In this document: positions 1 to 64,000 of the stretch, piece after piece
How positions within the stretch are numbered: the first letter of the stretch is position 1
How the letters are laid out: each line of letters begins with the position of its first letter
Assembly (NCBI GenBank): GCA_002269645.1
Contig: NIVC01000030.1
Span: 1 to 64,000, forward strand
Source: Macrostomum lignano
Taxonomy: Eukaryota
Direction of reading: 5' to 3'
DNA length: 64,000 nt
Position numbers and translations under genes: made by a program
The notes under the pieces: model-generated
Seen by the model: the letters and a program-made list of their open reading frames with translations, nothing else
Database searches by the model: none
Told to the model about the DNA's origin: nothing

Positions 1-1970
1 GGAGACACCTGTTAGACACAGTGAGTCACCTGTTAGACACAGAGGAGACACCTGTTAGGAGGAGACACCTGTTAGACACAGAGGAGTTACCTGTTAGACA
101 CAGAGGGTCACCTGTTAGACACAGAGGAGTCACCTGTTAGACACAGAGGAGACACCTGTTAGACACAGAGGAGACACCTGTTAGACACAGTGAGTCACCT
201 GTTAGACACAGAGGAGACACCTGTTAGACATAGAGGAGACACCTGTTAGACACAGAGGAGTCACCTGTTAGACACAGAGGAGTCACCTGTTAGACACAGA
301 GGAGTCACCTGTTAGACACAGAGGAGACACCTGTTAGACACAGTGAGTCACCTTTAGACACAGAGGAGTTACCTGTTAGACACAGAGGGTCACCTGTTAG
401 ACACAGAGGAGACACCTGTTAGACACAGTGAGTCACCTGTTAGACACAGAGGAGTTACCTGTTAGACACAGAGGAGTCACCTGTTAGACACAGAGGAGAC
501 ACCTGTTAGACACAGAGGAGACACCTGTTAGACACAGAGGAGTTACCTGTTAGACACAGAGGAGTCACCTGTTAGACACAGAGGAGTCACCTGTTAGACA
601 CAGAGGAGAACCTGTTAGACACAGAGGAGACACCTGTTAGACACAGTGAGTCACCTGTTAGACACAGAGGAGTTACCTGTTAGACACAGAGGAGTCACCT
701 GTTAGACACAGAGGAGACACCTGTTAGACACAGAGGAGTCACCTGTTAGACACAGAGGAGACACCTGTTAGACACAGTGAGTCACCTGTTAGACACAGAG
801 GAGTTACCTGTTAGACACAGAGGAGTCACCTGTTAGACACAGAGGAGACACCTGTTAGACACAGAGGAGACACCTGTTAGACACAGAGGAGTTACCTGTT
901 AGACACAGAGGAGTCACCTGTTAGACACAGAGGAGTCACCTGTTAGACACAGAGGAGACACCTGTTAGACACAGAGGAGACACCTGTTAGACACAGTGAG
1001 TCACCTGTTAGACACAGAGGAGACACCTGTTAGACATAGAGGAGACACCTGTTAGACACAGAGGAGTCACCTGTTAGACACAGAGGAGTCACCTGTTAGA
1101 CACAGAGGAGTCACCTGTTAGACACAGAGGAGACACCTGTTAGACACAGAGGAGTCACCTGTTCAGAGGAGTCACCTGTTAGACACAGAGGAGACACCTG
1201 TTAGACACAGAGGAGACACCTGTTAGACACAGAGGAGTCACCTGTTAGACACAGAGGAGACACCTGTTAGACACAGAGGAGACACCTGTTAGACACAGTG
1301 AGTCACCTGTTAGACACAGAGGAAACACCTGTTAGATATAGAGGAGACACCTGTTAGACACAGAGGAGTCACCTGTTAGACACAGAGGAGTTACCTGTTA
1401 GACACAGAGGAGTCACCTGTTAGACACAGAGGAGTCACCTGTTAGACACAGAGAGTCACCTGTTAGACACAGAGGAGTCACCTGTTAGACACAGAGGAGA
1501 CACCTGTTAGACACAGAGGAGACACCTGTTAGACACAGTGAGTCACCTGTTAGACACAGAGGAGACACCTGTTAGACATAGAGGAGACACCTGTTAGACA
1601 CAGAGGAGACACCTGTTAGACACAGAGGAGTTACCTGTTAGACACAGAGGAGTCACCTGTTAGACACAGAGGAGTCACCTGTTAGACCAGAGGAGACACC
1701 TGTTAGACACAGAGGAGTCACCTGTTAGACACAGAGGAGTCACCTGTTAGACACAGAGGAGACACCTGTTAGACACAGAGGAGACACCTGTTAGACACAG
1801 TGAGTCACCTGTTAGACACAGAGGAGACACCTGTTAGACATAGAGGAGACACCTGTTAGACACAGAGGAGTCACCTGTTAGACACAGAGGAGTCACCTGT
1901 TAGACACAGAGGAGACACCTGTTAGACACAGAGGAGACACCTGTTAGACACAGAGGAGACACCTGTTAGA
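1..1970. repeat. 22-bp tandem minisatellite (consensus GAGGAG[T/A]CACCTGTTAGACACA), runs off the left edge
   Basis: Continuous near-identical 22-nt units; lies upstream of the first visible exon of the Ly6-like gene, probably in its intron. Confidence 0.97.
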
Positions 1971-2036
1971 CGGAAGAGTTAGGGACAGTTTCCATAGAGA
2001 CAGATTGATCACGCAGCCATCATTTAATTTTCACAG

Positions 2037-4830
2037 CGAACGCTGCTGCGTCGATCACCTGCTACTCGAGTCCTCATCGACTAGCTATACCAGCAACGGA
2101 ACTACGACCCTCTGTGCCTTTGACAGCAGCTGCTACACATATGACTACGGAGAAGTGCGTCACACGCTCGTTTTAGCCTGACTCTTTCCTGACACCCACT
2201 GATTCCTTCCCGACACCACTGATTCCTTCCTGAAACCAGTGACTCCTTCCGACCCCACTGACTCCTTCTTGACACCCACTGATTCCTTCCCGACACCCAC
2301 TGACTCCTTCCTGAAACCAGTGACTCCTTCCGACACCCACTGACTTCTTCTTGACACCCACTGATTCCTCCGACACCCACTGACTCCTTCCGACACCCAC
2401 TGACTCTTTCCGACACCCACTGACTCTTTCCCAACACCACTGACTCTTTCCAACACCCACTGACTCTTTCCCGACACCCACTGACTCCCTCCAGACACCA
2501 CTGACTCTTTCCCAACACCACTGACTCTTTACCGAACCCACTGATTCTTTCCCGACCCACTGACTCCTTCCAGACACCACTGACTCTTTCCCAACACCCA
2601 CTGACTCTTTCCCGACACCCACTGACTCCCTCCAGACACCACTGACTCTTTCCCAACACCACTGACTCTTTCCCGACACCCACTGACTCCCTCCAGACAC
2701 CACTGACTCTTTCCGACACCCACTGACTCCCTCCAGACACCACTGACTCTTTCCCGACACCCACTGACTCCCTCCAGACACCACTGACTCTTTCCCAACA
2801 CCCACTGACTCCCTCCAGACACCACTGACTCTTTCCCGACACCCACTGACTCCCTCCAGACACCACTGACTCTTTCCCGACACCCACTGACTCCCTCCAG
2901 ACACCACTGACTCTTTCCCAACACCACTGACTCCCTCCAGACACCACTGACTCTTTCCCGACACCCACTGACTCCCTCCAGACACCACTGACTCTTTCCC
3001 GACACCACTGACCCTCCAGACACCACTGACTCTTTCCAACACCCACTGACTCCCTCCAGACACCACTGACTCTTTCCCGACACCCACTGACTCCCTCCAG
3101 ACACCACTGACTCTTTCCCGACACCCACTGACTCCCTCCAGACACCACGGACTCTTTCCCAACACCACTGACTCTTTCCCGACACCCACTGATTCTTTCC
3201 GGCACCCACTGACTCCTTCCAGACACCACTGACTCTTTCCCGACACCCACTGACTCCCTCCAGACACCACTGACTCTTTCCCGACACCCACTGACTCCCT
3301 CCAGACACCACTGACTCTTTCCCAACACCACGGACTCTTTCCCAACACCACTGACTCTTTCCCGACACCCACTGATTCTTTCCCGGCACCCACTGACTCC
3401 TTCCAGACACCACTGACTCTTTCCCGACACCCACTGATTCTTTATCGGCACTCACTGACTCCTTCCAGACACCACTGACTCCTTCCCAAACACCTACTGA
3501 CTCTTTCCCGACACCCACTGACTCCTTCCCAAACACCTACTAACTCCTTCCCGGACACCACTGACTCCTTATCGACACCACTGACTCACATCCGACGTTT
3601 CTAATTACTCCTTGATCTAACCCAAGCAATTTTAAATAAGTATAAAATGACTGTGCACTCATTTTGTTAAGTCTACCGCAGCAAAACCGAATTTTGCCCC
3701 TATACAGGACAACTTTGCTGGTTGTGGCACCTGCTCCGGGTATTCTTACACCACCTGCAAAGCGTGCACTGCCAGCTACTGCAATACTCGACCGCCTGTT
3801 CTGAACTGTTACTACAGCAATGGAGACTATCTTCACAGCAGCCGAAGGAGGAGGAGATGTGAAAGTAGCTATTGCTATGAGTACAGCTTTACCTATGCTA
3901 CTATCGATGTGAGTTTCAGACTCAAGTCGGAGTGCTGAAGTAATGTCTAATTTTATAATTTTATAGAATTAAAGTATAAAAATCTCTTTAACGGTTAGAC
4001 AGCATCTTTGACCTGTTAGACAGTGACGTCAACCTGTTAGACAGTGACATCAACCTGTTAGACAGTGACATCAACCTGTTAGACAGTGACGTCAACCTGT
4101 TAGATAGTGACATCAACCTGTTAGATAGTGACGTCAACCTGTTAGACAGTGACGTCAACCTGTTAGATAGTGACATCAACCTGTTAGATAGTGACGTCAA
4201 CCTGTTAGACAGTGACGTCAACCTGTTAGATAGTGACATCAACCTGTTATACAGTGACGTCAACCTGTTAGACAGTGACGTCAACCTGTTAGATAGTGAC
4301 ATCAACCTGTTAGATAGTGACGTCAACCTGTTAGATAGTGACATCAACCTGTTAGATAGTGACGTCAACCTGTTAGACAGTGATGTCAAACTGTTAGACA
4401 GTGACGTCAACCTGTTAGACAGTGATGTCAACCCGTTAGACAGTGACGTCAACCTGTTAGACAGTGACGTCAACCTGTTAGATAGTGACATCAACCTGTT
4501 AGATAGTGACGTCAACCTGTTAGACAGTGACGCCAACCTGTTAGACAGTGACGTCAACCTGTTAAACAGTGACGTCAACCTGTTAGATAGTGACATCAAC
4601 CTGTTAGACAGTGATGTCAACCTGTTAGACAGTCTTCAACAACACTAGTATTGTCCCCATCATCATAGATCTTCTTCGCCGGCTGTGGAGAGTGCTCAAA
4701 GCTCGACTCCTATAGCAACTGTAGAGCCTGCAACAGCGGGGACTACTGCAACTCTGCCGCCAGTCTTCGAGGCTGGAATTTTACCGCCTTCGCCACCGCC
4801 GTCATTCTGGCTATGATTCGGTTGCTGTGA
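2037..4830 (+). CDS. GPI-anchored two-domain Ly6/uPAR (three-finger)-like protein; exons 2037-2154, 3708-3908, 4669-4830; signal-peptide exon is upstream of the window
   Basis: AG/GT-bounded, phase-compatible exons give two Cys modules (ITCYS..LCAFDSSCY..AGCGTC..TCKACTASYCN; LNCYYS..RCESSYCY..AGCGEC..NCRACNSGDYCN). These are followed by SA and a hydrophobic tail (FTAFATAVILAMIRLL*), with AATAAA at 4998-5003. The 2037-2154 exon lacks one base near 2071. Not in the ORF track. Confidence 0.75.
2180..3590. repeat. Intronic tandem minisatellite built from ~20-23-bp CACC(C)ACTGACTC[TTT/CCT]CC units
   Basis: Visible tandem units; accounts for the repetitive ORFs 2102-3536. Confidence 0.95.
3990..4632. 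repeat. Intronic 21-bp tandem minisatellite (GTGACGTCAACCTGTTAGACA)
   Basis: About 30 units; accounts for ORF 3988-4620 (LSNRLTS repeats). Confidence 0.96.
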
Positions 4831-5124
4831 CTCTGTTAACAAATGTCTGTCACGTGTTAACTTCAAACAGATTTATTTATTCCTGATTACCTCGTCTGAC
4901 GCTTCTATTAGCCATCACAGCTCGCATTAACTGTCTCATCTGACAGAGTGGATGACCGCGAACCTATCCAGATACAGGGTGAAACAACTTGATGAAGAAT
5001 AAAAACTTACTGATTGAAAAAATGTTTGTTTTATTATATATTCACTTAGCAGAGAATGCTAATATTCAATAACTAGTTGCCCTTTCTTTCATGAACAAAT
5101 TTATTGTTTATTTTAGTGGAGCAG

Positions 5125-5579
5125 AAGGTTTGCTGGACCAGCCTCCTAGATCTTCAATTGCTGGACCAGCCTCCCATAACCCCAGTTGCTGAGCCAGCCT
5201 CCCAGATCCTCATTTGCTGGGCCAGCCTCCCAGATCCTCAGTTTCTTGGCCAGCCTCCCTGATCCTCAGTTGCTGGGTCACCAGCCTCCCAGATCCTCAG
5301 TTGCTGGGCCAGCCTCCCAGATCCTCAGTTGCTTGGCCAGCCTCCCAGATCCTCAGTTGCTGGGCCAGCCTCGCAGATCCTCAGTTGCTGGGCCAGCCTC
5401 CCAGATCCTCAGTTGCTGGGCCAGCCTTTCAGATCCTCAGTTGCTTGGCCAGCCTCCCAGATCCTCAGTTGCTGGGCCAGCCTCGCAGATCCTCAGTTGC
5501 TGGGCCAGCCTCCCAGATCCTCAGTTGCTGGGCCAGCCTTTCAGATCCTCAGTTGCTTGGCCAGCCTCCCAGATCCTCA
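5125..5579. repeat. 28-bp minisatellite (CCTCCCAGATCCTCAGTTGCTGGGCCAG), left part, interrupted by the LTR element
   Basis: Tandem units stop at ...AGATCCTCA|TGATG and resume at 16280. Confidence 0.95.
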
Positions 5580-6650
5580 TGATGTGTTCCTTATTACCAG
5601 TCCTCAACTGTAATCAAGGAACAATCACTTCTAGCTCTGTAGCTAGGCAACCCAGTAATCAAATGAAGGTATTCAATTACCTTTGAGTCCTTAAATGAGA
5701 GCTCTCGTAATAATCCTCGTCCGTAGTATCGCGATCAGTAACTTTCCTGTCCTTCAGGAAGTTTAGGCGCCTGGTAACAGTTGATCTGGTCCGTTATCTC
5801 CTTTGTCCTCTTGACTTCTTGCCGGCCGGTATCTGTAGTTCGGACCAATAAGAAGCTTCCAAATTAACAATGGGACCCTGCGCCAAACTGCGGTTTAATA
5901 TAAGCCTACTCCTTCTAGTAGTGCCTCTATGCACTCTAGGTATGGCTCCGGAAACCACTGATAGTCTTCTAAGATCTATCAGGGGCAGTCCTTCTGGAGA
6001 CTGCAACCAGTGGAGTCTAAACAGACTCAAGAGTCTCAGCAGACTCAAATAAACTCAAGTCTCAATAGACTTGAGCGAGACGTCTCAACCAACGGGCGCA
6101 AATGAGTAAGGCTTACCGCAAGAACTCGTCCACGACGCGAGTTTCTTCAGGAAGGCTTCACTAGAGCTTCCTCTTCGGAGCTTCTCTCCTTGGAGATTTT
6201 GGCTCCGGGTCCGTTCCGGACCACTTGTATTTATAGGCGTTCAGACCTCTCTCGAGGTCGTACATCACTGTCTTCGCAAATGTCAAAGGGTCACGATTCG
6301 GTGGCTGTCAAGCATGACAGGGTAGAAAGTTGCGCAACTAGTCTACTGTAAAAGCGCATGATTGGTTACCGTAGCTGGTAGACTTTGATTGGTTCATCCG
6401 GGTGCAACCCGAGTGCAAACAAAATGATGACTTGAAGGTGGGGTTTGAATTGACAGTTGTTGGTCGCACGTGATTGGGTGATTTCTAAAATTAGCATGCT
6501 CGAGGTCTCTCTCTTCCTATTGGTTAGTCCGAATATACTTATAGTTCAAAGCATACCTTTATTCATGCTCTTCAATTTACTACTAAATAAAATGTGTGAG
6601 TAGTACATTAACACTTTTATGTCTTCTTACGGGAGGTAGAACACTCTACA
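5580..6650 (-). repeat. 3' LTR (1071 bp), sense TGTAGAG...ACATCA
   Basis: By eye matches 15206-16279 except for 3 single-base indels; TATAAATA at 6228-6235 (-); preceded on the sense strand by the purine-rich ATGGGAGATTT (weak PPT candidate). Confidence 0.97.
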
Positions 6651-6868
6651 AAATCTCCCATGTTTACAAAAAACTCGTCCCGAGTTTTAAATAGAGGATT
6701 GAAACGCATAAAAAGTTCAAGCATGTCTTTATAATAATCATTTGTCACAAGTGTTACAGGTATTTAGTAATGGGTAGTTAAGAGCGTTGGTTATAAAAGT
6801 TATTTAAAGGTAAGTATACGCATGCAAATAAAATGTTTTTGGTTACAGTATTGACATGTGCGCCAAGA

Positions 6869-7081
6869 CTAACAATAGGCGCACTGCCGCAAACTACTTC
6901 TACCTATCGGGCAATTCTGCCAGAGCTGAATATAATGTGAGTCGCTTAAATATTGTCCGCATATGCGATGTCTGTTTTCACAAATAATTGGTGGCTTGAC
7001 AGCCAAGTCATCAGTTAAACATATTGGGCATTCGTAGAGTTGCTGTAGTTGGGGCGCCTGTTTGGACAGTGCGTTGCCCAT
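6869..7081 (-). CDS. Small accessory protein: N-myristoylation motif (MGNALSK) plus degenerate C3HC4 RING finger
   Basis: CPIC-x11-CENRH-x2-CGQY...CPIG spacing resembles SINA/SIAH-type RINGs; ligands 6 and 8 are TAT and GGT, each one change from TGT; a further CAYC at the C-terminus. Confidence 0.6.
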   Translation of the reverse strand: MGNALSKQAPQLQQLYECPICLTDDLAVKPPIICENRHRICGQYLSDSHYIQLWQNCPIGRSSLRQCAYC

Positions 7082-7192
7082 TGTCGTCGTCGCTTGAAGT
7101 TTGAAGTCGCTCAGATTAGTCGCCTCTTACGACAAGCTTGCGAAGCTGTAGAGCTATTCTGACCCGGTCTCTACACGGGTTGTTTTCGCAAC

Positions 7193-10100
7193 TTAACGAG
7201 GTCGCAGATTGTAGCCATGTTGCTGGTTCTCGGTTGATGTTTGTGTCTCCTCGTGTTTTGTTGCGATGTGGCGGTTCGCCGAACGCGTGCGATCAGCGTT
7301 GTCTAGTGACGGTAAAAACGTTGTCGTGTCAGTGTTGATCTTCTTTAGTCGATGAATGTGCACGTAGAATTGGTGCTGATGAGGATCTTGCACATTGGCC
7401 AGGCGTGCCGTTGTCGGTGACGTTAGTTGGACCACTCGATATGGTCCTTTGTACTTCTGTGCGTGTTTGTGCGTCTGTTGCGGCGGATAGTGCAGGTAGA
7501 CGATGTCGCCGGCTGTCAGAGTTGTCGATCTCGTGTCGGTGCCGGTGGTTAGAGCCACCTGATTGTCGATGTTGTGCTTGGCTACTTTCCATGCGAGGTG
7601 TAGTTGCGTGACGAACTTTTGAATGGACGTCGGGACTTCCACATATTGCGATGGTAGTAGTTGCTGTGCCAATAGGTTTGGCGGCTGGAAGTCTCGCCCA
7701 AACATTAGAAAGAATGGCGTATTGTCCGTTGATCGATGAATAGCGCTGTTGTAGGCCATTGTTACTGCTTGCAGATAGATGATCCAGTCGTCCGGTTGTT
7801 GATGCGCGAAGTGTGTAATCATCTCGTGTAGGTTGCGGTGAAACCTTTCAACCATGTTCGCCTTCGGATTGTAGGTCGATGTGTAGATCTGCGTGATGTT
7901 GAGGATCTTCACCACTTGCTGAAAGAGTTGAGACGTAAACTGCGATCCATTGTCCGATGTGAGGTTCTTTGGCGTACCGTACTTGCAGATGATGTCGTTG
8001 AAGAAACCCATTGCCACTGTCTGAGCTGTGATGTCCGGTATTGGTATGGCAATAGCAAACTTTGAGAAAATGTCCAAGGCTGTTAGGATGTAGGTGTAGG
8101 CTATGCCATGGAGACAGCTCGGTGGCAGCGGTCCGGTGATGTCGATGCTGAGACAGTCCATAGTTGTTGACTTTGGTATCGATTGTAGCTGTGGTTTTTG
8201 TCGTCGTCCTGTCTTCGATGCTGCGCATGAGTGGCAGTTGTTGCAATACTGCTTGATGTCGCCATGCATGCTTGGCCAAAAGTAGTATTGCTCCACTCTT
8301 GCAATGGTTTTGGCTGCCGACAGGTGTCCAGCGAGTGGGTTGTCGTGCAGCTCGTTGAGAATTGCCTGCCTAAACGAATATGGCATGTAGATTTTAGGTT
8401 TGTTGTCACTCATCCAGTAGAGTCGTGACTTGTTGATTGTTAAATGTTGTCGCTGCTTGCGCAGGAATTTTCGTTCCACGGGGCTGAGCTTGATGTCCTT
8501 GTCGTTGTTTTTAACTGCTATGTAGAAGTTGTCGTGTTCCGTCTCATCCACCAATTCCTTGATGTTAGGGATTGGATGAATGGCGTTGACTTCGTAGGCT
8601 CTTGACAGGGCGTCCGCGGCCTTGTTAGTAATTCCTGGTTTGTAGACGAGCTTGTAGTTGTAGTCCTGGATCTTGAGTGTCATCCTGATGAGTCGGTTGT
8701 TTGTTTGTCCTTTTGTAGTTACGACGTAGGTCAGCGGTGCGTGATCTGTGCGTACTATCGTCTGTAATGGAGATCCATAGATGTAGTAGTGAAACTGTCG
8801 TAGGGCGAACAGAACTCCTAGTAGTTCTCGTTCCGTAGCTGACCATTTTGTCTCATTCGGTTTAAGTGCTCGACTGACGTAGGCTATAGGTCGTTCCTTT
8901 TTGTCTTCAGTTTCCTGTAGTAGGACTGCTCCGAGTCCCGTTCCTGAGGCGTCTGTCTCGATGATGAAGGGTTTGTCGAAGTCCGGATGCTGTAGCAGTG
9001 CGTCTGATGTCAGCTGTCGTTTGATTTCGTCAAAACTTTCTTGTTGCTTTTGTGTCCAATTCTCCTGCTTCCATTTGTCGAACTTGAGCAGGTCGTACAG
9101 CGGCTTTGCTGTCTTCGCGAAGTTGGGTAAGAACTTTCGGAAGTATTGCGCAAGTCCAAGAAATGATTGGACCTTCGTTTTGCTAGTTGGCGTAGGAAAC
9201 TTTTTCACTTTATCCACGTTGTCTGGGTCCGGTGAAATTCCTTTGGCTGTCACCTGATGTCCCAGGTAACGCACGTTGTCTCGGAAGAATTTGCATTTAG
9301 TTGGTTGTAGCTTCAGACCTTGACGTTGTATAAGCGCGAGGGCCTTCTCCGTCGCTTCATAGAGTCGTTCGAAGTCTTCTCCGTAGGCCAAGATGTCGTC
9401 AACATAGTGCAACAGGTTCGTGCATCCTGCAAGCATGTATGCTGTTAGTCGGCTCATCGTTGCTGGGCTGTTGCTGAGTCCCATCGGCGATCGATTGTAC
9501 TCGTATACTTGTCCATTGTAGGTTTTGAAAGCCGTGTACTGTCGTGACTCTTTCTCGATTTCAATTTGCCAAAATCCATGACGTAGATCGAACACTGTGA
9601 ACAATTTTGCCGTGTTGAGCTTTGCTAGTAGTTCGGAGATCTTCGGTAGGCTTTGCTGATCCGTCGGTATGTACTTGTTCAGTAGTCTGAAGTCACATAC
9701 GAGTCGTCTTTCGTTAGTCTCCTTCTTTTGCACCAAGAGACATGGTGATGAGTATGCTGAAATGGCTTTGCTGATGATGCCGTGTTTCAGCATTTTGTCG
9801 ATAATCTCATCGAAGTGCTGTTGCAGATGCTTGGCGATCGGGTACGGTTTGCACTGAATTGGTTCCGTGTGCGGCAGAAGTTTGATTTCCTGTTTGATGT
9901 CCTTGGCTCGTCCGATGTCGTAGTCATGGTGGCAGAAAGCGTCGTTGTACTTCCACAACAGCTGTCGAACTTTCCTCTTTTGCTGTTCCGTAATCGGGCT
10001 GTCATCCAAATTGATCTTCTTTTGAAATTCTTCCTCTGTTAGTCGTGGAGTCGCTTGCTCAATCAGCATAACCGATGCTTGGGTGTTGAGATGACCGATG

Positions 10101-10924
10101 CACATTCCTTGTCGTAGATGAACCGTTTCTGTGTTCGGGTTGAATATTTGTACTGGCAGCTGTTTATCTTTTGCAACCAGTACTAGTGCCGTAGGCATCA
10201 TAATTTGGTGTTTAGCCGTGACTCTTCTGTTTGGGTCGAATATCATTGCTTCCTCCGTTGCGTTAGTTGCCTTTGCCTTTATCCAGCAGGCGCTCTCCGG
10301 TTGGATGATGACATCTTGTTGCAATGTTACTTTTGGTAGTACTCGGATCTGGTTGATCAATGGTTGTTCTACCGAGTCGATCTTGAACGTTTGCTTATTG
10401 AAGTCGAAGGTCAATGGTAGTCGAAGCTGCTTGAACGTGTCGATGCCAACAATAACGTCCTGGTTTGGGAGTCTGTCGATGACGTACGTTGGAACTGTCA
10501 AATGTTTATTAGCGATTCTTAAATCAATGTCGGCTTTTCCCAGAATGTTTAGCGAATGTCCTCCTGCTCCTGCAACTGCGATTGTTGCTGGCCGTAGAGC
10601 AAGTCGTAGCTTGTTGCACAGTTGTTTTGATATAACTGTGATGGAGCTGCCGGAGTCGAGTAGCGCTCGACATGGTAGATTGTTGATTACCACTTGAGCC
10701 ATGGCTTTGCCAATTTCGGCGTGTAGAGTACATACGTAGTTCTCTGGCCATTTTGGGTCTTGCTGTTCTGCTTGATAGTTAGGTGGTTGTATTCTTGGTG
10801 CCGTTGGTGTTGTCGGAATCGATGGATATAGCCGCGTTGCTAGTGTCGGTTGCCCTTGAACCTCACGATGTGCAGTTTCTGTTAGTTCTAAACTGTTGTC
10901 GCCTTCCGTTGTCGTTCTTTGCAT
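7193..10924 (-). CDS. pol: Pol: late-domain linker, aspartic protease, dUTPase-like remnant, RT, RNase H, integrase with GPY/F (frame open from 11233; first ATG after env at 10924)
   Basis: ALLDSGSS; YVDD; FIIETDASG/ERELL/TDH/ADALSR; HHCC (HDNPLAGH..CHSC); D(SIDIT), D(SDNG), E(MVERF); GPYRVV; no stops over 3.7 kb. Confidence 0.97.
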   Translation of the reverse strand: MQRTTTEGDNSLELTETAHREVQGQPTLATRLYPSIPTTPTAPRIQPPNYQAEQQDPKWPENYVCTLHAEIGKAMAQVVINNLPCRALLDSGSSITVISKQLCNKLRLALRPATIAVAGAGGHSLNILGKADIDLRIANKHLTVPTYVIDRLPNQDVIVGIDTFKQLRLPLTFDFNKQTFKIDSVEQPLINQIRVLPKVTLQQDVIIQPESACWIKAKATNATEEAMIFDPNRRVTAKHQIMMPTALVLVAKDKQLPVQIFNPNTETVHLRQGMCIGHLNTQASVMLIEQATPRLTEEEFQKKINLDDSPITEQQKRKVRQLLWKYNDAFCHHDYDIGRAKDIKQEIKLLPHTEPIQCKPYPIAKHLQQHFDEIIDKMLKHGIISKAISAYSSPCLLVQKKETNERRLVCDFRLLNKYIPTDQQSLPKISELLAKLNTAKLFTVFDLRHGFWQIEIEKESRQYTAFKTYNGQVYEYNRSPMGLSNSPATMSRLTAYMLAGCTNLLHYVDDILAYGEDFERLYEATEKALALIQRQGLKLQPTKCKFFRDNVRYLGHQVTAKGISPDPDNVDKVKKFPTPTSKTKVQSFLGLAQYFRKFLPNFAKTAKPLYDLLKFDKWKQENWTQKQQESFDEIKRQLTSDALLQHPDFDKPFIIETDASGTGLGAVLLQETEDKKERPIAYVSRALKPNETKWSATERELLGVLFALRQFHYYIYGSPLQTIVRTDHAPLTYVVTTKGQTNNRLIRMTLKIQDYNYKLVYKPGITNKAADALSRAYEVNAIHPIPNIKELVDETEHDNFYIAVKNNDKDIKLSPVERKFLRKQRQHLTINKSRLYWMSDNKPKIYMPYSFRQAILNELHDNPLAGHLSAAKTIARVEQYYFWPSMHGDIKQYCNNCHSCAASKTGRRQKPQLQSIPKSTTMDCLSIDITGPLPPSCLHGIAYTYILTALDIFSKFAIAIPIPDITAQTVAMGFFNDIICKYGTPKNLTSDNGSQFTSQLFQQVVKILNITQIYTSTYNPKANMVERFHRNLHEMITHFAHQQPDDWIIYLQAVTMAYNSAIHRSTDNTPFFLMFGRDFQPPNLLAQQLLPSQYVEVPTSIQKFVTQLHLAWKVAKHNIDNQVALTTGTDTRSTTLTAGDIVYLHYPPQQTHKHAQKYKGPYRVVQLTSPTTARLANVQDPHQHQFYVHIHRLKKINTDTTTFLPSLDNADRTRSANRHIATKHEETQTSTENQQHGYNLRPR

Positions 10925-10932
10925 TATGGCAT

Positions 10933-12775
10933 TCACTGTCTTCTTAGCTTTGGACAAGTTTGACTGAAGCACCGTACGATCGACGAAATGATGAAGATTG
11001 CCGTGACAATCCACACAATGCAAGCACCGTAGAAGATGAATCCTTGATAGAGACTGCCTCTTCCATTGAGCAGCTCCCAGAAGCTGTTTGTCCAAAATGA
11101 TTTGATGGCGCTGTCCATTGAAACAAGGACGGGAAATCTTCCTGTCCCGGTTCCTTTGTCCTTTCTTGTGAACAGCTGGTGAATCATCTTGCGTTGGGTG
11201 ATGAACGCTTGCAAGAAGTCGTTGATCGTCCATCCTGGTGTTATCTCGTCAAGTTGGATATCGGCGAATGGCGTATACTTCGTTCTGTTGAATCGGATTT
11301 TCAAATCCTCCATGTCGTAGTTTTCGTCGACGATTACTTCCGGTTCTGTGATGTTTGCTGTCGTTCCAGTTGTTTTGATGACGTGTAGTGCATTGTCCAG
11401 TTGATAATAGTTTGCTGCCGTGGTGCAAGGTCTCGGTATTGCGGTGCCAACGATGATGTTGTGTACCGTGTCCAAGAATCCCTGAATTCGTTTTCCTTCG
11501 TAGAACGCTTCAATCCTTGGCTTGTCGTAGCAGGTTGTTGACGTGTTCGACGGCAAGATGTTAAAGTGCTGTATCGGCGTGCACTTGTATATCAACAGAT
11601 GCTCGTATATTGGAACTGCCAAAACGTTCGTCATTCCGGTGATTTTACGAAAAGTCATCGTAGGGTTGACATAGTAGTTTTGTCTGGCATAATTTAAGTT
11701 GATTGCGTGCATTTTGCAAGTTAGCTGGACCAGTGTTCGATGCAAGTGGTTTAACTGGTTGTGTAGATTGTGATCCAAAGCCGTTATCTTTGCTGACAGT
11801 AGTCGGTTTGACACCAGTTTGGGACGTTCGATGTCACGTCGTCGTCTGTTCTGTTGTTCCTGCTGTTGATACGTTCCGTTGATGATCGCCAGAAAGGTTT
11901 GTTTGTCGTCATCTTTTACGTAGACTGGTATCTCTTGTTCCGAGATGAATAGTGTCTTGTCTGTATCCTTGCATTTCAGTTTTTGCTCGACTGGTTTCTT
12001 TTGAAACGTCAGTGCCAAGTCTCCTGACTTTGCCAAAAACGTGTTTGACAGTAGACCTCCTTCAACTGTGTGATACTTTTGAAGCTTGCAGTCAATTTCC
12101 GGCTCAACTTCCCACGCGAAGAAGTATTGTCGTGACTTAGATGGTTCTTCATATCGTGAGTCGCCTCTGCGTATATTTGCCATCGATAGTCTTGATGATA
12201 TGTTGGACTCAACGGTAAGCTGTATAGTTCCTCATTCCGCAGTATCGGCGTTGGACACCATCCTTTGCTGTATCGGCAGTCACTTAATTGCAGTTGTAGC
12301 GACTCCATTTTTTCAAAAGGATTGTGGTAGAATGGAATATTCCTGATTAGGTAACTGTTTCGTGTCATGTAGTTAGTCCATGCTTCCGAAAAGTGTACAT
12401 ATCGTCCGTTTGCTGAGTTCTTCGTTCGGTAAAGTTGTGCCTCCCCCACTTTCTCATCCGGTTCTAGCTGACCATCCTTTGAGAACAGTGTTTGGTTCCA
12501 TTGTAGACATTCAGCGTGCGACACATGTAGTTCGTGTTGCCAAAATCGAATTCTGTTCCATTGTCCTCGCCAAACTTTTTCCACTAGGTGCTTGTCTCTA
12601 AAGCACACTATTCCGAGTTGTCGATGCTTCTTGATGTTAGCTTTGTAGAGATCAATTGTGATCTTCTTTGGCTTCGTCTGATTTGTCTTGAAGTAGCTGC
12701 ATTTGATGTCGGTTGGTATCTTGTAGATCATCGGTTGGATATGCGCATCCGTTGGACATATCATTGGTTTTCCAT
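10933..12775 (-). CDS. env: Envelope glycoprotein, class III (herpes gB/chuvirus G-like) fusogen candidate, ~614 aa, split by a -1 frame step near 12225
   Basis: ORFs 12009-12890 and 10933-12183 join into a Cys-rich ectodomain (PMICPT, DCRYSKGWC, YFFAW, central helix ending LTC, NPT, CTPI, CYDKP, GFLD, RPC). It has several N-x-S/T sequons, a furin-like RRRR site, an aromatic membrane-proximal segment and a C-terminal TM (FIFYGACIVWIVTAIFIISSIV). Confidence 0.8.
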
Positions 12776-14509
12776 TGCTGTTGCTTTGGTGACTACTGCC
12801 GTCAGTAGTATTATGATGATCCAGAATATCCAGAATCGCCATTTTCTGAACGTTGCCGTTGTCTTTGCTGGCATTGGCTGCGGCTGCCATTCGTTATCTT
12901 CTGCGTCCGCATCGTATTCTTCCTCTTGTTCCATTGGCGTTTCCGAGCGCAAGGCATCCGATTCGTTCCGCTGCTTGTCGTCTTCATCATTTTCGTCCTT
13001 GCTTTCTTCCGATGTTGTAGTTTTGTCACTCCATTGTCTGCGGTACCTCACTTCGGCCTTGTAGTCGACCGTTTGAATGTAGGCTTCACCATTTCGTTTA
13101 TATCGGATCTCGTAGCATTGATCGCTGTCGGAGCTTAGATTTCTTTCTTCCATTCCTTTGTGCCTTCCGTCTTCATGTTCTTTGTCGGCGGCTCGGTTGT
13201 CATCAGCGTCATTGTGCATCTCATAATCGTGATCGCTGCTTTCTTCTTGCTGTTCTTCTTCCATCTCTGTATTTCCGTCGTTGCTTCTTTCTTTGTCATC
13301 CTTCGTTGCCAGTTCTTTGTCGTTGCCTTTGTTTGTTTCTTCTTTTCTTTCACTGATGTCGCTTGGCAATGTTTTTTCTGTGCTCACTTCTGTCTTTTCT
13401 TCTTCGCTGTCAATGTTAGTTTCTTTCATTTCGACCATGCTGATGTTTTTTGTCTTTTCGCTGCTCTCCGCATCGAGCCAGTCGATTTCATTGATAGTGA
13501 AGTCCATTTCCAAGTCGTCTATCGTGAAGACTTGCTGCTCTTGCTGTTCGCTTTCCGGTGTGTACGTGATGGCGTTTGCATATCGTTGCATCGCTTGCGT
13601 TGGTTGCTTGGGCATGTATCTGGCGTTTCGCGGTCTGTAGCCATTGTTTCCGAAGCGTTTCGTGTTTTGCTGCTGCCAATTTTGATGTTGTTGCCATGGT
13701 TTTTGCGGCTTCCTTCTGTTGAATGGCTGTCGCTGCATGTCATTTCTTGTTGACCGATGAGGACAATGTATTTGGTAGTGTCCTTCTCGTCCACAGTAAT
13801 AGCATCTGGCTTGGGCTCGTTCATTTCGTCTTTTTTGTTCGGCGATAACGGCTGTTTGATGTTGCATCAATTTGTTTAGTTGCTGTGTCAGTTTCTGCAC
13901 TTCTGTGTTGCCGGTTGTCATTAGTGGAGCGCTTGCTTCCCACTGCATTCCGCACCGTAAAAGGTCTTCCTCGGTTTCAATGTTTTCGCGTAGAAGTCTA
14001 TCTCGGAGTGACGGCTGTGCATTGTTTATTACGTGCAGAATCAGATTTTGTTCGCGATCCATCAATCGCTGTCGCTCTCTAGCGGCTAATTCTGCCGCAC
14101 CCAGAGGTGGTTGGTCTGCAGCTGGCAGTGTTGGCTGATGCAGTGCCTTAATTATCTGACGGATGTCGTCCACAAAGGTCAGGAAGGATTCGGTTGGCTG
14201 CATCCTTCTGTTATGCAACTTGTGCAGTAGCACTGATCTGTTTGTGCCACAGCGGTTGAAATGCGCGCGCAGTTGAATGATTAATGCTGGGTAGTTTTGC
14301 TGTGTTGCCGCATCTAGTTTACCATAAATCTCTCGTGCAGTGCCTTGGAGGAGTGGTGGCAACAGTTGCGCTTTTTCTGGATTTTGTAGGTTGTATTCCC
14401 TACATACCAGGTCAAAATGATCAACAAAGGTGTTAAAGTCTTTTTCCATAGAAAAGGTGCCAACTGTCTCTTTGATATCTCTGTGCACCGTTGGATTGCG
14501 CCGCGCCAT
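12761..14509 (-). CDS. gag: Gag (capsid plus CCHC nucleocapsid), followed by an acidic spacer and an in-frame internal signal/TM helix
   Basis: Retrotransposon gag-like helices (FVDHFDLVC..LLQGTAREIY; MQPTESFLTFVDDIR); zinc knuckle CYYCGREGHYQIHC; C-terminal RKWRFWIFWIIIILLTAVVTKATA. Confidence 0.93.
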   Translation of the reverse strand: MARRNPTVHRDIKETVGTFSMEKDFNTFVDHFDLVCREYNLQNPEKAQLLPPLLQGTAREIYGKLDAATQQNYPALIIQLRAHFNRCGTNRSVLLHKLHNRRMQPTESFLTFVDDIRQIIKALHQPTLPAADQPPLGAAELAARERQRLMDREQNLILHVINNAQPSLRDRLLRENIETEEDLLRCGMQWEASAPLMTTGNTEVQKLTQQLNKLMQHQTAVIAEQKRRNERAQARCYYCGREGHYQIHCPHRSTRNDMQRQPFNRRKPQKPWQQHQNWQQQNTKRFGNNGYRPRNARYMPKQPTQAMQRYANAITYTPESEQQEQQVFTIDDLEMDFTINEIDWLDAESSEKTKNISMVEMKETNIDSEEEKTEVSTEKTLPSDISERKEETNKGNDKELATKDDKERSNDGNTEMEEEQQEESSDHDYEMHNDADDNRAADKEHEDGRHKGMEERNLSSDSDQCYEIRYKRNGEAYIQTVDYKAEVRYRRQWSDKTTTSEESKDENDEDDKQRNESDALRSETPMEQEEEYDADAEDNEWQPQPMPAKTTATFRKWRFWIFWIIIILLTAVVTKATAMENQ

Positions 14510-15185
14510 GTTGTTGATGGGATAGAACGGTAGCTCTAGGTCTGGGTCGATTTGTAATGGATCTTCCAGTGTGGTGTTTCTTTCGAAATAAACTTCGGTT
14601 GTAACTGATTGTCTCGCGGCGCTTTTGACACCTCAATTTGTTATGTCTGACCTTGAGCGGAATTCGGCTTTTGGCTGCTTTTTCTGACCTCTTATTCGCT
14701 GGCTGATTTTCGCACTTATGCGGCGTCCCGCAAAGTGTATCTTTAAAGTGCTTGAAGTGCAGCTGCTTCTTGCTTTTTTCAAAGGCCTTTCTTGTCTTCG
14801 TGACGTGCCTTGTCACGTTTTATCAAATTTCGGTTTGTTTTAGCTTTCGTCAAGTGTTTTTAATTTCGGTTTTGTTTTAGTGTGTATTGATTATTTTTCG
14901 GTTTGTTTTCAGTGTACCGGACGTTGTTTTCGGTTTTGTTTAAGGTTTACTCTTGCTCGAGCTCGTTAAAAACAAAAATTTAACACGCGTGCTCAAACGT
15001 TACTCAAAATTGACAGATACTCAAGCCTGTATACCTAAGCTTTTACTCGAGTTTCAAATCGTACAAAAATCGAAAAGTGTCGAAAAGTGTTACCTCTAAC
15101 ACGTGCGCGCAAAATTAATGAAGTCGCTCTTTCGTCACTTTACAATAGCTTGGCCAGGCTATTGCTCAAAAGTTTGAGTAGTGCC

Positions 15186-15203
15186 GAGAGGGCGAGATCA
15201 CCA
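15186..15203 (-). promoter_or_regulatory. Putative primer-binding site TGGTGATCTCGCCCTCTC
   Basis: Starts with TGG 2 nt after the terminal CA of the 5' LTR; priming tRNA not identified. Confidence 0.6.
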
Positions 15204-15205
15204 AT

Positions 15206-16279
15206 TGATGTGTTCCTTATTACCAGTCCTCAACTGTAATCAAGGAACAATCACTTCTAGCTCTGTAGCTAGGCAACCCAGTAATCAAATGAAGGTATTC
15301 AATTACCTTTGAGTCCTTAAATGAGAGCTCTCGTAATAATCCTCGTCCGTAGTATCGCGATCAGTAACTTTCCTGTCCTTCAGGAAGTTTAGGCGCCTGG
15401 TAACAGTTGATCTGGTCCGTTATCTCCTTTGTCCTCTTGACTTCTTGCCGGCCGGTATCTGTAGTTCGGACCAATAAGAAGCTTCCAAATTAACAATGGG
15501 TACCCTGCGCCAAACTGCGGTTTAATATAAGCCTACTCCTTCTAGTAGTGCCTCTATGCACTCTAGGTATGGCTCCGGAAACCACTGATAGTCTTCTAAG
15601 ATCTATCAGGGGCAGTCCTTCTGGAGACTGCAACCAGTGGAGTCTAAACAGACTCAAGAGTCTCAGCAGACTCAAATAAACTCAAGTCTCAATAGACTTG
15701 AGCGAGACGTCTCAACCAACGGGCGCAAATGAGTAAGGCTTACCGCAAGAACTCGTCCACGACGCGAGTTTCTTCAGGAAGGCTTCACTAGAGCTTCCTC
15801 TTCGGAGCTTCTCTCCCTTGGAGATTGTTGGCTCCGGGTCCGTTCCGGACCACTTGTATTTATAGGCGTTCAGACCTCTCTCGAGGTCGTACATCACTGT
15901 CTTCGCAAATGTCAAAGGGTCACGATTCGGTGGCTGTCAAGCATGACAGGGTAGAAAGTTGCGCAACTAGTCTACTGTAAAAGCGCATGATTGGTTACCG
16001 TAGCTGGTAGACTTTGATTGGTTCATCCGGGTGCAACCCGAGTGCAAACAAAATGATGACTTGAAGGTGGGGTTTGAATTGACAGTTGTTGGTCGCACGT
16101 GATTGGGTGATTTCTAAAATTAGCATGCTCGAGGTCTCTCTCTTCCTATTGGTTAGTCCGAATATACTTATAGTTCAAAGCATACCTTTATTCATGCTCT
16201 TCAATTTACTACTAAATAAAATGTGTGAGTAGTACATTAACACTTTTATGTCTTCTTACGGGAGGTAGAACACTCTACA
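15206..16279 (-). repeat. 5' LTR (1074 bp)
   Basis: Direct repeat of 5580-6650; TATAAATA at 15857-15864 (-); ATTAAA at 15521-15526 (-). Confidence 0.97.
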
Positions 16280-16437
16280 CTCAGTTGCTGGGCCAGCCTC
16301 GCAGATCCTCAGTTGCTGGGCCAGCCTCCCAGATCCTCAGTTGCTGGGCCAGCCTCCCAGATCCCCAGTTGCTGGGCCAGCCTCCCAGATCCTCAGTTGC
16401 TGGGTCACCAGCCTCCCAGATCTCCAGTTGCTGGGCC
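16280..16437. repeat. 28-bp minisatellite, right part
   Basis: Continuation of the 5125-5579 array after the TSD. Confidence 0.93.
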
Positions 16438-16468
16438 ACCTTTTCAAATTCTCGGGCTCTGCACTAAC

Positions 16469-16887
16469 CGTACAACTTCGCCTCGTAGGTCCAGTTAGCA
16501 TTGGCAACCCAACGCGTTTTGACGTCATTAAACTCGGCGATGGGATCCGGAATTATTCCAGCCTGTCGTAAGTCGCTGTAAACATCTCCAGGCACCGAGC
16601 CAGGCACTGAGATCGCACCTACAAAGTTGTTAAGTTTGGTGTCATTTATTTTGTAGAATATCAATCAACTGGGACAGTAAATGCTTCATTTATTGCTCAC
16701 CATCTGAACGGCGCAGAGCCCATTGAACATTTGGCGTATTTAGTGAGATTTTTTGTCGTAATGGCGAATTATAAAATAACGTTTCGCTTTGCACTACTAG
16801 TCTGCCGTTAAACAGTAGAACTGTGAAGACACTATTAAGAAAAATTGTCCAATAGAGCTTGTTCAATGGCCAAACGAGGAGTGCCAT
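16469..16887 (-). CDS. MANBA: Beta-mannosidase (GH2), first two coding exons 16701-16887 and 16469-16618; the remainder is not in the window
   Basis: Signal-like N-terminus, then QKISLN..WALR..G|AISVPGSVPGDVYSDLRQAGIIPDPIAEFNDVKTRWVANANWTY, matching the GH2 beta-mannosidase N-terminus; 82-nt GT-AG intron; donor GTTAGT at 16468. Confidence 0.8.
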
Positions 16888-17789
16888 TAAAGTGATTATT
16901 AGTGCTGTTGTAAGTCTGTTGGAGACAAATAGATGCCTATCGTTGTAAGAGCATTGTATACACATTTATCCAATATCATTATAGCCTGTATCTACGCATT
17001 AACTAACCAATCTATACATATCTACCCATTTAACCACTAACTAACTACGATAATATCCCTTTATCTATCTAATTTATCCATTGCCTACCTAATCTACACA
17101 TCCATCACATCCATCTACATATGGATCACATCCATCTACATACTTACTACCTGGCTACTAACTTCATAATAGTAATAATTATTATGCAGTTCTATCTTAA
17201 CCTATCCGTCACATCATGTGATTTCAGGCATAAAAAATTTGCTCACAGAATGCAATCAGACAGTATACAAAAAGCTCTCACTTACCCGCTTGATACGTGC
17301 GTATTTTATACAGCAATCTAGGTTAGGTAATGTTCCACAGAGACTTTCAGTGTAGAACGAAAAACTCTCTTAAATCTGTGCTTTCATAGAGTTTTAAACT
17401 GTACATGCATACACTCTTATCAACTATACGAAATCAGTTGGCAGTGCATGTACATGCACACAAGTTGTAGTTGTACACTTGTGAGAAAAATATTTGCATA
17501 AACACAACTGCTGCTGCAAAGCACACATGTATTTGCATAGACGTACGCTTGTTAATATTACTGTAAGTCTTGACTTAGATGCAGGGGGCGTCCGGCGGAT
17601 GCAGCGAGGAGGCGGAGGGAGACCGCCCATTCCGCTAGCCCCTGGCGACCAAAGACTTCCGTTGAAGTGGTGTCGCTCAGGGGGACCCGTCGGTCTCGCC
17701 TGCAGCGCGGTCCTCCTCACCAACGGTGGGGAAGAAATCAGCTCGTCCGGTGTCCCTGAGGTACCGGGCGAGCAGCGGGATGCTCTCGG

Positions 17790-20700
17790 GCCTGCAAACG
17801 TCGGAGAGAACCGGGTTTGGCCCGACGTGAGTGAGCCTGGCCCTGGTTGAAAACCTAGCAGTAATAAAGTGCTCGATTTTCACTGCCTGAGCGGCAGAAG
17901 GGGCACCGCTCCTCGGGTACTTGGCCCTGAAGGAAGCGGTGGCGAGAGAAGCAGCCATGCCCGGAGAGGGCCATGCTACCTGCTCTGAGGTCTCTGCGGT
18001 TGAGCCTGAGGAGGGCTCTACGCAGGAGAGGAGAGGGGCAGGGGACGGCCGCACGGGATTGCCTACAATTCCGGGTGTCGTGCCACCTGCGGAGATGCTC
18101 GGAGTCAGTCCAGCGCTTAACGCGGGAGTTGATCACCGAGGCGGGGATGGGGGCTCCCGGGCCCGGCCCCAGCAGCGCGCCGGCGGAGCCAGCCTTGGCC
18201 AGCAGGTCAGCGCGCTTGTTGCCGAGGAAGCCGGCGTGGCCCGGGATCCATCTGAGCTCCACCTGGTTGCCTAGCGCAAGCCCGCGTTGAGCTGGGTGTT
18301 GAAGTCCAGGACGGACCTGGAGCTGGTGGTGCAGCGGTAGAGGGCTCGAAGGGCTGCTTGGCTGTCAGAGTGAAAAATAAATTTCCGACCGCTGAGCTGC
18401 CTTCGGCGCAGCTCTGCCGCGCAGGAGCTGATGGCAAAGCACCTCGCTCTGAAAAACACTGGAGTTAAGCCCAGTGTGCAAGGAGAAGCTCCACACCACG
18501 TCTCCCTTGAAGAAGACGCAAGCTCCGAAGCCTGAAAGACCATGCCTCATAGAGCCGTCAGTGTAACAGTGGACTTCAGAATCGCTCGCGCTGTCGCTCG
18601 CTTCGTGTCGAGGCTGAATAGTGACATTATACCTTTGGCTCAGGAGAAGGGCGGCTGGGATCGAGTCCATGAGGATGTTGAGCCCGCCACACTCCTCGAG
18701 AGCCTTGAGCCAGAGGTCAGAGTGCGGGATAAGCGACCGCTTCTTAAAGGCCCGCACTTTCTTGAAGGCCACCCCAGCATCTAGAAGACGCCGGGTGCTC
18801 TTCGCCGCCTCTCCTTTGATAAAAATATCCAGAGGAGGGGCACAGAGGAAGGCATTCATGCCTTCAAAAGGAGTAGAGGGTGGAGCGCTCATAGACATGC
18901 GGCAAGCTCTGCCCTGGGTTTTGTAAAGAGCGTCGAGGTTGCTCTTGACGCTCAGGCCGCTGGCCCACACGAGGCTGGCGTAACTGATCGAGGGGCGGTT
19001 GATGGCAGTGTAAATCCACCACAGCTTCCTGGGGGTGAGCCCCCAGGTGGTGCCCACGGCGCGCCTGATCTGAGCCAGGACAGCCAGGGATTTTTTAGTT
19101 TTAAGTTCAGTCCAGTTAAGCCTGAGTCCAGTTAAGCCTGAGTGAGGCCCAGGCAGCGGACCTGCTTCTCCATTGAAATATCCTTCTCATAGAGGGTGAG
19201 GGGCCTAATTGTCCAGAGCAATTTGTTGGTAAACATGACAGCTCTGGTTTTCGACTCTGAGAGTCTAAGGCCAAATTGGTTTGCCCAACGCTCCGCTCGT
19301 CCCAGAAAGCCCTGCAGAGGATCTCTAATGGTATCAACCGAGGGGCCCGCGCATATCGCGGTCACATCATCGTCATAGCCCACCTTGAGAATGGGGTCGT
19401 GGAGATCACTGCAAAGCAGCTCATCCAGGACCATGTTCCAGAGAACGGGGGTGAGAACTCCGCCCTGGGGGCCCCCTTTCTGGACAGGCGCCGAAAGAGA
19501 GCTGGCGTTAAGGTGGGCCACTACAGTGCGATTTCGGATCATGAACATGATCCACCGGACAAGGTGAGGGTGCGGAGCCCTGGATTCCAGGGCTCTGCAA
19601 AAAGCCTCGAAGATGACGTTGTCGAAGGCCCCCTCAATGTCCAGGAATAGCGAGAGGGCAAAACCGCTGCCAAGAACGGCCCTCTCCAGGAAGTCAACAA
19701 TGACATGGAGGGCACTCTCGGTAGACCTGCCCGCGCGGAAGGCGTGCTGGTTCTGCAAGAGTGGGAAGCGCTCCAGCTCGACTGAAAGTAGGCGCCAAAG
19801 CACCAGTCTCTCGAGGAGCTTAAGGCAGAAAGAGGTGAGGCTGATAGGCCTGAAGGCCTTCACCGATTGGTAGTCGCTCTTTCCAGGCTTGGGGATAAAG
19901 ACCACCCGGGCCTTCCTCCACGCAACTGGTACATAGCCCAGCTCCACACAAGCTCGAAGGAGACGACAGAGCAGGTCCAGGAAGAGGTGGTTTTTCACCG
20001 CCTCGTGCAAGAACGCTGGGTAGATGCCGTCGGGCCCAGGCGCCTTGAACGGGTTAAAGGACCTTGCCGCTCTAATAATGCGGTCTTTGTTGATCATAGA
20101 CTTGGTTAGGCCTTGCCCTCCCACGGTGTGGTCAGGCGGGCCCTGCTGAGTCGGAGATTTAGGGAAGAAACTGTTGAGCATTAACTCTAGAGTCTCTTTA
20201 GAGCTCTCTGTGACCGAGCCATCAAGTCTCTTCACAACAGAGAGTTTAGAAAAACGGTCATTCGTGAGTGCCTTAACCACGCGGGCTACGGGGCGAGAGC
20301 CCAATTGGTGCCGATTGGCCGTCTTGGCCCTTCTGACTTGGCCCTTAAACTTGTGGATCGCACGGGTATAGGCCTCTATATCAGATGGGTCTTTGGTTTT
20401 GAGCGCTCGCCTTTGGAGGGTCCTGGCTCGGCGCCGAAGGGCCCCGAGCTCTGGGTTCCACCAGGGAGCAGATTTCTTGCCTTTATAGGCCTTTAGAGGT
20501 GTAGAGAAAATACTAACGATTGAAATATGAGATATTTAAATTAGAGTTAAATTGAATCTAAGATAAGCCAGTACGAGCTAAGTGGGCGCAGGGCCCAAAC
20601 AAGTATATTTAAATGACCAATTTAGAGGGGGGTTGACTCCAGATAATAAGGAGAGGGGTGAAGTGCGCGACTGAAGAGAGAGGCGAGAATGGAGAGCCAA

Positions 20701-21400
20701 TCAGAAGGCAGCAAGGGAGAGAGAGATAAGAATAACAAGATTGAGCTCGACAGAGAGAGAGAGAGAGAGAAAACAGAGTAAACAGAGACAAGTGAAGGTG
20801 AACTAAGAAATGACTAGGAAAATCGCGACAAGAGGGCAGGCTGCTTCAAAGGCAGTGGTGATCGCCCCGCCCAGGGAGGAGGCGAGATCTCCACCACCTG
20901 GCAGTCAGAGAGGTCACTGTGGGGGGGGGGGGTCAAGATCCCGAAGGCCGCGGCTCAGCTTCGAGCCAAAGGCGGCCCAATCGGTATTCCTGACGTTCCG
21001 ACTCCAAGTGACCTTAGGCTTTTCCTTGGTCGGCCCAATGCAAAAGCGGATAAAGCGGTGGTCCGTGAGCGAGTCCTCATCCCACACTCGCCAGCCCGTG
21101 ACTGCGGAAAGCAGTCCGGGTGAAGCGATGGTGGTGTCGATGACTTCGGCCCACCGCCCATTATTGAACGTTGGTGCATTGCCCACGTTACAGAAAAATT
21201 GAGGTTTGTGCTGCTGACACAGGCCAGCGGCTCCTCGCCTCTGTTATTGGTGTTCCTGCTGCCCCAATGCAGGTGCTGTGCGTTCACATCCCATGCAATG
21301 AGCAGCTCAAACCGACGGGACGCGGCGTAGTCAATGAGGTTGACTAGCGCGTCGCAGACTACTGGGGCATCGCCTGGGAAATAGGCAGATGCTACCAGCA
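17790..21400 (-). pseudogene. LINE ORF2 (EN-RT-RH), frameshifted
   Basis: Fragments 20955-21401, 20914-21186, 19132-20304, 18365-19057, 17855-18262; RT motif reads YDDD; 16-bp duplication near 19111-19142. Confidence 0.88.
20500..20830. mobile_element. Solo LTR (331 bp) inserted in LINE ORF2
   Basis: TGTAGAG...CGACA termini with perfect 5-bp TSD AGAGG (20495-20499, 20831-20835); removing it restores the frame EAACPLKAYKGKKSAPWWNPEL. Confidence 0.9.
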
Positions 21401-21449
21401 CAGGTTTATTGGGAATGGGCGAGGGGTTGGGCCCAGCTGGGACGTCCCC

Positions 21450-23567
21450 ACCCTCCCTGGACGAGCTGGTGCGCCTAGGCGTCCCGGCGACCTCTCGCCT
21501 CCGCTTGGTGATTTTGGTGGTGCGGACCGCCTCAGCTGCGCGCTGGTACAGCCGCGCCGCTTGGTGCTGCGCGCTGGGCGTCGGTCGCCTCCGCCCTCAG
21601 CAGCGCGCTCAGCTTTTCCCGCGCGACCGTGCTGCCGGGCGGGGCGGTTTGCTTTGGCAGCCTGGGCAGAAGCTCGCGCCTCGGCCCCGGCTGCCTCAGC
21701 ATTCCGCCCGCCCTGCTCACTGCCACGGGGAGGGTCGGCCTCGTAGGAGCGGATGCGCAGCTTCCAGAGGCCGACGTTGATGAAGTTGCCGTGTGGATAG
21801 CGCCTCATCCAGGCGTCCGACAGCCCCAGGATGGCTGTGAAGCCAGTGCCGTCGGTGCGCTTAAGGGTGTCATGCACCACTAGGCCCGCGGCGGGAAGCT
21901 CCCGGTTGACTGCTAGCAGTCCTTTCCGGAGCTCGTCAGCAGAGGTAACGACGCTCCTGGCCGGAACCCAGATTCGATGCCTCTTGGTCCGGGGCGCTCG
22001 TCCTCTCTGCAGAAGGCTAAGTTGAGGTCCCAGCTCTGCTCGGGCAGCAGCTCAAGGAGCCGCCGACCCGAGTCAGCATCACTGGGCCAAATGAGAAGGC
22101 ACGAGTCCCTCGACGCATTCGAATGAATGTTCAGAGGCGTGCCCTTCAGAGTTTGCTTCCACAGGAGGCCATCAATGGCAACTCTCACCTGCTTCAGCTG
22201 GTCGGGAGACAGGCGCGCATGAAGAGTTTGGTCGGGTGGTGATCAGACACCCGAAAACTCCCACTTCCAGACACTTTAAGCCTGGGAACAAAATAGGGTG
22301 TAGTGCACTTACTGGTGCGGGCTCCTCTTCGTTGTAGGGCAGGTTCTCCGAGCTCGTTTCTTCAAATCTTTTTCTCCGGAGGAATCTTTTTGAGGTCTAG
22401 AATCGGCCGAAGGTGAGAGCGTAACAGTGAAATTGACGTCGCAATATTTCATCGAGTGCGGGAATCAATATATTTTTCGAGTGTCAAATCAATATCAATA
22501 GTGCGCCCTAAAAAAACAACTTCTAACACGAGGTCCTCCAAAAGGGGCGTCTTCTTCTAGAAGTAACAGAATCGGACTAGTGTGCTCCTACCGGTTAATC
22601 TAGGATAATCCTAATAAACAATCAATAATCCTCTAAGGGTATCGGAATCGGTCCGCAGATCCTATCCAGTCCCTTAGGAAAATGGGAGGCCTCAAATTCA
22701 AAGGACTCAGTAAAATCAACTGATCAACAATAACGGCCGGCAATAAAATCGCTCTCAGTAATCCAAATACCAAAGGCTCCAACAAAGGCTCACCAATTGG
22801 TTTACTTCTCCCTCAGAGATGTAGCCTCGAGTTGCTTCTGCAGTAAGCTCAAGATGTCTTGAGGCTTGCTCCGAGTCTGAGATTTCAGCTCGGATTGTGC
22901 TTTGTATTTATAGTCAAACTTAGTATATTATTAGTAACTTTGCTCAGATTTCATCATATTTCATCATGGTTGTAATCGTGATTCATATTTCATCATACGT
23001 TGTAATTTGATTCATACCTCATCATAAGTTGTATTCATGGTCTTAAAAATAGAGTATGACAATTTGCAATTTTAAAGCATTCAAGTTTTTCGAATTTTCA
23101 TGTTACTACTTACAGTAGCTCGTAGTTTACTCTGTATCGTATTTGGAGATTTCTACACGCGTCCTTCCCCAGAATGACAACTGCCGGTTGCCTCTTTGCC
23201 GCATCAGCGTGGGAGGCCCGGGGGTCGGTGGAGCCTTCTTCAGGTGGGCTGTCTAGGGCCATCGCCCCAGATTGGGAAGCTTCCGCTGCCGCGGGCCGTT
23301 GGCCCCTGGCGCCGGTTAGGCTTCCGCCCTCCTTGGCCCGCCTCGCCTTATTCAGCCGACGGTGGGCAGCTCCAGAGGTGGTGCTCAGCTGCTTGGCAGC
23401 TGGAGTAGCAGGTGTCTTCTCGGAGACACCGCTCAGAGTTGGCTCCACGGGTCTCGCCGAGGCGTCCCCGATGGTAGCAGGTGGTATGGCCGCGGAGTCC
23501 ACGGCCCCAGCAGAGGCCGGAGGCACTGTGTCATCCACAGCCGGTTGATTTCTTCGGCTAGAAGCCA
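21450..23567 (-). pseudogene. LINE ORF1, split by the 22240-23157 insertion
   Basis: MASSRRNQ...AVVILGKDA continues as PDQTLHARLSPDQLKQVRVAIDGLLW on the other side of the insert, directly upstream of the EN domain. Confidence 0.7.
22240..23157 (-). mobile_element. Solo-LTR-like insertion (~918 bp) in LINE ORF1
   Basis: Sense termini TGTAG...ATCA and TATAAATACAA (TATAAATA at 22905-22912) echo the big gypsy LTR; no clean TSD. Confidence 0.65.
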
Positions 23568-24398
23568 TTGGCTGGAAGTAAAAAGGTGGGACTTCCTGCA
23601 GAACACAGGCAAAGAGTCGCAAGGCCGCAACCCCAAACCAAGCGGCAAGTCCCCAAAAATAAAAATACCACCCTGCGGGGGGACCCAAAAGTGCAAGGGG
23701 AACGAACCGTTAGCGACCAGACTACTCCCTAGCCAAGCGTCCATCAGCACGGAGTTACACTGGGACATCAGAGGGTGCGTTTATATGGTCACACCAGGAC
23801 CCGGCGCAAACGAATCAGCTCGGCAAGGCCCAAGAAGGCCTGCCTTAACAACCACGGGACGAGTAACCATCGTAGTGCGCCTTGCAGGTGAAATTCAGGA
23901 GACGGAGTCTCTTGAGCTATCAGCCCGCCAAGGGAGGCAGGTGTGAGTATCGCTGGCTGGGATAAGGGCCATACCAGTTTCATACTGCACAGCTATTTCA
24001 CCACGCCATTGCGTGCAGGATCCGGGGTCCTGGGGGCAACAGCCCCGGCTATTACTGTAAGTAGTTGCTACAAGAGTTCCAAAAGTCGTGAATATCTTAA
24101 TATTACGGGCGCATGTGAGCAGTGCCATGGTTTTACAATCACCCGGCTCAGAAACGTGCAAATATGAAAACAATTGCATGCAAGCATAAAATTAGCTGGA
24201 CATCTGATACTCGTATATAGCATTGGCTGCATAATTCCTAAACCGTACCAATGAATAATGTATCATACAAGTAGACTTGCTTTTACACTACTTGAAGTAG
24301 TTCAGGCTAGGGAAATGTTAGTAGTTGGAATTGACAACAAGTTTATGGATTTCTATTCAAGTAAAGAGCAAGGACAGAGCAAGGCCAGATTCTGCACC

Positions 24399-25254
24399 TT
24401 TGGTTTTGTCTCGCATAGAGACGCCTAACCGCAGTCACTCCTGTGAAACTTGTCTCTGCCTGGCTGAAAGCTTGTAATGAGTGAGTAGGCTGGGTTGGAG
24501 GGTAATAGTGGATCGGGAAGGGCTGTGGGTAGCTGTATAGGAAGGCAGGCCTATACCTGTACCAAGTTGCTCTGACGGTATCCCTCAGGCGCCCTCTGAG
24601 CGTACAGCCAGCGACCCTATTAAAGCTGGAGTGTGCCAGAACCAGGACTGAGTCTGAGCAGGACGAGACCGTTGGCACGGTCACTATAAAAATGGCGGGT
24701 TGGCGAAGCAAAGGGTGAAATAGTCCCGGCGAATAGCCCTCCTGCCGCTTCAAAGATAAGAGACTGTCTGTTGGCAAGAGTACCCGGGGTTTAGTTGGGG
24801 GGGGAGGCTCCTTCGGGTGGCCACGGCCGTGGGGGCGGTCTTATGACCGGTGTTTTGGCCTTTCTAACCCTGGAGAAGGCACGGGCTCCCCTGAATGGTT
24901 CTCTCTCCCCCCTCTAGCCTCGGGGAGGTTTATGATTTGTACCCGGGGGTGGTGGGCGGTCGGCCCCAGCATGGTAGCCACGGCTCTAGGCCTTCGGGCC
25001 ATCCCTAATAGGCTTGGGTCTATCTAATCTGGTTTTTGGGCACGGGCTTCCTGACTGGTATGTCGTTCCGCTGTCACTGTCCCCCGGGGAGGTTGGTTTT
25101 TTTGATACAGCCCTGTACAGTCCTCTATAGTCTAACTTGGCTTTTAGTGTACATTAGTACACTCCCTATCAGGAAACTCATTTATGTCTAGTGGCGTAAG
25201 AGCCTATTTCAATGGCTGAGGCGCCGGAGTACTTATTTAGTTAGTTAGTTAGTT
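24399..25254 (+). mobile_element. Non-coding retroposon-like insert with (TTAG)n tail and 21-bp TSD
   Basis: AGCAAGGCCAGATTCTGCACC at 24378-24398 and 25255-25275; TTAG x5 directly before the right copy. Confidence 0.7.
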
Positions 25255-25929
25255 AGCAAGGCCAGATTCTGCACCAAACCCGACTCCGTCATCATCATGG
25301 CCGGGGCCTGCCAGCGAAAGTGCAAACACAGCGTCACGGGTATCGGCGACCAGGAAGGTGTCAAAATTTCCCTGGCGCTGGCACCTCGGGGCGCGGAGGC
25401 CCAACAGCAGCAGAAAGCGCCAAAAAAGTGCCTGGCAGGCACCAGCCCTGCTACGCTGGGTCCCCTGACGGCTGCTGCGTCGGCGCGCCCGGCCCTGCGG
25501 TGCCAAGCGGACCCCAAGCCCAGTGAGGCGGGAGCGGCAACGCCGGGGAGGCAGCGGCAAAAGCGGCTCCTACGCCACAGCGGCGACTTCCAAGGCCAGC
25601 TAGAGTACCTGTAGTACCTGTCATATTCAATATAGAGAAGGACAGTAATCAAATCGACTTCCGAAAGTGGCTTGCGGCCAACTTTCAATGGTCGGCTCGG
25701 GCCACAGTTACCAGATTCCACAGAATGAGTCTTGAGACTGGATTTTCCCTGGTTTTCCCTAGCTGCCACACTCCCAGAGACCACCAGAGACCACCCAGAG
25801 AGTCCCAGAGACCGAGAGAGTCTCAGAGACCCAGAGAGTCCCAGAGACCCAGAGAGTCCCAGAGACCACCCAAAACGTGGCCGGAGCCCAGACCAGTCTT
25901 TCCCCGCTGACCGGTCTCAACAACTCATT

Positions 25930-26450
25930 CCTTCGTGGTCCGAGGGGTGCAGGTGGAGATCGGGAAAGCGGCATTCTTGAAGCACCTGCACCTGCGGGAG
26001 GATTTAGGCCTCAACGTCATCTCGGCCAGTCGCATTTCAGCCAGAACTAGTAACACACCCACTCATCTGATTAGGGTGTTTTTATCCAATACGGAGACGA
26101 CGGAAGCCTGTTTCCGAATGGGCATCATCACAAGGTACTAATGTAAATCGATCAAGACTGACGTGCCCGTCCGAGCCAAAACTGCTTGGTCATGGGTTTG
26201 GTCATAGCGTCCAGAGGTGTGGCAGCCGCACAAGAGGCTGCGACTCTGCAAACTTCGGCAAGAGAACCAACAGCAGCAAAGCCACCCGCCCCCGCACCGA
26301 AGCCGACGAATGCGTCGTCCACGTCTGGTCCGAGCGAGTCAGCTGCGAAGACGACAGCGGCGACAGCTGATGAGGGTGACTTGGCCTGACTCACTGGCCC
26401 GGGACTGCCGAGCCACATACGCCCCGCCCACGCATCACTCGGTCCTGTAA
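25930..26450 (+). pseudogene. Degenerate LINE ORF1 (gag-like) fragment
   Basis: VRGVQVEI..LGLNVISASRI..TPTHLIRVFL pattern followed by decayed Cys/His knuckle-like sequence with stops. Confidence 0.45.
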
Positions 26451-27660
26451 ATATAACTTACTACTTATAGTAGCTATTTTTTCTCTCTAAAAACAGCTGT
26501 AAATCCAATATCCATCTGGATTTCTGAGCTGAAGTACGCTCATACACTGTAACGTATAGATATGCACGGGAAAAGTAATGAACTGGAACTGGGATCAATA
26601 TGGAGGTAGAAAAGTCTGGAGGCTCACATATTTACACGGAAGAAGTATAAAAAAGATTGTCCAATAACTTTCTATACAGTCCTCACGCATTCACCTAACA
26701 AGCGCGGCACTGGATAAGATCTGTACGAACAATGGCAGGCATCCACTGCAAGTACGGGCGCATAGTTTTATGATCAAAGTTTCCGCGCAATTCTCACCTA
26801 TACTTATAGCTAGTGTGTCAAGCCTATATCTGGCGTGAAACCATTGCCAGATTCTCACTGTTCTACATCGCAGTTCCTTCCTTACTGACTTAAGCAACAA
26901 AGCTTTGTGCCAAGCCTGAGAACAACTGTATTTCTTATCAACTGTAAGCCAGCAGCGTATTAACCAGCTCTATAGGCTTCTGCCTAAAGAAGCAGCAATT
27001 GGGTAAAAGTTGGCCCTCCAAAATTACATTGTTGCACCCACGTCTGCCATCCTCGCGACCTATTGTTATTCACCTATCGCCTGCGCTCTCCGATCTGTCT
27101 ATCAAACCGTGGCTTAAGCTGCCTTGTTCTATCCCATCCCCAAAGAAGCTTCAGCTCCCCATCCCAGTGCTCCTGCTGCTCCTACTCTTTAGAGCGGAAA
27201 AAGGAAACCTTGGGCAAGGAGCGAATAAAAGCCAATGCCAGTCTGTTAGAGGAAAGAAGCTAAAAAAATTATATTGGCGTATTCAGCGACTGACAGAGTC
27301 TTTGGTACTGAGTCAGTGTAGCTATGCAAAACACAGCACCAAGTGAAAAAATGTGGCAGGCCAGCAAAAGCCAAGCTTCATCAAGTATCGTTGAAGCTGG
27401 TCAGCAACAGCAGGTGCTGCTTGGTCAGACTGGAGTCGAAGATGGACTGCAGCAGCAACAATCGATGAGGTAATTAGTGAGGCTGTCAATAGGTATTTTT
27501 TATTTTTTCAAAGAAAGATCGATCATGCAAAAACCCATAGACAACTAATTTGTAGTATACAGGATGTAAAAGTGGATTACCATCATTGCTTTAATAATAC
27601 CTCGAAGAGTTTATGCAACTACAGGTATACAATACAATTATTTGCATTTTATGAATCGAG

Positions 27661-27960
27661 GGGTTGAAGGCTAGTAGTTAAAGCGTAGGTCTCACGACTG
27701 AAGGGTCGGGGGTTCGATTCTCGAATCCACTTCAGAACAATTTGTGTCCTTGAGCCAGACACTTGACTCATGCTTCGCTTCAGTTCACCCACCCAGCTGT
27801 AAAATGGCTGCCAGCAATAGCTGGGAAAATTGAGGGTGTGTGTGGCGGCCCCCAGTCCTTGGACTGAACAGCCGTAGCTACGCAGCCTTCAGATGTGCCG
27901 CTCAATAGCTGCGGCTGAGCTGTCAGTTACCTGCCATTAGGGCGGGTGCAATCAATTATA
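27661..27960 (+). mobile_element. tRNA-derived SINE
   Basis: A-box-like AGGCTAGTAG; B-box GGTTCGATTC (27711-27720); body TGTGTCCTTGAGCCAGACACTT...CACCCAGCTGTAAAATGG resembling conserved metazoan SINE cores. Confidence 0.7.
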
Positions 27961-30900
27961 TATCATAATTGTCATATGAATCGATGAGATCATATTGCAT
28001 CATCCGCCTATTCAGATCGCAACCCGGGGGTCAACAACCGTCTCCTGAGTCTGATTTAACGCCAGGCAACCCACGTTCTGAGCAGCAGCAGCAGCAGCAG
28101 CAGAAGCAGAAAAAGCGCTTGTCAGACCAGGTGGCCAGCCTTTACGATTGGTCGTTAGGCATTCGCAGCTGCGTTCAGGTGCAAAATTACGCCCCGACCG
28201 CGTCGTTGCGACACCGGTTCCCAGTGAGAAAACTCGGCGACGCGGCCGGACTGCAAGGTTTTAGACGTTCTAAGCGAAGTCAAGGCGAAGAATTGAATGG
28301 AACCACCGGTTTTAACTGGTTTTCTGCTATTAACAAAGCGACTGCTACTGCTGATTTCATGGAGGTACGATTTTCTGTGTAATATAAAATTAGAAATACT
28401 TGTTTACAGCTTTGTATGCTGGTTTCATAGATTAGAAATGAGATGTTAACTGAAGAGTCCAACTGGAATGTAATCCACAATTTAAAAACAACCGAAAATT
28501 CTAGTCGACAGGATGTCGCGATTGCAATCACCATTTTTTCCAGAGCCTTACAATACGAGCTACTTATATTCAGGTGCTTAATTTGACTCAACCTATAAAC
28601 TTTTCAATAATTTTTCTCGAGTTCTGAGTTTTACAAACCATATCAACTTCCGGCCGGATGCTTCTAAAAATGATCTAGGAACGCTTGCTCGCGACAGTTT
28701 CCTAGAAATGACCACTTTTTTAAAGTGGTAAAAAATCCTGAATAAGGATGAGCTTCCAGCTCAAGGCAATGTTTCAGAGCATGGACAGACTTTGTTTTAA
28801 CGCTTTGAGAATAAAGAAAGTGCATAAATGAACCTGTAGTTCTTCGATTTTTTAATCTAAAAACATCGTAAAAGGTCTTCAGAGTTTGATGGGGTTTAAC
28901 ACAGGCCTGCCGAAAAAAATGTCAAAACGCCTGATGTCTGAAGTGTTAGAAGCTTTTGATCAGGAAGTGAGCGTTTTATAAAGTGGCGTCGAAATTCCGC
29001 TTACTGTGGAGATTTTCTTGAAAATGGTTTGACTTTGGTCCAATAGTCCAGTGTACCTTTAGGGCCGCCAAGTCGAGAACTGGTTTTCGTCTTACACGCA
29101 GAGAAATCCATTAATATTATATGAACTTCTGAAAAGTTGAAGCCTCAATCGACAAAAAAACTTCTGAGTAAACTAACTAAAAACGCGCTCTAATCGCAGA
29201 CGCAATCAACCTTAGCCTCGGGTGAGCAGGCGAAACCAGCTCAGCAGGGCGGTAACAAGACTATTTTTAGCAGCAAATCGAAATCCGACTCAGTGTCACT
29301 ACGACTGCTACCAACGCTACGAAGGTTGAACAGCCTAACGCTGCCGCAGGAGTCCAGCCACTATCCTCACTACCAGCTGCTTCATCGACACCAGCAGCTG
29401 GACCTTCAACAGCAAAACCAGCAGCAACAGACTAACTATCAAATGCTTCAATCCAATCATCGTTTGCGAATATGTCGCTGCGTTCGGCATCGCAGGAGAC
29501 AGATCTACATCAGCCGGCATCGAGGCCCTGTTTGTCTAGTCTGTGGCTTCGTTTTTATTGATGACGCTCACGAGGATGGCGCGGCCGGTGGTGCTAAAGA
29601 AGGTGCACAAGCCGACGATGGCGCTAATCTGCTGAGGCCATTGAGGGCGCCGCCAACTACGCCTAATGGAAGAGCATCCGCAACCAATGATGATGGATTC
29701 GACGATCAATGAGTCTGCAGAGACTGAGGAGACAGAGGGCTGAATTTGTCTTACATCTATGCCTAGCTGCCATTATTTTCATTCCACGTGCCAAGACACT
29801 AATGTTTAGAGACTGTCTGTCTGATACCAATCTCCCCCCAAAAATTACGTTCTAATAAAAACTAAATACAATTGTAGTATTAACCAACATGAAGCTCGAC
29901 GAAATGACTGGAGAGCAACGTTTTGCCACCACTTGGACATGGCCTCATCCACCAGAGTACGTGGGGCCGGTGCTTTCACAAGGTCGAAATTTCAACATCG
30001 AAGACTTCATAAGGTCAAAATTTTACAAGATCGAAATTTCACAACGACGAAAAATTAATATAACAAGAACTATGCAGTAGTTTTCTACATTTTCTACGAC
30101 GTTGTGAAATTTTGAGTTTGTGAAACACCCCCCCCCTCCCCAGTACGCGCAGAAGATTGGGCGGCCTACCAAAAGACCGTGGCGTCCACCACGATACAAT
30201 ATAAGGCTCCCACCAAGAGACAGTAAGGGCCACCTTCGAAAAAACCAAATCTACTATAAAATTGGTGTCTCTTTAGGTTTGCGGCCTCTTCAAAGATACA
30301 TAAAAATGCATGTGATGTAATTATAAGAATTATGTGCATCTGAAGGAATCCGATCAAGTAAATACTTTCTAGCTGACCCCGCATCGTTTCTTAGATTCTA
30401 CAGAATGCTTATTAAGCTATACTGTTTATTTAATTGCTGAGAGTAGAGTACTGCAGGATTCAGGGAAATTTATTGAATTGTCTCAATTTTCCCGTACTGA
30501 ATTGTCAGTTAAATTCAGGTGAACTTTACACTACAATTACTTTGTACGAGTACATATAACTTAGGTACACTGTATCACTGTATACTGTATATATACACTG
30601 TATAGCTACTATATACACTGTATAGCTATATACAGTGGTCCTTGTGCCGCAGCTGAGATGAGCGCTACGTGTGCAGTTTTTCAGCAGGACATTACGAAAA
30701 AATTTAAATTTTAAATAAAATAAATAACTTACCAATTTTATGATACATGGAATTTTTGTTCACGCAATGCAACAAAAGAACCATGCTAGAAAAACTAAAA
30801 GTTACCGTTGTACAACACCTGCAGCCAGCGTCCTACAAGCAAATTAATAAATATACATTATGTGGCGTACATGTAATTTCAGATTAATTTTCTCTAGTTA

Positions 30901-32178
30901 TAGTCCAGGTCTCTAGCTAGAAACTGTACATGCCCATGTAATATAACGCAGCTTAATTATACGAACTGTACATTTTTAATTCATATATCAAGAACAACAT
31001 CAGCTATATCACAGCACATTCGCTTAACATATTGAAGCGGCTTGCGAGTGGTAGCTAGTATAGCAAGCGAGCAAAAATATCTTGTGTATATATTTGTTCA
31101 GCATTATAGTTATTTATACATAACGAGAATTAGGGAGTTATGAGTCAGATCGAACTGGCTGGCTGGGCAAAACTCCCCAGCAGCCAGGCGTGCAGGGGCC
31201 TGTGTACAGGTGGGCCCCGCTCTCGGCCATGCACCAGTCTGGCCGCCACAATATATATTGTTATGGCTTTTCACATAACGCGTTTCTCTTTCTAATGGTA
31301 AAAGTAGAACATGTTAAAGTGGGCTTATCCCAAAATCACATGTGATAGAAAAACAATAATAAAAAATATACATGTACACTAATTAAAAAAGTTTTTATGT
31401 TTTATTTAACGTTTGTTAAAGTGACTTCTACGAAAACTACGATTCTTGGATAATTGTCAAAACTCGCTCCAAAGCAAACTTCATCCACATTTTTTACTCC
31501 TAAGCATTTCCAATCCATAAAACTCTACTGTCGCTCAAATTTAATTTAGCTCGGTACTTAATTTTCCCATTGCAATCAGAACAAGCTGTTTAGAGTGGTA
31601 TTACCATTATTGTGATACTATACTAAACAACAAAGAAGTTATCAACTTATTAGCTGGATCAACTCACTGAGGTCTGAGAACCTGACCTGACTAAACTATT
31701 CTTTATTCGGTAGCGTTTGTCAAAAAAACATCTTAGCGACTAAGGATGGATCCAGTGAGTAAAGCTGTATGCATTTTCGAAACACACTTCCTCACCTCCA
31801 CTTATTTATTCTTTTAAATTTAGTTCATTATTTATTTATTTAATTTTAGTTATTCTTTAACTAATTTAGGCCTAGTTAAATATAATATAATATAGTATAG
31901 TAACTTTTACTTTATACAGATTAATTTCAAAACTCAGTGTGCTCAATGGAGCCTACATGGCGAGATGCTTTTAAAGTATCTTGATGATAGGCCTATATAG
32001 GCTATATATATTTAATAATTTATATTTACAATAATTAAAGATGTCCTTGACCTTATTGGCTTATATATAGGGCTAGGCCTATATATCCTTATATTTTTTA
32101 GCCTTGTATATAATATAATTGGCAATCCTTTGGTTTATGATCACTATCTATTTTGCCAATTTTGGTTTATGATCACTA

Positions 32179-33971
32179 GTGTTCCGCTATAACCATAGTT
32201 AGGATCATGTCATGGTATACGCCGGAATAAAAAGTCCCCTAAAAAATCTATGCCACTTCATACTGAAATGTACGCCAAGATCCTAGGAATTTACGCCAGG
32301 TTTTCTAGGCTTTGCAACAATAAATGACCTTTTTTGCATATTACACATTTTTTAACAATAAAAATTTAACAAATGTGTGGTTTTCCTTTAAAGTAAATTG
32401 GCTTACAGATAATGCCAACAAAAATCAATTTTTTGTTTAAGTATTTTTAGAAAATTAACACAATTAGTTTGCGTGGAATTTTAAATTTTTATAAATCACA
32501 AATAGTTATGAACTTTCATCTTACAAGTTTTACGGTTTTTATGATTTTATAATAAGATTCTGAGATTACGGCGTTATGCCAACAATTGTTAATATTAACT
32601 TTAGTGTGAAGGTTGGAGTTGGCATACACTGCTTGGTGTATTTACGCCATGGCATCACGCCAAAAGTACGCCAAATATATTTTGCCTCATTTTTTATGCC
32701 AATTGTACGCCAAAAAAAGTAAAATTTTCAATTGTATGCTAGAAATTTCTGGCGTAATATACATTATCCTGACTATGGCGCTGTAAGGAGGGTCCATGTA
32801 CCATAGCCACCACAGTTTGGATCGTGTAGTAGTGACACTGGAACAAGAATCCTATCTCAGCTAAATGTACGCCAGTGTACACCAAAAACAAAAAAATTCC
32901 CTAAACTATATGCCAAAAATTCTTCCTTCTTTAAAAAAGGTCATTCAGTTTTCACAAGTAGAGTTTTCTAAGAAAGGCTTTCATACAAAAATTCTTTTAA
33001 ATATTATAAATATTTTTATTTTAAACAAACATAAATTAAACCTACAGAAAAAGAATGTAAAATTTACATTCTTAGCAATAGTTTACACAAGTTTTATTCA
33101 TTTTTAATTTTAATAAAAGCAAAAAGTTTATCACTGACTTTCTAGACTATACAAATTTTCCTTCAATTTATGTAAAAACTAAAAAGGGTTAATTTACATT
33201 ACAATTTTTATATACGGCATGAATTTATTCACCAAAATTGGTATGCCAAAAATTTCTTGAGCTCAGTGGTATGCCAAAGTGGTATGCCAAAATAGCCACA
33301 CTTTTCAATGGTACGCTAGAAAATTCTGGCTTACATGTAACCTTCTTGAGTGTGGCATAGCCGTAGCAATAAGCAAAACTATGGCTTACTCCAATTCTCT
33401 GTATTCCATAGCTGTAGGGACCCCAAAATTACCATATTCCCATAGTTCCTATAGCTGTAGCCATAGTTTTAACAAAATTCAAAAAGTCTAAAAAAACAAA
33501 ATATTTTGAATCAAAAAGATAACCTAGTGCTTAAACAACTGCAAATTAAATTAGAAAATAAAAGAAACACTTAATTGTCTTTGTAAGATTATGTTTCGTC
33601 TTTTTTCAGAGCAACAATACTTACTTGTTATTGAAAGTACTAACGCTAAACTTTTTCACATTAATAAAAATTAGAGTTTGCTAGTGTTTTATTATACTTA
33701 TTAGGTATATTTTATAAGTTTTTAGGTTGATAATACAGTTTACTGAAAGTGTCTTTGTTTTACTCTAACTGTTTCTAATATTTTTTCAATTTTAACATTA
33801 ATGACTATAGCTATGGGAATCTACGGAATGTGACAGCAACTACCATATTTCCGTAGTCATAGCCATAAAAGCAGCTAGCTACCATGGGCATATCCGTAGC
33901 TATTGTAGGCACCTATTTTACCGTATTTGCTGTAGGATCCCTTAGCCATAGCTACGGCTACGGCGGAACAC
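32179..33971. mobile_element. MITE-like element, TIR GTGTTCCGC, flanked by TA
   Basis: TAGTGTTCCGC at 32177 and GCGGAACACTA ending at 33973; subterminal GCCGTAGC-like repeats. Confidence 0.55.
32193..32778. mobile_element. Nested MITE with 18-bp TIRs and 8-bp TSD (hAT-like)
   Basis: TIRs CCATAGTTAGGATCATGT / ACATTATCCTGACTATGG (16/18); TSD CGCTATAA / CGCTGTAA (7/8). Confidence 0.65.
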
Positions 33972-36309
33972 TAACTATCATCTATTTTTCTAGTTTTGGT
34001 TTATGATCACCTTATATTCTGCTTATTGCAATGCAAAAATGGCATATTCAAAACTAAGACATAAAAACCAACAGTAGTTTCAAATGAAAAGAAAGCAAAA
34101 GTTTGCTGATCAACTAACTTTGTTTATTTGAAATTGAAAAGATTTGTACATCTTCACTAGTTTAGCTTATAATATCACCTTTGGTTTACGATCATTTAAA
34201 GCTGACTGTAGGAAAGCATGTCAATGCTAGCTTAGTATAATTAATCTTCAGTGCCATACCCCCCTCACTTTCAGTTTACGATCACTTCTACACATACACT
34301 CCATTGAAATGATCATAAACCAAAGCTGGCTGTAGGAAAGCATGTCAACCCTTGGCCTTAGTATACTTTATTATGGCCAGCTTCAGTTCACAATCATTTT
34401 GGGCAACATATGTTTGGGTGATCGTAAACTAAAGGTGAAATATAAGGTGGTACGACAATCTTACCATCTTTTGAAATAAACAAAGTCAGTTCGCCAACAT
34501 TTGATTTTGTTTCATTAGAAACTATGGATTTTATGTCCTACAACTGTTTTTTGTGGTGATTGTCACTGTTTAAGGTGATTGTCACTATTTAAGATTGTCA
34601 CTATTTGGGGTGATTGTAAACCAAAGGAATGCCTAATCTTTAATCTTTATTTTCTATATTAGTCTTATATCTATAATGGTTGTATTTCTGATCAAATGGT
34701 GCAAGTTTGAACAAAATTGGTTGAGCCATTTGGGAGATAATCGATTGCGCATAAGCACACATACAAACAACTCATTTTTAGTATATGGATCTATAATGGT
34801 TGTATATATAACCTAGGCTCTAAATACAAGTACCTAGCAATGTTGAGCAAAGTTCTAGCATTTTTGACGTAGTAGTGGAAGTTACTTTTTTTAAAGTGGC
34901 ATTTTTCTGGTTGTTTTTTAAAATGCTAGACTAATGCTAGGTAATGGAAGTGAGACAATCCTCTAGTTTTGCAGATTTAATTATTCTTTTGAATTTAACA
35001 ACTTTTAAACAAAGTTAGCAATAGTAATAATAGTTAGTTAGTAAATAATAGTTAGCAAGTTTGTTATATCACATTTGGTTGCACCAAACAGAAAAATATA
35101 TTGCCAAAGGTATTACCTAGGTGGCTACAGCACCATAGAAACTTGTTTAGATGGGTATTGAATAGGGCCTTAGATGCACTATGCATGTAACAGTAAATGG
35201 TAATATAAGTAAATAAAAGTTTATTACAAATAACAATTTTGTTAGTTTGTGGTTACATTTGTAAGACAGAAAACAGATAGGGAAGCAACCTAGAGCAACC
35301 TAGCAGCAAAAAAGTTTAAACTTAACATAATACTCTGCAACATTGAGAAGTAGCCATCACAGAAGATTCCATCTGTGGCTGCAACTTTTGAGAGTACAAG
35401 TAAATTTGGTCTTTGCAAGTGACACAACTAACTATGCAACTTAACATTGCATACTTATGCTGAGGAATGAAGTAGGGAAGCCGTGTGCAAAGGCTAGACA
35501 GATTAAAGCTACCTTCAGTTTTCTTGTATCGTTAGTTTCAGGATAGTAAATAGTACAAGAGAAATTACTCACTGGCGCATAGAGTGGCAACTTTTCAATG
35601 TTGCTGCATGAGTATTTGAGTATCGGTAATATACCCAAAAGATGAATAAAAATGATATCATATCCATTTTTACATAGTACAAGAGTACATAAAATAGTAA
35701 ATAGCAAAATTAATATAGTATATCAACCAGCTCATAGGATCAATATCAGTGGGAATGTTAAATAATGGCCACTTTGAGAGGTGACATTGGCACAATTCAT
35801 GTCATTTCTTATACTGGTTGTGTTGTACATACAAAGAAATCGCCTTATCATGTTCAAAATCTATTATTATAGGCACAGCAAAAGAAACAGTAAAATCAGC
35901 AGGAATATAGATAAAATGCCCCTTAAGTAGATTAGCATTTATAGTAACAAAAAACTAGGAGTCAATGTGTAAATAGGACACATTCAGCTTACAATGGCTA
36001 CTACATTGGGAACTACATTGTATTTCACTGAAGCCTGCACGCTAACAAAAGTATTGCACATTGTTAAAGGCAAAGCACTCACAATAGTAGTTTCCCTTGT
36101 GGCAGATGATACTGTTGATCCGTAAGAACATTCTCTGACTACAAAGTTGAGCCACAGCTAAGTAGTTAGCATTTTTTTATATGCTTGTCAGCACGCAGTG
36201 TCATAAAGGTGTTACCATTTACAAATATTTGATGTTGATGGTCACTTTCAGAAGTCCTTGATGCACCAAGATTTGGATTCAAGCCAGCACTATCTCTAGT
36301 TTTCTGCTT

Positions 36310-36900
36310 TCATTGAAGAAAATTTCTTATCATAATTGCTACCTCATTTCTCGTCCCATGAATCTTAGAGACCAAACGCCCAAAAAAGCTTTCAAATAAA
36401 GCTGCTGAGGTATACCACAAAGGTCCATAGGCCTTCACTTGCGATGGAAGATGCTCCAGGGCATGAATTGACATTGTGCAAGACTCTGCACCAAACCATG
36501 CAGCAAGAGTAGCTTGAAAACAATAAATCATGCACTCCATTAATGGCAGTTGATCGCGCTGAACATAGTCAGATGATAGTAAATAAGTTGCCATTAAAAT
36601 GAGAGACAACAAAACAGAAGCTGTTTTGAAGCACCCAAGATGAGCAATAGTGGAACAATAAAATACAGAAGTGCATTCTTGAGTTCACTCGCTTTCCAGT
36701 GTGCAAGATCATAGAGAGTTCTAGGTTTTCTAGTAAAATGTTGAGGCACCTTAATATTTACGAGCTTAGCAGACACAGCAGTCCTATCTAGCAACTTTTT
36801 CCTGATTCCAAAGTAGATCATTTTGCTGCAAACATTAATGTACACCAAGTGCATTACATCAAGTGGGGCTCTTTCTGGAACTCTGAGCAGCTCAGAAAGT
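36310..36900 (-). pseudogene. CACTA/EnSpm-type transposase, C-terminal part, frameshifted
   Basis: GVKGETLL..PLDVMHLVY; RKPRTL..HWKASELKNALLY; HALEHL..VKAYGPLWYTSAALFESFFGRL motifs. Confidence 0.8.
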
Positions 36901-37349
36901 AGTGTCTCACCTTTGACACCTAAATGGCCTTCCTGGTGAAAGGTTATAATAATTCATATCATTCGGCATTAAATATGTCTCCTCAACAAGCCTATAACAA
37001 TCTTGAAAAAGTTAAAGTTACTTTTGGAGAATTTGAAAAAAAGAAAAAGAAGCCATCCAACTCAAGTGGATAAAGTTTTAGTTCATTTCCGCCATCGTAT
37101 TTTAGGTAAACTTCATCAATTATTCCATTCAGTATATGCTGTTTTATTATCTCTGAATTTTTAGCAACAGTCTCAAAAGTATCATTAACAGAAAACTTGT
37201 AAACAGGGTTCATTTTTTAGTAACAAAAAAACGCTCTTTTCAGACCCTTTGCACCTGCAGCATGGGCGGCAGGTTAGAGAGAGTTTGTGTGTGATTGGAA
37301 GTGTTTGAAGTGTTATGGGAGATGGAAGTGTTGGGGTGTATCTTAATGT

Positions 37350-37608
37350 AGTAGTATGTAAAAGTACATTTATAGGACTGTGCACCTATCAAACATTTGA
37401 AGGGCTGGAGGGGGATACGAGGGGGAGGATTTTGTTAAGCAAACTAAATTGGCTATGTTAATTGTGTTTTTGGTTTTTCCCGATTGTTGTGGGTGATTGG
37501 ATGTGTTTATTTGTGTTTTTTATCCCCCCTCGTATCCCCTCTCTAGCCCTTCAAATGTGCTGTTTGATAGGAGGCATCTGTCCTAGAAGCGTACTTTTAC
37601 ATACTACT
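37350..37608. mobile_element. Small MITE/foldback with ~80-bp imperfect TIRs
   Basis: AGTAGTATGTAAAAGTAC...GAAGGGCTGGAGGGGGATACGAGGGGG is mirrored at ~37522-37608. Confidence 0.65.
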
Positions 37609-38340
37609 GTTGCCCAAAAATAAGATAAATAAATGATAGCACAACTCTTGGTTAATTATTAAAAAAACTAGGCATAACTAACTATAATGAATTTTAAATT
37701 CTGCATAAAGAAACAATGAATGATGAATTTATTTTTAGAGATATTTTCTATATCCTAATAATAAATAAATTTATAAGCAACAGTTACAAAAATATGTTAA
37801 ATGTCATATGGCTAATTGAAAATACATTTAATTTCTAGCACCTCAATGGAAAGAATAAATAAGCAACAGTTACAAAAAGATGTTAATAGTTCAAATTCCC
37901 ACCTCTACTAAATGCTAGAATACACTAGTGTCATATTGAGTATAGTAGGATATAATTACTATACCACTTTTATTTATGGACCTAAAATTTTAGACAGGCA
38001 CTTATGACTATGGTCTATCTAACCTATTTAGCTACTATACACTATCTAAATGGACATTGCATCTGTCCACTTATCAGGCAAATAGAAAAACTATTTAGTA
38101 AAAAATATACTAAGTATAAAAACTTAGTGTCAGTGTCAAGTAAAAGAGAATGTCAACTCAACTGTTAGTGGTAATGCAACCAAAAACAGATAAGGTGTTT
38201 TACTTAGCATTTTCATTATTCTTTTGACAATTGATTCCTCGGCAAATTGAAAATGACAGGTTCAATGTTTTCAGTAGCTTGGTTGCTCCACTGACATTAC
38301 CAGAAAACTGCTTGCTAGATTCTATAGCTTTCCAAAGCTT

Positions 38341-39039
38341 TCAAGTTTCACTAACATATGATTCTTGAGCTTTTAGCATCTTGCCATTTAGCTGAATAGA
38401 CTTAGCTAGCTTATTGTTTAGCTCTTTCAGTTGAAAGACAACTGCACTTTGTACTTCAGGTTGATCATTTTCCTCATTGCCAAACTGAACTGAACTAGGT
38501 TCAATGTCCAATTCACTTCCTTCTTCCTCACTACTAGCATTATCTTGATTCTCATGGCTTGCACCAATAGTATTAGCATTAGCACCATTAGCACTTGCTA
38601 CATAGCTACTATCCAAAGCGCTAGAACTAGCCAAATCATCATTGGCATCACTGTGATCTAGTAAGGCCAAAAGTTCAACTACAGAATTGTCATTTCTTAA
38701 GTTAAGTTGGCTTTCCAGCCTTCCTTTCGCTTTAATTAACTTAGACTCTTTAACACTAGCAGCAACCACATGGCCAGAAAAGTTGTTAGTAAGTCTAATA
38801 ATAGACTTTAGTTCCAGCTTTCTAAGATCAGTACTTCTTAAGTTGGCTGGCAAAAGGCTTGAAGCTGAAGATATGGCAGAATATGTCTTATCTTCAGGAA
38901 AATATAGTAGCACAAATGTAACAATTGACTGAGTTGCAATTTGGCTATCAGTTGGTCTTTTTGATTGCTGGGATTGCATTGGGTTAAAATCTGAAAATTT
39001 GAATGAAGTTAATAATAATAAATATATTAATTTAAACAA
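38341..39039 (-). CDS. Hypothetical 232-aa ORF, possibly the accessory gene of the CACTA element
   Basis: Long ORF in an AT-rich region, same strand and upstream of the transposase; acidic middle and coiled-coil-like end. Confidence 0.4.
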   Translation of the reverse strand: MFKLIYLLLLTSFKFSDFNPMQSQQSKRPTDSQIATQSIVTFVLLYFPEDKTYSAISSASSLLPANLRSTDLRKLELKSIIRLTNNFSGHVVAASVKESKLIKAKGRLESQLNLRNDNSVVELLALLDHSDANDDLASSSALDSSYVASANGANANTIGASHENQDNASSEEEGSELDIEPSSVQFGNEENDQPEVQSAVVFQLKELNNKLAKSIQLNGKMLKAQESYVSET

Positions 39040-39441
39040 TTGTCACTTTTAGATTAGGCCTAATGTCTCTGTTTTAAAGTCTTAAAGATTTGTTCTGGAA
39101 AACCTATATAAAATAGTTAAAGTAAATAGAGAAATATATATATTGCCATTTTAAATACAGTTGAAAAGAAATACAAATATCTATTGTATTTTGTACATGT
39201 AAAACAGACAAGTTTATTATAAATACTAATAGCAATACATGCAAGATGTAGTTTTGATCAAAATTTAAAAATGTGACAAATCTATTTTAATATTGATTTC
39301 TTGAGTCATATACTTGCTAAATTAGGGCTCATTTCCTATACTATTGTGTCTAATTCTAATGTATTCTAAGTTCTTGAACAAAATATTATATACTTATAAA
39401 ATTATTAAAAACATTTTTACTTTAAAATTTCACTTTAATAG

Positions 39442-42400
39442 CTATCTGGAAGAAATGTTGAAGTCTTCAAAGAGCCACGCGGTGTTATTCGAATAATTCA
39501 ATTTGTAAGTTCCCTGCATTTATTTTTTGATTGTGAAATACTATGTAATTGATTTTGTAATTTGTAATTGAATTGAGAAGACACAAAGACACATAAGGGC
39601 ACACCAAGACACACCATGGCACACCAAGATACATCAGGACACCAAGACACACCAAGACACATCAGGAAATAAGGACACACCAAGACACACCGGGACGCAA
39701 CAGGACACATCAGGACACATCAGGACACAACAGGACATATCAGGACACATCATGGCACACCAAGATACATCAGGACACAACAGGACACATCAGGACACAA
39801 CAAAACACATCAGGACACAACAAGACATCTGACATCAGGACACATAAGGACACATCAGGACATAAGGACACACCAAGACACACCAGGACACAACAGGACA
39901 CAGGACACATCAAGACACATCAGGACACATCGGAAGACATCAGGACACATCAGGACACATCAAGACACAACAGGACACATCAGGACACAACAAAACACAT
40001 CAGGACACAACAAGACATCTGACATCAGGACACATCAAGACACAACAGGACACATCAGGACACAACAAAACACATCAGGACACAACAAGACATCTGACAT
40101 CAGGACACATCAAGACACAACAGGACACATCGGAAGACATCAGGACACATCAGGACACATCAATACACAACAGGACACATCAGGACACAACAAAACACAT
40201 CAGGACACAACAAGACATCTGACATCAGGACACATCAAGACACAACAGGACACATCAGGACACAACAAAACACATCAGGACACAACAAGACATCTGACAT
40301 CAGGACACATCAGGACATAAGGAAACACCAAGACACACCAGGACACAACAGGACACAGGACACATCAAGACACATCAGGACACATCGGAAGACATCAGGA
40401 CACATCAGGACACATCAAGACACAACAGGACACATCAGGACACAACAAAACACATCAGGACACAACAAGACATCTGACATCAGGACACATAAGGACACAT
40501 CAGGACATAAGGACACAACAGGACACACCAGGACACAACAAGACATCTGACATCAGGACACATCAAGACACAACAGGACACATCAGGACACAACAAAACA
40601 CATCAGGACACAACAAGACATCTGACATCAGTACACATAAGGACACATCAGGACATAAGGACACAACAGGACACACCAGGACACAACAAGACATCTGACA
40701 TCAGGACACATAAGGACACATCAGGACATAAGGACACAACAGGACACACCAGGACACAACAAGACATCTGACATCAGGACACATAAGGACACATCAGGAC
40801 ATAAGGACACAACAGGACACACCAGGACACAACAAGACATCTGACATCAGGACACATCAAGACACAACAGGACACATCAGGACACAACAAAACACATCAG
40901 GACACAACAAGACATCTGACATCAGGACACATAAGGACACATCAGGACATAAGGACACACCAAGACACACCAGGACACCATTTAAATATATATGAATATT
41001 CCCGCAGCTGTTTGCAATCTTGGCATTTGCCACCACCGCGGGCTACAGCTCGACACTAAAGTTTAACTACACGTGCAAATATAATTCAAATATTAAAGGC
41101 AGCGTGTCTGTGCAGATCGCTTATCCATTTCATATGGAGAGCCAGTCAAAGGTGACGCCGTTTTGCACAGACGCTTTGACGACGTTAGCACCGTCTGGTG
41201 ACTACTATCCATATGGCAGTTATTCATCCTCTGCTCAGTTCTATGTATTTGTCGGCGTTATGGCTTTTCTATACACTATCGGCATCACTGTGCTATACGT
41301 GTTTTTCGACAATGTTTACCGCGACAATGATAGAGTGCCGCAGATTGTAAGTTTGACGTTTGATAAGGCTTCTTGTTGAGAGTTGCTTGATTGTGCTGGA
41401 AGTACAGGTGGGAAAACAACTGATGCGGGAGAGACACAAGGACAGATATGAAAGATAAGGACAAATTTTGAAAGACACAAGGACAGTCAACAGACACAAA
41501 TACAGATGGGAAAGACACAAATACATATGAAAAATGGTAGAGACACAAGGAAAAGAGTTAAGAAAAGACGGAGAAGGGTAGAGACGCAGGGGAGAAGGGT
41601 AGATACGCAGGGGAGAAGGGTAGATACGCAGGAGAGAAGGGTAGAGACGCAGGGGAGAAGGGTAGTTACGCAGGGGAGAAGGGTAGAGACGCAGGGGAGA
41701 AGGGTAGATACGCAGGGGAGAAGGGTAGAGACGCAGGGGAGAAGGGTAGAGACGCAGGGGAGAAGGGTAGAGACGCAGGGGAGAAGGGTAGAGACGCAGG
41801 GGAGAAGGGTAGAGACGCAGGGGAGAAGGGTAGAGACGCAGGGGAGAAGGGTAGAGACGCAGGGGAGAAGGGTAGAGACGCAGGGGAGAAGGGTAGAGAC
41901 ATGGGAAAGGGTAGAGACAGGGGAAAGGGTAGAGACAGGGGAAAGGGTAGAGACAGGGGAAAGGGTAGAGACAGGGGAAAGGGTAGAGACAGGGGAAAGG
42001 GTAGAGACAGAAGAAAGGGTAGAGACAGGGGAAAAGGTAGAGACACGGGAAAGGGTAGAGACAGGGTAAAAGGGTAGAGACAGGGTAAAAGGGTAGAGAC
42101 AGGGGAAAGGGTAGAGACAGAAGAAAGGGTAGAGACACGGGAAAGGGTAGAGACATGGGAAAGGGTAGAGACAGGGGAAAGGGTAGAGACAGGGTAAAAG
42201 GGTAGAGACAGGGGAAAGGGTAGAGACAGAAGAAAGGGTAGAGACAGGGGAAAGGGTAGAGACACGGGAAAGGGTAGAGACACGGGAAAGGGTAGAGACA
42301 CGGGAAAGGGTAGAGACACGGGAAAGGGTAGAGACAGGGGAAAGGGTAGAGACATGGGAAAGGGTAGAGACAGGGGAAAGGGTAGAGACACGGGAAAGGG

Positions 42401-43806
42401 TAGAGACATGGGAAAGGGTAGAGACAGGGGAAAGGGTAGAGACACGGAATAGAGTCGAAACACAAGAAAAAGGGTAGAGACACAGTGAGAAGGTTACGGA
42501 CACAAAGAAAAGGAAGAGAAACAAGGTAAATTGGCACAGAGTAAACGTTAAAACTTAACGGCCACAGAAAGGAGATGATCGAGTCAGCTGATACTGACGC
42601 ATTACAAAAACTAACTGTCATGAATCGAACAGGACTTCATCGTGACTGCCATCTGGTCAATACTGTGGTTCATCGCCTCCATTGCCTGGTCGGTCAGTGT
42701 CAGCTTTCTTAAACTGGAGACCTACAGTAGCCGGCTGTTCCACCAGATCACCGCCTGTCTGCCCGACTACCGGGGCACCGCCGAATGCAATAATATTGAA
42801 GAGTTTGCCTATACTGGTCTTAATATCTCACTGGTTAGTTGGATATGCCATTGTTGTTTGCTATGGGGATGCTGATTTCAGAATCAGATTATCCCAAATG
42901 AGATTCAGATTATCCCCATGAGATTCAGATTATCCCCATGAGATTCGGATTATCCCCATGAGATTCAGATATTCCTCATGGGATTCAGATTATCTTCATG
43001 AGATTCAGATTATCTCAAATGAGATTCAGACTATCCCCATGAGATTCAGATATTCCTCATGGGATTCAGATTATCTTCATGAGATTCAGATTATCTCAAA
43101 TGAGATTCAGACTATCCCCATGAGATTCAGATATTCCTCATGGGATTCAGATTATCTTCATGAGATTCAGATTATCTCAAATGAGATTCAGATTATCCCC
43201 ATGAGATTCAGATATTCCTCATGGGATTCAGATTATCTTCATGAGATTCAGATTATCTCAAATGAGATTCAGATTATCCACATGGGATTCAGATATTCCT
43301 CATGGGATTCAGATTATCTTCATGAGATTCAGATTATCTCAAATGAGATTCAGATTATCCACATGGGATTCAGATATTCCTCATGAGATTCAGATTATCC
43401 CCATGAGATTCAGATTTTCTCCAAGAGATTCGTATTATCCCCATGAGATTCAGATTATCCCAAATGAGATTCGGATTATCCCAAATCCCTATGAGATTCA
43501 GATTCAGTCCCTATGAGATTCAGATTAAGTCCCTATGAGATTCAGATTAAGTCCCTATGAGATTCAGATTAAGTCCCCTTGAGATTCATATTATGTGAGA
43601 AACTTGAGTCCTTTTTTAATTCTATTTTTCTTTATTGCATGCAGATCTGTGGCTACGCCAACGTATTCCTGTGGGCCAGCAGCCTTTGGTTCCTATTCAA
43701 AGAGACCAGCTGGTTCAAGAGCATGCACCCGGAGCAGGCCTACGGCGGCGACTGGTACACAGGAGATAATAAAAATGTTGTGGAGACTGGCGCTGGCATA
43801 CCGTGA
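39442..43806 (+). CDS. SYP: Synaptophysin/synaptoporin-like MARVEL protein; exons 39442-39504, 41008-41346, 42633-42833, 43645-43806; start exon not found
   Basis: VFKEPRGVIRIIQF|LFAILAFAT..YSSSAQFYVFVGVMAFLY..|DFIVTAIWSILWFIASIAW..|ICGYANVFLWASSLWFLFKETSW; all introns phase 0 GT-AG. Confidence 0.9.
39580..40978. repeat. Intronic low-complexity tandem repeat of ~10-bp CAGGACACAT units with higher-order blocks
   Basis: Directly visible. Confidence 0.93.
41572..42450. repeat. Intronic purine-rich 21-bp, then 18-bp, tandem repeats (GGGAAAGGGTAGAGAC core)
   Basis: Accounts for ORFs 41293-42621, 41487-42524 and 41666-42463. Confidence 0.95.
42885..43580. repeat. Intronic ~20-bp repeat (ATGAGATTCAGATTATCCCC) with 81-bp higher-order period
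   Basis: The 27-aa periodicity of ORF 42958-43386 reflects the 81-bp superunit. Confidence 0.93.
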
Positions 43807-45039
43807 TTTTGATTTACGTCAAAATGTGTTATTATGCCTCCTGCTTACTACTCATATTAAGTATGCTACTTTAAGTAGGATTGATGATTTTTACAATTTA
43901 AAATTATAAAATTCTTTAAAATATTTACTTCATTCTTCTTAAATTAAACAGCCTAATGAACTGACCGAAATTACACCTGACAGCAATTACACCTGACAGC
44001 AATTACACCTGACAGTAATTACAGCTGACAGCAATTACGTCTTGTTATCTTATGAGATTAATCGGTTTTTGAGTCATTTTTACTAATCTGTGAACTTATT
44101 ACGTTGTTTAGTTGAATAGAAAATTGAAATAATTTAATTTTATCTTCTATGTATTGTATTCCAGAGTTAAGCATATAAATAGTCATTTGTTTAATATTTT
44201 CCATTGTAAGTTTACAACACGTTGCTTTTTGTTTTACTAATAAGTATCTCTTTGCAGTGCAATTTGTTAATCTAGTCAGTTATATAATTTTAATTTACAG
44301 ATTTTCAAAAAACTCAAACAGCTTGCAAACGTTTTTTTTTTGCTTTTCAGTTTTCTTACAATAAAACCAAATGAACACTGATTTATGTCTTTAATTCATT
44401 TTTCTCTGTCTGGTCATGGCGATAGTAGTTTATAGATGTTTTTCCCCTCTAATCATTTTTGATTGCGTGAAACTGTTCTCTGGCAGTAAAATTAAAAAAC
44501 TTTATCTAATCAACGTTATGTGTGTTTATATTATAAAAATCGGTGTACTTTATTTACTTTATTTATACTTATTGTCGGTAGCTGGTGTACTGTGTTATAA
44601 GCATTAATACTGATATTTTAGTACTTTAAGACGTGCTTCTATGCAAATTATCACTACATATTTAACGGCTTGTTAACAAGTTTTGATATTCAGTGTTCCT
44701 GCAGTTTTTATATCCTAAACAGATATGTTCATGCACAGACCACTTAGCACGATATTAATAGCTATATAATGTTGAAATTAATGCCTACTAATATTTATTT
44801 ATTAGCAGTGTTATTGAATGATCAATGATGCTTTAGTGTTATGAAACATTTCTATTATTCAGAAAGACTTCATTTTTGTTGGTTTTTCTTTTTTAATTCA
44901 ATTTTCTGTAGCCTTGATCAAGTTTATAAGCTTAGGTGTTCAGTAGGCAAGTTAGTGCATAGACCAGGGTTCTTTCTTTATTCATTTTTTTACTTACGAG
45001 TAAGGGCTAGAGGCTAGGAGTAGAATCTGGAACAATACT

Positions 45040-45560
45040 GCTGGCCAGAGAAAGAGAGAAGATCGGAGAAAGGGGAAAGGACAGGAGAGGAGCAAGGGAA
45101 GATAGGAGATAAGAGGAGAAAGTAGGTGAGCGAGGGGAGAGATGAGAGGAAAGGAGAGACTAGAGATAAGATAAGAGGAGAAGCGAGAGATAAGAGAGGA
45201 GAGGGGAGAGAAGGTGAGATAGAGGAGAGGTTAGATGAGGTGAGAGAGGATAGGGGAGACGAGATGAGAGAGAGAAGAGGGGACGGGAGGTGAGAGAGAA
45301 GATGGGAGAGAAAAGATGGGAGAGGACGAGAATGAGGTGAAATAGAGTAGAGGGGAGACGAGAAATAAAAGGGGAGATTAGAGATGAGAGATGAAAAAAG
45401 ACGAGAGGGGAGAGAGGAAAGGGAAGAGAGTGGAGATACCCAGGAGAGTGGAAAAGAGGTGAGAATGCAGAGATGAGAGGAGGGAGATAGTGGAGGGGGA
45501 GAGGAGAGGAAGGAAGTAAGATAAGAAAGAAAAAACGGAAAAATACAAGAAAGCTAAGAA
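45040..45560. repeat. GA-rich polypurine low-complexity tract
   Basis: Almost all A/G for ~500 nt. Confidence 0.85.
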
Positions 45561-45828
45561 GAAACATAAACATTGAGCGGTCCGAATTGCTATTGTGAAG
45601 TTTCAAAGGACCCGAGGGTCGGATAGAGAGGCTTCACGGGCTGAAGCGGACAGTGCATTAGTAAAGGTGTTATATGTCTGTTTGAGTACACTTTGATGAA
45701 ATTAAAAATTTCGCTTTAATTTTTCTGCATGGTTCAGGTGTACAGGTGATAGTACATTTGGATTCTACTGAAGAAAAGATTTCTTTAAAGATGAATAGAT
45801 TTTTCTTTTCGAAATTATCTAATCGTTG

Positions 45829-48800
45829 ATGCACTGCATGTCTAATTGTTTTCTAATTAACATTGCTTCTTCGATAAGACCTGGACGTAAACTCTTGTTA
45901 AATTGTTCCGCGCAGAGCTTACGCTGTTTCAAAATATCAGCAGCAGCAAAAACAAAGACTACAGGAATGCAGCAGACCCCAAGCTTCGCTAGTAATAGAC
46001 GTTTCGCTCTTCTGGTTATTGGCGATGAAATTCTTAAAGGCCAAGTTGCCGATACCAACACTTATTATCTTTGTCGTCAGTTAACTTCGCTGGGTCATCG
46101 AGTTTGCGAAGTGTCAGTCATAGCGGATTCCAAACAGGTCATTGCCGATCGAGTCCGGTATCTGTCAGCCAACTATGATTACGTCATCACCACAGGCGGC
46201 ATTGGGCCGACGCATGACGATGTCACTTTTGAAGCAATCGCTGGCGCCTTCAACGAAACGACGCATCATCATCCTGAGTTGGTGTCGATTGTTAGACAAT
46301 ATTTTGATAAAACTGCTGATCCTAACGAACCAATTGAGTCCTATATTCACAAGCCTTACATGCGACTGTGCCGGGTGCCGTTGTCAGCTGTGCTAAATTA
46401 CGGATTTGATGCTAGCACTAGCAAACGCTCCGAATATCCGGTAGTTAGCGTTAGCAACGTTTTCGTCTTTCCTGGCGTGCCGAGTCTGTGCAAGAAGGTG
46501 ATTCTTTGAAAATTTAGATGCATATTTTCCTATAAATGCAATGCGTCGCGTTCAAAACTGCACATTGAACTTAGCTCGTTTCCTTGAAAGCAACGGAAGT
46601 CAAAACTTGTGATACTAAATCAACTAAGCGAAAATTGGTAGAGAGGTACATTTTGCTTTTTTGGACTTAAGCCAACAAGCTACGAGTACTTAAGTCATTC
46701 AAGAACGCCAGCCATTTAACAGGATGTAGCTCGTAAAAGTGTCAGCTGAGACTTATTAGTCTTGACGATTCAGCATATGGATGAACACGTAAAAAAGCTT
46801 TCTGGGGTGTTTCATAGATTTTACAAGCTACAACCTGAATAGCTACAAGTTACAAGCTAAAAGAAAGATTGTTTAACAAGGCTGCTTGTAGATTTTAGCC
46901 AAAAAAAATTACGTTTACAAGCTTGTAGCTATTTTTTATCGTCTATGGTAAATACATCTACGTCTTCGAAGACAGTTAACTTGGAAACGCAACGAGCGTC
47001 GGGGATAACCAAATAAGGCTTAAATACTATCAGACAATTCTTATGCATGTTCCTCCCGAAACCTTGACATGTAATCGATGTAGTTCGCGTTCCAGATGAA
47101 ATTTACACACTCTTCAAACGTGTGCCACCGCTTGAGTTCGACAGAGTCTTTGCTATCATCATGAGACGAGTCAAATAACACAATAATTTAATCAAAATAA
47201 TAGTTGAAGGCAAGAAGACAAAAAGTGCTTCAATAACAAATTTACAAGCTTGAGCTTGAGCAAAAGAAGACAACTCTTCAACTTTTCAGCCAAAACGCTT
47301 GTAGCACGAACTTGTAACTATTCTCTTGTAGCTTGTAAAACCTTGTAGCTTCGCTAAAATATATAATCGGAAAATCCTTGATTGAAAAAAACATCAATTA
47401 AATAGCCATTGAAAAATTCTCCTGAAACTAATAGTCGTACAGCAAATGACACCGCTATGTTTAAGGCAGGGCACGTAGTGTATAGGTATATAATATAATA
47501 AAACTAAAGACTATCACACTTATAAATCACCCAATTAACTAAGGCCTACCGACTGATGGAGAGCCAGTTCAAAGGTCGCAATCAGCAGCAACAATCATCA
47601 AATTCTGTCAACAGTACTGACAAGGCCTCTTCTAGAAGCAACGATTCCCCATCGCCAGTACCAATCGATACGGCCGATAATATCTATATTAATCGGGACG
47701 AAATTAATCTGACACCAATTATTGATAATTTGGTTGCAAAATTTCCCAGCGTAACAATTGGCAGCTATCCAGAATGGCACAATCGATATTATAAGACTCG
47801 GATTTATCTGGAAGCTGGTACGGTGGACGAATTGACAGCTTGTAGGAAGTTTCTTACCGATCAATTTGACGCTAAAGAGTTGGTTCGTTACGACCCCGAT
47901 CCAGTGAAACGCGCCAACATTAAAGTTGAACAATTTATTGTTGATACACAATCCGACAATCTGAACCAGTTTCAACTGGCATTCGATGTTGCTAAACGAG
48001 CTATTAGTAACTATGGACTAGATGCTATCGCTGTTGGTTTCAATGGCGGCAAAGATTGTACAGCCTTGTTGCATTTGGTGTACGCTGCTGCCGCCGCTAC
48101 TACTACTATTGGTAGTAGTAAGGGTTAGTGTAAAATTCTTACATTTTCTATGCGTACGCAAGAATTAATATATTGGATAGGGCCGCAACCCTAAGTGGCG
48201 CCAATATTTGATCTCTTAGTGAGCGTCCTTGTCTCTTGGTGGGCGCCCCTGTCTCTTAGTGAGCGTCCCTGTCTCTTGGTGGGCGTCCCTGTCTCTTGGT
48301 GGGCGTCCCTGTCTTTTGGTGGGCGCCCCTGTCTCTTAGTGAGCGTCCCTGTCTCTTGGTGGGCGTCCCTGTCTTTTGGTGGGCGTCCCTGTCTTTTGGT
48401 GGGCGCCCCTGTCTCTTAGTGAGCGTCCTTGTCTCTTGGTGGGCGTCCCTGTCTCTTAGTGAGCGTCCCTGTCTCTTGGTGGGCGCCCCTGTCTCTTAGT
48501 GAGCGTCCCTGTCTATTGGTGGGCGCCCCTGTCTCTTAGTGATCGTCCCTGTCTCTTGGTGGGCGCCCCTGTCTCTTAGTGAGCGCCCGTGTCTCTTAGT
48601 GGGCGCCCCTGTCTCTTGGTGGGCGTCCCTGTCTCTTGGTGGGCACCCGTCTCCTGGTGGTCGCCCCTGTCTCTTGGTGGGCGCAGCTGTCTCTCTTGGT
48701 GGATGCCCCTGTCTCTTGTGGACGCCCCTGTCTTTTGGTGGGTGGGCGCCCCCTGTCTCTTGGTAGATCCCCCTTATCCCTGGATCGCGCCTGGCCCCCT

Positions 48801-49376
48801 CTGCGTACACTACTAATATCGATAGTTTTAATTTTAACAACTGGTACTGTCTGTTAGTTAGTTGTCTATACATATCGGTAGTTAAACAACAGTGAAGCAA
48901 TACAACTCGTTAATGCACACCGTCTGTCTCAATTTTTTAGGCCAACAACAGCAGAAATTGCGCCTGCTCTATTTGCGTTCTCGACAACAATTTCCCGAAG
49001 CCGAATTGTTTATCGATGAAACTGTAGAACGATATTCGCCTAATGTGCAGCTGCTTGCTTACGAAGGCGATATGAAGGTAATTTCTGATTATCTGGAATA
49101 GATTCTACTGATTTCGTACTGACTGTAACGCTTTCGATTCTGTACAAATTGATAGAAATAAATTTGTATCGATCCTCTTCCTTCGACTTCTATTTATTTT
49201 TCAATTCACGTTTAGACCTGTCTTCACGAGATGAAACGCGATTGGCCAAGCATTAGAGCCGTGTTCATGGGCACCAGAAGCACAGATCCTCGGTCTGGCC
49301 ATCTGAACTATGAGCAGGTATGTTGTTTGAGTCTTTGTTTGAGTCTTTGTAGTAAGTAAATTTGTAGTAGTAACAG

Positions 49377-49430
<54 letters not shown>

Positions 49431-49504
49431 CCTATCTATCTATATATCTATCTATCTTCCTATCTATCATCTATCATCTATCTATCTATCTATCTATCTA
49501 TCTG

Positions 49505-49535
<31 letters not shown>

Positions 49536-49603
49536 GTCTATCTATCTATCTATCTATCTATCCATCTGTTTATCTATCTACAAAATTTGTATATATCTAT
49601 CTT

Positions 49604-49683
<80 letters not shown>

Positions 49684-50136
49684 TATTTGATATTTCCCGC
49701 CATACATGACAGATGAGTGCAGGTTAAAACGCCACACTTATCAACAGACATTAAGCCCCACTGTACACTGTACAGTGCTGCAGTATCAATCAATTTTTCT
49801 CAGATGACGGACGTTGAGGCTGGATGGCCGGAGTTCCTGCGCATCTCGCCGCTGCTCCAGTGGTCCTACTCGGACGTGTGGCGATTCCTCCGCACCCTCT
49901 GCCTGCCCTACTGCCCGCTGTACGATCGGGGCTACACGTCTCTAGGCGACATGTCCAACACGCACCCCAATCCCAAGCTGCAGTACAAAGATTCGCGTGG
50001 ATTGTTAAAGTACATGCCGGCCTATTGTTTAGAGTCGGGTAGCGACGAACGGAAAGGCAGAAATCAGCAGCCGCAGCAGACTGAGTCTTCATCTGGGCCA
50101 GATGCCAAGAATGGCGGAGCCAGGCCTGCGTTGTGA
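45829..50136 (+). CDS. FLAD1: FAD synthase (molybdopterin-binding-like domain plus PAPS-reductase domain); exons 45829-46497, 47544-48123, 48941-49077, 49216-49317, 49804-50136
   Basis: LLVIGDEILKGQVADTN, TTGGIGPTHDDVT, GSYPEW, GFNGGKDCTALLHL, VFMGTRSTDP, YCPLYDRGYTSLG; splice phases compatible. Confidence 0.95.
48215..48770. repeat. Intronic ~20-bp tandem repeat (GTGGGCG[T/C]CCCTGTCTCTT[G/A])
   Basis: Directly visible. Confidence 0.92.
49378..49683. repeat. (TCTA)n then (GTA)n microsatellites
   Basis: Directly visible. Confidence 0.95.
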
Positions 50137-50298
50137 TTTGCTTTTTTATTCAATTGATTACTTGAAAGACATTTTCCAATCAATTAGTTCTTTCTCAGTG
50201 GTTTTGTTTAATAACAATGCGAATCGATATTTTTGAATTTCTGTGTTTAGGCAATTTCATTATTGTATATTTAATAGTATGCTAAGCTGAAGTTGTCA

Positions 50299-50720
50299 GG
50301 GGGGGGCGTAACCCAGTGGTCCAGCGCGGCCCTCTGTTGTGCCAGCGGCCCAGGCTCGATTCCAAGTGCAGTCAACATTAATTTGCAGTGCAGTGAAGTG
50401 TACACTGTACACTCCTGTGTGAGTGTGTGCCTGTGCGTATGACTGCGTACGTATCCGCGCGCTTGTGTGCCAACGGCGCAGACCCCCCCCTCCCCTTTGC
50501 CGATAACGCCACACCCCCAAGGCACAGAAAGTGTACATGCCAGACGGTTAGAAAGCCAGAGCCGCTGTACACCCTGTGTGAGCGTGTGCGTGAGTGCGTG
50601 TCTGTGTACGTTATTGGCGCGTTGGTATGTGCTCAAAAGTCAAGGGACTGGGTGGTTTTAAGACTATGTCACCGAAGGTATTTCGCCAGGGTGTCCACTA
50701 CCATCCTGCGAATATCCTGC
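50299..50720 (+). mobile_element. tRNA-derived SINE-like element (3' end approximate)
   Basis: A-box-like TAACCCAGTGG (50309-50319) and B-box-like GGCTCGATTCC (50353-50363) at tRNA spacing. Confidence 0.5.
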
Positions 50721-50984
50721 TAGCAAATTATTGATTAATTTTTACTGTCTCTCTGCGTGCATCATTATTGTTTTTCTTTTAATTACAAAAGTAAATCTTC
50801 GCATAATTTTGTTTAGTTTATAATTGACGTTGGTGTAGAGTAGATGTTTTTTAGTGTTGAGAACTTACATTTAGTTAGTGCTCTAAGTTATAGTTCTTAA
50901 AATTAATCTATAGTTTTCTTTTATTTGTTGCTTTGTAGTTAAATTTGATTGATTGTATGCAACTGTGTGTCTAATAAGGCAGAA

Positions 50985-51220
50985 AGACAGACAAATAGGA
51001 CACAGCAGGACAGACACTAAACAGACACTAGGATAGGTAGACAGACAGACATTATGACAGGAAGACAGACAGACAGACACTAGGACAGGTAGACAGACAG
51101 ACAGACAGACACACACTAGGACAGGTAGACAGACACTAGGACAGGCAGAAAGACAGACAGACACTAGGACAGGTATGCAGACACTAGGACAGGTAGACAG
51201 ACAGACAGACAGACAAACAA

Positions 51221-51279
<59 letters not shown>

Positions 51280-51349
51280 CTAGGACAGGCAGACAGACAG
51301 ACAGAAACTAGGACAGGCAGACAGACAGACAGACAGACAGTAGGACAGG

Positions 51350-51383
<34 letters not shown>

Positions 51384-51500
51384 CTAGGACAGGCAGACAG
51401 ACAGACAGAAACTAGGACAGGCAGACAGACAGACAGACAGACAGACACTAGGACCGGCAGACAGACAGACAGACAGACACTAGGACAGGTAGACAGGACC
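50985..51500. repeat. (GACA)n compound microsatellite
   Basis: Directly visible. Confidence 0.95.
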
Positions 51501-51619
51501 GGCAAAAGTGTACACACGCGGTCAGACAAATAAATGTTTGGCTTTTTTTTTAACTTATATTTTTTCTATATTAAACGTTTTTTTCAGTCAACCTTTAATA
51601 ATCTTTCAGTCATTTAAAA

Positions 51620-52039
51620 ATGGCTCCGCTTCTTCTACTCGCTTTCTGCTTTCTTCCTCTCCTAGTAGACGGCAGCTCGGAGAGTTTCTTTTTGGAAGAT
51701 TTTGCCGACACTCGCTGCAAATGCGTCTGTCCGCGAGGCTTCCCCGCTGCTCCTACTGCTGCTGCTCCCACGGCCGCCGCAGCTGTCAAGGACTCCGCAG
51801 CTGCCACTCAGCCTCAGAAGCGTCGAGTCTGGGTTGCTCAGGTCCGACCCGGCGAGAAATGCGGCTGCGAAGCCACCGTGACCGCTTCGGCCGCCTCCGC
51901 CTCCGCCGCCTCGGCTGCCGCTCAACTCGCCGAATATTGCAGACGGTGCAAATGCCAGGCTGAGAGCAGGAATTCCGCTGTGCAGAAGGTGAGGCTGTTT
52001 GTCTGAATCTGTCTGTCTGTCTGTGTGTCTGTCTGTCTT

Positions 52040-52084
<45 letters not shown>

Positions 52085-52095
52085 CTGTCTGTCTT

Positions 52096-52136
<41 letters not shown>

Positions 52137-52150
52137 CTGTCTGTCTTTCT

Positions 52151-52184
<34 letters not shown>

Positions 52185-52270
52185 CTGTCTGTCTTTCTGT
52201 CTGTCTGTCTGTCTGTCTGTGTGTCTGTCTTTCTGTATGTCTGTCTGTCTATCTGTTTGTGTGTCTGTCC

Positions 52271-52324
<54 letters not shown>

Positions 52325-52337
52325 CTGTCTGTTTGTG

Positions 52338-52380
<43 letters not shown>

Positions 52381-52387
52381 CTGTGTC

Positions 52388-52440
<53 letters not shown>

Positions 52441-52477
52441 GTCTGTCTGTGCGTCTGTCTGTCTGTCTGTCTGCCTT

Positions 52478-52526
<49 letters not shown>

Positions 52527-53011
52527 GTGTCTGTCTTTCTATCTATCTACAATCTGTCATTTTGTGTACTAATATAGACTATTTTCATTTTTAAGTGTAT
52601 CCCCTTGTACTCATAAACCAACTGCTGCAGGTGGTGATAATCTCCCTACTGTTAACCATTGGCTGCCTGTGCCTCTACATGCTGCTGCTGTTCCTGCTGT
52701 GGAGCAGCCGCGGCGCTCGCGACCAAACCGGCCGGACGTGTCGCGCTTGGCTGTCGGACATTTACCAGCTGATCTGCTGCCGACACCCTGACGGAGTTGT
52801 CGGAGCCGAGGATGAGCAGGCCTTCCCTAGAGAGGATGCTGATACCGGCCATTCAGACGAGGGAGCTTCGGTTGGCGATTGGTCGGGAGTTCGAATCCGG
52901 ACAGCTAGCGACGCGGTGGTAACCAGGGCTCGGGCTAAACAAGCCGAGTGGTCGAAATCTGTGGCGGCTCAAAGAGACAGGGTTTATCGGCATCGGTCTA
53001 TGCTGCAGTGA
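51620..53011 (+). CDS. TMEM9: TMEM9-family transmembrane protein; exons 51620-51988 and 52631-53011
   Basis: Signal peptide; [11 protein letters not shown]; [13 protein letters not shown]; TM helix; C-terminal [19 protein letters not shown]. Confidence 0.85.
52005..52550. repeat. (TCTG)n intronic microsatellite
   Basis: Directly visible; accounts for the SVCL ORFs. Confidence 0.96.
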
Positions 53012-53164
53012 CTATTCTCTTAATCCTCATGATCTGTATCTCAATTATTATGGTATCTAGTCAGTGTCTGTTGCTGGTTATTGTCTAAACTGTTGCTAAC
53101 CCCTTGTTTTTTGCCCCTTTCCACTAATTAACGCTATTGGAAACCTATATAATTAAGCGATAGT

Positions 53165-53620
53165 TGACACCCCAATTAGGCGACTTCTGACACCTTAATT
53201 AGGCAAAGTCTGGCACGCAAATTAGACTACTCCTGACACTCAAATTAGGCCATTTCTGATAGCTAATAGAGGCGACTTCTGACACCCAAATTAGGCAAAG
53301 TCTGATACTCGAATTAGAAAAATTCTGACACCCAAATTCGACAACTTCTGACACCCAAATTAGACAAATTCTTACACCCAAATCAGGGGACTTCTGACAC
53401 CCTAATTAGGCAAAGTCTGGCACGCAAATTAGGCCATTTCTGACACCTAATATAGGCAACTTCTGACACTCAAATTAGACGACTTCTAACACCCGACCGA
53501 ATTAGGCAATGTCTGACACCCAAATTAGGTGACTTCTGACACCCCAACTAGGCGACTTCTGAAACTCAAATTAGGCCACTCCTGACATTCACATTAGGCC
53601 ATTTCTGACACCCGGATTAA
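53165..53620. repeat. Degenerate ~22-bp tandem repeat (TTCTGACACCCAAATTAGGC)
   Basis: Recurring unit with substitutions. Confidence 0.8.
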
Positions 53621-54396
53621 GCGTCTGTGATCCCCTGATTGGTGTCCTCTTAAAGACCTAGCAAATAATTGGAGGTTCTCTTCCAGGTCTTTTCCGTACC
53701 CTCGTTTAGCTTTCTATGCGATCAATAAAAGTACAGCTACGATTACGAAGCAATGAGTGTTTTTTTAAAACACTCAGCTCGTGCAATAAATTCAAATGCT
53801 GTGCTACCATTGCAATACGTTTAAACAATTTTTGTTTTACATTTTTGCTTGGATTTGAATTTTGCATACAAACGCGCTATTCTAAGTTGTATTAGTGGCT
53901 AAATAATCTGGTCATGATTTTATATTATCTTATCGTTAAAAACCTTTAAATCTATCTATATGTGCTTTTAATGTTCAAAGGTGTACTTTTAGTTCAGAAT
54001 TTTAAGATTTCACAACGATTATTTTGTTTTTATTAGTTGCCTTCAAAAGCTTTAATATTGTAACGAATATTTTTTTACCCTTAACTGAGATTGGTCACGC
54101 TTATTGGTAAAGATTTTTGGCTCCAAGCAATAATTCGATTATAATCTTTGTTATGTAGCGAACATTTTTCTTGAAAAAAACGTTTTAAATCTTTATTTGC
54201 ATTTTTAATAAAAAATTATAATTTTTTGTAATTTATAACGCCCTACTATAGTACTTAAATCTGAGTTATATTCATTTCATTATTTTTGTATCTAAACTAC
54301 TTAAAAGTAGGTCATAAGTAGAATAGTTGTCGTTTTGTCGAAAAATTCAATTTTTATTTGTATTTTTCTGGCTGCTTTTTAAACATTATATAGCTC

Positions 54397-57300
54397 ATGA
54401 AGCTTCGCTGCAAACTACAAGGCGGACCCACCAGTCCTCCTGGTGGCGGTGCTCAAACGGTTGAACTGTCCGATAATGCTACTCTAAGTAGTCTGATTAG
54501 CGCAGTGGCAGCCGAATATGGCGTAGCTGCCGATTCTATTCAATTGAGCCAGAATGGCCGAGACCCATTGTCAGCTCCTGCTGACTCCACGCCTGACAGT
54601 ACTAGTGTCAGGAGTTTGGGTTTAGTGCCCGGCGATCTTATCTACGTGCGCTCCTCTTCTGGTACTACAGTTTCTGGTAAGTTGGCCGGCCGATATGTAT
54701 GTATTTGTTATTGTTTTATTTCTTTAAACTACTGAAGGTGTCAAGTCAGTAGTCGTCATGGATATTTTTATTAGCAAGTATGCACTTTCATCAGTTGCTC
54801 TAGAAGATGACTGACTGATACGTATCGAAGTACTGTTTTTATATAATATCCGATATGTATCGAAAAAAATTGTTTTTTACGTTACGATATGCATCGAAGA
54901 AAATGTTTTTTAAACTATTCCATATGTATCGGAAAAAAATTCATGCTATCCGATATGTATCGAAAAACTGTTTTTTTAAATATCCGATATGTATCCAAAA
55001 ACTATTTTTTAAATATCCGATATGTATCGAAAAAAGAGTTTTTCATGCTCTCCGATATGTATCAACAAACTGTCCTTATGCTATTTGATATTTGATATGT
55101 TTCAAAAACCTGTTTATCTTCGCCGATATGTATCTGAACGAGACTGTTATTATATTATCCGATATGTATTGAAGGACAGTTATTATACTAACCGATATGT
55201 ATCGAAATTAAACTTTGCACTCTATTATTTAAAGCCACAACAGGTGCACAGCCGTCACCAAGTAACTCAGCCAAATCAACTGCGCCAACTTCTAGCAAGA
55301 GTACGCCAACAGACTCAGCAGCCGCTGTACCAATTTTAGTCGGAGAAGTGCCCAATCGTTCTGTTCAGTTGTGCCCGTCGCTGCACTTGATGCAAAGATT
55401 GTACACCAACACTACTAATAGCGGGGCTACTACTATAAGTAGCCAATTGCTTCGATTCACTCTAGCCGCCCACTGTCTCATGGTGGAGACAGGATTCTTG
55501 TCTATTGACCCGGCAACTGGTCAGACTCATCAAGATTTGCTCTCTTCAGGATTCGAACCCGCGGGCCCAGAATCCGCTGCTGCCGCTAACCGAGTACTGA
55601 CTCGGTATCTTCTGCCGGCCGAGTTTACTAACCATGAATCTTCGACCACTGCTGAACCTGTCTCCTACTCTATCCAATATATTTATCATTTAACCAGACA
55701 GAGCGAATTTGGATCGGCTGCTCCTAGAATTCTACTGAAAGTAGTGCGAACTGGTCAGTTAGTATTGTGTCATTGCGCTGTTTGGCAATCGGCTGTTGTT
55801 AGTCCTGATAGTGGCAGCGAGGAGAGGCCGACTGAAACTCTGTGTTGTCACTCGTGGCACTGCAGCCTGGACCGATTCGTGCCCAGTCGGTCGTCTAGCG
55901 GTACTGGATACGAAAATTTGAAACAACTATCTGCGTTGTTTAAAGACGCTGTGAGTTTGTTCGATGTTTTTTGCTGTAGGTTAAATGCTGAGTTGGAACT
56001 AGAAGCTAGCGATATGTATTGAAACATCTTCTGGCAGGCTACTAAACAATTCAGCCGATATATATATCGAAATAATCATTATTTAGCTACAAATATCTTA
56101 TTAAAATATTACAGCCGATATGTATCGAAATTTGTATAAGTAAGCAGCTTATAGCCTATTAAAATACTACAGTGGATATATATATCGAAATATTCATTAG
56201 TTAGCTACTACTAGTAATAGTCTTTTTAAAATACTACAGCCGATATGTATCGAAATATTCATTACTTAGCTCCTAATAGCCTATTAAAGATACTACAGCC
56301 GATATGCATTGAAATATTCATTAGTTTGCTACTGATAGCCTATAAAAATATTACAGCCGATATGTATCGAAATATTTATAAGTTAGCAGCTTAAAGACTA
56401 TTAAAATGCTACTGTGGATGTATATCAAATTATTTATTATTAGCCACTAATAGCCTTTTTAAAATGCTGTAGCCGATATGTATCGAAATCGTAATTAGTT
56501 TGCTGCTGGTAGCCTATTAAAAGTATTACAGCCGATATGTATCGAAGTATTTATTAGTTAGCAGCTTATATCCCATTAAAAATACTACAGCCGATATGTA
56601 TCGAAATATTCATTAGTTTGCTGCTGGTAGCCTATCAAAAGTCAGCCGATATGTATCGAAGTATTTATTAGTTAGCAGCTTATATCCCATTAAAATGCTG
56701 CTGTGGATATATTAAAATATTTATATGGTTAGCCACTAATATGCTTTTTAAAATACTAGAGCCGATATGTATCGAAATATTCATTAGTTTGCTACTGGTA
56801 GCCTATTAAAAATATTGCAGCCGATATGTATCGAAAAAGCGTTTCCCTTTAGAATTCATCAGTGAGTCTCAGCACAATACGCACTTAAATTAAAACTGCA
56901 TACTTTTACTTTATTAAGTAGTATAATTCGCGCATCAATTTTTCTAGATAGCCGAACGAGCCAAGTCGGCCATACACGAAGCCTGCGGCCTGCCGCTCCG
57001 AGGCCTGACCGGCCTGCCTACAGAGCTGGTGCTGCGGATCATGCGCTACTGCCACGGGCCTCGCGCTGTCTGCTCGCTGGGAGAGGCTTGCCGCCGTCTG
57101 CAACTGCTGCACTCTGACAACTATGTGTGGCGGCCTATGCTGGTTAGGGACTATGGCACCGGCTCTGAGAGGGTTGCTCAGTACCTGCAGGCCGAACGGC
57201 AGGTGAGCTTGCTTGGGTAAGGGTGCCGGGCCAGCCTCCCAGATCCTCAGTTGCTGGGCCAGCCTCCCAGATCCTCAGTTGCCGGGCAAGCCTCCCATAT

Positions 57301-58110
57301 CCTCAGTTGCCGGGCCAGCCTCCCATAGTGTCAGTTGCTGGGCCAAACTCATAGATCCTCAGTTGCTGGGCCAGCCTCCCAGAGTGTCAGTTGCTAGGCC
57401 AGCCTCACAGATCCTCAGTTGCTGGGCCAAACTCCCAGATCCTCAGTTGCTGGGCCAGCATCCCAGAGTGTCAGTTGCTGGGCCAACCTCCCAGATTGTC
57501 AGTTGCTGGGCCAGCCTCCCAGATCCTCAGTTGCTGGGCCAGCCTCACAGATCCTCAGTTGCCGGGCCAGTCTCAAATTCCCATTTCGAGCAGTCCCAAA
57601 TCCTAATTTTGAGCAGTTCCTAATCCCCATTGTGAGCAGTCCCAAATCCCCATTTTGAGCAGTCCCAAATCTTCATTTTGAGCAGTCCCCAAATCCTCAT
57701 TTCAAGCAGTACAAAATCCCCATTTTGAGTAGTCCGAAACCTCCATTTTGAGCAGTCCTAAATCCCTGTTTTGAGCAGTCCCAAATCGCCATTTTGAGCA
57801 GTTCTGAATCCCCATTTTGAACAATCCCAAATCCCCCTCTGCCACCCTGCAGGGCCTGGAGGTGAACTACTATGAAGCCTATCGAGTATTTCACGAGGAG
57901 CGAGTCAAGCGTCGGCGAATGCTGGCAAGGCTAAGCAGCCGTGAGCTCGCCCCGTTAGCGCCGCCGGCTCCATGGCTGGATCTGCCGGGCGTGCTGCCTC
58001 CTCTAATCGGGTTGAATCCATTTCAGGCCCCGTTGATGCTGCAACCGGAAATCCCAGAATTGCCGTTCATACCCAGGCAGCACTTTCCGCCGCCTGCGGG
58101 TGAAGATTGA
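54397..58110 (+). CDS. FBXO7: F-box protein 7-like (Ubl, FP/PI31 domain, F-box, Pro-rich tail); exons 54397-54676, 55235-55950, 56948-57202, 57853-58110
   Basis: MKLR..SLGLVPGDLIYV (Ubl); AAHCLMVETGF..LKQLSALFKD (FP); GLTGLPTELVLRIM..WRPMLVRDY (F-box); Pro-rich C-terminus; phases compatible. Confidence 0.85.
56050..56835. repeat. Intronic ~60-bp AT-rich tandem repeat with a CCGATATGTATCGAAA core (core also at 54850-55205)
   Basis: Core recurs in two introns of the same gene. Confidence 0.85.
57225..57570. repeat. 28-bp minisatellite, same family as 5125-5579
   Basis: Same consensus, more diverged. Confidence 0.92.
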
Positions 58111-58259
58111 GCAACTCATTTCATAACTAAGTTGGTCATTTACGGGGCTTTGTTTGTGGAATATTGAGTTCGAGTTGAGTAAGGAACCGTTTTTTAAAAG
58201 ACGTGGGCTAGTTTCAGTTGTGGTAATTTTTATGTCCGGACTATAACTGTCTTTATGCG

Positions 58260-59040
58260 AGTTTAGTTAGTTTTTTAGGTCTATTTAGTTGGTTTCAGGT
58301 CCCGTTTAGTGTTTTTTGGGTCTATTTAGCTAGTTTTAGTTCTATTTGGTTAGTTTTTTAGGTCTATCTGTTGGTTTCAGGTCCGTTTTAGTGTTTTTAG
58401 GGTCTATTTAGCTAATTTTAGTTCTATTTATAGTTAGTTTTTTAGGTCTATCTGTTGGTTTCAGGTCCGTTTTAGTGTTTTAAGGGTCTATTTAGCTAGT
58501 TTTAGTTCTATTTTGGTTAGTTTTTTAGGTCTATCTGTTGGTTTCAGGTCCGTTTTAGTGTTTTTAGGGTCTATTTAGCTAGTTTTAGTTCTATTTAGTT
58601 AGTTTTTTAGGTCTATCTAGTTGGTTTCAGGTCCGTTTAGTGTTTTTTGGGTCTATTTAGCTAGTTTTAGTTCTATTTAGTTAGTTTTTTAGGTCTATCT
58701 AGTTGGTTTCAGGTTCGTTTAGTGTTTTTTGGGTCTATTTAGCTAGTTTTAGTTCTATTTAGTTAGTTTTTTAGGTCTATCTAGTTGTTTTTAGGTCCGT
58801 TTAGTGTTTTTAGGTCTATTCAGCTAGTTTTAGTTCTATTTATAGTTTGTTTTTTAGGTCTATCTGTTGGTTTCAGGTCCGTTTTAGTGTTTTAAGGGTC
58901 TATTTAGCTAGTTTTAGTTCTATTTTGGTTAGTTTTTTAGGTCTATCTGTTGGTTTCAGGTCCGTTTTAGTGTTTTTAGGTCTATTCAGCTAGTTTTAGA
59001 TCCAATTATAGTCATTTTTCGGCCCATTTAGCTAGTTTTA
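58260..59040. repeat. T-rich tandem repeat (TTTTAGGTCTATTTAGCTAGT-type units)
   Basis: Directly visible. Confidence 0.88.
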
Positions 59041-59309
59041 GATCTGTTTAACAGTATAACTACCAAAGAGGGCGGAATTCCCCCTCCCCTGACAATTTTT
59101 TGGCTGCGCCGGAACGGAGCAACGCAGGCACACGAAATTCAAGAACACGGACTAACTTTTTATTGCGCACCTTCTCAAACAAGAATCAAGTCTCCAGCCC
59201 CCCCCCCGGACCGTCGAGATATTCGACGATTCTGCCAGAAGGTGGGATTTTTCCCATAAGCGCCAGTGTATTCAGTACACCCCTGTGCGCCAATCTCCAA
59301 ATTTCATCA

Positions 59310-59690
59310 GCACGTCGATCACATGTGTCTGCATCGGTTCTGCCTTCGTTGGTCGCTGGCCTTCACCCAGGTGGAGCTTCTGGACCTTCAAAAGGTGGCA
59401 CTTGGTGACTATGAACACGTTGTTGCAACGTTGATCTTCATGGTCACCTAGTGCCACCTGTTGAAGGTTCGGCAGCGTCCGGGTGATGACGGAATACCTG
59501 AGAGACCAGCTGAGGATGCCCAGCAGTTGAGTTTTGCCCATTTGAAGCTTGATAAGAAAATTCTGACATAATTGCAACAGGATCTACATTGTCACCTGGT
59601 GTCACCTGTTGGAGGTCCAGAGGCTCCACCTGGGTGGGGGCCAGTGACCAGCGGGGGCGGAACTGATGCAGACACATGTGGTCGACGTGC
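59310..59690. repeat. Long imperfect inverted repeat, 119-bp arms (59310-59428 / 59572-59690)
   Basis: Opposite-strand ORFs translate to near-identical peptides (HVDHMCLHRFCLRWSLAFTQVELLDLQKV vs HVDHMCLHQFRPRWSLAPTQVEPLDLQQV). Confidence 0.85.
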
Positions 59691-60074
59691 AAGTCAAAAT
59701 AGTTAGCTTCAGCTTGGATTATTTAGCCAGCTTTAGAATAGACGATCGTGTGTGATCCCCGAAATGTTCGTATGTATGCATGCACATTATTTTCATCGTC
59801 AATTGTCAACTTGGTTTACACACGTTTTCATGCTGACTCAGGCCATATTCTTTCAAAACTCGATGAACTCTGTCCGGGCGGACATCTGTCGGTTGAACTT
59901 TAAAATTGGAAAATACACGGTGGAAAACAGACTGATTGTATTGGCATTAATTTTGTTGATTTACACAATTTTTTAATTGTTCTGTCTCGCTTTGGTTTGT
60001 TAAATATTTTACTAGGGAGTTTCGGGTCTCGTGAAATCTGAGTAATTCCCTCCGAACTCTAAAGCATCTAAGAA

Positions 60075-61826
60075 TTCCCCTTTAACTTTATACTAGTAGG
60101 ATAATTCCCCCTCAGCTTGATACTAATAATTCCCCTTCAGCTTGATACTAGTAGGGTAATTCCCATTCAGCTTGATACTAGTACGGTAATTCCCCTTCAG
60201 CTTGATACTAGTAGGGTAATTCCCCTTCAGCTTGATACTATTAGGGTAATTCCCCTTTAGCTTGATACTAGTAGGGTAATTCCCCTTCAGCTTGATACTA
60301 GTAGGGTAATTCCCCTTCAGCTTGATACTAGTACGGTAATTCCCCTTCAGCTTGATACTAGTAGGGTAATTCCCCTTCAACTACGAGCGTAGTAGGGTAA
60401 TTCCCCTTCAGCTTGATACTAGTAGGGTAATTCCCCTTTAGCTTGATACTAGTAGGGTAATTCCCCTTCAGCTTGATACTAGTAGGGTAATTCCCATTCA
60501 GCTTGATACTAGTAGGGTAATTCCCCTTCAGCTTGATACTAGTAGGGTAATTCCCATTCAGCTTGATACTAGTAGGGTAATTCCCCTTTAGCTTGATACT
60601 AGTAGGGTAATTCCCCTTCAGCTTGATACTAGTAGGGTAATTCCCCTTCAGCTTGATACTAGTACGGTAATTCCCCTTCAGCTTGATACTAGTAGGGTAA
60701 TTCCCCTTCAACTACGAGCGTAGTAGGGTAATTCCCCTTCAGCTTGATACTAGTAGGGTAATTCCCCTTTAGCTTGATACTAGTAGGGTAATTCCCCTTC
60801 AGCTTGATACTAGTAGGGTAATTCCCCTTCAGCTTGATACTAGTAGGGTAATTCCCATTCAGCTTGATACTAGTAGGGTAATTCCCCTTCAGCTTGATAC
60901 TAGTAGGGTAATTCCCCTTCAACTACGAGCGTAGTAGGGTAATTCCCCTTCAGCTTGATACTAGTAGGGTAATTCCCCTTTAGCTTGATACTAGTAGGGT
61001 AATTCCCCTTCAGCTTGATACTAGTAGGGTAATTCCCCTTCAGCTTGATACTAGTAGGGTAATTCCCATTCAGCTTGATACTAGTAGGGTAATTCCCCTT
61101 CAGCTTGATACTAGTAGGGTAATTCCCATTCAGCTTGATACTAGTAGGGTAATTCCCCTTCAGCTTGATACTAGTACGGTAATTCCCCTTCAGCTTGATA
61201 CTAGTAGGGTAATTCCCCTTCAACTACGAGCGTAGTAGGGTAATTCCCCTTCAGCTTGATACTAGTAGGGTAATTCCCCTTTAGCTTGATACTAGTAGGG
61301 TAATTCCCCTTCAGCTTGATACTAGTAGGGTAATTCCCATTCAGCTTGATACTAGTAGGGTAATTCCCCTTCAGCTTGATACTAGTAGGGTAATTCCCAT
61401 TCAGCTTGATACTAGTAGGGTAATTCCCTTTCAGCTTGATACTAGTAGGGTAATTCCCCTTCAGCTTGATACTAGTAGGGTAATTCCCCTTCAGCTTGAT
61501 ACTAGTACGGTAATTCCCCTTCAGCTTGATACTAGTAGGGTAATTCCCCTTCAGCTTGATACTAGTAGGGTAATTCCCATTCAGCTTGATACTAGTAGGG
61601 TAATTCCCCTTCAGCTTGATACTAGTAGGGTAATTCCCATTCAGCTTGATACTAGTAGGGTAATTCCCTTTCAGCTTGATACTAGTAGGGTAATTCCCCT
61701 TCAGCTTGATACTAGTAGGGTAATTCCCATTCAGCTTGATACTAGTAGGGTAATTCCCCTTCAGCTTGATACTAGTAGGGTAATTCCCCTTCAGCTTGAT
61801 ACTAGTAGGGTAATTCTCCTTCAGCT
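60075..61826. repeat. 30-bp tandem satellite (TAGTAGGGTAATTCCCCTTCAGCTTGATAC) with a recurring variant unit
   Basis: Head-to-tail units without spacers; AACTACGAGCG variant near 60380, 60711, 60922 and 61223. Confidence 0.97.
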
Positions 61827-61893
61827 TGACACCAGGTAAGCAATCTTAAAAAAAACCATATTTTGAACTGCGAGAAACCTTCAGCTTTCAGCC

Positions 61894-62169
61894 ATGGCCA
61901 GCTCAGGTCCCCAGAATCCGTCTCAAATCATGCCACTGGAACTCGTTGACAAATGCATCGGTTCGAAAATTCACATCAAAATGAAAGGCGACAAAGAACT
62001 TGTTGGCACCTTGTTGGGATTTGATCCCTACGTGAATATGGTGCTTGAGGATGTTGTGGTGTACGAGATCAGCTCTCAGGGTAAGAAAGTTACGAGGCTT
62101 GAGCAGATATTGCTCAATGGCAACAATATTGCATTGATGATTCCCGGTGGTGAAGGACCCGACAACTGA
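61894..62169 (+). CDS. LSM5: U6 snRNA-associated Sm-like protein LSm5
   Basis: [62 protein letters not shown]; no intron in the CDS; AATAAA downstream. Confidence 0.97.
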
Positions 62170-62549
62170 TTCTGGCGTTCAATAAGTTTATTTTACTTCA
62201 ACTATAAACTTTATCCTGTTTGTATATTAATAATGTTAATTGGCATTTCTTAGTTGACTAATTACACTAATAAAGAAACCGTTTGTACCTGTAATAGTTG
62301 TTTGGTTAAAATAAAATAAACTTGGCATGTGTTGCAATACACTAGACAGTTTTCATATGGAAATATTGTCCAATAGGTATGTTTTAGCTTGTTCTTTTAA
62401 TGTACTATAAACGTATAGTATACCCCCGGGTAGGCGCCTCGCCACCGGGGGGGGGGGACAGAGGGGACATGTCCCCCAGTAAAAGCTATGGTCCCCCACC
62501 CCACCTTGTGACCCGTTGAGGTAATCAATTATTTTTCTTCAGGGCACCA

Positions 62550-63335
62550 AAATATAGCGCCTGCGGTGCTAAAATGAGTGCCTGCGGCGCTAAAAGGAGT
62601 GCCTGCGGCGCCAAAATGAGTGCCTGCGGCGCTAAAATGAGTGCCTGCGGCGCTATAATGAGTGCCTGCGGCGCTAAAATGAGTGCCTGCGGCGCTAAAA
62701 TGAGTGCCTGCGGCGCTAAAATGAGTGCCTGCGGCGCTAAAATGAGTGCCTGCGGCGCTAAAATGAGTGCCTGCGGCGCTATAATGAGTGCATGCGGCGC
62801 TAAAATGAGCGCCTGCGGCGCTAAAATGAGTGCCTGCGGCGCTAAAATGAGTGCCTGCGGCGCTATAATGAGTGCCTGCGGTGCTAAAATGAGTGCCTGC
62901 GGCGCTAAAATGAGTGCCTGCGGTGCTAAAATGAGTGCCTGCGGCGCTAAAATGAGTGCCTGCGGTGCTAAAATGAGTGCCTGCGGCGCTAAAATGAGTG
63001 CCTGCGGCGCTAAAATGAGTGGCTGTGGCGCTAAGATGAATGCCTGCGGCGCTAAAATGAGGGACTGCGGCGCTAAAATGAGTGCCTGCGGCGCTAAAAT
63101 GAGTGCCTGCGGCGCTAAAATGAGTGCCTGCGGTGCCAAAATGAGTGCCTGCGGTGCCAAAATGAGTGTCTGCGGTGCCAAAATGAGTGTCTGCGGTGCC
63201 AAAATGAGTGCTTGCGGTGCCAAAATGAGTGCCTGCGGTGCCAAAAGGAGTGCCTGCGGCGCTAAAATGAGTGACTGCGACGCTAAAATGAGTGCCTGCG
63301 GCGCTAAAATGAGTGCCTGCGGCGCTATAATGAGC
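62550..63335. repeat. 21-bp tandem minisatellite (GCCTGCGGCGCTAAAATGAGT)
   Basis: Accounts for ORFs 62525-63355 and 62574-63377. Confidence 0.97.
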
Positions 63336-63576
63336 GCTGACAACACGTTTCTCAAAATAATGGAAATGGGAATTTAGTCATGTACAAGTACATGTTGGAT
63401 TCTTGGTTTTCTCACCCCCTCCCCCCAGGGTGTACATGCCCTGACAGTTGCCAGGGTCCAACAATAATTCAAGGACTATTTGATGTTGTTTAAAAGTTTC
63501 GTAGATACTTAAAGTACTTTTTATAGTTAAAAGCTGAACTAATTATTAGCTCTTTCACTTTCAGCTGCTATCAGTC

Positions 63577-63844
63577 ATGCTGGCGAGTCACCTACAGAAG
63601 ACCAAGAATGTTTTTATACAATCTGCTATTCTGGCCTCGAACTCTTGTTGCCATGGAAATGTGGCGGTTCCTCGTCACGCCAACCAGTTAAATAGTCGCA
63701 GCATTAGCACCAGTCCGGTTCGCTGCACTGTGCTCAAGCGGCCTCCGAAATGGGCCAGCAGCTACGTGCGCCGGCTCAACGCGATGGAGCGGTTAGAACT
63801 GATGGCCGCTTTGAGACTGGATGCTGAGCAACATGGGACTGCGG
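63577..63844 (+). CDS. First coding exon of an unidentified gene with a presequence-like (possibly mitochondrial) N-terminus
   Basis: Acceptor TTTCAG upstream; ATG 63577 with an open frame MLASHLQK..RSISTSPVRC..RLNAMERLELMAAL; donor GTGAG at 63845, followed by the 28-bp satellite typical of introns here. Confidence 0.4.
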
Positions 63845-63867
63845 GTGAGGAGCCTTGGCTGGATTTT

Positions 63868-64000
63868 ACCAGCCTCCCAGATCCTCAGTTGCTGGGCCAG
63901 CCTCCCAGATCCTCAGTGGCTGGGCCAGCCTCCCAGATCCTCAGTGGCTGGGCCAGCCTCCCAGATCCTCAGTGGCTGGGTCACAAGCCTCCCAGATCCT
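63868..64000. repeat. 28-bp minisatellite, third locus of this family
   Basis: Same consensus; runs off the right edge. Confidence 0.9.

Follow-up and report, generated by a model that had tools for sequence, protein, structure and literature searches.

A decayed RING-finger gene in a Macrostomum lignano errantivirus marks a tandem double-RING accessory cassette

The window analysed here, a stretch of 64,000 nucleotides of Macrostomum lignano DNA, carries on its minus strand a gag-env-pol LTR element that spans positions 16279 to 5580 (Table 1). The two LTRs of the element differ by 0 substitutions and three indel breaks, and a CTCA target duplication flanks it on both sides (5576-5579 and 16280-16283). 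Protease, reverse transcriptase, RNase H and integrase follow one another in this order between LTRs accompanied by a primer-binding site, and a class III fusion-protein env sits between gag and pol, both as in gag-env-pol errantiviruses. The match of env to PF24664 has E=9e-6 in the window and 4e-5 in a relative, both below the curated cut-off. With the gag-env-pol errantiviruses that carry an HSV/gB-type Env, the element shares gene order, class III Env and Ty3/gypsy Pol. The sections of PMC13524379 covered here report the same layout for errantiviruses of Nematoda, Bryozoa and Platyhelminthes, and supplement file 2 of that paper lists Platyhelminthes_Rhabditophora_Mlig_errantivirus_2 (10,591 nt, 864-nt LTR, 16 copies). 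Matched by length, LTR size and primer-binding site, that entry resembles a sister subfamily found in this analysis (10,585 nt, 856-nt LTRs), whereas the subfamily of the window differs from it in having 1.07-kb LTRs and a truncated accessory cassette.

Each of the gag-env and env-pol junctions lies within a single frame in some relative, so the genomic RNA probably makes one gag-env-pol polyprotein, and genes past its stop need another route of expression. In the window copy this frame is broken at three places between 10.9 and 12.9 kb despite the almost identical LTRs, and at one of the three the contigs from all four sequencing runs differ from the window. Errors of assembly may account for some of the frame breaks, or these may be unique to this copy. 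A search for a canonical heat-shock element in the window LTR and a tRNA search of the window both returned nothing.

Table 1 Features of the errantivirus and its accessory region in the window
Feature	Position	Strand	Basis or remark
5' LTR, 1074 nt	15206..16279	minus	Self-comparison; TG..CA ends
Splice donor GTAAG in LTR, candidate common donor for subgenomic RNAs	15739..15743	minus	Same donor in the LTRs of relatives
Primer-binding site	15192..15203	minus	12-mer identical to the Mlig_errantivirus_2 primer-binding site (PMC13524379 supplement file 2)
gag region, weak zf-CCHC match	12761..14509	minus	Hydrophobic stretch at its end, ahead of env
env region, class III (gB/Monjiviricetes-like) fusion protein	10933..12890	minus	Frames split in the window copy; PF24664
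pol: protease, RT, RNase H, integrase, Ty3/gypsy order	7193..10930	minus	Pfam
Conserved non-coding block, ~68 nt	7113..7180	minus	Holds CAG acceptor candidate (7148-7146), GTAAG and CTAAT
Truncated first RING gene, myristoylation-type N-terminus	6869..7081	minus	RING1 with 6/8 ligands; stop at codon 71
RING2 relic behind the stop	6812..6868	minus	Likeness to relatives stops near 6820
3' LTR, 1071 nt	5580..6650	minus	Self-comparison; pairs with the 5' LTR

Between the pol stop (7193) and the 3' LTR, where the original prediction had placed a myristoylated RING-finger accessory protein, lies an ORF of 70 amino acids that begins MGNALSK. The sequence bears out the predicted N-terminus, the Cys/His spacing, the TAG and a further Cys/His cluster behind it, as well as the positions of a CTAAT (7119-7115) and of an AG (7094-7093) 11 nt ahead of the ATG. 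Non-Cys residues stand at RING1 ligand positions 6 and 8 (codons 44 and 60), leaving the window copy with six of the eight zinc ligands that characterise a C3HC4 RING E3. The TAG is codon 71, and the cluster past it, in codons 72-86, corresponds to a second RING in intact relatives. From about 6820 onwards ~1.2 kb are missing, comprising the rest of gene 1 along with the entire gene 2; the same interval measures about 1.3 kb in a relative and 130 nt in the window. We do not consider the ORF a chance frame, given that it is the sole relaxed-C3HC4 match among the 102 ATG-started ORFs of at least 60 aa in the window and that relatives carry open, conserved versions. Its stop codon is no assembly error, since a 360-nt contig of run X1 spans 6660-7019 with zero differing letters.

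A DNA search in which 40 of 306 candidates were scored returned at least 22 copies of 96-100% identity. A complete set of eight RING1 ligands is found in none of the 22 copies (six are kept in 17 copies and seven in four, and one copy is frameshifted at codon 18), and 20 stop at codon 71, the remaining two being frameshifted earlier (at codon 18 and near codon 62). Among these copies the variable sites of the ORF comprise 4 synonymous and 10 non-synonymous ones, compared to 32 and 22 over the final 200 codons of pol, a contrast that is not significant (Fisher p=0.07). The 70-aa ORF is almost certainly what is left of the first gene in an accessory cassette and no longer functions. The suspicion of decay in the original prediction was therefore sound, as the ligands are incomplete in every copy, but the parent was not a protein of ~100 aa, the full gene encoding 222 aa. 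It is very improbable that the 70-aa product has a function of its own, with the deletion followed by selection for a myristoylated mini-protein or decoy. The frame is open to codon 70 in 20/22 copies and the block upstream of it is almost invariant, as such a product would lead one to expect, but given the youth of the sibling copies an open frame carries little weight, no copy has the full ligand set, further ligands and two frames have been lost, and the variable sites are mostly non-synonymous. As the breaks in the cassette are inherited via transposition, the window subfamily has multiplied without an intact gene.

Intact relatives of the ORF belong to a family of proteins of 200-222 aa (216-222 aa for full first genes) that consist of RING1, RING2 and a C-terminal domain of ~115 aa. 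A protein search in which 150 of 212 candidates were scored gave at least 145 matches, and the loci examined hold 131 distinct ORF matches, 41 of them near full length and 31 used in an alignment (A2). In relatives, arrays of one to about seven paralogs lie between pol and the 3' LTR, with two genes each on contigs C282, C240, C583, C2129 and C301, three each on C1063, C391 and C1405, and about seven, partly broken, on C272 and C4009. Wherever the fetched stretches include pol, the array begins right behind it on the same strand (C282, C952, C2121, C272, C4009, C301, C391, C583, C2129, C240, C1405 and C1988); no pol was found within the 10 kb fetched for C273, C1391, C738, C986, C1465, C530, C356 and C66. 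All family matches examined are intronless. The original prediction did not include such a tandem array of paralogs around the RING gene. At one locus (L070, C4009:40464-41521), a mariner-like transposase, as judged by eye, splits the leading RING gene in an array of seven.

Across the 31 proteins of A2, whose mean column identity is 38%, no variation occurs at C21, C34, H38, C41, C44, C60, R61, C67, C70, C79, C86, C101 or in a WP motif, and C18, C57, H83, C89 and C104 are kept in 90% or more. These positions form two C3HC4-spaced clusters with six residues between them. The eight zinc ligands of RING1, six invariant and two at 90% or more in the 31 proteins, have the C3HC4 spacing, and RING1 carries the C-x3-H spacing and a P-x-C-R ending. 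An Arg follows the last RING1 Cys in 34/34 proteins, at the place of a cationic linchpin, and none follows RING2 in the rows where the script resolved the position. First genes show dN/dS values of 0.07-0.28 in the 14 of 36 pairs with measurable dS (22 are saturated), and downstream genes of 0.14-0.67 in the 15 of 91 pairs with pS<0.7, the pairs being non-independent in both sets. In one element that carries two open RING genes the LTRs are 100% identical, which indicates that intact cassettes are mobile too. The intact cassette is a tandem array of paralogs maintained by purifying selection while the elements transpose.

We also considered whether the cassette could stem from a gene taken up from the host, which would travel as cargo, either passive or of benefit to the host, and be selected in its host copies and not in the elements. 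The SIAH-like RING1 and the copies with no pol in the 10 kb fetched would agree with such an origin, which is nevertheless improbable: the matches are intronless, the low dN/dS separates element lineages with young insertions, and a profile search of 1.84 billion representatives yielded, among 188 hits, no cellular protein with the whole architecture except an element-derived gene model and Logan proteins. Beside this M. lignano gene model, three Logan proteins show the whole architecture (E 4e-38 to 2e-33 among the 188 hits) and two further ones show it in part; all five are encoded on contigs of 0.9-2.1 kb and none has a Gly start, and the bulk of the remaining hits match RING1 only. A UniRef protein labelled Macrostomum lignano is 98.5-99% identical to the second RING gene of a relative over 202 residues. 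The resemblance of the distant Logan homologs suggests that the double-RING design is older and wider than one species. A word-based homolog search with the 222-aa protein gave 93 candidates, none at E<=0.001, an exact look-up of 10 family proteins found none in the protein collection, and a scan of JGI metagenomes with the first-gene alignment gave 117 pattern hits, none of which was confirmed.

In a tree of 34 proteins (the 31 of A2 and three Logan proteins) every first-position gene, the distant P0002 included, falls into one clade (100/99); the downstream genes cluster with weaker support (91/93), and the deep joins are unsure owing to long branches. The myristoylation motif with its MGNA start is found in 8/34 proteins, all in one sub-clade, and is missing from the other first-position genes and from three full-length distant homologs, making a gain the simplest account. 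Within this sub-clade the motif (MG-N-A-x-S-[KR]) is kept in three lineages separated by dS of 1.6-2.9, a persistence that renders N-myristoylation of its members plausible. The original prediction saw in the motif and the RING a design like that of arenavirus Z. As a Z-like matrix, a myristoylated RING protein would join Gag cores and Env to membranes and drive budding. Retention of the motif in three lineages speaks for this idea, as does a Gag without an initial Gly, for which a separate membrane anchor is conceivable. Arenavirus Z is a protein of 90-99 aa with a single RING, a myristoylation signal and, at its C-terminus, PTAP/PPxY late domains (PMC3509680, in the sections covered), and only one clade resembles it, in carrying the motif ahead of a RING, whereas the family proteins are twice as long and have two RINGs and a C-terminal domain. 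Motifs of the PTAP, PSAP or PPxY type occur in 0/34 proteins, and a YxxL of the window ORF (residues 50-53) is not retained in relatives. No likeness to Z appeared among the 13 Pfam families hit or among the best 60 of 85 PDB sequences. We therefore give a Z-like matrix little probability.

The RING genes lie behind the pol stop, so that subgenomic spliced RNAs are their most likely templates. Conserved signals suggest that these RNAs probably arise by joining of the 5' LTR donor to acceptors that each precede one of the genes. A joint at 15458-15744 with CT..AC ends, which leads from the LTR donor to a site 285 nt on, is found in contigs of runs X1, X5 and X9 and not X17; it is weak, with a short side of 19-29 nt, and the runs are RNA-like and of unrecorded type. 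P0001, an automated UniRef gene model, fuses LTR sequence up to the donor with the Met of a downstream RING paralog. On the acceptor side, the AG of the original prediction (7094-7093) gives way to a CAG at 7148-7146, the former having its aligned place kept in 4/11 lineage rows and the latter in 11/11. A YAG lies 0-2 nt ahead of the ATG in 10/15 downstream genes, compared to 55/787 (7%) background ATGs, a count that does not represent 15 independent events because the genes are related; the five without an adjacent YAG occupy the third or last position. None of the 15 joints listed (of 29) leads into 7092 or 7145, a result that comes from contigs only and is neutral as to expression. The loose ends listed include none that is leader-like, contig coverage is flat along the element in four runs, and none of the holders of the sequence listed is on record as RNA. 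Trans-splicing of a spliced leader is common in flatworms and was considered as a way to resolve the array.

The conserved block directly behind pol, in which the CAG resides, can be aligned in 11/11 lineage rows whose RING proteins fall to 39% identity. Among the 22 copies 1/68 of its sites is variable, against 7-13% in pol, ORF, UTR and LTR, so that the block is near invariant even though the RING gene that follows it is defunct. An additional cis role, whether in packaging, replication or export, is therefore possible. A structured-RNA role was discarded, as folding z-scores against shuffles were -0.2 to -1.0 in nine copies and no Rfam family matched.

Expression from a spliced RNA would also suit a non-catalytic regulator resembling Rev or CERV, in which the RINGs would be interaction modules and which would control how the unspliced genomic RNA is exported, transcribed or translated. 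CERV of the C. elegans element Cer1 is likewise an accessory protein of a related Ty3/gypsy element, and according to the parts of PMC10309623 covered it is made from a spliced mRNA and required for export of Cer1 genomic RNA; the covered sections of PMC13524379 place Cer1 as sister to a flatworm errantivirus. The window element, too, depends on the export of unspliced RNA and carries a strong donor in its LTR, and a regulator that works in trans would agree with subfamilies that have no cassette. We nevertheless regard such a regulator as unlikely. In the same parts of PMC10309623, CERV comprises H, M and G domains along with a Cys loop but no RING, is a single gene with exons interleaved with gag and an experimentally shown RNA-export function, and is without homologs outside nematodes; one would not expect a single RNA-export factor to show an unvarying Arg of the linchpin type, to come in arrays of divergent paralogs or to include a myristoylated member.

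As a whole, we lean towards a cassette of element-encoded ubiquitin ligases made from spliced RNAs, the putative ligase activity being read from the RING sequences. Of the two functions originally proposed, matrix-like protein or E3 ligase, the ligase is the best reading, based on the RING1 Arg and the likeness to E3 RINGs, with the limit that conservation of zinc ligands and Arg is equally compatible with a non-catalytic RING. The best PDB matches are the RINGs of the E3s RING1B, TRIM5, TRIM21 and SIAH1, and Sina_RING is matched by 27/31 members at E<=0.05, most Pfam RING scores being below the curated cut-offs. The nearest Atlas clusters are viral RING proteins with scores of 0.84-0.88, which are leads only, as the family itself is not recognised. 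SIAH/Sina-type and other C3HC4 E3s and viral RINGs (herpesvirus ICP0, NCLDV) share with the family the RING1 ligand pattern, the C-x3-H spacing and the P-x-C-R ending. Unlike in SIAH-type E3s, a second RING follows six residues on and the SIAH substrate-binding domain is not matched; the C-terminal ~115 residues have no match in Pfam or Atlas.

In RING domains the linchpin Arg sits after the last ligand. It is the most effective linchpin residue for E2~ubiquitin activation in RING E3s, and RINGs that pair up as an active and a scaffold partner have been described (PMC12326332, in the sections covered); a RING2 without Arg fits such a pair within one chain. In the ligases that we envisage, RING1 would recruit host E2~ubiquitin, RING2 would serve as a built-in partner or scaffold, and the divergent C-terminal domain would select the substrate. 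The gain of an N-myristoylation signal in one clade of first genes would have moved that ligase to membranes. With slightly better than even odds, the paralogs differ in the host proteins at which they aim, silencing or restriction factors being the likeliest targets. The paralog arrays, the divergent C-terminal domain, the repeated loss and the exchange of cassettes fit a conflict with the host better than a structural role. Viral RING ligases provide the analogy for targeting of host defence, and the choice of host-defence targets is a guess made on this analogy.

Two highly multiplied subfamilies, with the 70-aa and the 124-aa forms, have no intact cassette, which shows that it is not needed in cis. 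Its function would then be one that an element can do without in cis or that relatives sharing the cell provide. Taken jointly, and tentatively, since we place it somewhat short of even odds, these considerations depict an invertebrate endogenous retrovirus of complex-retrovirus design. It would encode its own array of tandem-RING ubiquitin ligases, expanding and contracting between one and about seven genes, each expressed by alternative splicing from one LTR donor; substrate domain and localisation, with one paralog myristoylated, would have diversified against host silencing or restriction factors, and cassette-less cheater subfamilies, that of the window among them, would be supported by such elements.

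Complex vertebrate retroviruses and large DNA viruses are characterised by accessory genes directed against the host; the accessory genes of HIV recruit ligases of the host and do not encode any. Whereas the backbone of the element has already been catalogued (PMC13524379), the tandem double-RING cassette is apparently undescribed. The main text and seven text supplements of that paper contain neither 'RING' nor 'accessory', and 'zinc' is absent from the supplements and 'zinc finger' from the main text. Among the publications listed by our literature searches, we found no report of RING genes in LTR retrotransposons. ORF3 of bdelloid rotifer LTR retrotransposons (a GDSL esterase or DEDDy exonuclease) is comparable as a captured enzymatic ORF with family-wise gain and loss, but is described in the passages covered as single genes with no arrays of diverged paralogs, and 'RING' has 0 occurrences in that source (PMC5408684). 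The main text of PMC12801592 does not contain 'RING', but transcripts of the double-RING family could be among the 150 'RING' rows in its supplement file 2. The flagged ORF is dead and the Z analogy fails, yet the ORF marks a double-RING cassette of an errantivirus. The cassette adds an orphan RING-RING-helical protein family and offers a natural series of intact, shortened and dead versions in very young insertions. If the ligase reading is true, an element with its own RING ligase array would be a sequence-defined handle on transposon restriction in a regenerating flatworm, and the substrates of the cassette would name host defence factors. M. lignano is a tractable host with established transgenesis (PMC12801592, in the parts covered).

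Shortened and rearranged cassettes were seen at several other loci. The copy L076 (G000 C301:248927-253404) is a deletion derivative in which gag, part of env and the last 75 pol codons form one frame of 1008 aa; most of pol is gone and two open RING genes are kept. About eight copies have RING genes near-identical to those of L076, with the deletion verified in one. The sister subfamily represented by G000 C952:527748-538332 and others (L028, L031-L041) encodes a 124-aa product with both RINGs and without the C-terminal domain, and its cassette has no second gene; at least 11 matches are identical, and the LTRs are 100% identical in the one copy measured. When window positions 5580-11233 were compared with L127/L148 (C240), pol was 98% identical in protein and the LTR side 88% in DNA, while the RING region reached only 76.5% to the C240 lineage and 82% to other lineages; L024 (C3229) was compared as well. 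This mismatch in identity points to mosaic ancestry and suggests that the window element has exchanged its cassette by recombination. On G000 C2121:1-70000, varied family members and fragments form dense same-strand stacks; together with C87 and C1130, which are known from hit lists only, these are possibly trap or small-RNA cluster loci.

The element of the window is inserted in a 28-bp minisatellite that continues on either side (5110-5719 and 16237-16481), and the same unit occurs again at 57.1-57.7 kb. Positions 17400-23900 hold, on the minus strand, fragments resembling a non-LTR retrotransposon (endonuclease, RT and RNase H, from translations judged by eye), and 45823-48128 contain exons resembling a host FAD synthase, with MoCF_biosynth and FLAD1_M above cut-off.

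Follow-up and report, generated by a model that had tools for sequence, protein, structure and literature searches.

A complete Ty3/gypsy element occupies positions 16279-5580 on the minus strand of the window (the whole 64,000-nt stretch of Macrostomum lignano contig NIVC01000030.1 that was analysed), with LTRs, a target-site duplication and a primer-binding site (PBS). The 5′ LTR (15206..16279, minus strand; 1074 nt, TG...CA, with TATAAA at 15864) and the 3′ LTR (5580..6650, minus strand; 1071 nt) differ by 0 substitutions and three 1-nt gaps. The element is flanked by a 4-nt target-site duplication, and its insertion site lies within a 28-nt minisatellite. The PBS, a 12-mer (15192..15203, minus strand), begins 2 nt past the 5′ LTR, and the 697-nt leader 5′ of gag contains no ATG. 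No tRNA genes were found within the window, and two canonical heat-shock element patterns gave 0 matches in the LTR. An earlier note on this DNA had described the coding parts correctly save for the position of one frame step, and had missed the LTR limits, the target-site duplication, the PBS and a RING-type ORF at 7081-6869.

As that note had proposed, the minus strand reads CCHC Gag, acidic spacer, a first hydrophobic helix (TM1), Env, a second helix (TM2) and PR-RT-RH-IN. The gag region (13522..14509, minus strand, as are all features that follow) encodes a capsid-like region, a CCHC knuckle (~13810-13760) and a Q/N/R-rich tail; it has no Pfam capsid match and reaches zf-CCHC only at E 0.063, the CCHC motif having been read directly. 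The relatives P0033, P0043 and P0051 match Ty3_capsid or Retrotrans_gag. The spacer (12875..13521) is 33% D+E and is the fastest-changing part of the element (dN/dS 0.2-0.56). TM1 (12776..12874) consists of a basic n-region, a hydrophobic helix and A-T-A, a putative signal-peptidase site. It is followed by the class III gB-like Env ectodomain (11044..12775; with frame breaks near 12770 and 12175 in this copy) and by TM2 (10978..11043), a predicted stop-transfer anchor with basic residues after it and a frame break near 10950 in this copy. The linker and pol (7193..10977) carry PR DSG at 10663, RT YVDD at 9406, RNase H at 8956, IN HHCC at 8347-8236 and the IN core at 8146-7852. The RING-type ORF (6869..7081; 70 aa) is shortened and has lost some metal ligands.

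The TG...CA LTRs, target-site duplication, PBS and pol order PR-RT-RH-IN are features of Metaviridae. Bel/Pao elements (Belpaoviridae) have an A17 peptidase, DUF5641 and env after IN, whereas the window element has none of the three; it also differs from Retroviridae, in which env lies 3′ of pol in a separate ORF and encodes a class I fusogen. In a tree of nine env-bearing relatives, built without named references, the nearest row outside the family was P0004 (39% identity), from another M. lignano family. We consider it likely that the window copy is young and that its Ty3/gypsy family, which has a gB-type envelope, is active, a judgement made jointly with the polyprotein explanation below.

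The coding region of the window copy is spread over four overlapping stop-free minus-strand frames (14632-12761, 12893-12009, 12231-10933 and 11248-7193). Successive frames are offset by -1, which puts Gag and Pol in the same frame. The earlier note had predicted a joined product of ~2439 aa, and a sister copy indeed encodes a single 2439-aa ORF from the same ATG. This unbroken frame was present in 2 of 20 fetched copies, the other 18 being broken somewhere. Across the genome, 16 of 136 env matches sit in open frames of at least 2400 codons (9 at identities of at least 92%, 2 at 63-64%, 4 at 28% and 1 at 23%), and the database protein P0001 carries env-TM2-PR-RT-IN as a single chain. Unbroken copies encode Gag-spacer-TM1-Env-TM2-PR-RT-RH-IN in a single ORF about 2440-2540 codons long.

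With regard to the steps themselves, the number previously given (three) and the positions near 12770 and 10950 stand; comparison with 20 sister copies moves the middle one from near 12225 to near 12175. The steps near 12770, 12175 and 10950 are missing from 18, 20 and 17 of the 20 copies, respectively, those at 12770 and 10950 being common to 2 and 3 of them. Short-read contigs lack the 12770 step in 4 of 4 runs, the 12175 step in 2 (with two uncovered) and the 10950 step in 4 of 4. As neither these contigs nor most sister copies contain them, the three steps are not family features and are probably assembly errors; genuine damage to the window copy could also account for them, since such contigs collapse copies and lose rare variants. 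Alternatively, the steps might be programmed ribosomal frameshifts that tune the Gag:Env:Pol ratio. Each of them is -1, and two of the three recur in a few copies. However, 17-20 of 20 copies lack them, as do the short-read contigs, one step is positioned within the ectodomain, and the TM2-side step has no slippery heptamer; this explanation is largely refuted, and we regard it as very improbable. A programmed frameshift near 10903, specific to a subfamily (4 of 20 copies), was considered separately and rejected: there is no slippery heptamer at the step, P0001 reads through with the same flanking residues, and the step is absent from the short-read contig listing.

The three frame breaks and the satellite surroundings would also fit an assembly artefact or an isolated insertion of a viral glycoprotein gene. 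The earlier note had reckoned with sister copies that lack env or carry it 3′ of pol; instead, env occupies the same place in all 20 fetched copies, and 40 of 40 long matches are colinear. Furthermore, the order is shared with divergent families and other phyla, and both junctions are bridged by contigs from four studies. An artefact or isolated insertion is thereby refuted, and we assign it a negligible likelihood.

In unbroken copies, the Env ectodomain comprises 578 aa with 12 Cys and 5 N-glycosylation sequons, and a furin-type RRRR lies near 11840. An env profile matched herpes gB at E 8e-15. The Pfam fusion match (E 1e-5) fell under the curated cut-off, a single-sequence search against the PDB returned nothing, and word-indexed searches returned M. 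lignano-like proteins only. The structure model of the monomer (pLDDT 71.8, pTM 0.41) has a gB-like five-domain fold with a long central helix; in Foldseek its best gB match was at E 4e-21 (TM 0.49), and the best viral fold match was nyamivirus G (E 8e-25). Placement of the domains is loose, given the pTM of 0.41 and an rmsd to gB of 18-36 Å. Profile, model and Foldseek together show the middle segment, for which the earlier note had allowed that a fusogen fold might be missing, to have a predicted class III fusogen fold like that of herpes gB and nyamivirus G. When 5 copies were each compared with one common partner copy, the N-terminal half of env gave a dN/dS of 0.10-0.11 at a dS of about 0.5 in every pair, and by this measure Env is under purifying selection. 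Segment exchange was seen in the same half.

Kyte-Doolittle (KD) hydropathy reaches 2.19 at 12829 (TM1) and 2.43 at 11043 (TM2), compared with a best value of 1.51 in the pol frame. In an unbroken sister copy, the net charge is +4 before and -1 after TM1, and 0 before and +4 after TM2, in line with the earlier placement of basic residues on the predicted cytosolic side of both helices. The basic-hydrophobic-ATA pattern of TM1 persists in a subfamily whose 33 codons here show 13 non-synonymous differences. Among 53 env relatives, some of which are gene models possibly joined across introns and one of which (P0002) is chimeric, 21 have a CCHC knuckle upstream of env in the same chain. A helix with a KD of at least 1.6 lies between knuckle and env in 20 of these 21, preceded by a positive net charge in 18 of the 20. 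Knuckle, env and a PR/RT motif occur in a single chain in 11 of the 53, two of them labelled nematode proteins; several relatives have no TM2 detectable at the cut-off applied. Two of 22 scanned relatives, P0044 (Bel/Pao) and P0024, have pol domains preceding env. The C-terminal half of env lies immediately upstream of the protease at 75 of 75 loci compared by eye. Since knuckle, signal-like helix, env and pol also share a single chain in distant relatives, the two-pass topology predicted from hydropathy, charge and this conservation is well supported.

The explanation that we consider likely as a whole is a single polyprotein with a signal anchor, a stop-transfer helix and accessory RING proteins. 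Translation from the gag ATG would start in the cytosol, TM1 would serve as an internal signal anchor directing the ectodomain to the ER lumen, and signal peptidase would cleave after A-T-A. TM2 would then halt transfer, with Pol synthesised on the cytosolic side. Furin may cut the ectodomain at RRRR, and the element's own protease would separate the spacer from Gag and the Env tail from Pol. Barring some undetected RNA-processing step, Gag, Env and Pol would be made at 1:1:1; equimolar Gag:Pol is unusual among enveloped retroelements, which counts against this account. The RING ORFs 3′ of pol would supply accessory, probably E3-ligase-like proteins from separate or re-initiated messages. Flavivirus and alphavirus structural polyproteins and the foamy-virus Env leader peptide work in a similar way, with capsid, internal signal, luminal glycoprotein, stop-transfer helix and cytosolic enzymes. 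The likeness is one of function only, as flaviviruses and alphaviruses share no homology with the window element and have a class II rather than a class III fusogen, and the window element is reverse-transcribing.

A spliced or trans-spliced message starting at Met 12874 could instead be the main source of Env or Env-Pol. TM1 would then be a conventional N-terminal signal peptide, and the main use of the long frame would be to fuse Gag to Pol. In errantiviruses, env is translated from a spliced RNA, and SL trans-splicing occurs in flatworms; moreover, Met 12874, which lies 14 residues ahead of the helix, is retained in 21 of 21 copies and has an AG immediately upstream. By contrast, no pyrimidine tract is visible by eye ahead of this AG, P0003 (54% identical) lacks a Met within the 15 residues preceding its helix, and a long-frame Gag-Pol would still have to pass TM1 and TM2. 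Contigs from four short-read runs, of a kind unable to show splicing, contained no joints. We judge this route improbable.

Under the polyprotein account, Env need not serve particles that pass between animals. It could mediate cell-to-cell spread within one worm, from soma to germline or neoblasts, or be mainly an ER assembly anchor, and we give this roughly even chances. Drosophila errantiviruses use Env in soma-to-germline transfer, which speaks for spread within the animal. A pure anchor role is disfavoured because purifying selection and segment exchange in the N-terminal half of env indicate that the ectodomain itself matters; within-animal spread is unaffected by this argument.

More tentatively, and in our view less likely than not, the gene order may be a functional membrane-anchor design and not a mere reshuffling of genes. 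The signal-peptidase cut would unlink Gag and Pol, TM1 would stand in for matrix and tether Gag, and TM2 would tether Pol through the Env tail, which would restrict the packaging of Pol to sites that have Env. Replication itself would then depend on Env, for which the retention of env at 75 of 75 protease loci can be cited. If this is true, particles would bud at the ER, as flaviviruses do, and the RING proteins, one to three in number, would act as counter-defence ligases encoded by the retroelement. Uniting Gag and Pol by two membrane anchors, not by Gag-Pol fusion, would represent a different assembly route for reverse-transcribing elements and would bear on how retroelements first acquired envelopes. 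With dozens of young copies, several divergent single-frame families and a host with RNAi and transgenesis, the family offers a test bed.

The RING ORF is longer in other subfamilies (124 or 222 aa), with up to three tandem paralogues. Full-length paralogues carry the C3HC4 RING ligand pattern, in common with SIAH/TRIM-type E3 ligases and viral ICP0 and PE38, whereas the 70-aa window version has lost ligands. Sina_RING was matched by 5 of 6 members, with SIAH1 at E 4e-5 and TRIM5 at E 1e-4; the ESM Atlas gave only RING-type leads, below 0.9, and a word-indexed search with the RING ORF returned nothing. The accessory ORFs differ from the known ligases in a second Cys/His finger after the RING and then a helical C-terminal domain that had no clear fold match (best Z 6.5). 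Judged by these motifs, they are probably E3-ligase-like, and would add to the small number of accessory genes known from Ty3/gypsy elements. The MG start found in this lineage might suggest a myristoylated matrix-like role, but it is missing from four paralogues.

GAG-ENV-POL elements of the gB type have been described in nematodes, bryozoans and flatworms (Chary & Hayashi, eLife 2026, PMC13524379). The article mentions ectodomains flanked by two transmembrane domains and lists an M. lignano element, Platyhelminthes_Rhabditophora_Mlig_errantivirus_2. As in its gB-type errantiviruses, env of the window element lies between gag and pol with two flanking hydrophobic segments. The novelty of the layout implied by the earlier note is not supported: gene order and two-transmembrane arrangement were already published, and the headline is therefore not a discovery. 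According to the same source, Mlig_errantivirus_2 shares its host species and an identical 12-nt PBS with the window element and has a similar LTR-to-LTR span (10.6 versus 10.7 kb), whereas its listed LTR is ~864 nt, compared with 1071-1074 nt here. Because the LTR lengths differ, the window copy probably belongs to a sister subfamily.

The main text of PMC13524379 contains 0 occurrences of 'polyprotein', 'fused', 'frameshift', 'RING', 'zinc finger' or 'additional ORF'. A literature search in which subscription journals were poorly covered brought up nothing beyond this article on the topology model, the continuous ORF or the RING ORFs. The GAG-ENV-POL order is known; neither the topology model, with what it would mean for the tethering of Gag and the packaging of Pol, nor the presence of one to three RING ORFs 3′ of pol was found in print by this search. 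PMC12801592 classifies M. lignano LTR families, with 0 occurrences of 'envelope' in its available text, and a word search of PMC4604429 gave no passage on the window element. Nematode endogenous retroviruses (Sacco et al. 2022, J Gen Virol 103:1739) have env and pol flipped, as cited in PMC13524379.

Bel/Pao elements with a gB- or chuvirus-like env, such as P0044, resemble the window family in combining a class III env and pol in a single ORF, but carry env after the integrase, an A17 peptidase and DUF5641, which the window element lacks. The flipped nematode elements are said to occur in nematodes only and to have other accessory ORFs; reportedly, their gag-env-pro-pol ORF is continuous and their glycoprotein is nyamivirus-like, the latter in agreement with the best viral fold match of the window Env.

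The earlier note had read the Ty3/gypsy element as gag-env-pol in one frame, and sister copies show this to be correct. A 2.7-kb query from TM1, the helix before env, to the protease start was run against the Macrostomum lignano genome; with 40 of 94 candidates scored, it gave at least 40 long colinear matches, counting the window copy. We fetched 20 of the 39 matches besides the window, and env, neither missing nor 3′ of pol, lies between gag and pol in 20/20 (one ends at a contig edge before gag). In two of the 20, a single stop-free frame runs for 2480 codons and yields 2439 aa from the ATG, exactly the predicted joined length of ~2439 aa; the other 18 are interrupted at scattered, mainly private positions.

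The window copy (16279-5580, minus strand) has LTRs of 1074 and 1071 nt, both starting with TG and ending with CA, that differ by three 1-nt gaps and 0 substitutions. The PBS lies 2 nt behind the 5′ LTR, and a 4-nt duplication in a 28-nt minisatellite flanks the element on both sides. The insertion is very recent. Its coding region (14509-7193, minus strand) is spanned by four overlapping frames, each offset from the last by a -1 step. The first frame contains a CCHC knuckle (weak Pfam match, E 0.063), the third matches Monjiviricetes_fusion (Pfam E 1e-5, below the cut-off of that profile) and the fourth carries PR, RT, RNase H and integrase (Pfam). Of the three steps proposed, those near 12770 and 10950 were confirmed; the middle one lies near 12175, not 12225. 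The steps at 12770, 12175 and 10950 are missing from 18/20, 20/20 and 17/20 copies, respectively. Contigs from all four runs examined (four studies) lack those at 12770 and 10950, and both runs with coverage at 12175 (2 of four) lack that one. Assembly error is the likeliest cause, although the copy may be truly damaged, because contigs merge copies and two to three copies share two of the steps.

Across the genome, the env C-half used as a protein query matched 136 times; 16 of these matches lie within open frames of at least 2400 codons, in four identity classes, the lowest at 23%. P0001, a database protein labelled Macrostomum lignano (96% identical), joins env, TM2 (the helix after env) and pol in a single chain; other protein labels point to this host as well. 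The same genome holds at least three more gB-env families (63-64%, 27-28% and 23% identity; open frames of 2450-2870 codons), and the related protein P0004 has the same knuckle-TM-env-TM-pol chain. Copies or fragments were also clustered or in tandem on single contigs (C87, C669, C1130, C2121 and C2447), possibly nested insertions or piRNA-cluster-like regions.

A continuous gag-env-pro-pol ORF was reportedly described by Sacco et al. The env-inside-polyprotein layout is real and well supported, but its kind, of which the earlier note could not say whether it had been described, is already published: Chary & Hayashi (eLife 2026; PMC13524379) report gB-type env in GAG-ENV-POL order in elements of Nematoda, Bryozoa and Platyhelminthes that are not monophyletic, state that two transmembrane domains may flank gB ectodomains and credit the flipped order to Sacco et al. 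2022. The family, too, is probably catalogued; the same paper tabulates Mlig_errantivirus_2 from M. lignano with 16 copies, an identical PBS and a shorter LTR than that of the window element (PMC13524379). Literature searches turned up no further paper describing this layout, and the words 'polyprotein', 'fused', 'frameshift', 'RING' and 'additional ORF' are all absent from a word search of the main text (PMC13524379). What is left to gain concerns the proposed model of topology and packaging, and the accessory RING genes.

Hydropathy exceeds 2 in only two helices, TM1 (12829) and TM2 (11043), with basic residues ahead of TM1 (+4) and behind TM2 (+4). Although 13 non-synonymous differences fall within the 33 codons of TM1 in a diverged subfamily, its basic stretch, hydrophobic core and A-T-A are all retained; as in signal peptides, residues change and the pattern stays. 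We searched with the 578-aa ectodomain that an unbroken copy encodes and found 53 relatives, many of them fragments and some gene models. A CCHC knuckle lies upstream in the same chain in 21/53 (3/21 from the element's own family or host), and in 20 of these 21 a hydrophobic helix separates it from env; small residues and a P-x-x-C motif come after this helix in most, and positive charge precedes it in 18/20. In 11/53 a single chain holds knuckle and env along with a PR or RT motif, two labelled nematode proteins share an env-PR-RT-IN chain, and pol domains precede env in 2/22 scanned relatives. Another arrangement is seen in the relative P0024, which has aspartyl-protease matches before a gB-like env, two helices ahead of env and no RT.

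Given the charges at TM1 and TM2, the conserved TM1 pattern and the knuckle-helix-env chains of relatives, an in-out-in polyprotein is the simplest reading and probably the right one; its cleavage sites, product ratios and budding site are what we infer from it. Production of env from a separate message starting at Met 12874 is a less likely rival reading. Every one of the 21 copies has this Met, and the related protein P0003 (54% identical) lacks it.

After signal peptidase cleavage of the in-out-in chain, Gag would be held by TM1 and Pol by TM2, and Env would therefore connect Pol to the particle. A protease search of the genome (150 of 969 candidates scored) gave 78 matches at 75 loci, and among the candidates scored the env C-half lies directly upstream of the protease in 75/75, compared by eye. 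This retention is in line with an Env-Pol link but suggestive only; in young families, env loss may simply not have happened so far.

The middle segment has the fold of a class III fusogen. An env profile of 33 sequences, whose 31 relatives are the shorter ones, long polyproteins being excluded, matches herpesvirus gB (E 8e-15). The structure model (pLDDT 71.8, pTM 0.41) aligns with gB structures over ~640 columns (best E 4e-21, TM 0.49, high rmsd) and also matches nyamivirus, chuvirus and rhabdo-like G proteins (best E 8e-25). The ectodomain contains 12 Cys, 5 sequons and a furin-type RRRR. For the env N-half, dN/dS is 0.10-0.11 at dS ~0.5 (5 non-independent pairs, all against one copy); for RT-RH it is 0.02 where measurable. 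Identity between subfamilies is patchy, with the env N-half at 86% and the rest at 99%, and the reverse, a pattern that indicates recombination among subfamilies. Copies L013-L020, compared with the window, show a mosaic of identity: subfamilies have exchanged segments of the env N-half, gag, protease, RT and IN.

Between pol and the 3′ LTR lie one to three tandem RING-finger ORFs (window, 7081-6869, minus strand; locus L021, 149-2008; locus L022, 807-169). In most copies, and likewise in the 63%-identity family, the RING gene sits ~4.6 kb downstream of env; the ORF is 124 or 222 aa in other subfamilies and is shortened in that of the window, where it has 70 aa and a damaged RING pattern. Some copies carry two or three tandem paralogues (20-42% identity), which match SIAH/TRIM-type RING fingers. 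In a model of the RING protein (pLDDT 81.7), the RING is joined by another finger and by a helical domain, for which structure comparison gave no clear match; a word-indexed protein search found no homologue of the ORF. On contigs C301, C352, C525, C1192 and C2869, gag (79% identity) sits in a 1031-codon frame with a RING ORF ~3.1 kb downstream, and neither env C-half nor protease is among the matches listed there; these five loci probably represent a non-autonomous derivative that arose by internal deletion and was amplified.

Elsewhere in the window, the 28-nt array around the element is seen again at ~57100-57700, numerous unrelated mini- and microsatellite arrays occupy 1-5700 and 39500-64000, and a fragmented non-LTR retrotransposon with AP endonuclease and RT matches lies at 18365-22051 (minus strand).

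Follow-up and report, generated by a model that had tools for sequence, protein, structure and literature searches.

Candidate ESCRT-recruiting late domains in the Env cytoplasmic tail of a gB-type errantivirus from Macrostomum lignano

A 2026 survey of envelope-bearing Ty3/gypsy elements describes GAG-ENV-POL elements whose Env is of the gB type from flatworms, nematodes, and bryozoans (PMC13524379, by Chary and Hayashi). The main text of that report makes no mention of the terms late domain, ESCRT, PTAP, budding, RING, single ORF, fused, polyprotein, or cytoplasmic. The use of ESCRT by errantiviruses was stated to be unknown in the relevant passage of a 2012 review (PMC3383448), and a term search of the available text of a paper on Macrostomum lignano LTR elements (PMC12801592) returned no mention of glycoprotein, late domain, or ESCRT. 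In the literature searched, which lay largely outside subscription journals, we met with no description of late domains placed in the Env tail of an errantivirus.

Retroviral late domains, in the excerpts consulted, belong to the same motif classes as the motifs described here and are likewise clustered in a proline-rich stretch (PSAP, LYPAL, and PPPY in MLV Gag, PPPY and LYPSL in RSV, PTAP and YPXnL in HIV-1 p6). They are position independent and often multiple. All three types occur together in MLV Gag (PMC8402826, in the text on late domains), and a full set in one element is thus not unique. In retroviruses these domains lie in Gag, whereas in the element studied here, which lies in a 64-kb stretch of M. 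lignano DNA (referred to below as the window), they lie in the Env tail. Bluetongue NS3, which recruits ESCRT through late domains in the cytosolic tail of a membrane protein, is a parallel. Toxoplasma GRA14 likewise has late domains in the cytosolic tail of a membrane-spanning protein, and these recruit ESCRT (PMC10159163, section on GRA14). Unlike the Env of the window element, neither GRA14 nor bluetongue NS3 is a fusogen or a piece of a capsid-envelope-polymerase polyprotein. A retroelement protein that also touches ALIX via a late domain is L1 ORF1p, but L1 differs from the window element in being a non-LTR element with no envelope, a single motif, and an intracellular role (PMC5478143, in the parts that treat ALIX).

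The element and its motif cluster

The window contains a young 10.7-kb Ty3/gypsy LTR element (5580-16279, minus strand) with the order Gag-Env-Pol and a gB-type Env (Table 1). Paired LTRs, a target duplication, a primer-binding site (PBS), the order protease-RT-RNase H-integrase, and an Env between Gag and Pol are all present, and the element belongs to the HSV/gB-type GAG-ENV-POL errantiviruses (Ty3/gypsy), a class already published. With Mlig_errantivirus_2 and the other gB-type errantiviruses, as described in the main text of PMC13524379, it shares a Ty3/gypsy Pol, a gB-type Env, the Gag-Env-Pol order, and a multicopy state, and its 12-nt PBS is identical to that of Mlig_errantivirus_2. That text describes neither the cluster of motifs nor the one-frame topology of sister copies set out below. 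No tRNA gene was found in the 64-kb window. All 40 scored matches to the family were 94-100% identical, a count that may include duplicated haplotypes because host genes occur in threes too. When the Env of a sister copy, not that of the window copy, was modeled, the Foldseek matches listed were all herpes gB (best, EBV gB, E=8.6e-20), at a model pLDDT of 57.5 and Foldseek TM-scores of only 0.22-0.27.

Table 1. Positions in the window of the parts of the element and of the motifs in its Env tail
Feature	Position	Strand	Remarks
5' LTR	15206..16279	-	99.7% identity to 3' LTR, 0 mismatches, 3 gaps
3' LTR	5580..6650	-	LTR comparison
Primer-binding site	15192..15203	-	12-mer same as published Mlig_errantivirus_2 row
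4-bp target duplication	5576-5579 and 16280-16283		flanks element, inside 28-bp satellite
Gag, then acidic spacer	12842..14509	-	no Gly-2; CCHC knuckle 13804-13763
Internal signal peptide / first membrane segment TM1	12776..12841	-	end of Gag frame; cleavage putative
Env ectodomain, herpes gB-type class III fold	10933..12775	-	two frames in window copy; PF24664 E=1e-5, below cut-off
Furin-like RRRR site	11847-11830	-	within Env ectodomain
Env C-terminal membrane anchor TM2	10975..11040	-	hydropathy
Env cytoplasmic tail / pre-protease spacer	10751..10948	-	out of frame with Env in window copy
LYPSI	10817..10831	-	ALIX-type (LYPxL-like); fits YxxPhi too; Ile where textbook motif has Leu
PTAP	10796..10807	-	TSG101-type; exact match to P(T/S)AP consensus, conserved
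PPNY	10775..10786	-	PPxY (WW/NEDD4-type); exact consensus match, conserved within window element's family only
Trp-Pro	10745..10750	-	putative protease N-terminal boundary, from position
Pol: protease (LLDSG 10663-10649), RT, RNase H, integrase	7193..10750	-	Pfam Asp_protease_2, RVT_1, RT_RNaseH, Integrase_H2C2, rve
Small post-pol ORF	6869..7081	-	starts MG, RING-like cysteines, short (70 aa) in window's subfamily

On the minus strand, positions 10831-10775 read LYPSIPTTPTAPRIQPPNY, 19 residues that hold all three late-domain motif types. A first-pass annotation of the window had described this cluster as lying directly after the Env anchor. The cluster is present at exactly these coordinates, and it begins about 50 residues past the anchor. 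Shuffling the 65-residue linker 200,000 times gave PTAP in 1.6% and PPxY in 2.7% of the shuffles. The two co-occurred 64 times, and the full set of three types came up only once; the shuffles preserve the Pro/Thr richness and score co-occurrence, not clustering into 19 residues. LYPSI had been called an imperfect LYPxL, and it does carry Ile for the Leu of the YPXnL consensus, with LYPTL at the corresponding place in one other family. For comparison, YPTI is listed tentatively, with a question mark, as the ALIX motif of yellow fever NS3 (PMC10159163, motif list). A looser pattern, YPx(1-3)[LI], was dropped as a test because it has 163 matches across the window's six frames.

The window copy is interrupted near 12.8 kb, at 12.1-12.2 kb, and near 10.95 kb, so that it is spread over four frames. 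It is only because of the last of these breaks, just past the Env anchor, that the motifs of this copy fall in the Pol frame and not in that of Env. The earlier description of a Pol-frame linker needs correcting: the Env anchor shares the frame of the protease and the motifs in 22 of 30 copies examined, and 27 of the 30 keep the whole motif trio in frame with the protease. Seven of the 20 longer copies fetched have a single open frame of ~2,460-2,540 codons with Gag, Env, protease, RT, and integrase, and other families have single frames of 2,458-2,866 codons. With anchor and protease in one frame, the "Pol linker" is thus the Env cytoplasmic tail inside one polyprotein. Env and Pol had been taken for two linked products; both are instead parts of one polyprotein with Gag. 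A programmed frameshift between Env and Pol was rejected because 22/30 copies are in frame (the break in the window copy recurs in 3 other copies).

The 19 residues recur unchanged in P0041, a public protein that bears the name Macrostomum lignano and is 97% identical. The protein collection yielded 3 and 1 proteins in two profile searches; P0043 stops before the tail. Gene model P0002 skips the cluster, probably by a predicted intron, since no splice joint at the motif was among the joints listed from contigs of four sequencing runs, which show presence, not absence.

Conservation of the tail motifs

Conservation within the family was assessed by comparing the window copy with three copies about 91% identical to it in Env. 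The 39 codons upstream of the cluster carry 11-12 synonymous and 11-13 replacement changes; in the 19 cluster codons there are 4-5 synonymous changes and 2-3 that replace a residue, and no replacement falls on the ten defining residues. At the upstream rate, ten untouched residues would be expected with a probability of about 0.03 by rough arithmetic. PTAP shows two synonymous changes and no replacement in the diverged copies, and PPxY keeps its P, P, and Y, with N, I, or T at the variable position.

We then compared the tails of 10 env-bearing families of the M. lignano genome, with the 91% subfamily excluded from the tally and expectations taken from per-tail shuffles. P[TS]AP was present in 8/10 tails versus 0.29 expected, and [LIMFV]YPx[LI] in 7/10 versus 0.076 expected, all seven fitting the narrower [LIM]YPx[LI]. 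The nominal P values of 1e-11 (P[TS]AP) and 1e-13 (YP motif) are overstated because the families are related, falling into three deep clades, and because the YP pattern was set after seeing the sequences. PPxY occurred in the tail of the window family only (1/10 versus 0.62 expected, P=0.48), no more than chance. The presence of all three motif types, as first annotated, therefore holds for the window family; across families the core is P[TS]AP plus [LIM]YPx[LI]. The ten families form one RT-RNase H clade (support 99/97) with three deep branches that are 38-41% identical, and both core motifs occur in each branch. Family F6 has no motif in its tail, and PSAP is lost in two broken copies of one family. 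Besides F3, five of the seven family YP motifs end in Ile, not Leu.

The motifs shift position across families (PTAP 46-74 and YP 38-58 residues from the catalytic Asp) and swap order, and the window tail aligns with the tails of F3, F4, and F6 no better than shuffles do. Such behavior is that of short linear motifs maintained by selection. Each of four complete polyproteins has a single strict YP motif in its tail (4 in 359 residues) and none elsewhere (9,952 residues). Judged by the tails of other families, P[TS]AP and the YP motif, but not PPxY, bore out the expectation that the motifs would be conserved while the surrounding linker diverges.

The cluster does not lie in the usual retroviral location, Gag or matrix. 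In three copies of the window family, no PTAP, PPxY, or [LIMFV]YPx[LI] was found upstream of TM1, in agreement with the original suggestion that the late domains sit outside Gag; the family's Gag lacks PTAP, PPxY, and strict LYPxL. A loose YPAL is present in its capsid region, and the same is seen in env-less Gags. The nearest sister families carry PPxY elsewhere, in the Gag spacer that precedes the signal segment, which is the second stretch predicted to be cytosolic. This acidic spacer (12842-13400, minus strand, from zinc knuckle to signal segment) varies in length and sequence by subfamily, and there are sister families with PPxY or PSAP in it.

To look outside this genome we started from 39 Env relatives and set aside 2 that belong to its own families, 12 in which no anchor could be detected, and 5 whose tails were <50 residues long, which left 20. 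Any motif was present in 7/20 of these gB-bearing tails versus 1.54 expected (P=2.5e-4), and 13/20 had none. P[TS]AP was found in 3/20 versus 0.21 expected, one carrier being named Haemonchus contortus; PPxY alone and YPx[LI] alone were not enriched (P=0.11 and 0.19). No foreign locus with its DNA context was recovered by searching. As judged from these tails, conservation outside the M. lignano genome is real but patchy.

The motifs had also been predicted to be absent from env-less sister elements. At all 17 env-less loci, of which 11 were scored directly and 6 were read from frames of >=250 codons, no motif was present in Gag or before the protease; one of the 6 has PTAP in its integrase. 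These loci are not true sisters, none of which was found. The control is weak because the env-less elements fall outside the env clade and the chance expectation is low.

A proposed route of release and its alternatives

We consider it probable, with some reserve, that the cluster represents ESCRT-recruiting late domains in the cytoplasmic tail of a gB-type Env, shifted there from Gag. One Gag-Env-Pol polyprotein would be made, the single frame being present in sister copies. Gag, which starts without Gly-2 in 8/8 copies inspected and so has no glycine for myristoylation, would be tethered to the membrane via the internal signal segment. The Env ectodomain would enter the lumen, and the tail and Pol would stay in the cytosol, with Pol hanging from the Env anchor; this topology is predicted because two hydrophobic segments flank the gB-type ectodomain in hydropathy plots. 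The tail may then bind TSG101 through PTAP, ALIX through LYPSI, and, in the window family, also a NEDD4-type ligase through PPNY. By recruiting these adaptors it would allow ESCRT to cut the neck of a particle that buds away from the cytosol, whether through the plasma membrane or into the lumen of an internal compartment. Pol is probably released by a protease cut shortly past the cluster, at Trp-Pro, which would leave the motifs on Env. If true, this would give gB-bearing elements a concrete route of particle release, with late domains placed unusually in the tail of a fusogen instead of Gag or matrix.

The host genome encodes the adaptors concerned. A TSG101 UEV domain (E=4e-44 to the solved human UEV) and an ALIX V domain are present, and WW lies directly upstream of HECT at at least four loci (C59, C158, C13, and C632). 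In the alignment, the host UEV has His at the position of a Tyr in human TSG101, a residue that we take to adjoin the peptide groove. A complex prediction for the host UEV with a 41-residue piece of the tail scored 0.14 against a mark of 0.34, with a tool not proven on peptides, and was given no weight in either direction.

Sorting signals are common in membrane-protein tails, and the cluster sits in one. The YPSI of LYPSI could act as a YxxPhi endocytosis signal, with PTAP and PPxY routing the fusogen to multivesicular bodies for turnover or rerouting; this would limit cell-cell fusion and involve no particle scission. Every conserved YP motif fits YxxPhi too, and each tail has 2-5 lysines available for ubiquitin. 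However, YxxPhi needs neither a Pro at +1 nor a hydrophobic residue at -1, and 7/7 family motifs have both, as does RSV LYPSL in the excerpts consulted. Entry into multivesicular bodies is, moreover, ESCRT budding itself and would take tethered Gag and Pol along. We regard Env sorting as an unlikely explanation, though one that carries some weight.

Retroviral proteases cleave aromatic-Pro bonds, and MLV LYPAL overlaps such a cut. The YP of the tail, 38-58 residues from the catalytic Asp across families, might accordingly be a Tyr-Pro bond cut by the element's own protease when it trims the Env tail, with P[TS]AP a by-product of a proline-rich spacer. The P[TS]AP count given above, 8/10 against 0.29, is far above what composition predicts. 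A separate Trp-Pro, 31-38 residues ahead of the catalytic Asp in 9/10 families, keeps the fixed position expected of a protease boundary, whereas YP moves. Cleavage in place of a late-domain role is therefore improbable in our estimation, but the two roles can coexist at YP.

An ESCRT step inside the cell, such as ribonucleoprotein movement or nuclear entry with no particle leaving, has a precedent in human L1 ORF1p, which requires its YPXnL-ALIX contact for retrotransposition and has no extracellular phase (PMC5478143, in the parts that treat ALIX). Late domains alone thus do not prove an extracellular phase, for which the first-pass annotation had offered the cluster as independent support. 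We nevertheless judge such a step quite improbable here: the motifs accompany an intact gB-type fusogen, and they are missing before the protease at the 17 env-less loci, which would need an intracellular step as well. Chance matches in a Pro/Thr-rich linker are scarcely credible as the whole explanation, for although the motifs are only 4-5 residues long, F6 and most foreign tails lack them, and PPxY is family specific, the shuffle tests, the synonymous-only change at defining residues, and the retention in three deep clades largely refute chance as the source of P[TS]AP and of the YP motif.

Returning to late domains in the Env tail, we put forward, tentatively and with more doubt than conviction, a budding design proper to the Gag-Env-Pol errantiviruses and common to flatworm and at least some nematode elements. 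It would combine a membrane-threaded polyprotein, a matrix-free Gag, late domains in the Env tail, and a protease that trims the tail at maturation. The odd Gag-Env-Pol order would then have a reason, since a single polyprotein would bring the capsid and the fusogen to one membrane together with the late domains and the enzymes. If this design is true, the motifs would be direct sequence evidence of invertebrate elements exiting the cell via ESCRT-driven budding.

Other features of the element and its copies

The small post-pol ORF begins with MG, which suggests possible myristoylation, and has no late domain. In the other subfamily this ORF is 89 to >200 aa long with a second cysteine cluster (e.g., L041:9382-9813, plus strand), and the longer ORF gives sub-threshold RING matches. 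A small RING protein of this kind, if myristoylated, would recall the arenavirus Z protein.

Two joints were seen in contigs of the sequencing runs. One, of 285 bases with GT-AG-type ends on the minus strand (15458-15744, in the 5' LTR), appeared in the contigs of three runs, which we guess to be RNA, but not in those of the fourth run, and it is a possible leader intron. The other, seen in two runs of which one is of uncertain type, skips 3,190 bases (12015-15206) that cover Gag and the beginning of Env, and is probably a deleted DNA copy.

Family copies lie ~10-14 kb apart on shared contigs (G000:C669, with L033 and L034; G000:C2447; G000:C1130), which suggests tandem arrays. Six copies of a sister family (L085 and L086; G000:C301, C525, and four further contigs) align with no more than the initial third of the Env query, and in five of them the frame ends at the same point, after 1,031 codons. 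This group is possibly an internally deleted derivative that spread. The 28-bp satellite around the element (5110-5634 and 16237-16450) recurs near 57.1-57.7 kb (57119-57697). Adjoining the element is a GC-rich block (~58%; 17424-22051, minus strand) with several frames of 150-470 codons.

Follow-up and report, generated by a model that had tools for sequence, protein, structure and literature searches.

Across invertebrates, Ty3/gypsy elements have been reported to carry envelope genes of the herpes gB type (Chary and Hayashi 2026, PMC13524379). The same paper reports the order GAG-ENV-POL in nematodes, bryozoans and flatworms, with ectodomains flanked by two transmembrane segments, and cites nematode non-canonical endogenous retroviruses in which env precedes pol. 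Its table lists one Macrostomum element, gB-type, with 16 copies and a 12-nt primer-binding site that recurs unchanged in the element described here; this listed element, Platyhelminthes_Rhabditophora_Mlig_errantivirus_2, does not appear among the representatives classed there by cysteine bridges.

BEL/Pao elements with a gB/chuvirus-like env carry the same glycoprotein class, as illustrated by the relative P0047, a Pao-type polyprotein with env at its end. In BEL/Pao elements env follows integrase at the C-terminus, whereas the element described here has a gypsy-type pol with env ahead of it. A 2022 study by Sacco et al. is said to describe nematode retroviruses with a continuous gag-env-pro-pol ORF, a nyamivirus/chuvirus-like glycoprotein and extra small ORFs; those hosts are nematodes and ours is a flatworm, but env precedes pol in both. 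The element under study lies in a window of 64,000 nucleotides of Macrostomum lignano DNA (contig NIVC01000030.1, positions 1 to 64,000).

Comparison with described elements and fusogens

The window element resembles Mlig_errantivirus_2 (PMC13524379) in its gypsy pol, gB env, gene order, multicopy state and two flanking hydrophobic segments, and the species of the published element is the one named for a 97%-identical UniRef protein. The LTRs of the published element measure ∼864 nt, as opposed to 1,074 in the window. Compared by description and by the 12-nt primer-binding site rather than by sequence, the window family is very probably that of Mlig_errantivirus_2 or a sister subfamily, and is thus very probably already listed in the table of PMC13524379. 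It shows the combination by which HSV/gB-type GAG-ENV-POL errantiviruses are recognized there, namely a gypsy pol with a gB env, the gag-env-pol order and intact copies in multiple. The preliminary description had treated gB-type env as mainly a BEL/Pao trait and its presence in gypsy as a surprise; Ty3/gypsy cases with this gene order had already been published (PMC13524379), and the finding as first claimed is known in kind, not novel. What is added here is the fused, double-membrane-spanning polyprotein for this family and a cassette of double-RING genes: the terms ‘polyprotein’, ‘fused’, ‘single ORF’ and ‘myristoyl’ do not occur in the main text of PMC13524379, in which RING genes were not found mentioned either.

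Among class III fusogens, herpes gB, nyamivirus G, rhabdovirus G, thogotovirus Gp and baculovirus GP64 are alike to the window env in domain order, fold, aromatic loops, central helix and furin-type site. Unlike these proteins, to which it is 10-14% identical, the window env is shorter and sits inside a retroelement polyprotein, and the element contains no gH/gL-like partner gene.

Organization of the element in the window

The element is encoded on the minus strand in the order gag, env, protease, RT, RNase H, integrase. Its features, listed from the 5′ end of the element, are as follows.

15206..16279, minus strand: 5′ LTR, 1,074 nt, TG...CA, 0 substitutions and 3 gap positions relative to the 3′ LTR
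15192..15203, minus strand: primer-binding site, 12 nt identical to those listed for the published flatworm element
13763..14509, minus strand: gag, capsid-like region from the first Met plus one CCHC knuckle (13763-13804)
12843..13590, minus strand: acidic low-complexity linker in the gag frame, 30% Asp+Glu across 248 codons
12776..12841, minus strand: membrane segment 1, putative internal signal peptide in the gag frame, basic residues upstream and A-x-A at its end
12170..12767, minus strand: N-terminal piece of the env ectodomain, comprising gB domain I and the beginning of domain II; approximate at its lower bound owing to the break
12750-12767, minus strand: env motif PMICPT
12555..12575, minus strand: putative fusion loop 1, VWRGQWN, forming in the model the tip of a long beta hairpin (strands 51-70, 73-83)
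12369..12401, minus strand: putative fusion loop 2, an aromatic Y/H/F/W/Y stretch that precedes the second long strand in the model
12255-12281, minus strand: env motif DCRYSKGWC
11044..12170, minus strand: env ectodomain, C-terminal piece, PH-like domain II through domain IV; upper bound approximate (break)
12112-12126, minus strand: env motif YFFAW
11836-11847, minus strand: furin-type site RRRR, within the env C-terminal piece
11680-11805, minus strand: central helix, within the env C-terminal piece
11656-11667, minus strand: env motif NPT
11518-11532, minus strand: env motif CYDKP
11068-11100, minus strand: membrane-proximal aromatic region, within the env C-terminal piece
10975..11043, minus strand: membrane segment 2 (env anchor), with cysteines and basic residues after it
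7193..10950, minus strand: cytosolic tail and pol (protease, RT, RNase H, integrase) in Ty3/gypsy order
10646-10663, minus strand: aspartic protease motif LLDSGS, within pol
6869..7081, minus strand: remnant of the first double-RING accessory gene, 70 codons, MGNALS start
5580..6650, minus strand: 3′ LTR, 1,071 nt, with a short purine-rich tract ahead of it
5576..5579, plus strand: target-site duplication, 4 nt (CTCA), second copy at 16280-16283, within a 28-nt tandem repeat

The TG...CA LTRs, primer-binding site, target-site duplication, PR-RT-RH-IN order and Ty3-like RT place the element in Ty3/gypsy (Metaviridae), and the best solved relative of its pol is Ty3 Gag-Pol (E 3e-95). A BEL/Pao identity was rejected: neither Peptidase_A17 nor DUF5641 is found among the 13 Pfam matches on pol, and env precedes pol. 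The CCHC knuckle of gag yields a weak zf-CCHC match (Pfam, E 0.07); the position of the gag region, together with the Ty3_capsid or Retrotrans_gag matches of relatives, leads us to infer a capsid there. The element is very young, because its LTRs differ by no substitution, its target-site duplication is intact and the 40 scored copies of its env region (out of 93 candidates) are 92-100% identical; the genome thus contains 40 or more copies of that region.

The 28-nt tandem repeat broken by the element (5110-5579, 16280-16450) reappears 41 kb on, at 57119-57697, and the window is rich in further minisatellites. A broken non-LTR retrotransposon occupies 17855-20535 on the minus strand, recognized by eye from motifs, with RT-like and RNase H-like frames and a G+C content of ∼58%. 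Elsewhere in the genome assembly, two contigs (G000:C669 and G000:C2447) each hold two element copies, ∼10.8 kb and 9.7 kb apart respectively, in like orientation and tandem-looking.

Reading frame of gag, env and pol

All env motifs named in the preliminary description are present on the minus strand of 10933..12775, with AWTNY lying within 12369-12401, together with six sequons (NQT twice, NGT, NTS, NIT and NRT). In the window these motifs are split over two frames (12893-12009 and 12231-10933), the N-terminal hydrophobic segment lies in a third, the gag frame, and the copy is broken near 12,770, 12,170 and 10,950. The stop at 10933, initially read as the end of env, is there because the third break shifts the frame; it was rejected as a natural env end, as the env C-terminal half continues in-frame into protease in 15 of the 20 longer copies. 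Nor does env follow pol or form a separate third ORF: it is found between gag and pol, within the single gag-env-pol frame of the family. Contigs assembled from four public short-read runs disagree with the window at all three breaks: in 4/4 runs at the env-pol border, in 3/4 at the mid-env break (the fourth run has no depth there) and in 4/4 after the signal segment, where in two runs only part of the depth disagrees. Because short reads pool all copies, assembly error and private mutation are indistinguishable for these breaks, and either may account for them.

The 20 longer copies were hand-picked, not drawn at random, from 40 matches across the identity range and include open-looking ones. 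Three have no stop between gag and integrase; counted from the first Met, two of these encode 2,439 aa and the third 2,447. In 11 the frame is open from gag into env. The other 17 are each broken somewhere, at sites that differ between copies. Two copies of a sister family are likewise single frames of 2,479 and 2,480 aa. Translation of copy L031 gives 14 stops. One UniRef entry, annotated as a retrovirus-related polyprotein of Macrostomum lignano and 97% identical across 35% of the ectodomain, joins the env C-terminal half and pol in one chain. Among 54 relatives in a representative library, a CCHC knuckle precedes the env match in 20 and a protease motif follows it in 16 (shuffled rates 0.04% and 0.5%, respectively); 11 show both, one of which is this family itself.

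The polyprotein contains only two hydrophobic regions, at ∼aa 561-579 and 1154-1183, with basic residues on their outer flanks. Between them lie five or six sequons and twelve cysteines, the latter at identical places in the three open copies. At the level of DNA, gag, env and pol are shown to share one frame in this family, which very likely yields a single polyprotein. Contigs of three runs, whose RNA type is guessed, span all 30 bins with no joint inside gag-env-pol among the rows listed, a result that is not firm on expression or splicing. Some relatives show other arrangements: P0006 has a NADAR domain ahead of env, P0004 has ∼220 extra residues at the furin region and P0016 has protease domains upstream of env.

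Fold of the env ectodomain

The env C-terminal half of the window matches Pfam PF24664 (Monjiviricetes fusion protein) with E 9.7e-6 and 24.3 bits, against a family cut-off of 27. This score is itself under the cut-off, as Pfam scores of the env are throughout; the env motifs are nonetheless beyond chance, and the profile and fold searches are decisive. For a profile built from 53 sequences, the 25 best PDB matches are all herpes gB, with E from 2.8e-18 to 1.1e-5, and cover the central helix and domain IV. The fold was modelled with AlphaFold on copy L021, an uninterrupted natural sister ectodomain (pLDDT 77.5, pTM 0.65). In Foldseek the best matches of this model are again all herpes gB (E 1.4e-21), with a TM of ∼0.43 and an rmsd >12 Å, since domain angles differ. 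VIA-align places HSV-1 gB at Z 11.4 (rmsd 9.4, 406 aligned) and PRV gB domain IV at Z 11.1 (rmsd 3.6, 163 aligned), followed by Chandipura G (rhabdovirus) at 6.0, Bourbon Gp (thogotovirus) at 5.4 and PH domains at <5. Single-sequence searches recover far less: the window's env C-terminal piece finds 0 PDB matches and 0 of 1,744 candidates, the uninterrupted ectodomain finds 1 of 2,093 among longer proteins, and the ESM Atlas lead reaches 0.89 at best (a PF24664 cluster), a low recognition.

Structurally, the L021 model shows the five-domain class III architecture, with PH-like domains I and II, a long central helix and a beta-rich domain IV. The fusion loops appear bipartite and aromatic: loop 1 forms the tip of a hairpin and loop 2 precedes the second long strand, as placed in the model without residue-level superposition on gB. 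Both loops vary between copies, and their aromatic positions are retained while neighbours change. RRRR falls in a low-confidence loop preceding the 47-residue central helix of the model, and the furin sites of gB are located before the central helix. Peptides of the HSV-1 fusion loops resemble both aromatic loops of the env (PMC3285657, Table 1).

Going by profile and model, the fold of the env is almost certainly class III and herpes-gB-like. This agrees with the preliminary assignment to class III as opposed to the F-type, and the structural match to class III fusogens on which that assignment was made to depend is present. A class I, F-type env of the baculovirus F or Drosophila errantivirus kind was rejected: a polar stretch and the central helix follow RRRR, and the fold is positively class III. 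No F-type protein occurs among the profile-search, Foldseek or VIA-align matches. Of the original wording ‘gB/chuvirus-type’, the gB part holds and the chuvirus part is too specific: among predicted viral structures the top matches are a nyamivirus glycoprotein (E 1.5e-23), a rhabdo-like one and herpes gB, and chu-like proteins rank lower at 1e-16.

Selection and recombination

Pairwise comparison of natural copies gives a median dN/dS of 0.10 (range 0.04-0.15) for the env ectodomain, from 86 informative pairs (pS >0.05) out of 120, with 16 of 21 copies open and only stretches open in both members used; these values amount to few independent contrasts, because the pairs share ancestry. The corresponding ratios are 0.03 for gag, 0.39 for the linker and 0.04-0.05 for pol. 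The env is under purifying selection, and the ratio near 1 that the preliminary description had named as speaking against its reading is absent.

Between copies L021 and L032, dS is 0.05 in the linker, 0.47 in the env N-terminal half, 0.04 in the env C-terminal half and 0.26 in PR-RT. Such sharp differences along the element for one pair point to recombination between subfamilies, and the fusion-loop half of env has apparently been swapped between them. Copies L021, L029 and L032 are mosaics in which dS peaks in gag and the env N-terminal half and is lowest in the env C-terminal half.

Alternative explanations

The window and several other copies shift frame near domain borders, as would be seen if gag, env and pol were distinct frames linked by programmed frameshifts and the single frames were secondary or assembly artefacts. 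However, the break places differ from copy to copy, short-read contigs of four runs contradict the window at its breaks, and sister families as well as distant relatives are single frames; programmed frameshifting is thereby largely refuted and is the least credible of the alternatives. Scarcely more credible is a recent capture of the glycoprotein by this lineage from a chuvirus or a similar RNA virus. PF24664 is indeed the best family match, and the viral fold search is headed by glycoproteins of nyamivirus and rhabdo-like type, but identity to any viral protein is only 9-15% and the sequence relatives of the env are other retroelement proteins of the same layout. The preliminary description had proposed capture by this gypsy lineage; relatives at 21-30% identity already share the layout, and an ancient acquisition is argued for in PMC13524379.

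An env of class III without any role in infection deserves more weight, although it too is unlikely. Here the protein would be retained for its use as a trimeric, membrane-anchoring scaffold in intracellular retrotransposon assembly and protease activation. Env sits mid-frame in the sole reading frame, so that pol forces the frame to stay open, and constraint on env is weaker than on gag or pol. An open frame does not call for a dN/dS as low as that of env, however, and the linker in the same frame stands at 0.39. The cysteines are fixed in the three open copies, and the loops keep their aromatic residues while neighbours change, which also argues against a mere scaffold.

Double-RING accessory genes

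In members of this clade, the region separating pol from the 3′ LTR contains two or three double-RING genes that are paralogues of one another. In the window only a 70-codon ORF remains after the pol stop; it has lost ligands and the second RING, and ∼1.1 kb of the cassette is missing relative to copy L043, which encodes two genes of 222 and 212 aa (L043:808-2166). Further arrays are found at L051:7949-9805 and L055:1359-3491 and in L053 and L058; sister families have two or three genes. In this family, many copies have a first gene cut to 70 or 124 codons, and others one of 222. Each gene encodes a pair of C3HC4 clusters together with a helical part in which a WP motif is conserved (alignment A2). 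The full-length genes show RING-HC (C3HC4) ligand spacing and a RING fold: at E ≤ 0.01, 12 of the 16 members match Pfam Sina_RING, the gene profile finds the RINGs of SIAH1 (E 1.1e-5) and TRIM21, and the protein model (pLDDT 90) gives generic RING matches at Z ∼5. The 222-aa protein retrieves 0 homologues among 38 candidates, the viral fold search gives nothing for it at E ≤ 0.001, and its ESM Atlas lead reaches 0.86 at best (giant-virus SAP/RING clusters).

With dN/dS of 0.14-0.30 in six of seven pairs (the seventh is saturated), the double-RING genes are under purifying selection, and an integrase match accompanies them in 15 of the 26 loci fetched around them. That the proteins act as ubiquitin ligases is somewhat more likely than not. 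An MG start is limited to the first gene of this family and does not occur in sister families; its MGNAxS sequence is what we take to be a myristoylation-type motif, matrix-protein-like. Four contigs of the assembly (G000 contigs C2121, C87, C1130 and C3033) hold several diverged RING-gene copies within tens of kilobases each, and may represent nests made up of element fragments, for example piRNA clusters.

Arenavirus Z, ICP0 and baculovirus IE-0 likewise place a small RING-HC protein beside a viral genome. Unlike arenavirus Z and other viral E3s, the cassette combines two RINGs with a helical domain and forms arrays of two or three paralogues; homology to arenavirus Z was rejected, as that protein matches at Z 3.7, no higher than RINGs in general. 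Bdelloid LTR elements carry extra ORF3 genes, and the whole word ‘RING’ is absent from the available text of that report (PMC5408684). Neither this env nor these RING genes were found described in the available texts of PMC5408684, PMC4604429 and PMC12801592, and no description of RING accessory genes in such elements was found in the literature covered, a weak absence given that most subscription journals lay outside its scope.

Proposed mechanism

Taken together, the env is probably part of a very young Ty3/gypsy gB-type gag-env-pol element that encodes one membrane-spanning polyprotein with a fusogenic env. The polyprotein would run from Gag through the acidic linker, membrane segment 1, the class III ectodomain and membrane segment 2 to protease, RT, RNase H and integrase. 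Segment 1 would act as an internal signal directing the ectodomain into the ER, and segment 2 would stop transfer, so that Gag and Pol would both be cytosolic and membrane-tethered. We infer that signal peptidase cuts after segment 1, which would free the env N-terminus; furin would cleave at RRRR, and the env would trimerise. Particles carrying the tethered Gag and Pol would bud at the membrane, and the viral protease would then free the capsid and enzymes. The two aromatic loops would enter the target membrane and drive fusion, allowing the element to pass between worm cells, and the 3′ double-RING genes would supply ubiquitin-ligase-like accessory proteins. These processing steps follow signal-anchor topology and class III protein biology in general. 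A spliced or internally started RNA may be an alternative.

Present-day infectivity of the family is somewhat more likely than not. A more elaborate scenario is offered tentatively and is rather doubtful: an active endogenous virus in which Gag, env and Pol are fixed at 1:1:1 and env trimers position capsid and protease, and whose RING array serves as anti-restriction ligases (for example against the piRNA pathway) or as a Z-like budding factor, one of them newly myristoylated.

Implications

Equimolar Gag and Pol are unusual in particle builders, and the fused layout poses the puzzle of how a particle is built from Gag and Pol that are both membrane-tethered and equimolar. The double-RING cassette, if a true set of anti-host ligases, would represent a class of retroelement accessory genes of which no description was found. 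For most elements of this kind the route of env-mediated transmission is unknown (PMC13524379), and for the flatworm host both RNAi and transgenesis have been published (PMC4604429, PMC12801592). A young, many-copy family with open frames in a tractable flatworm would make the question of env transmission observable in a living animal.
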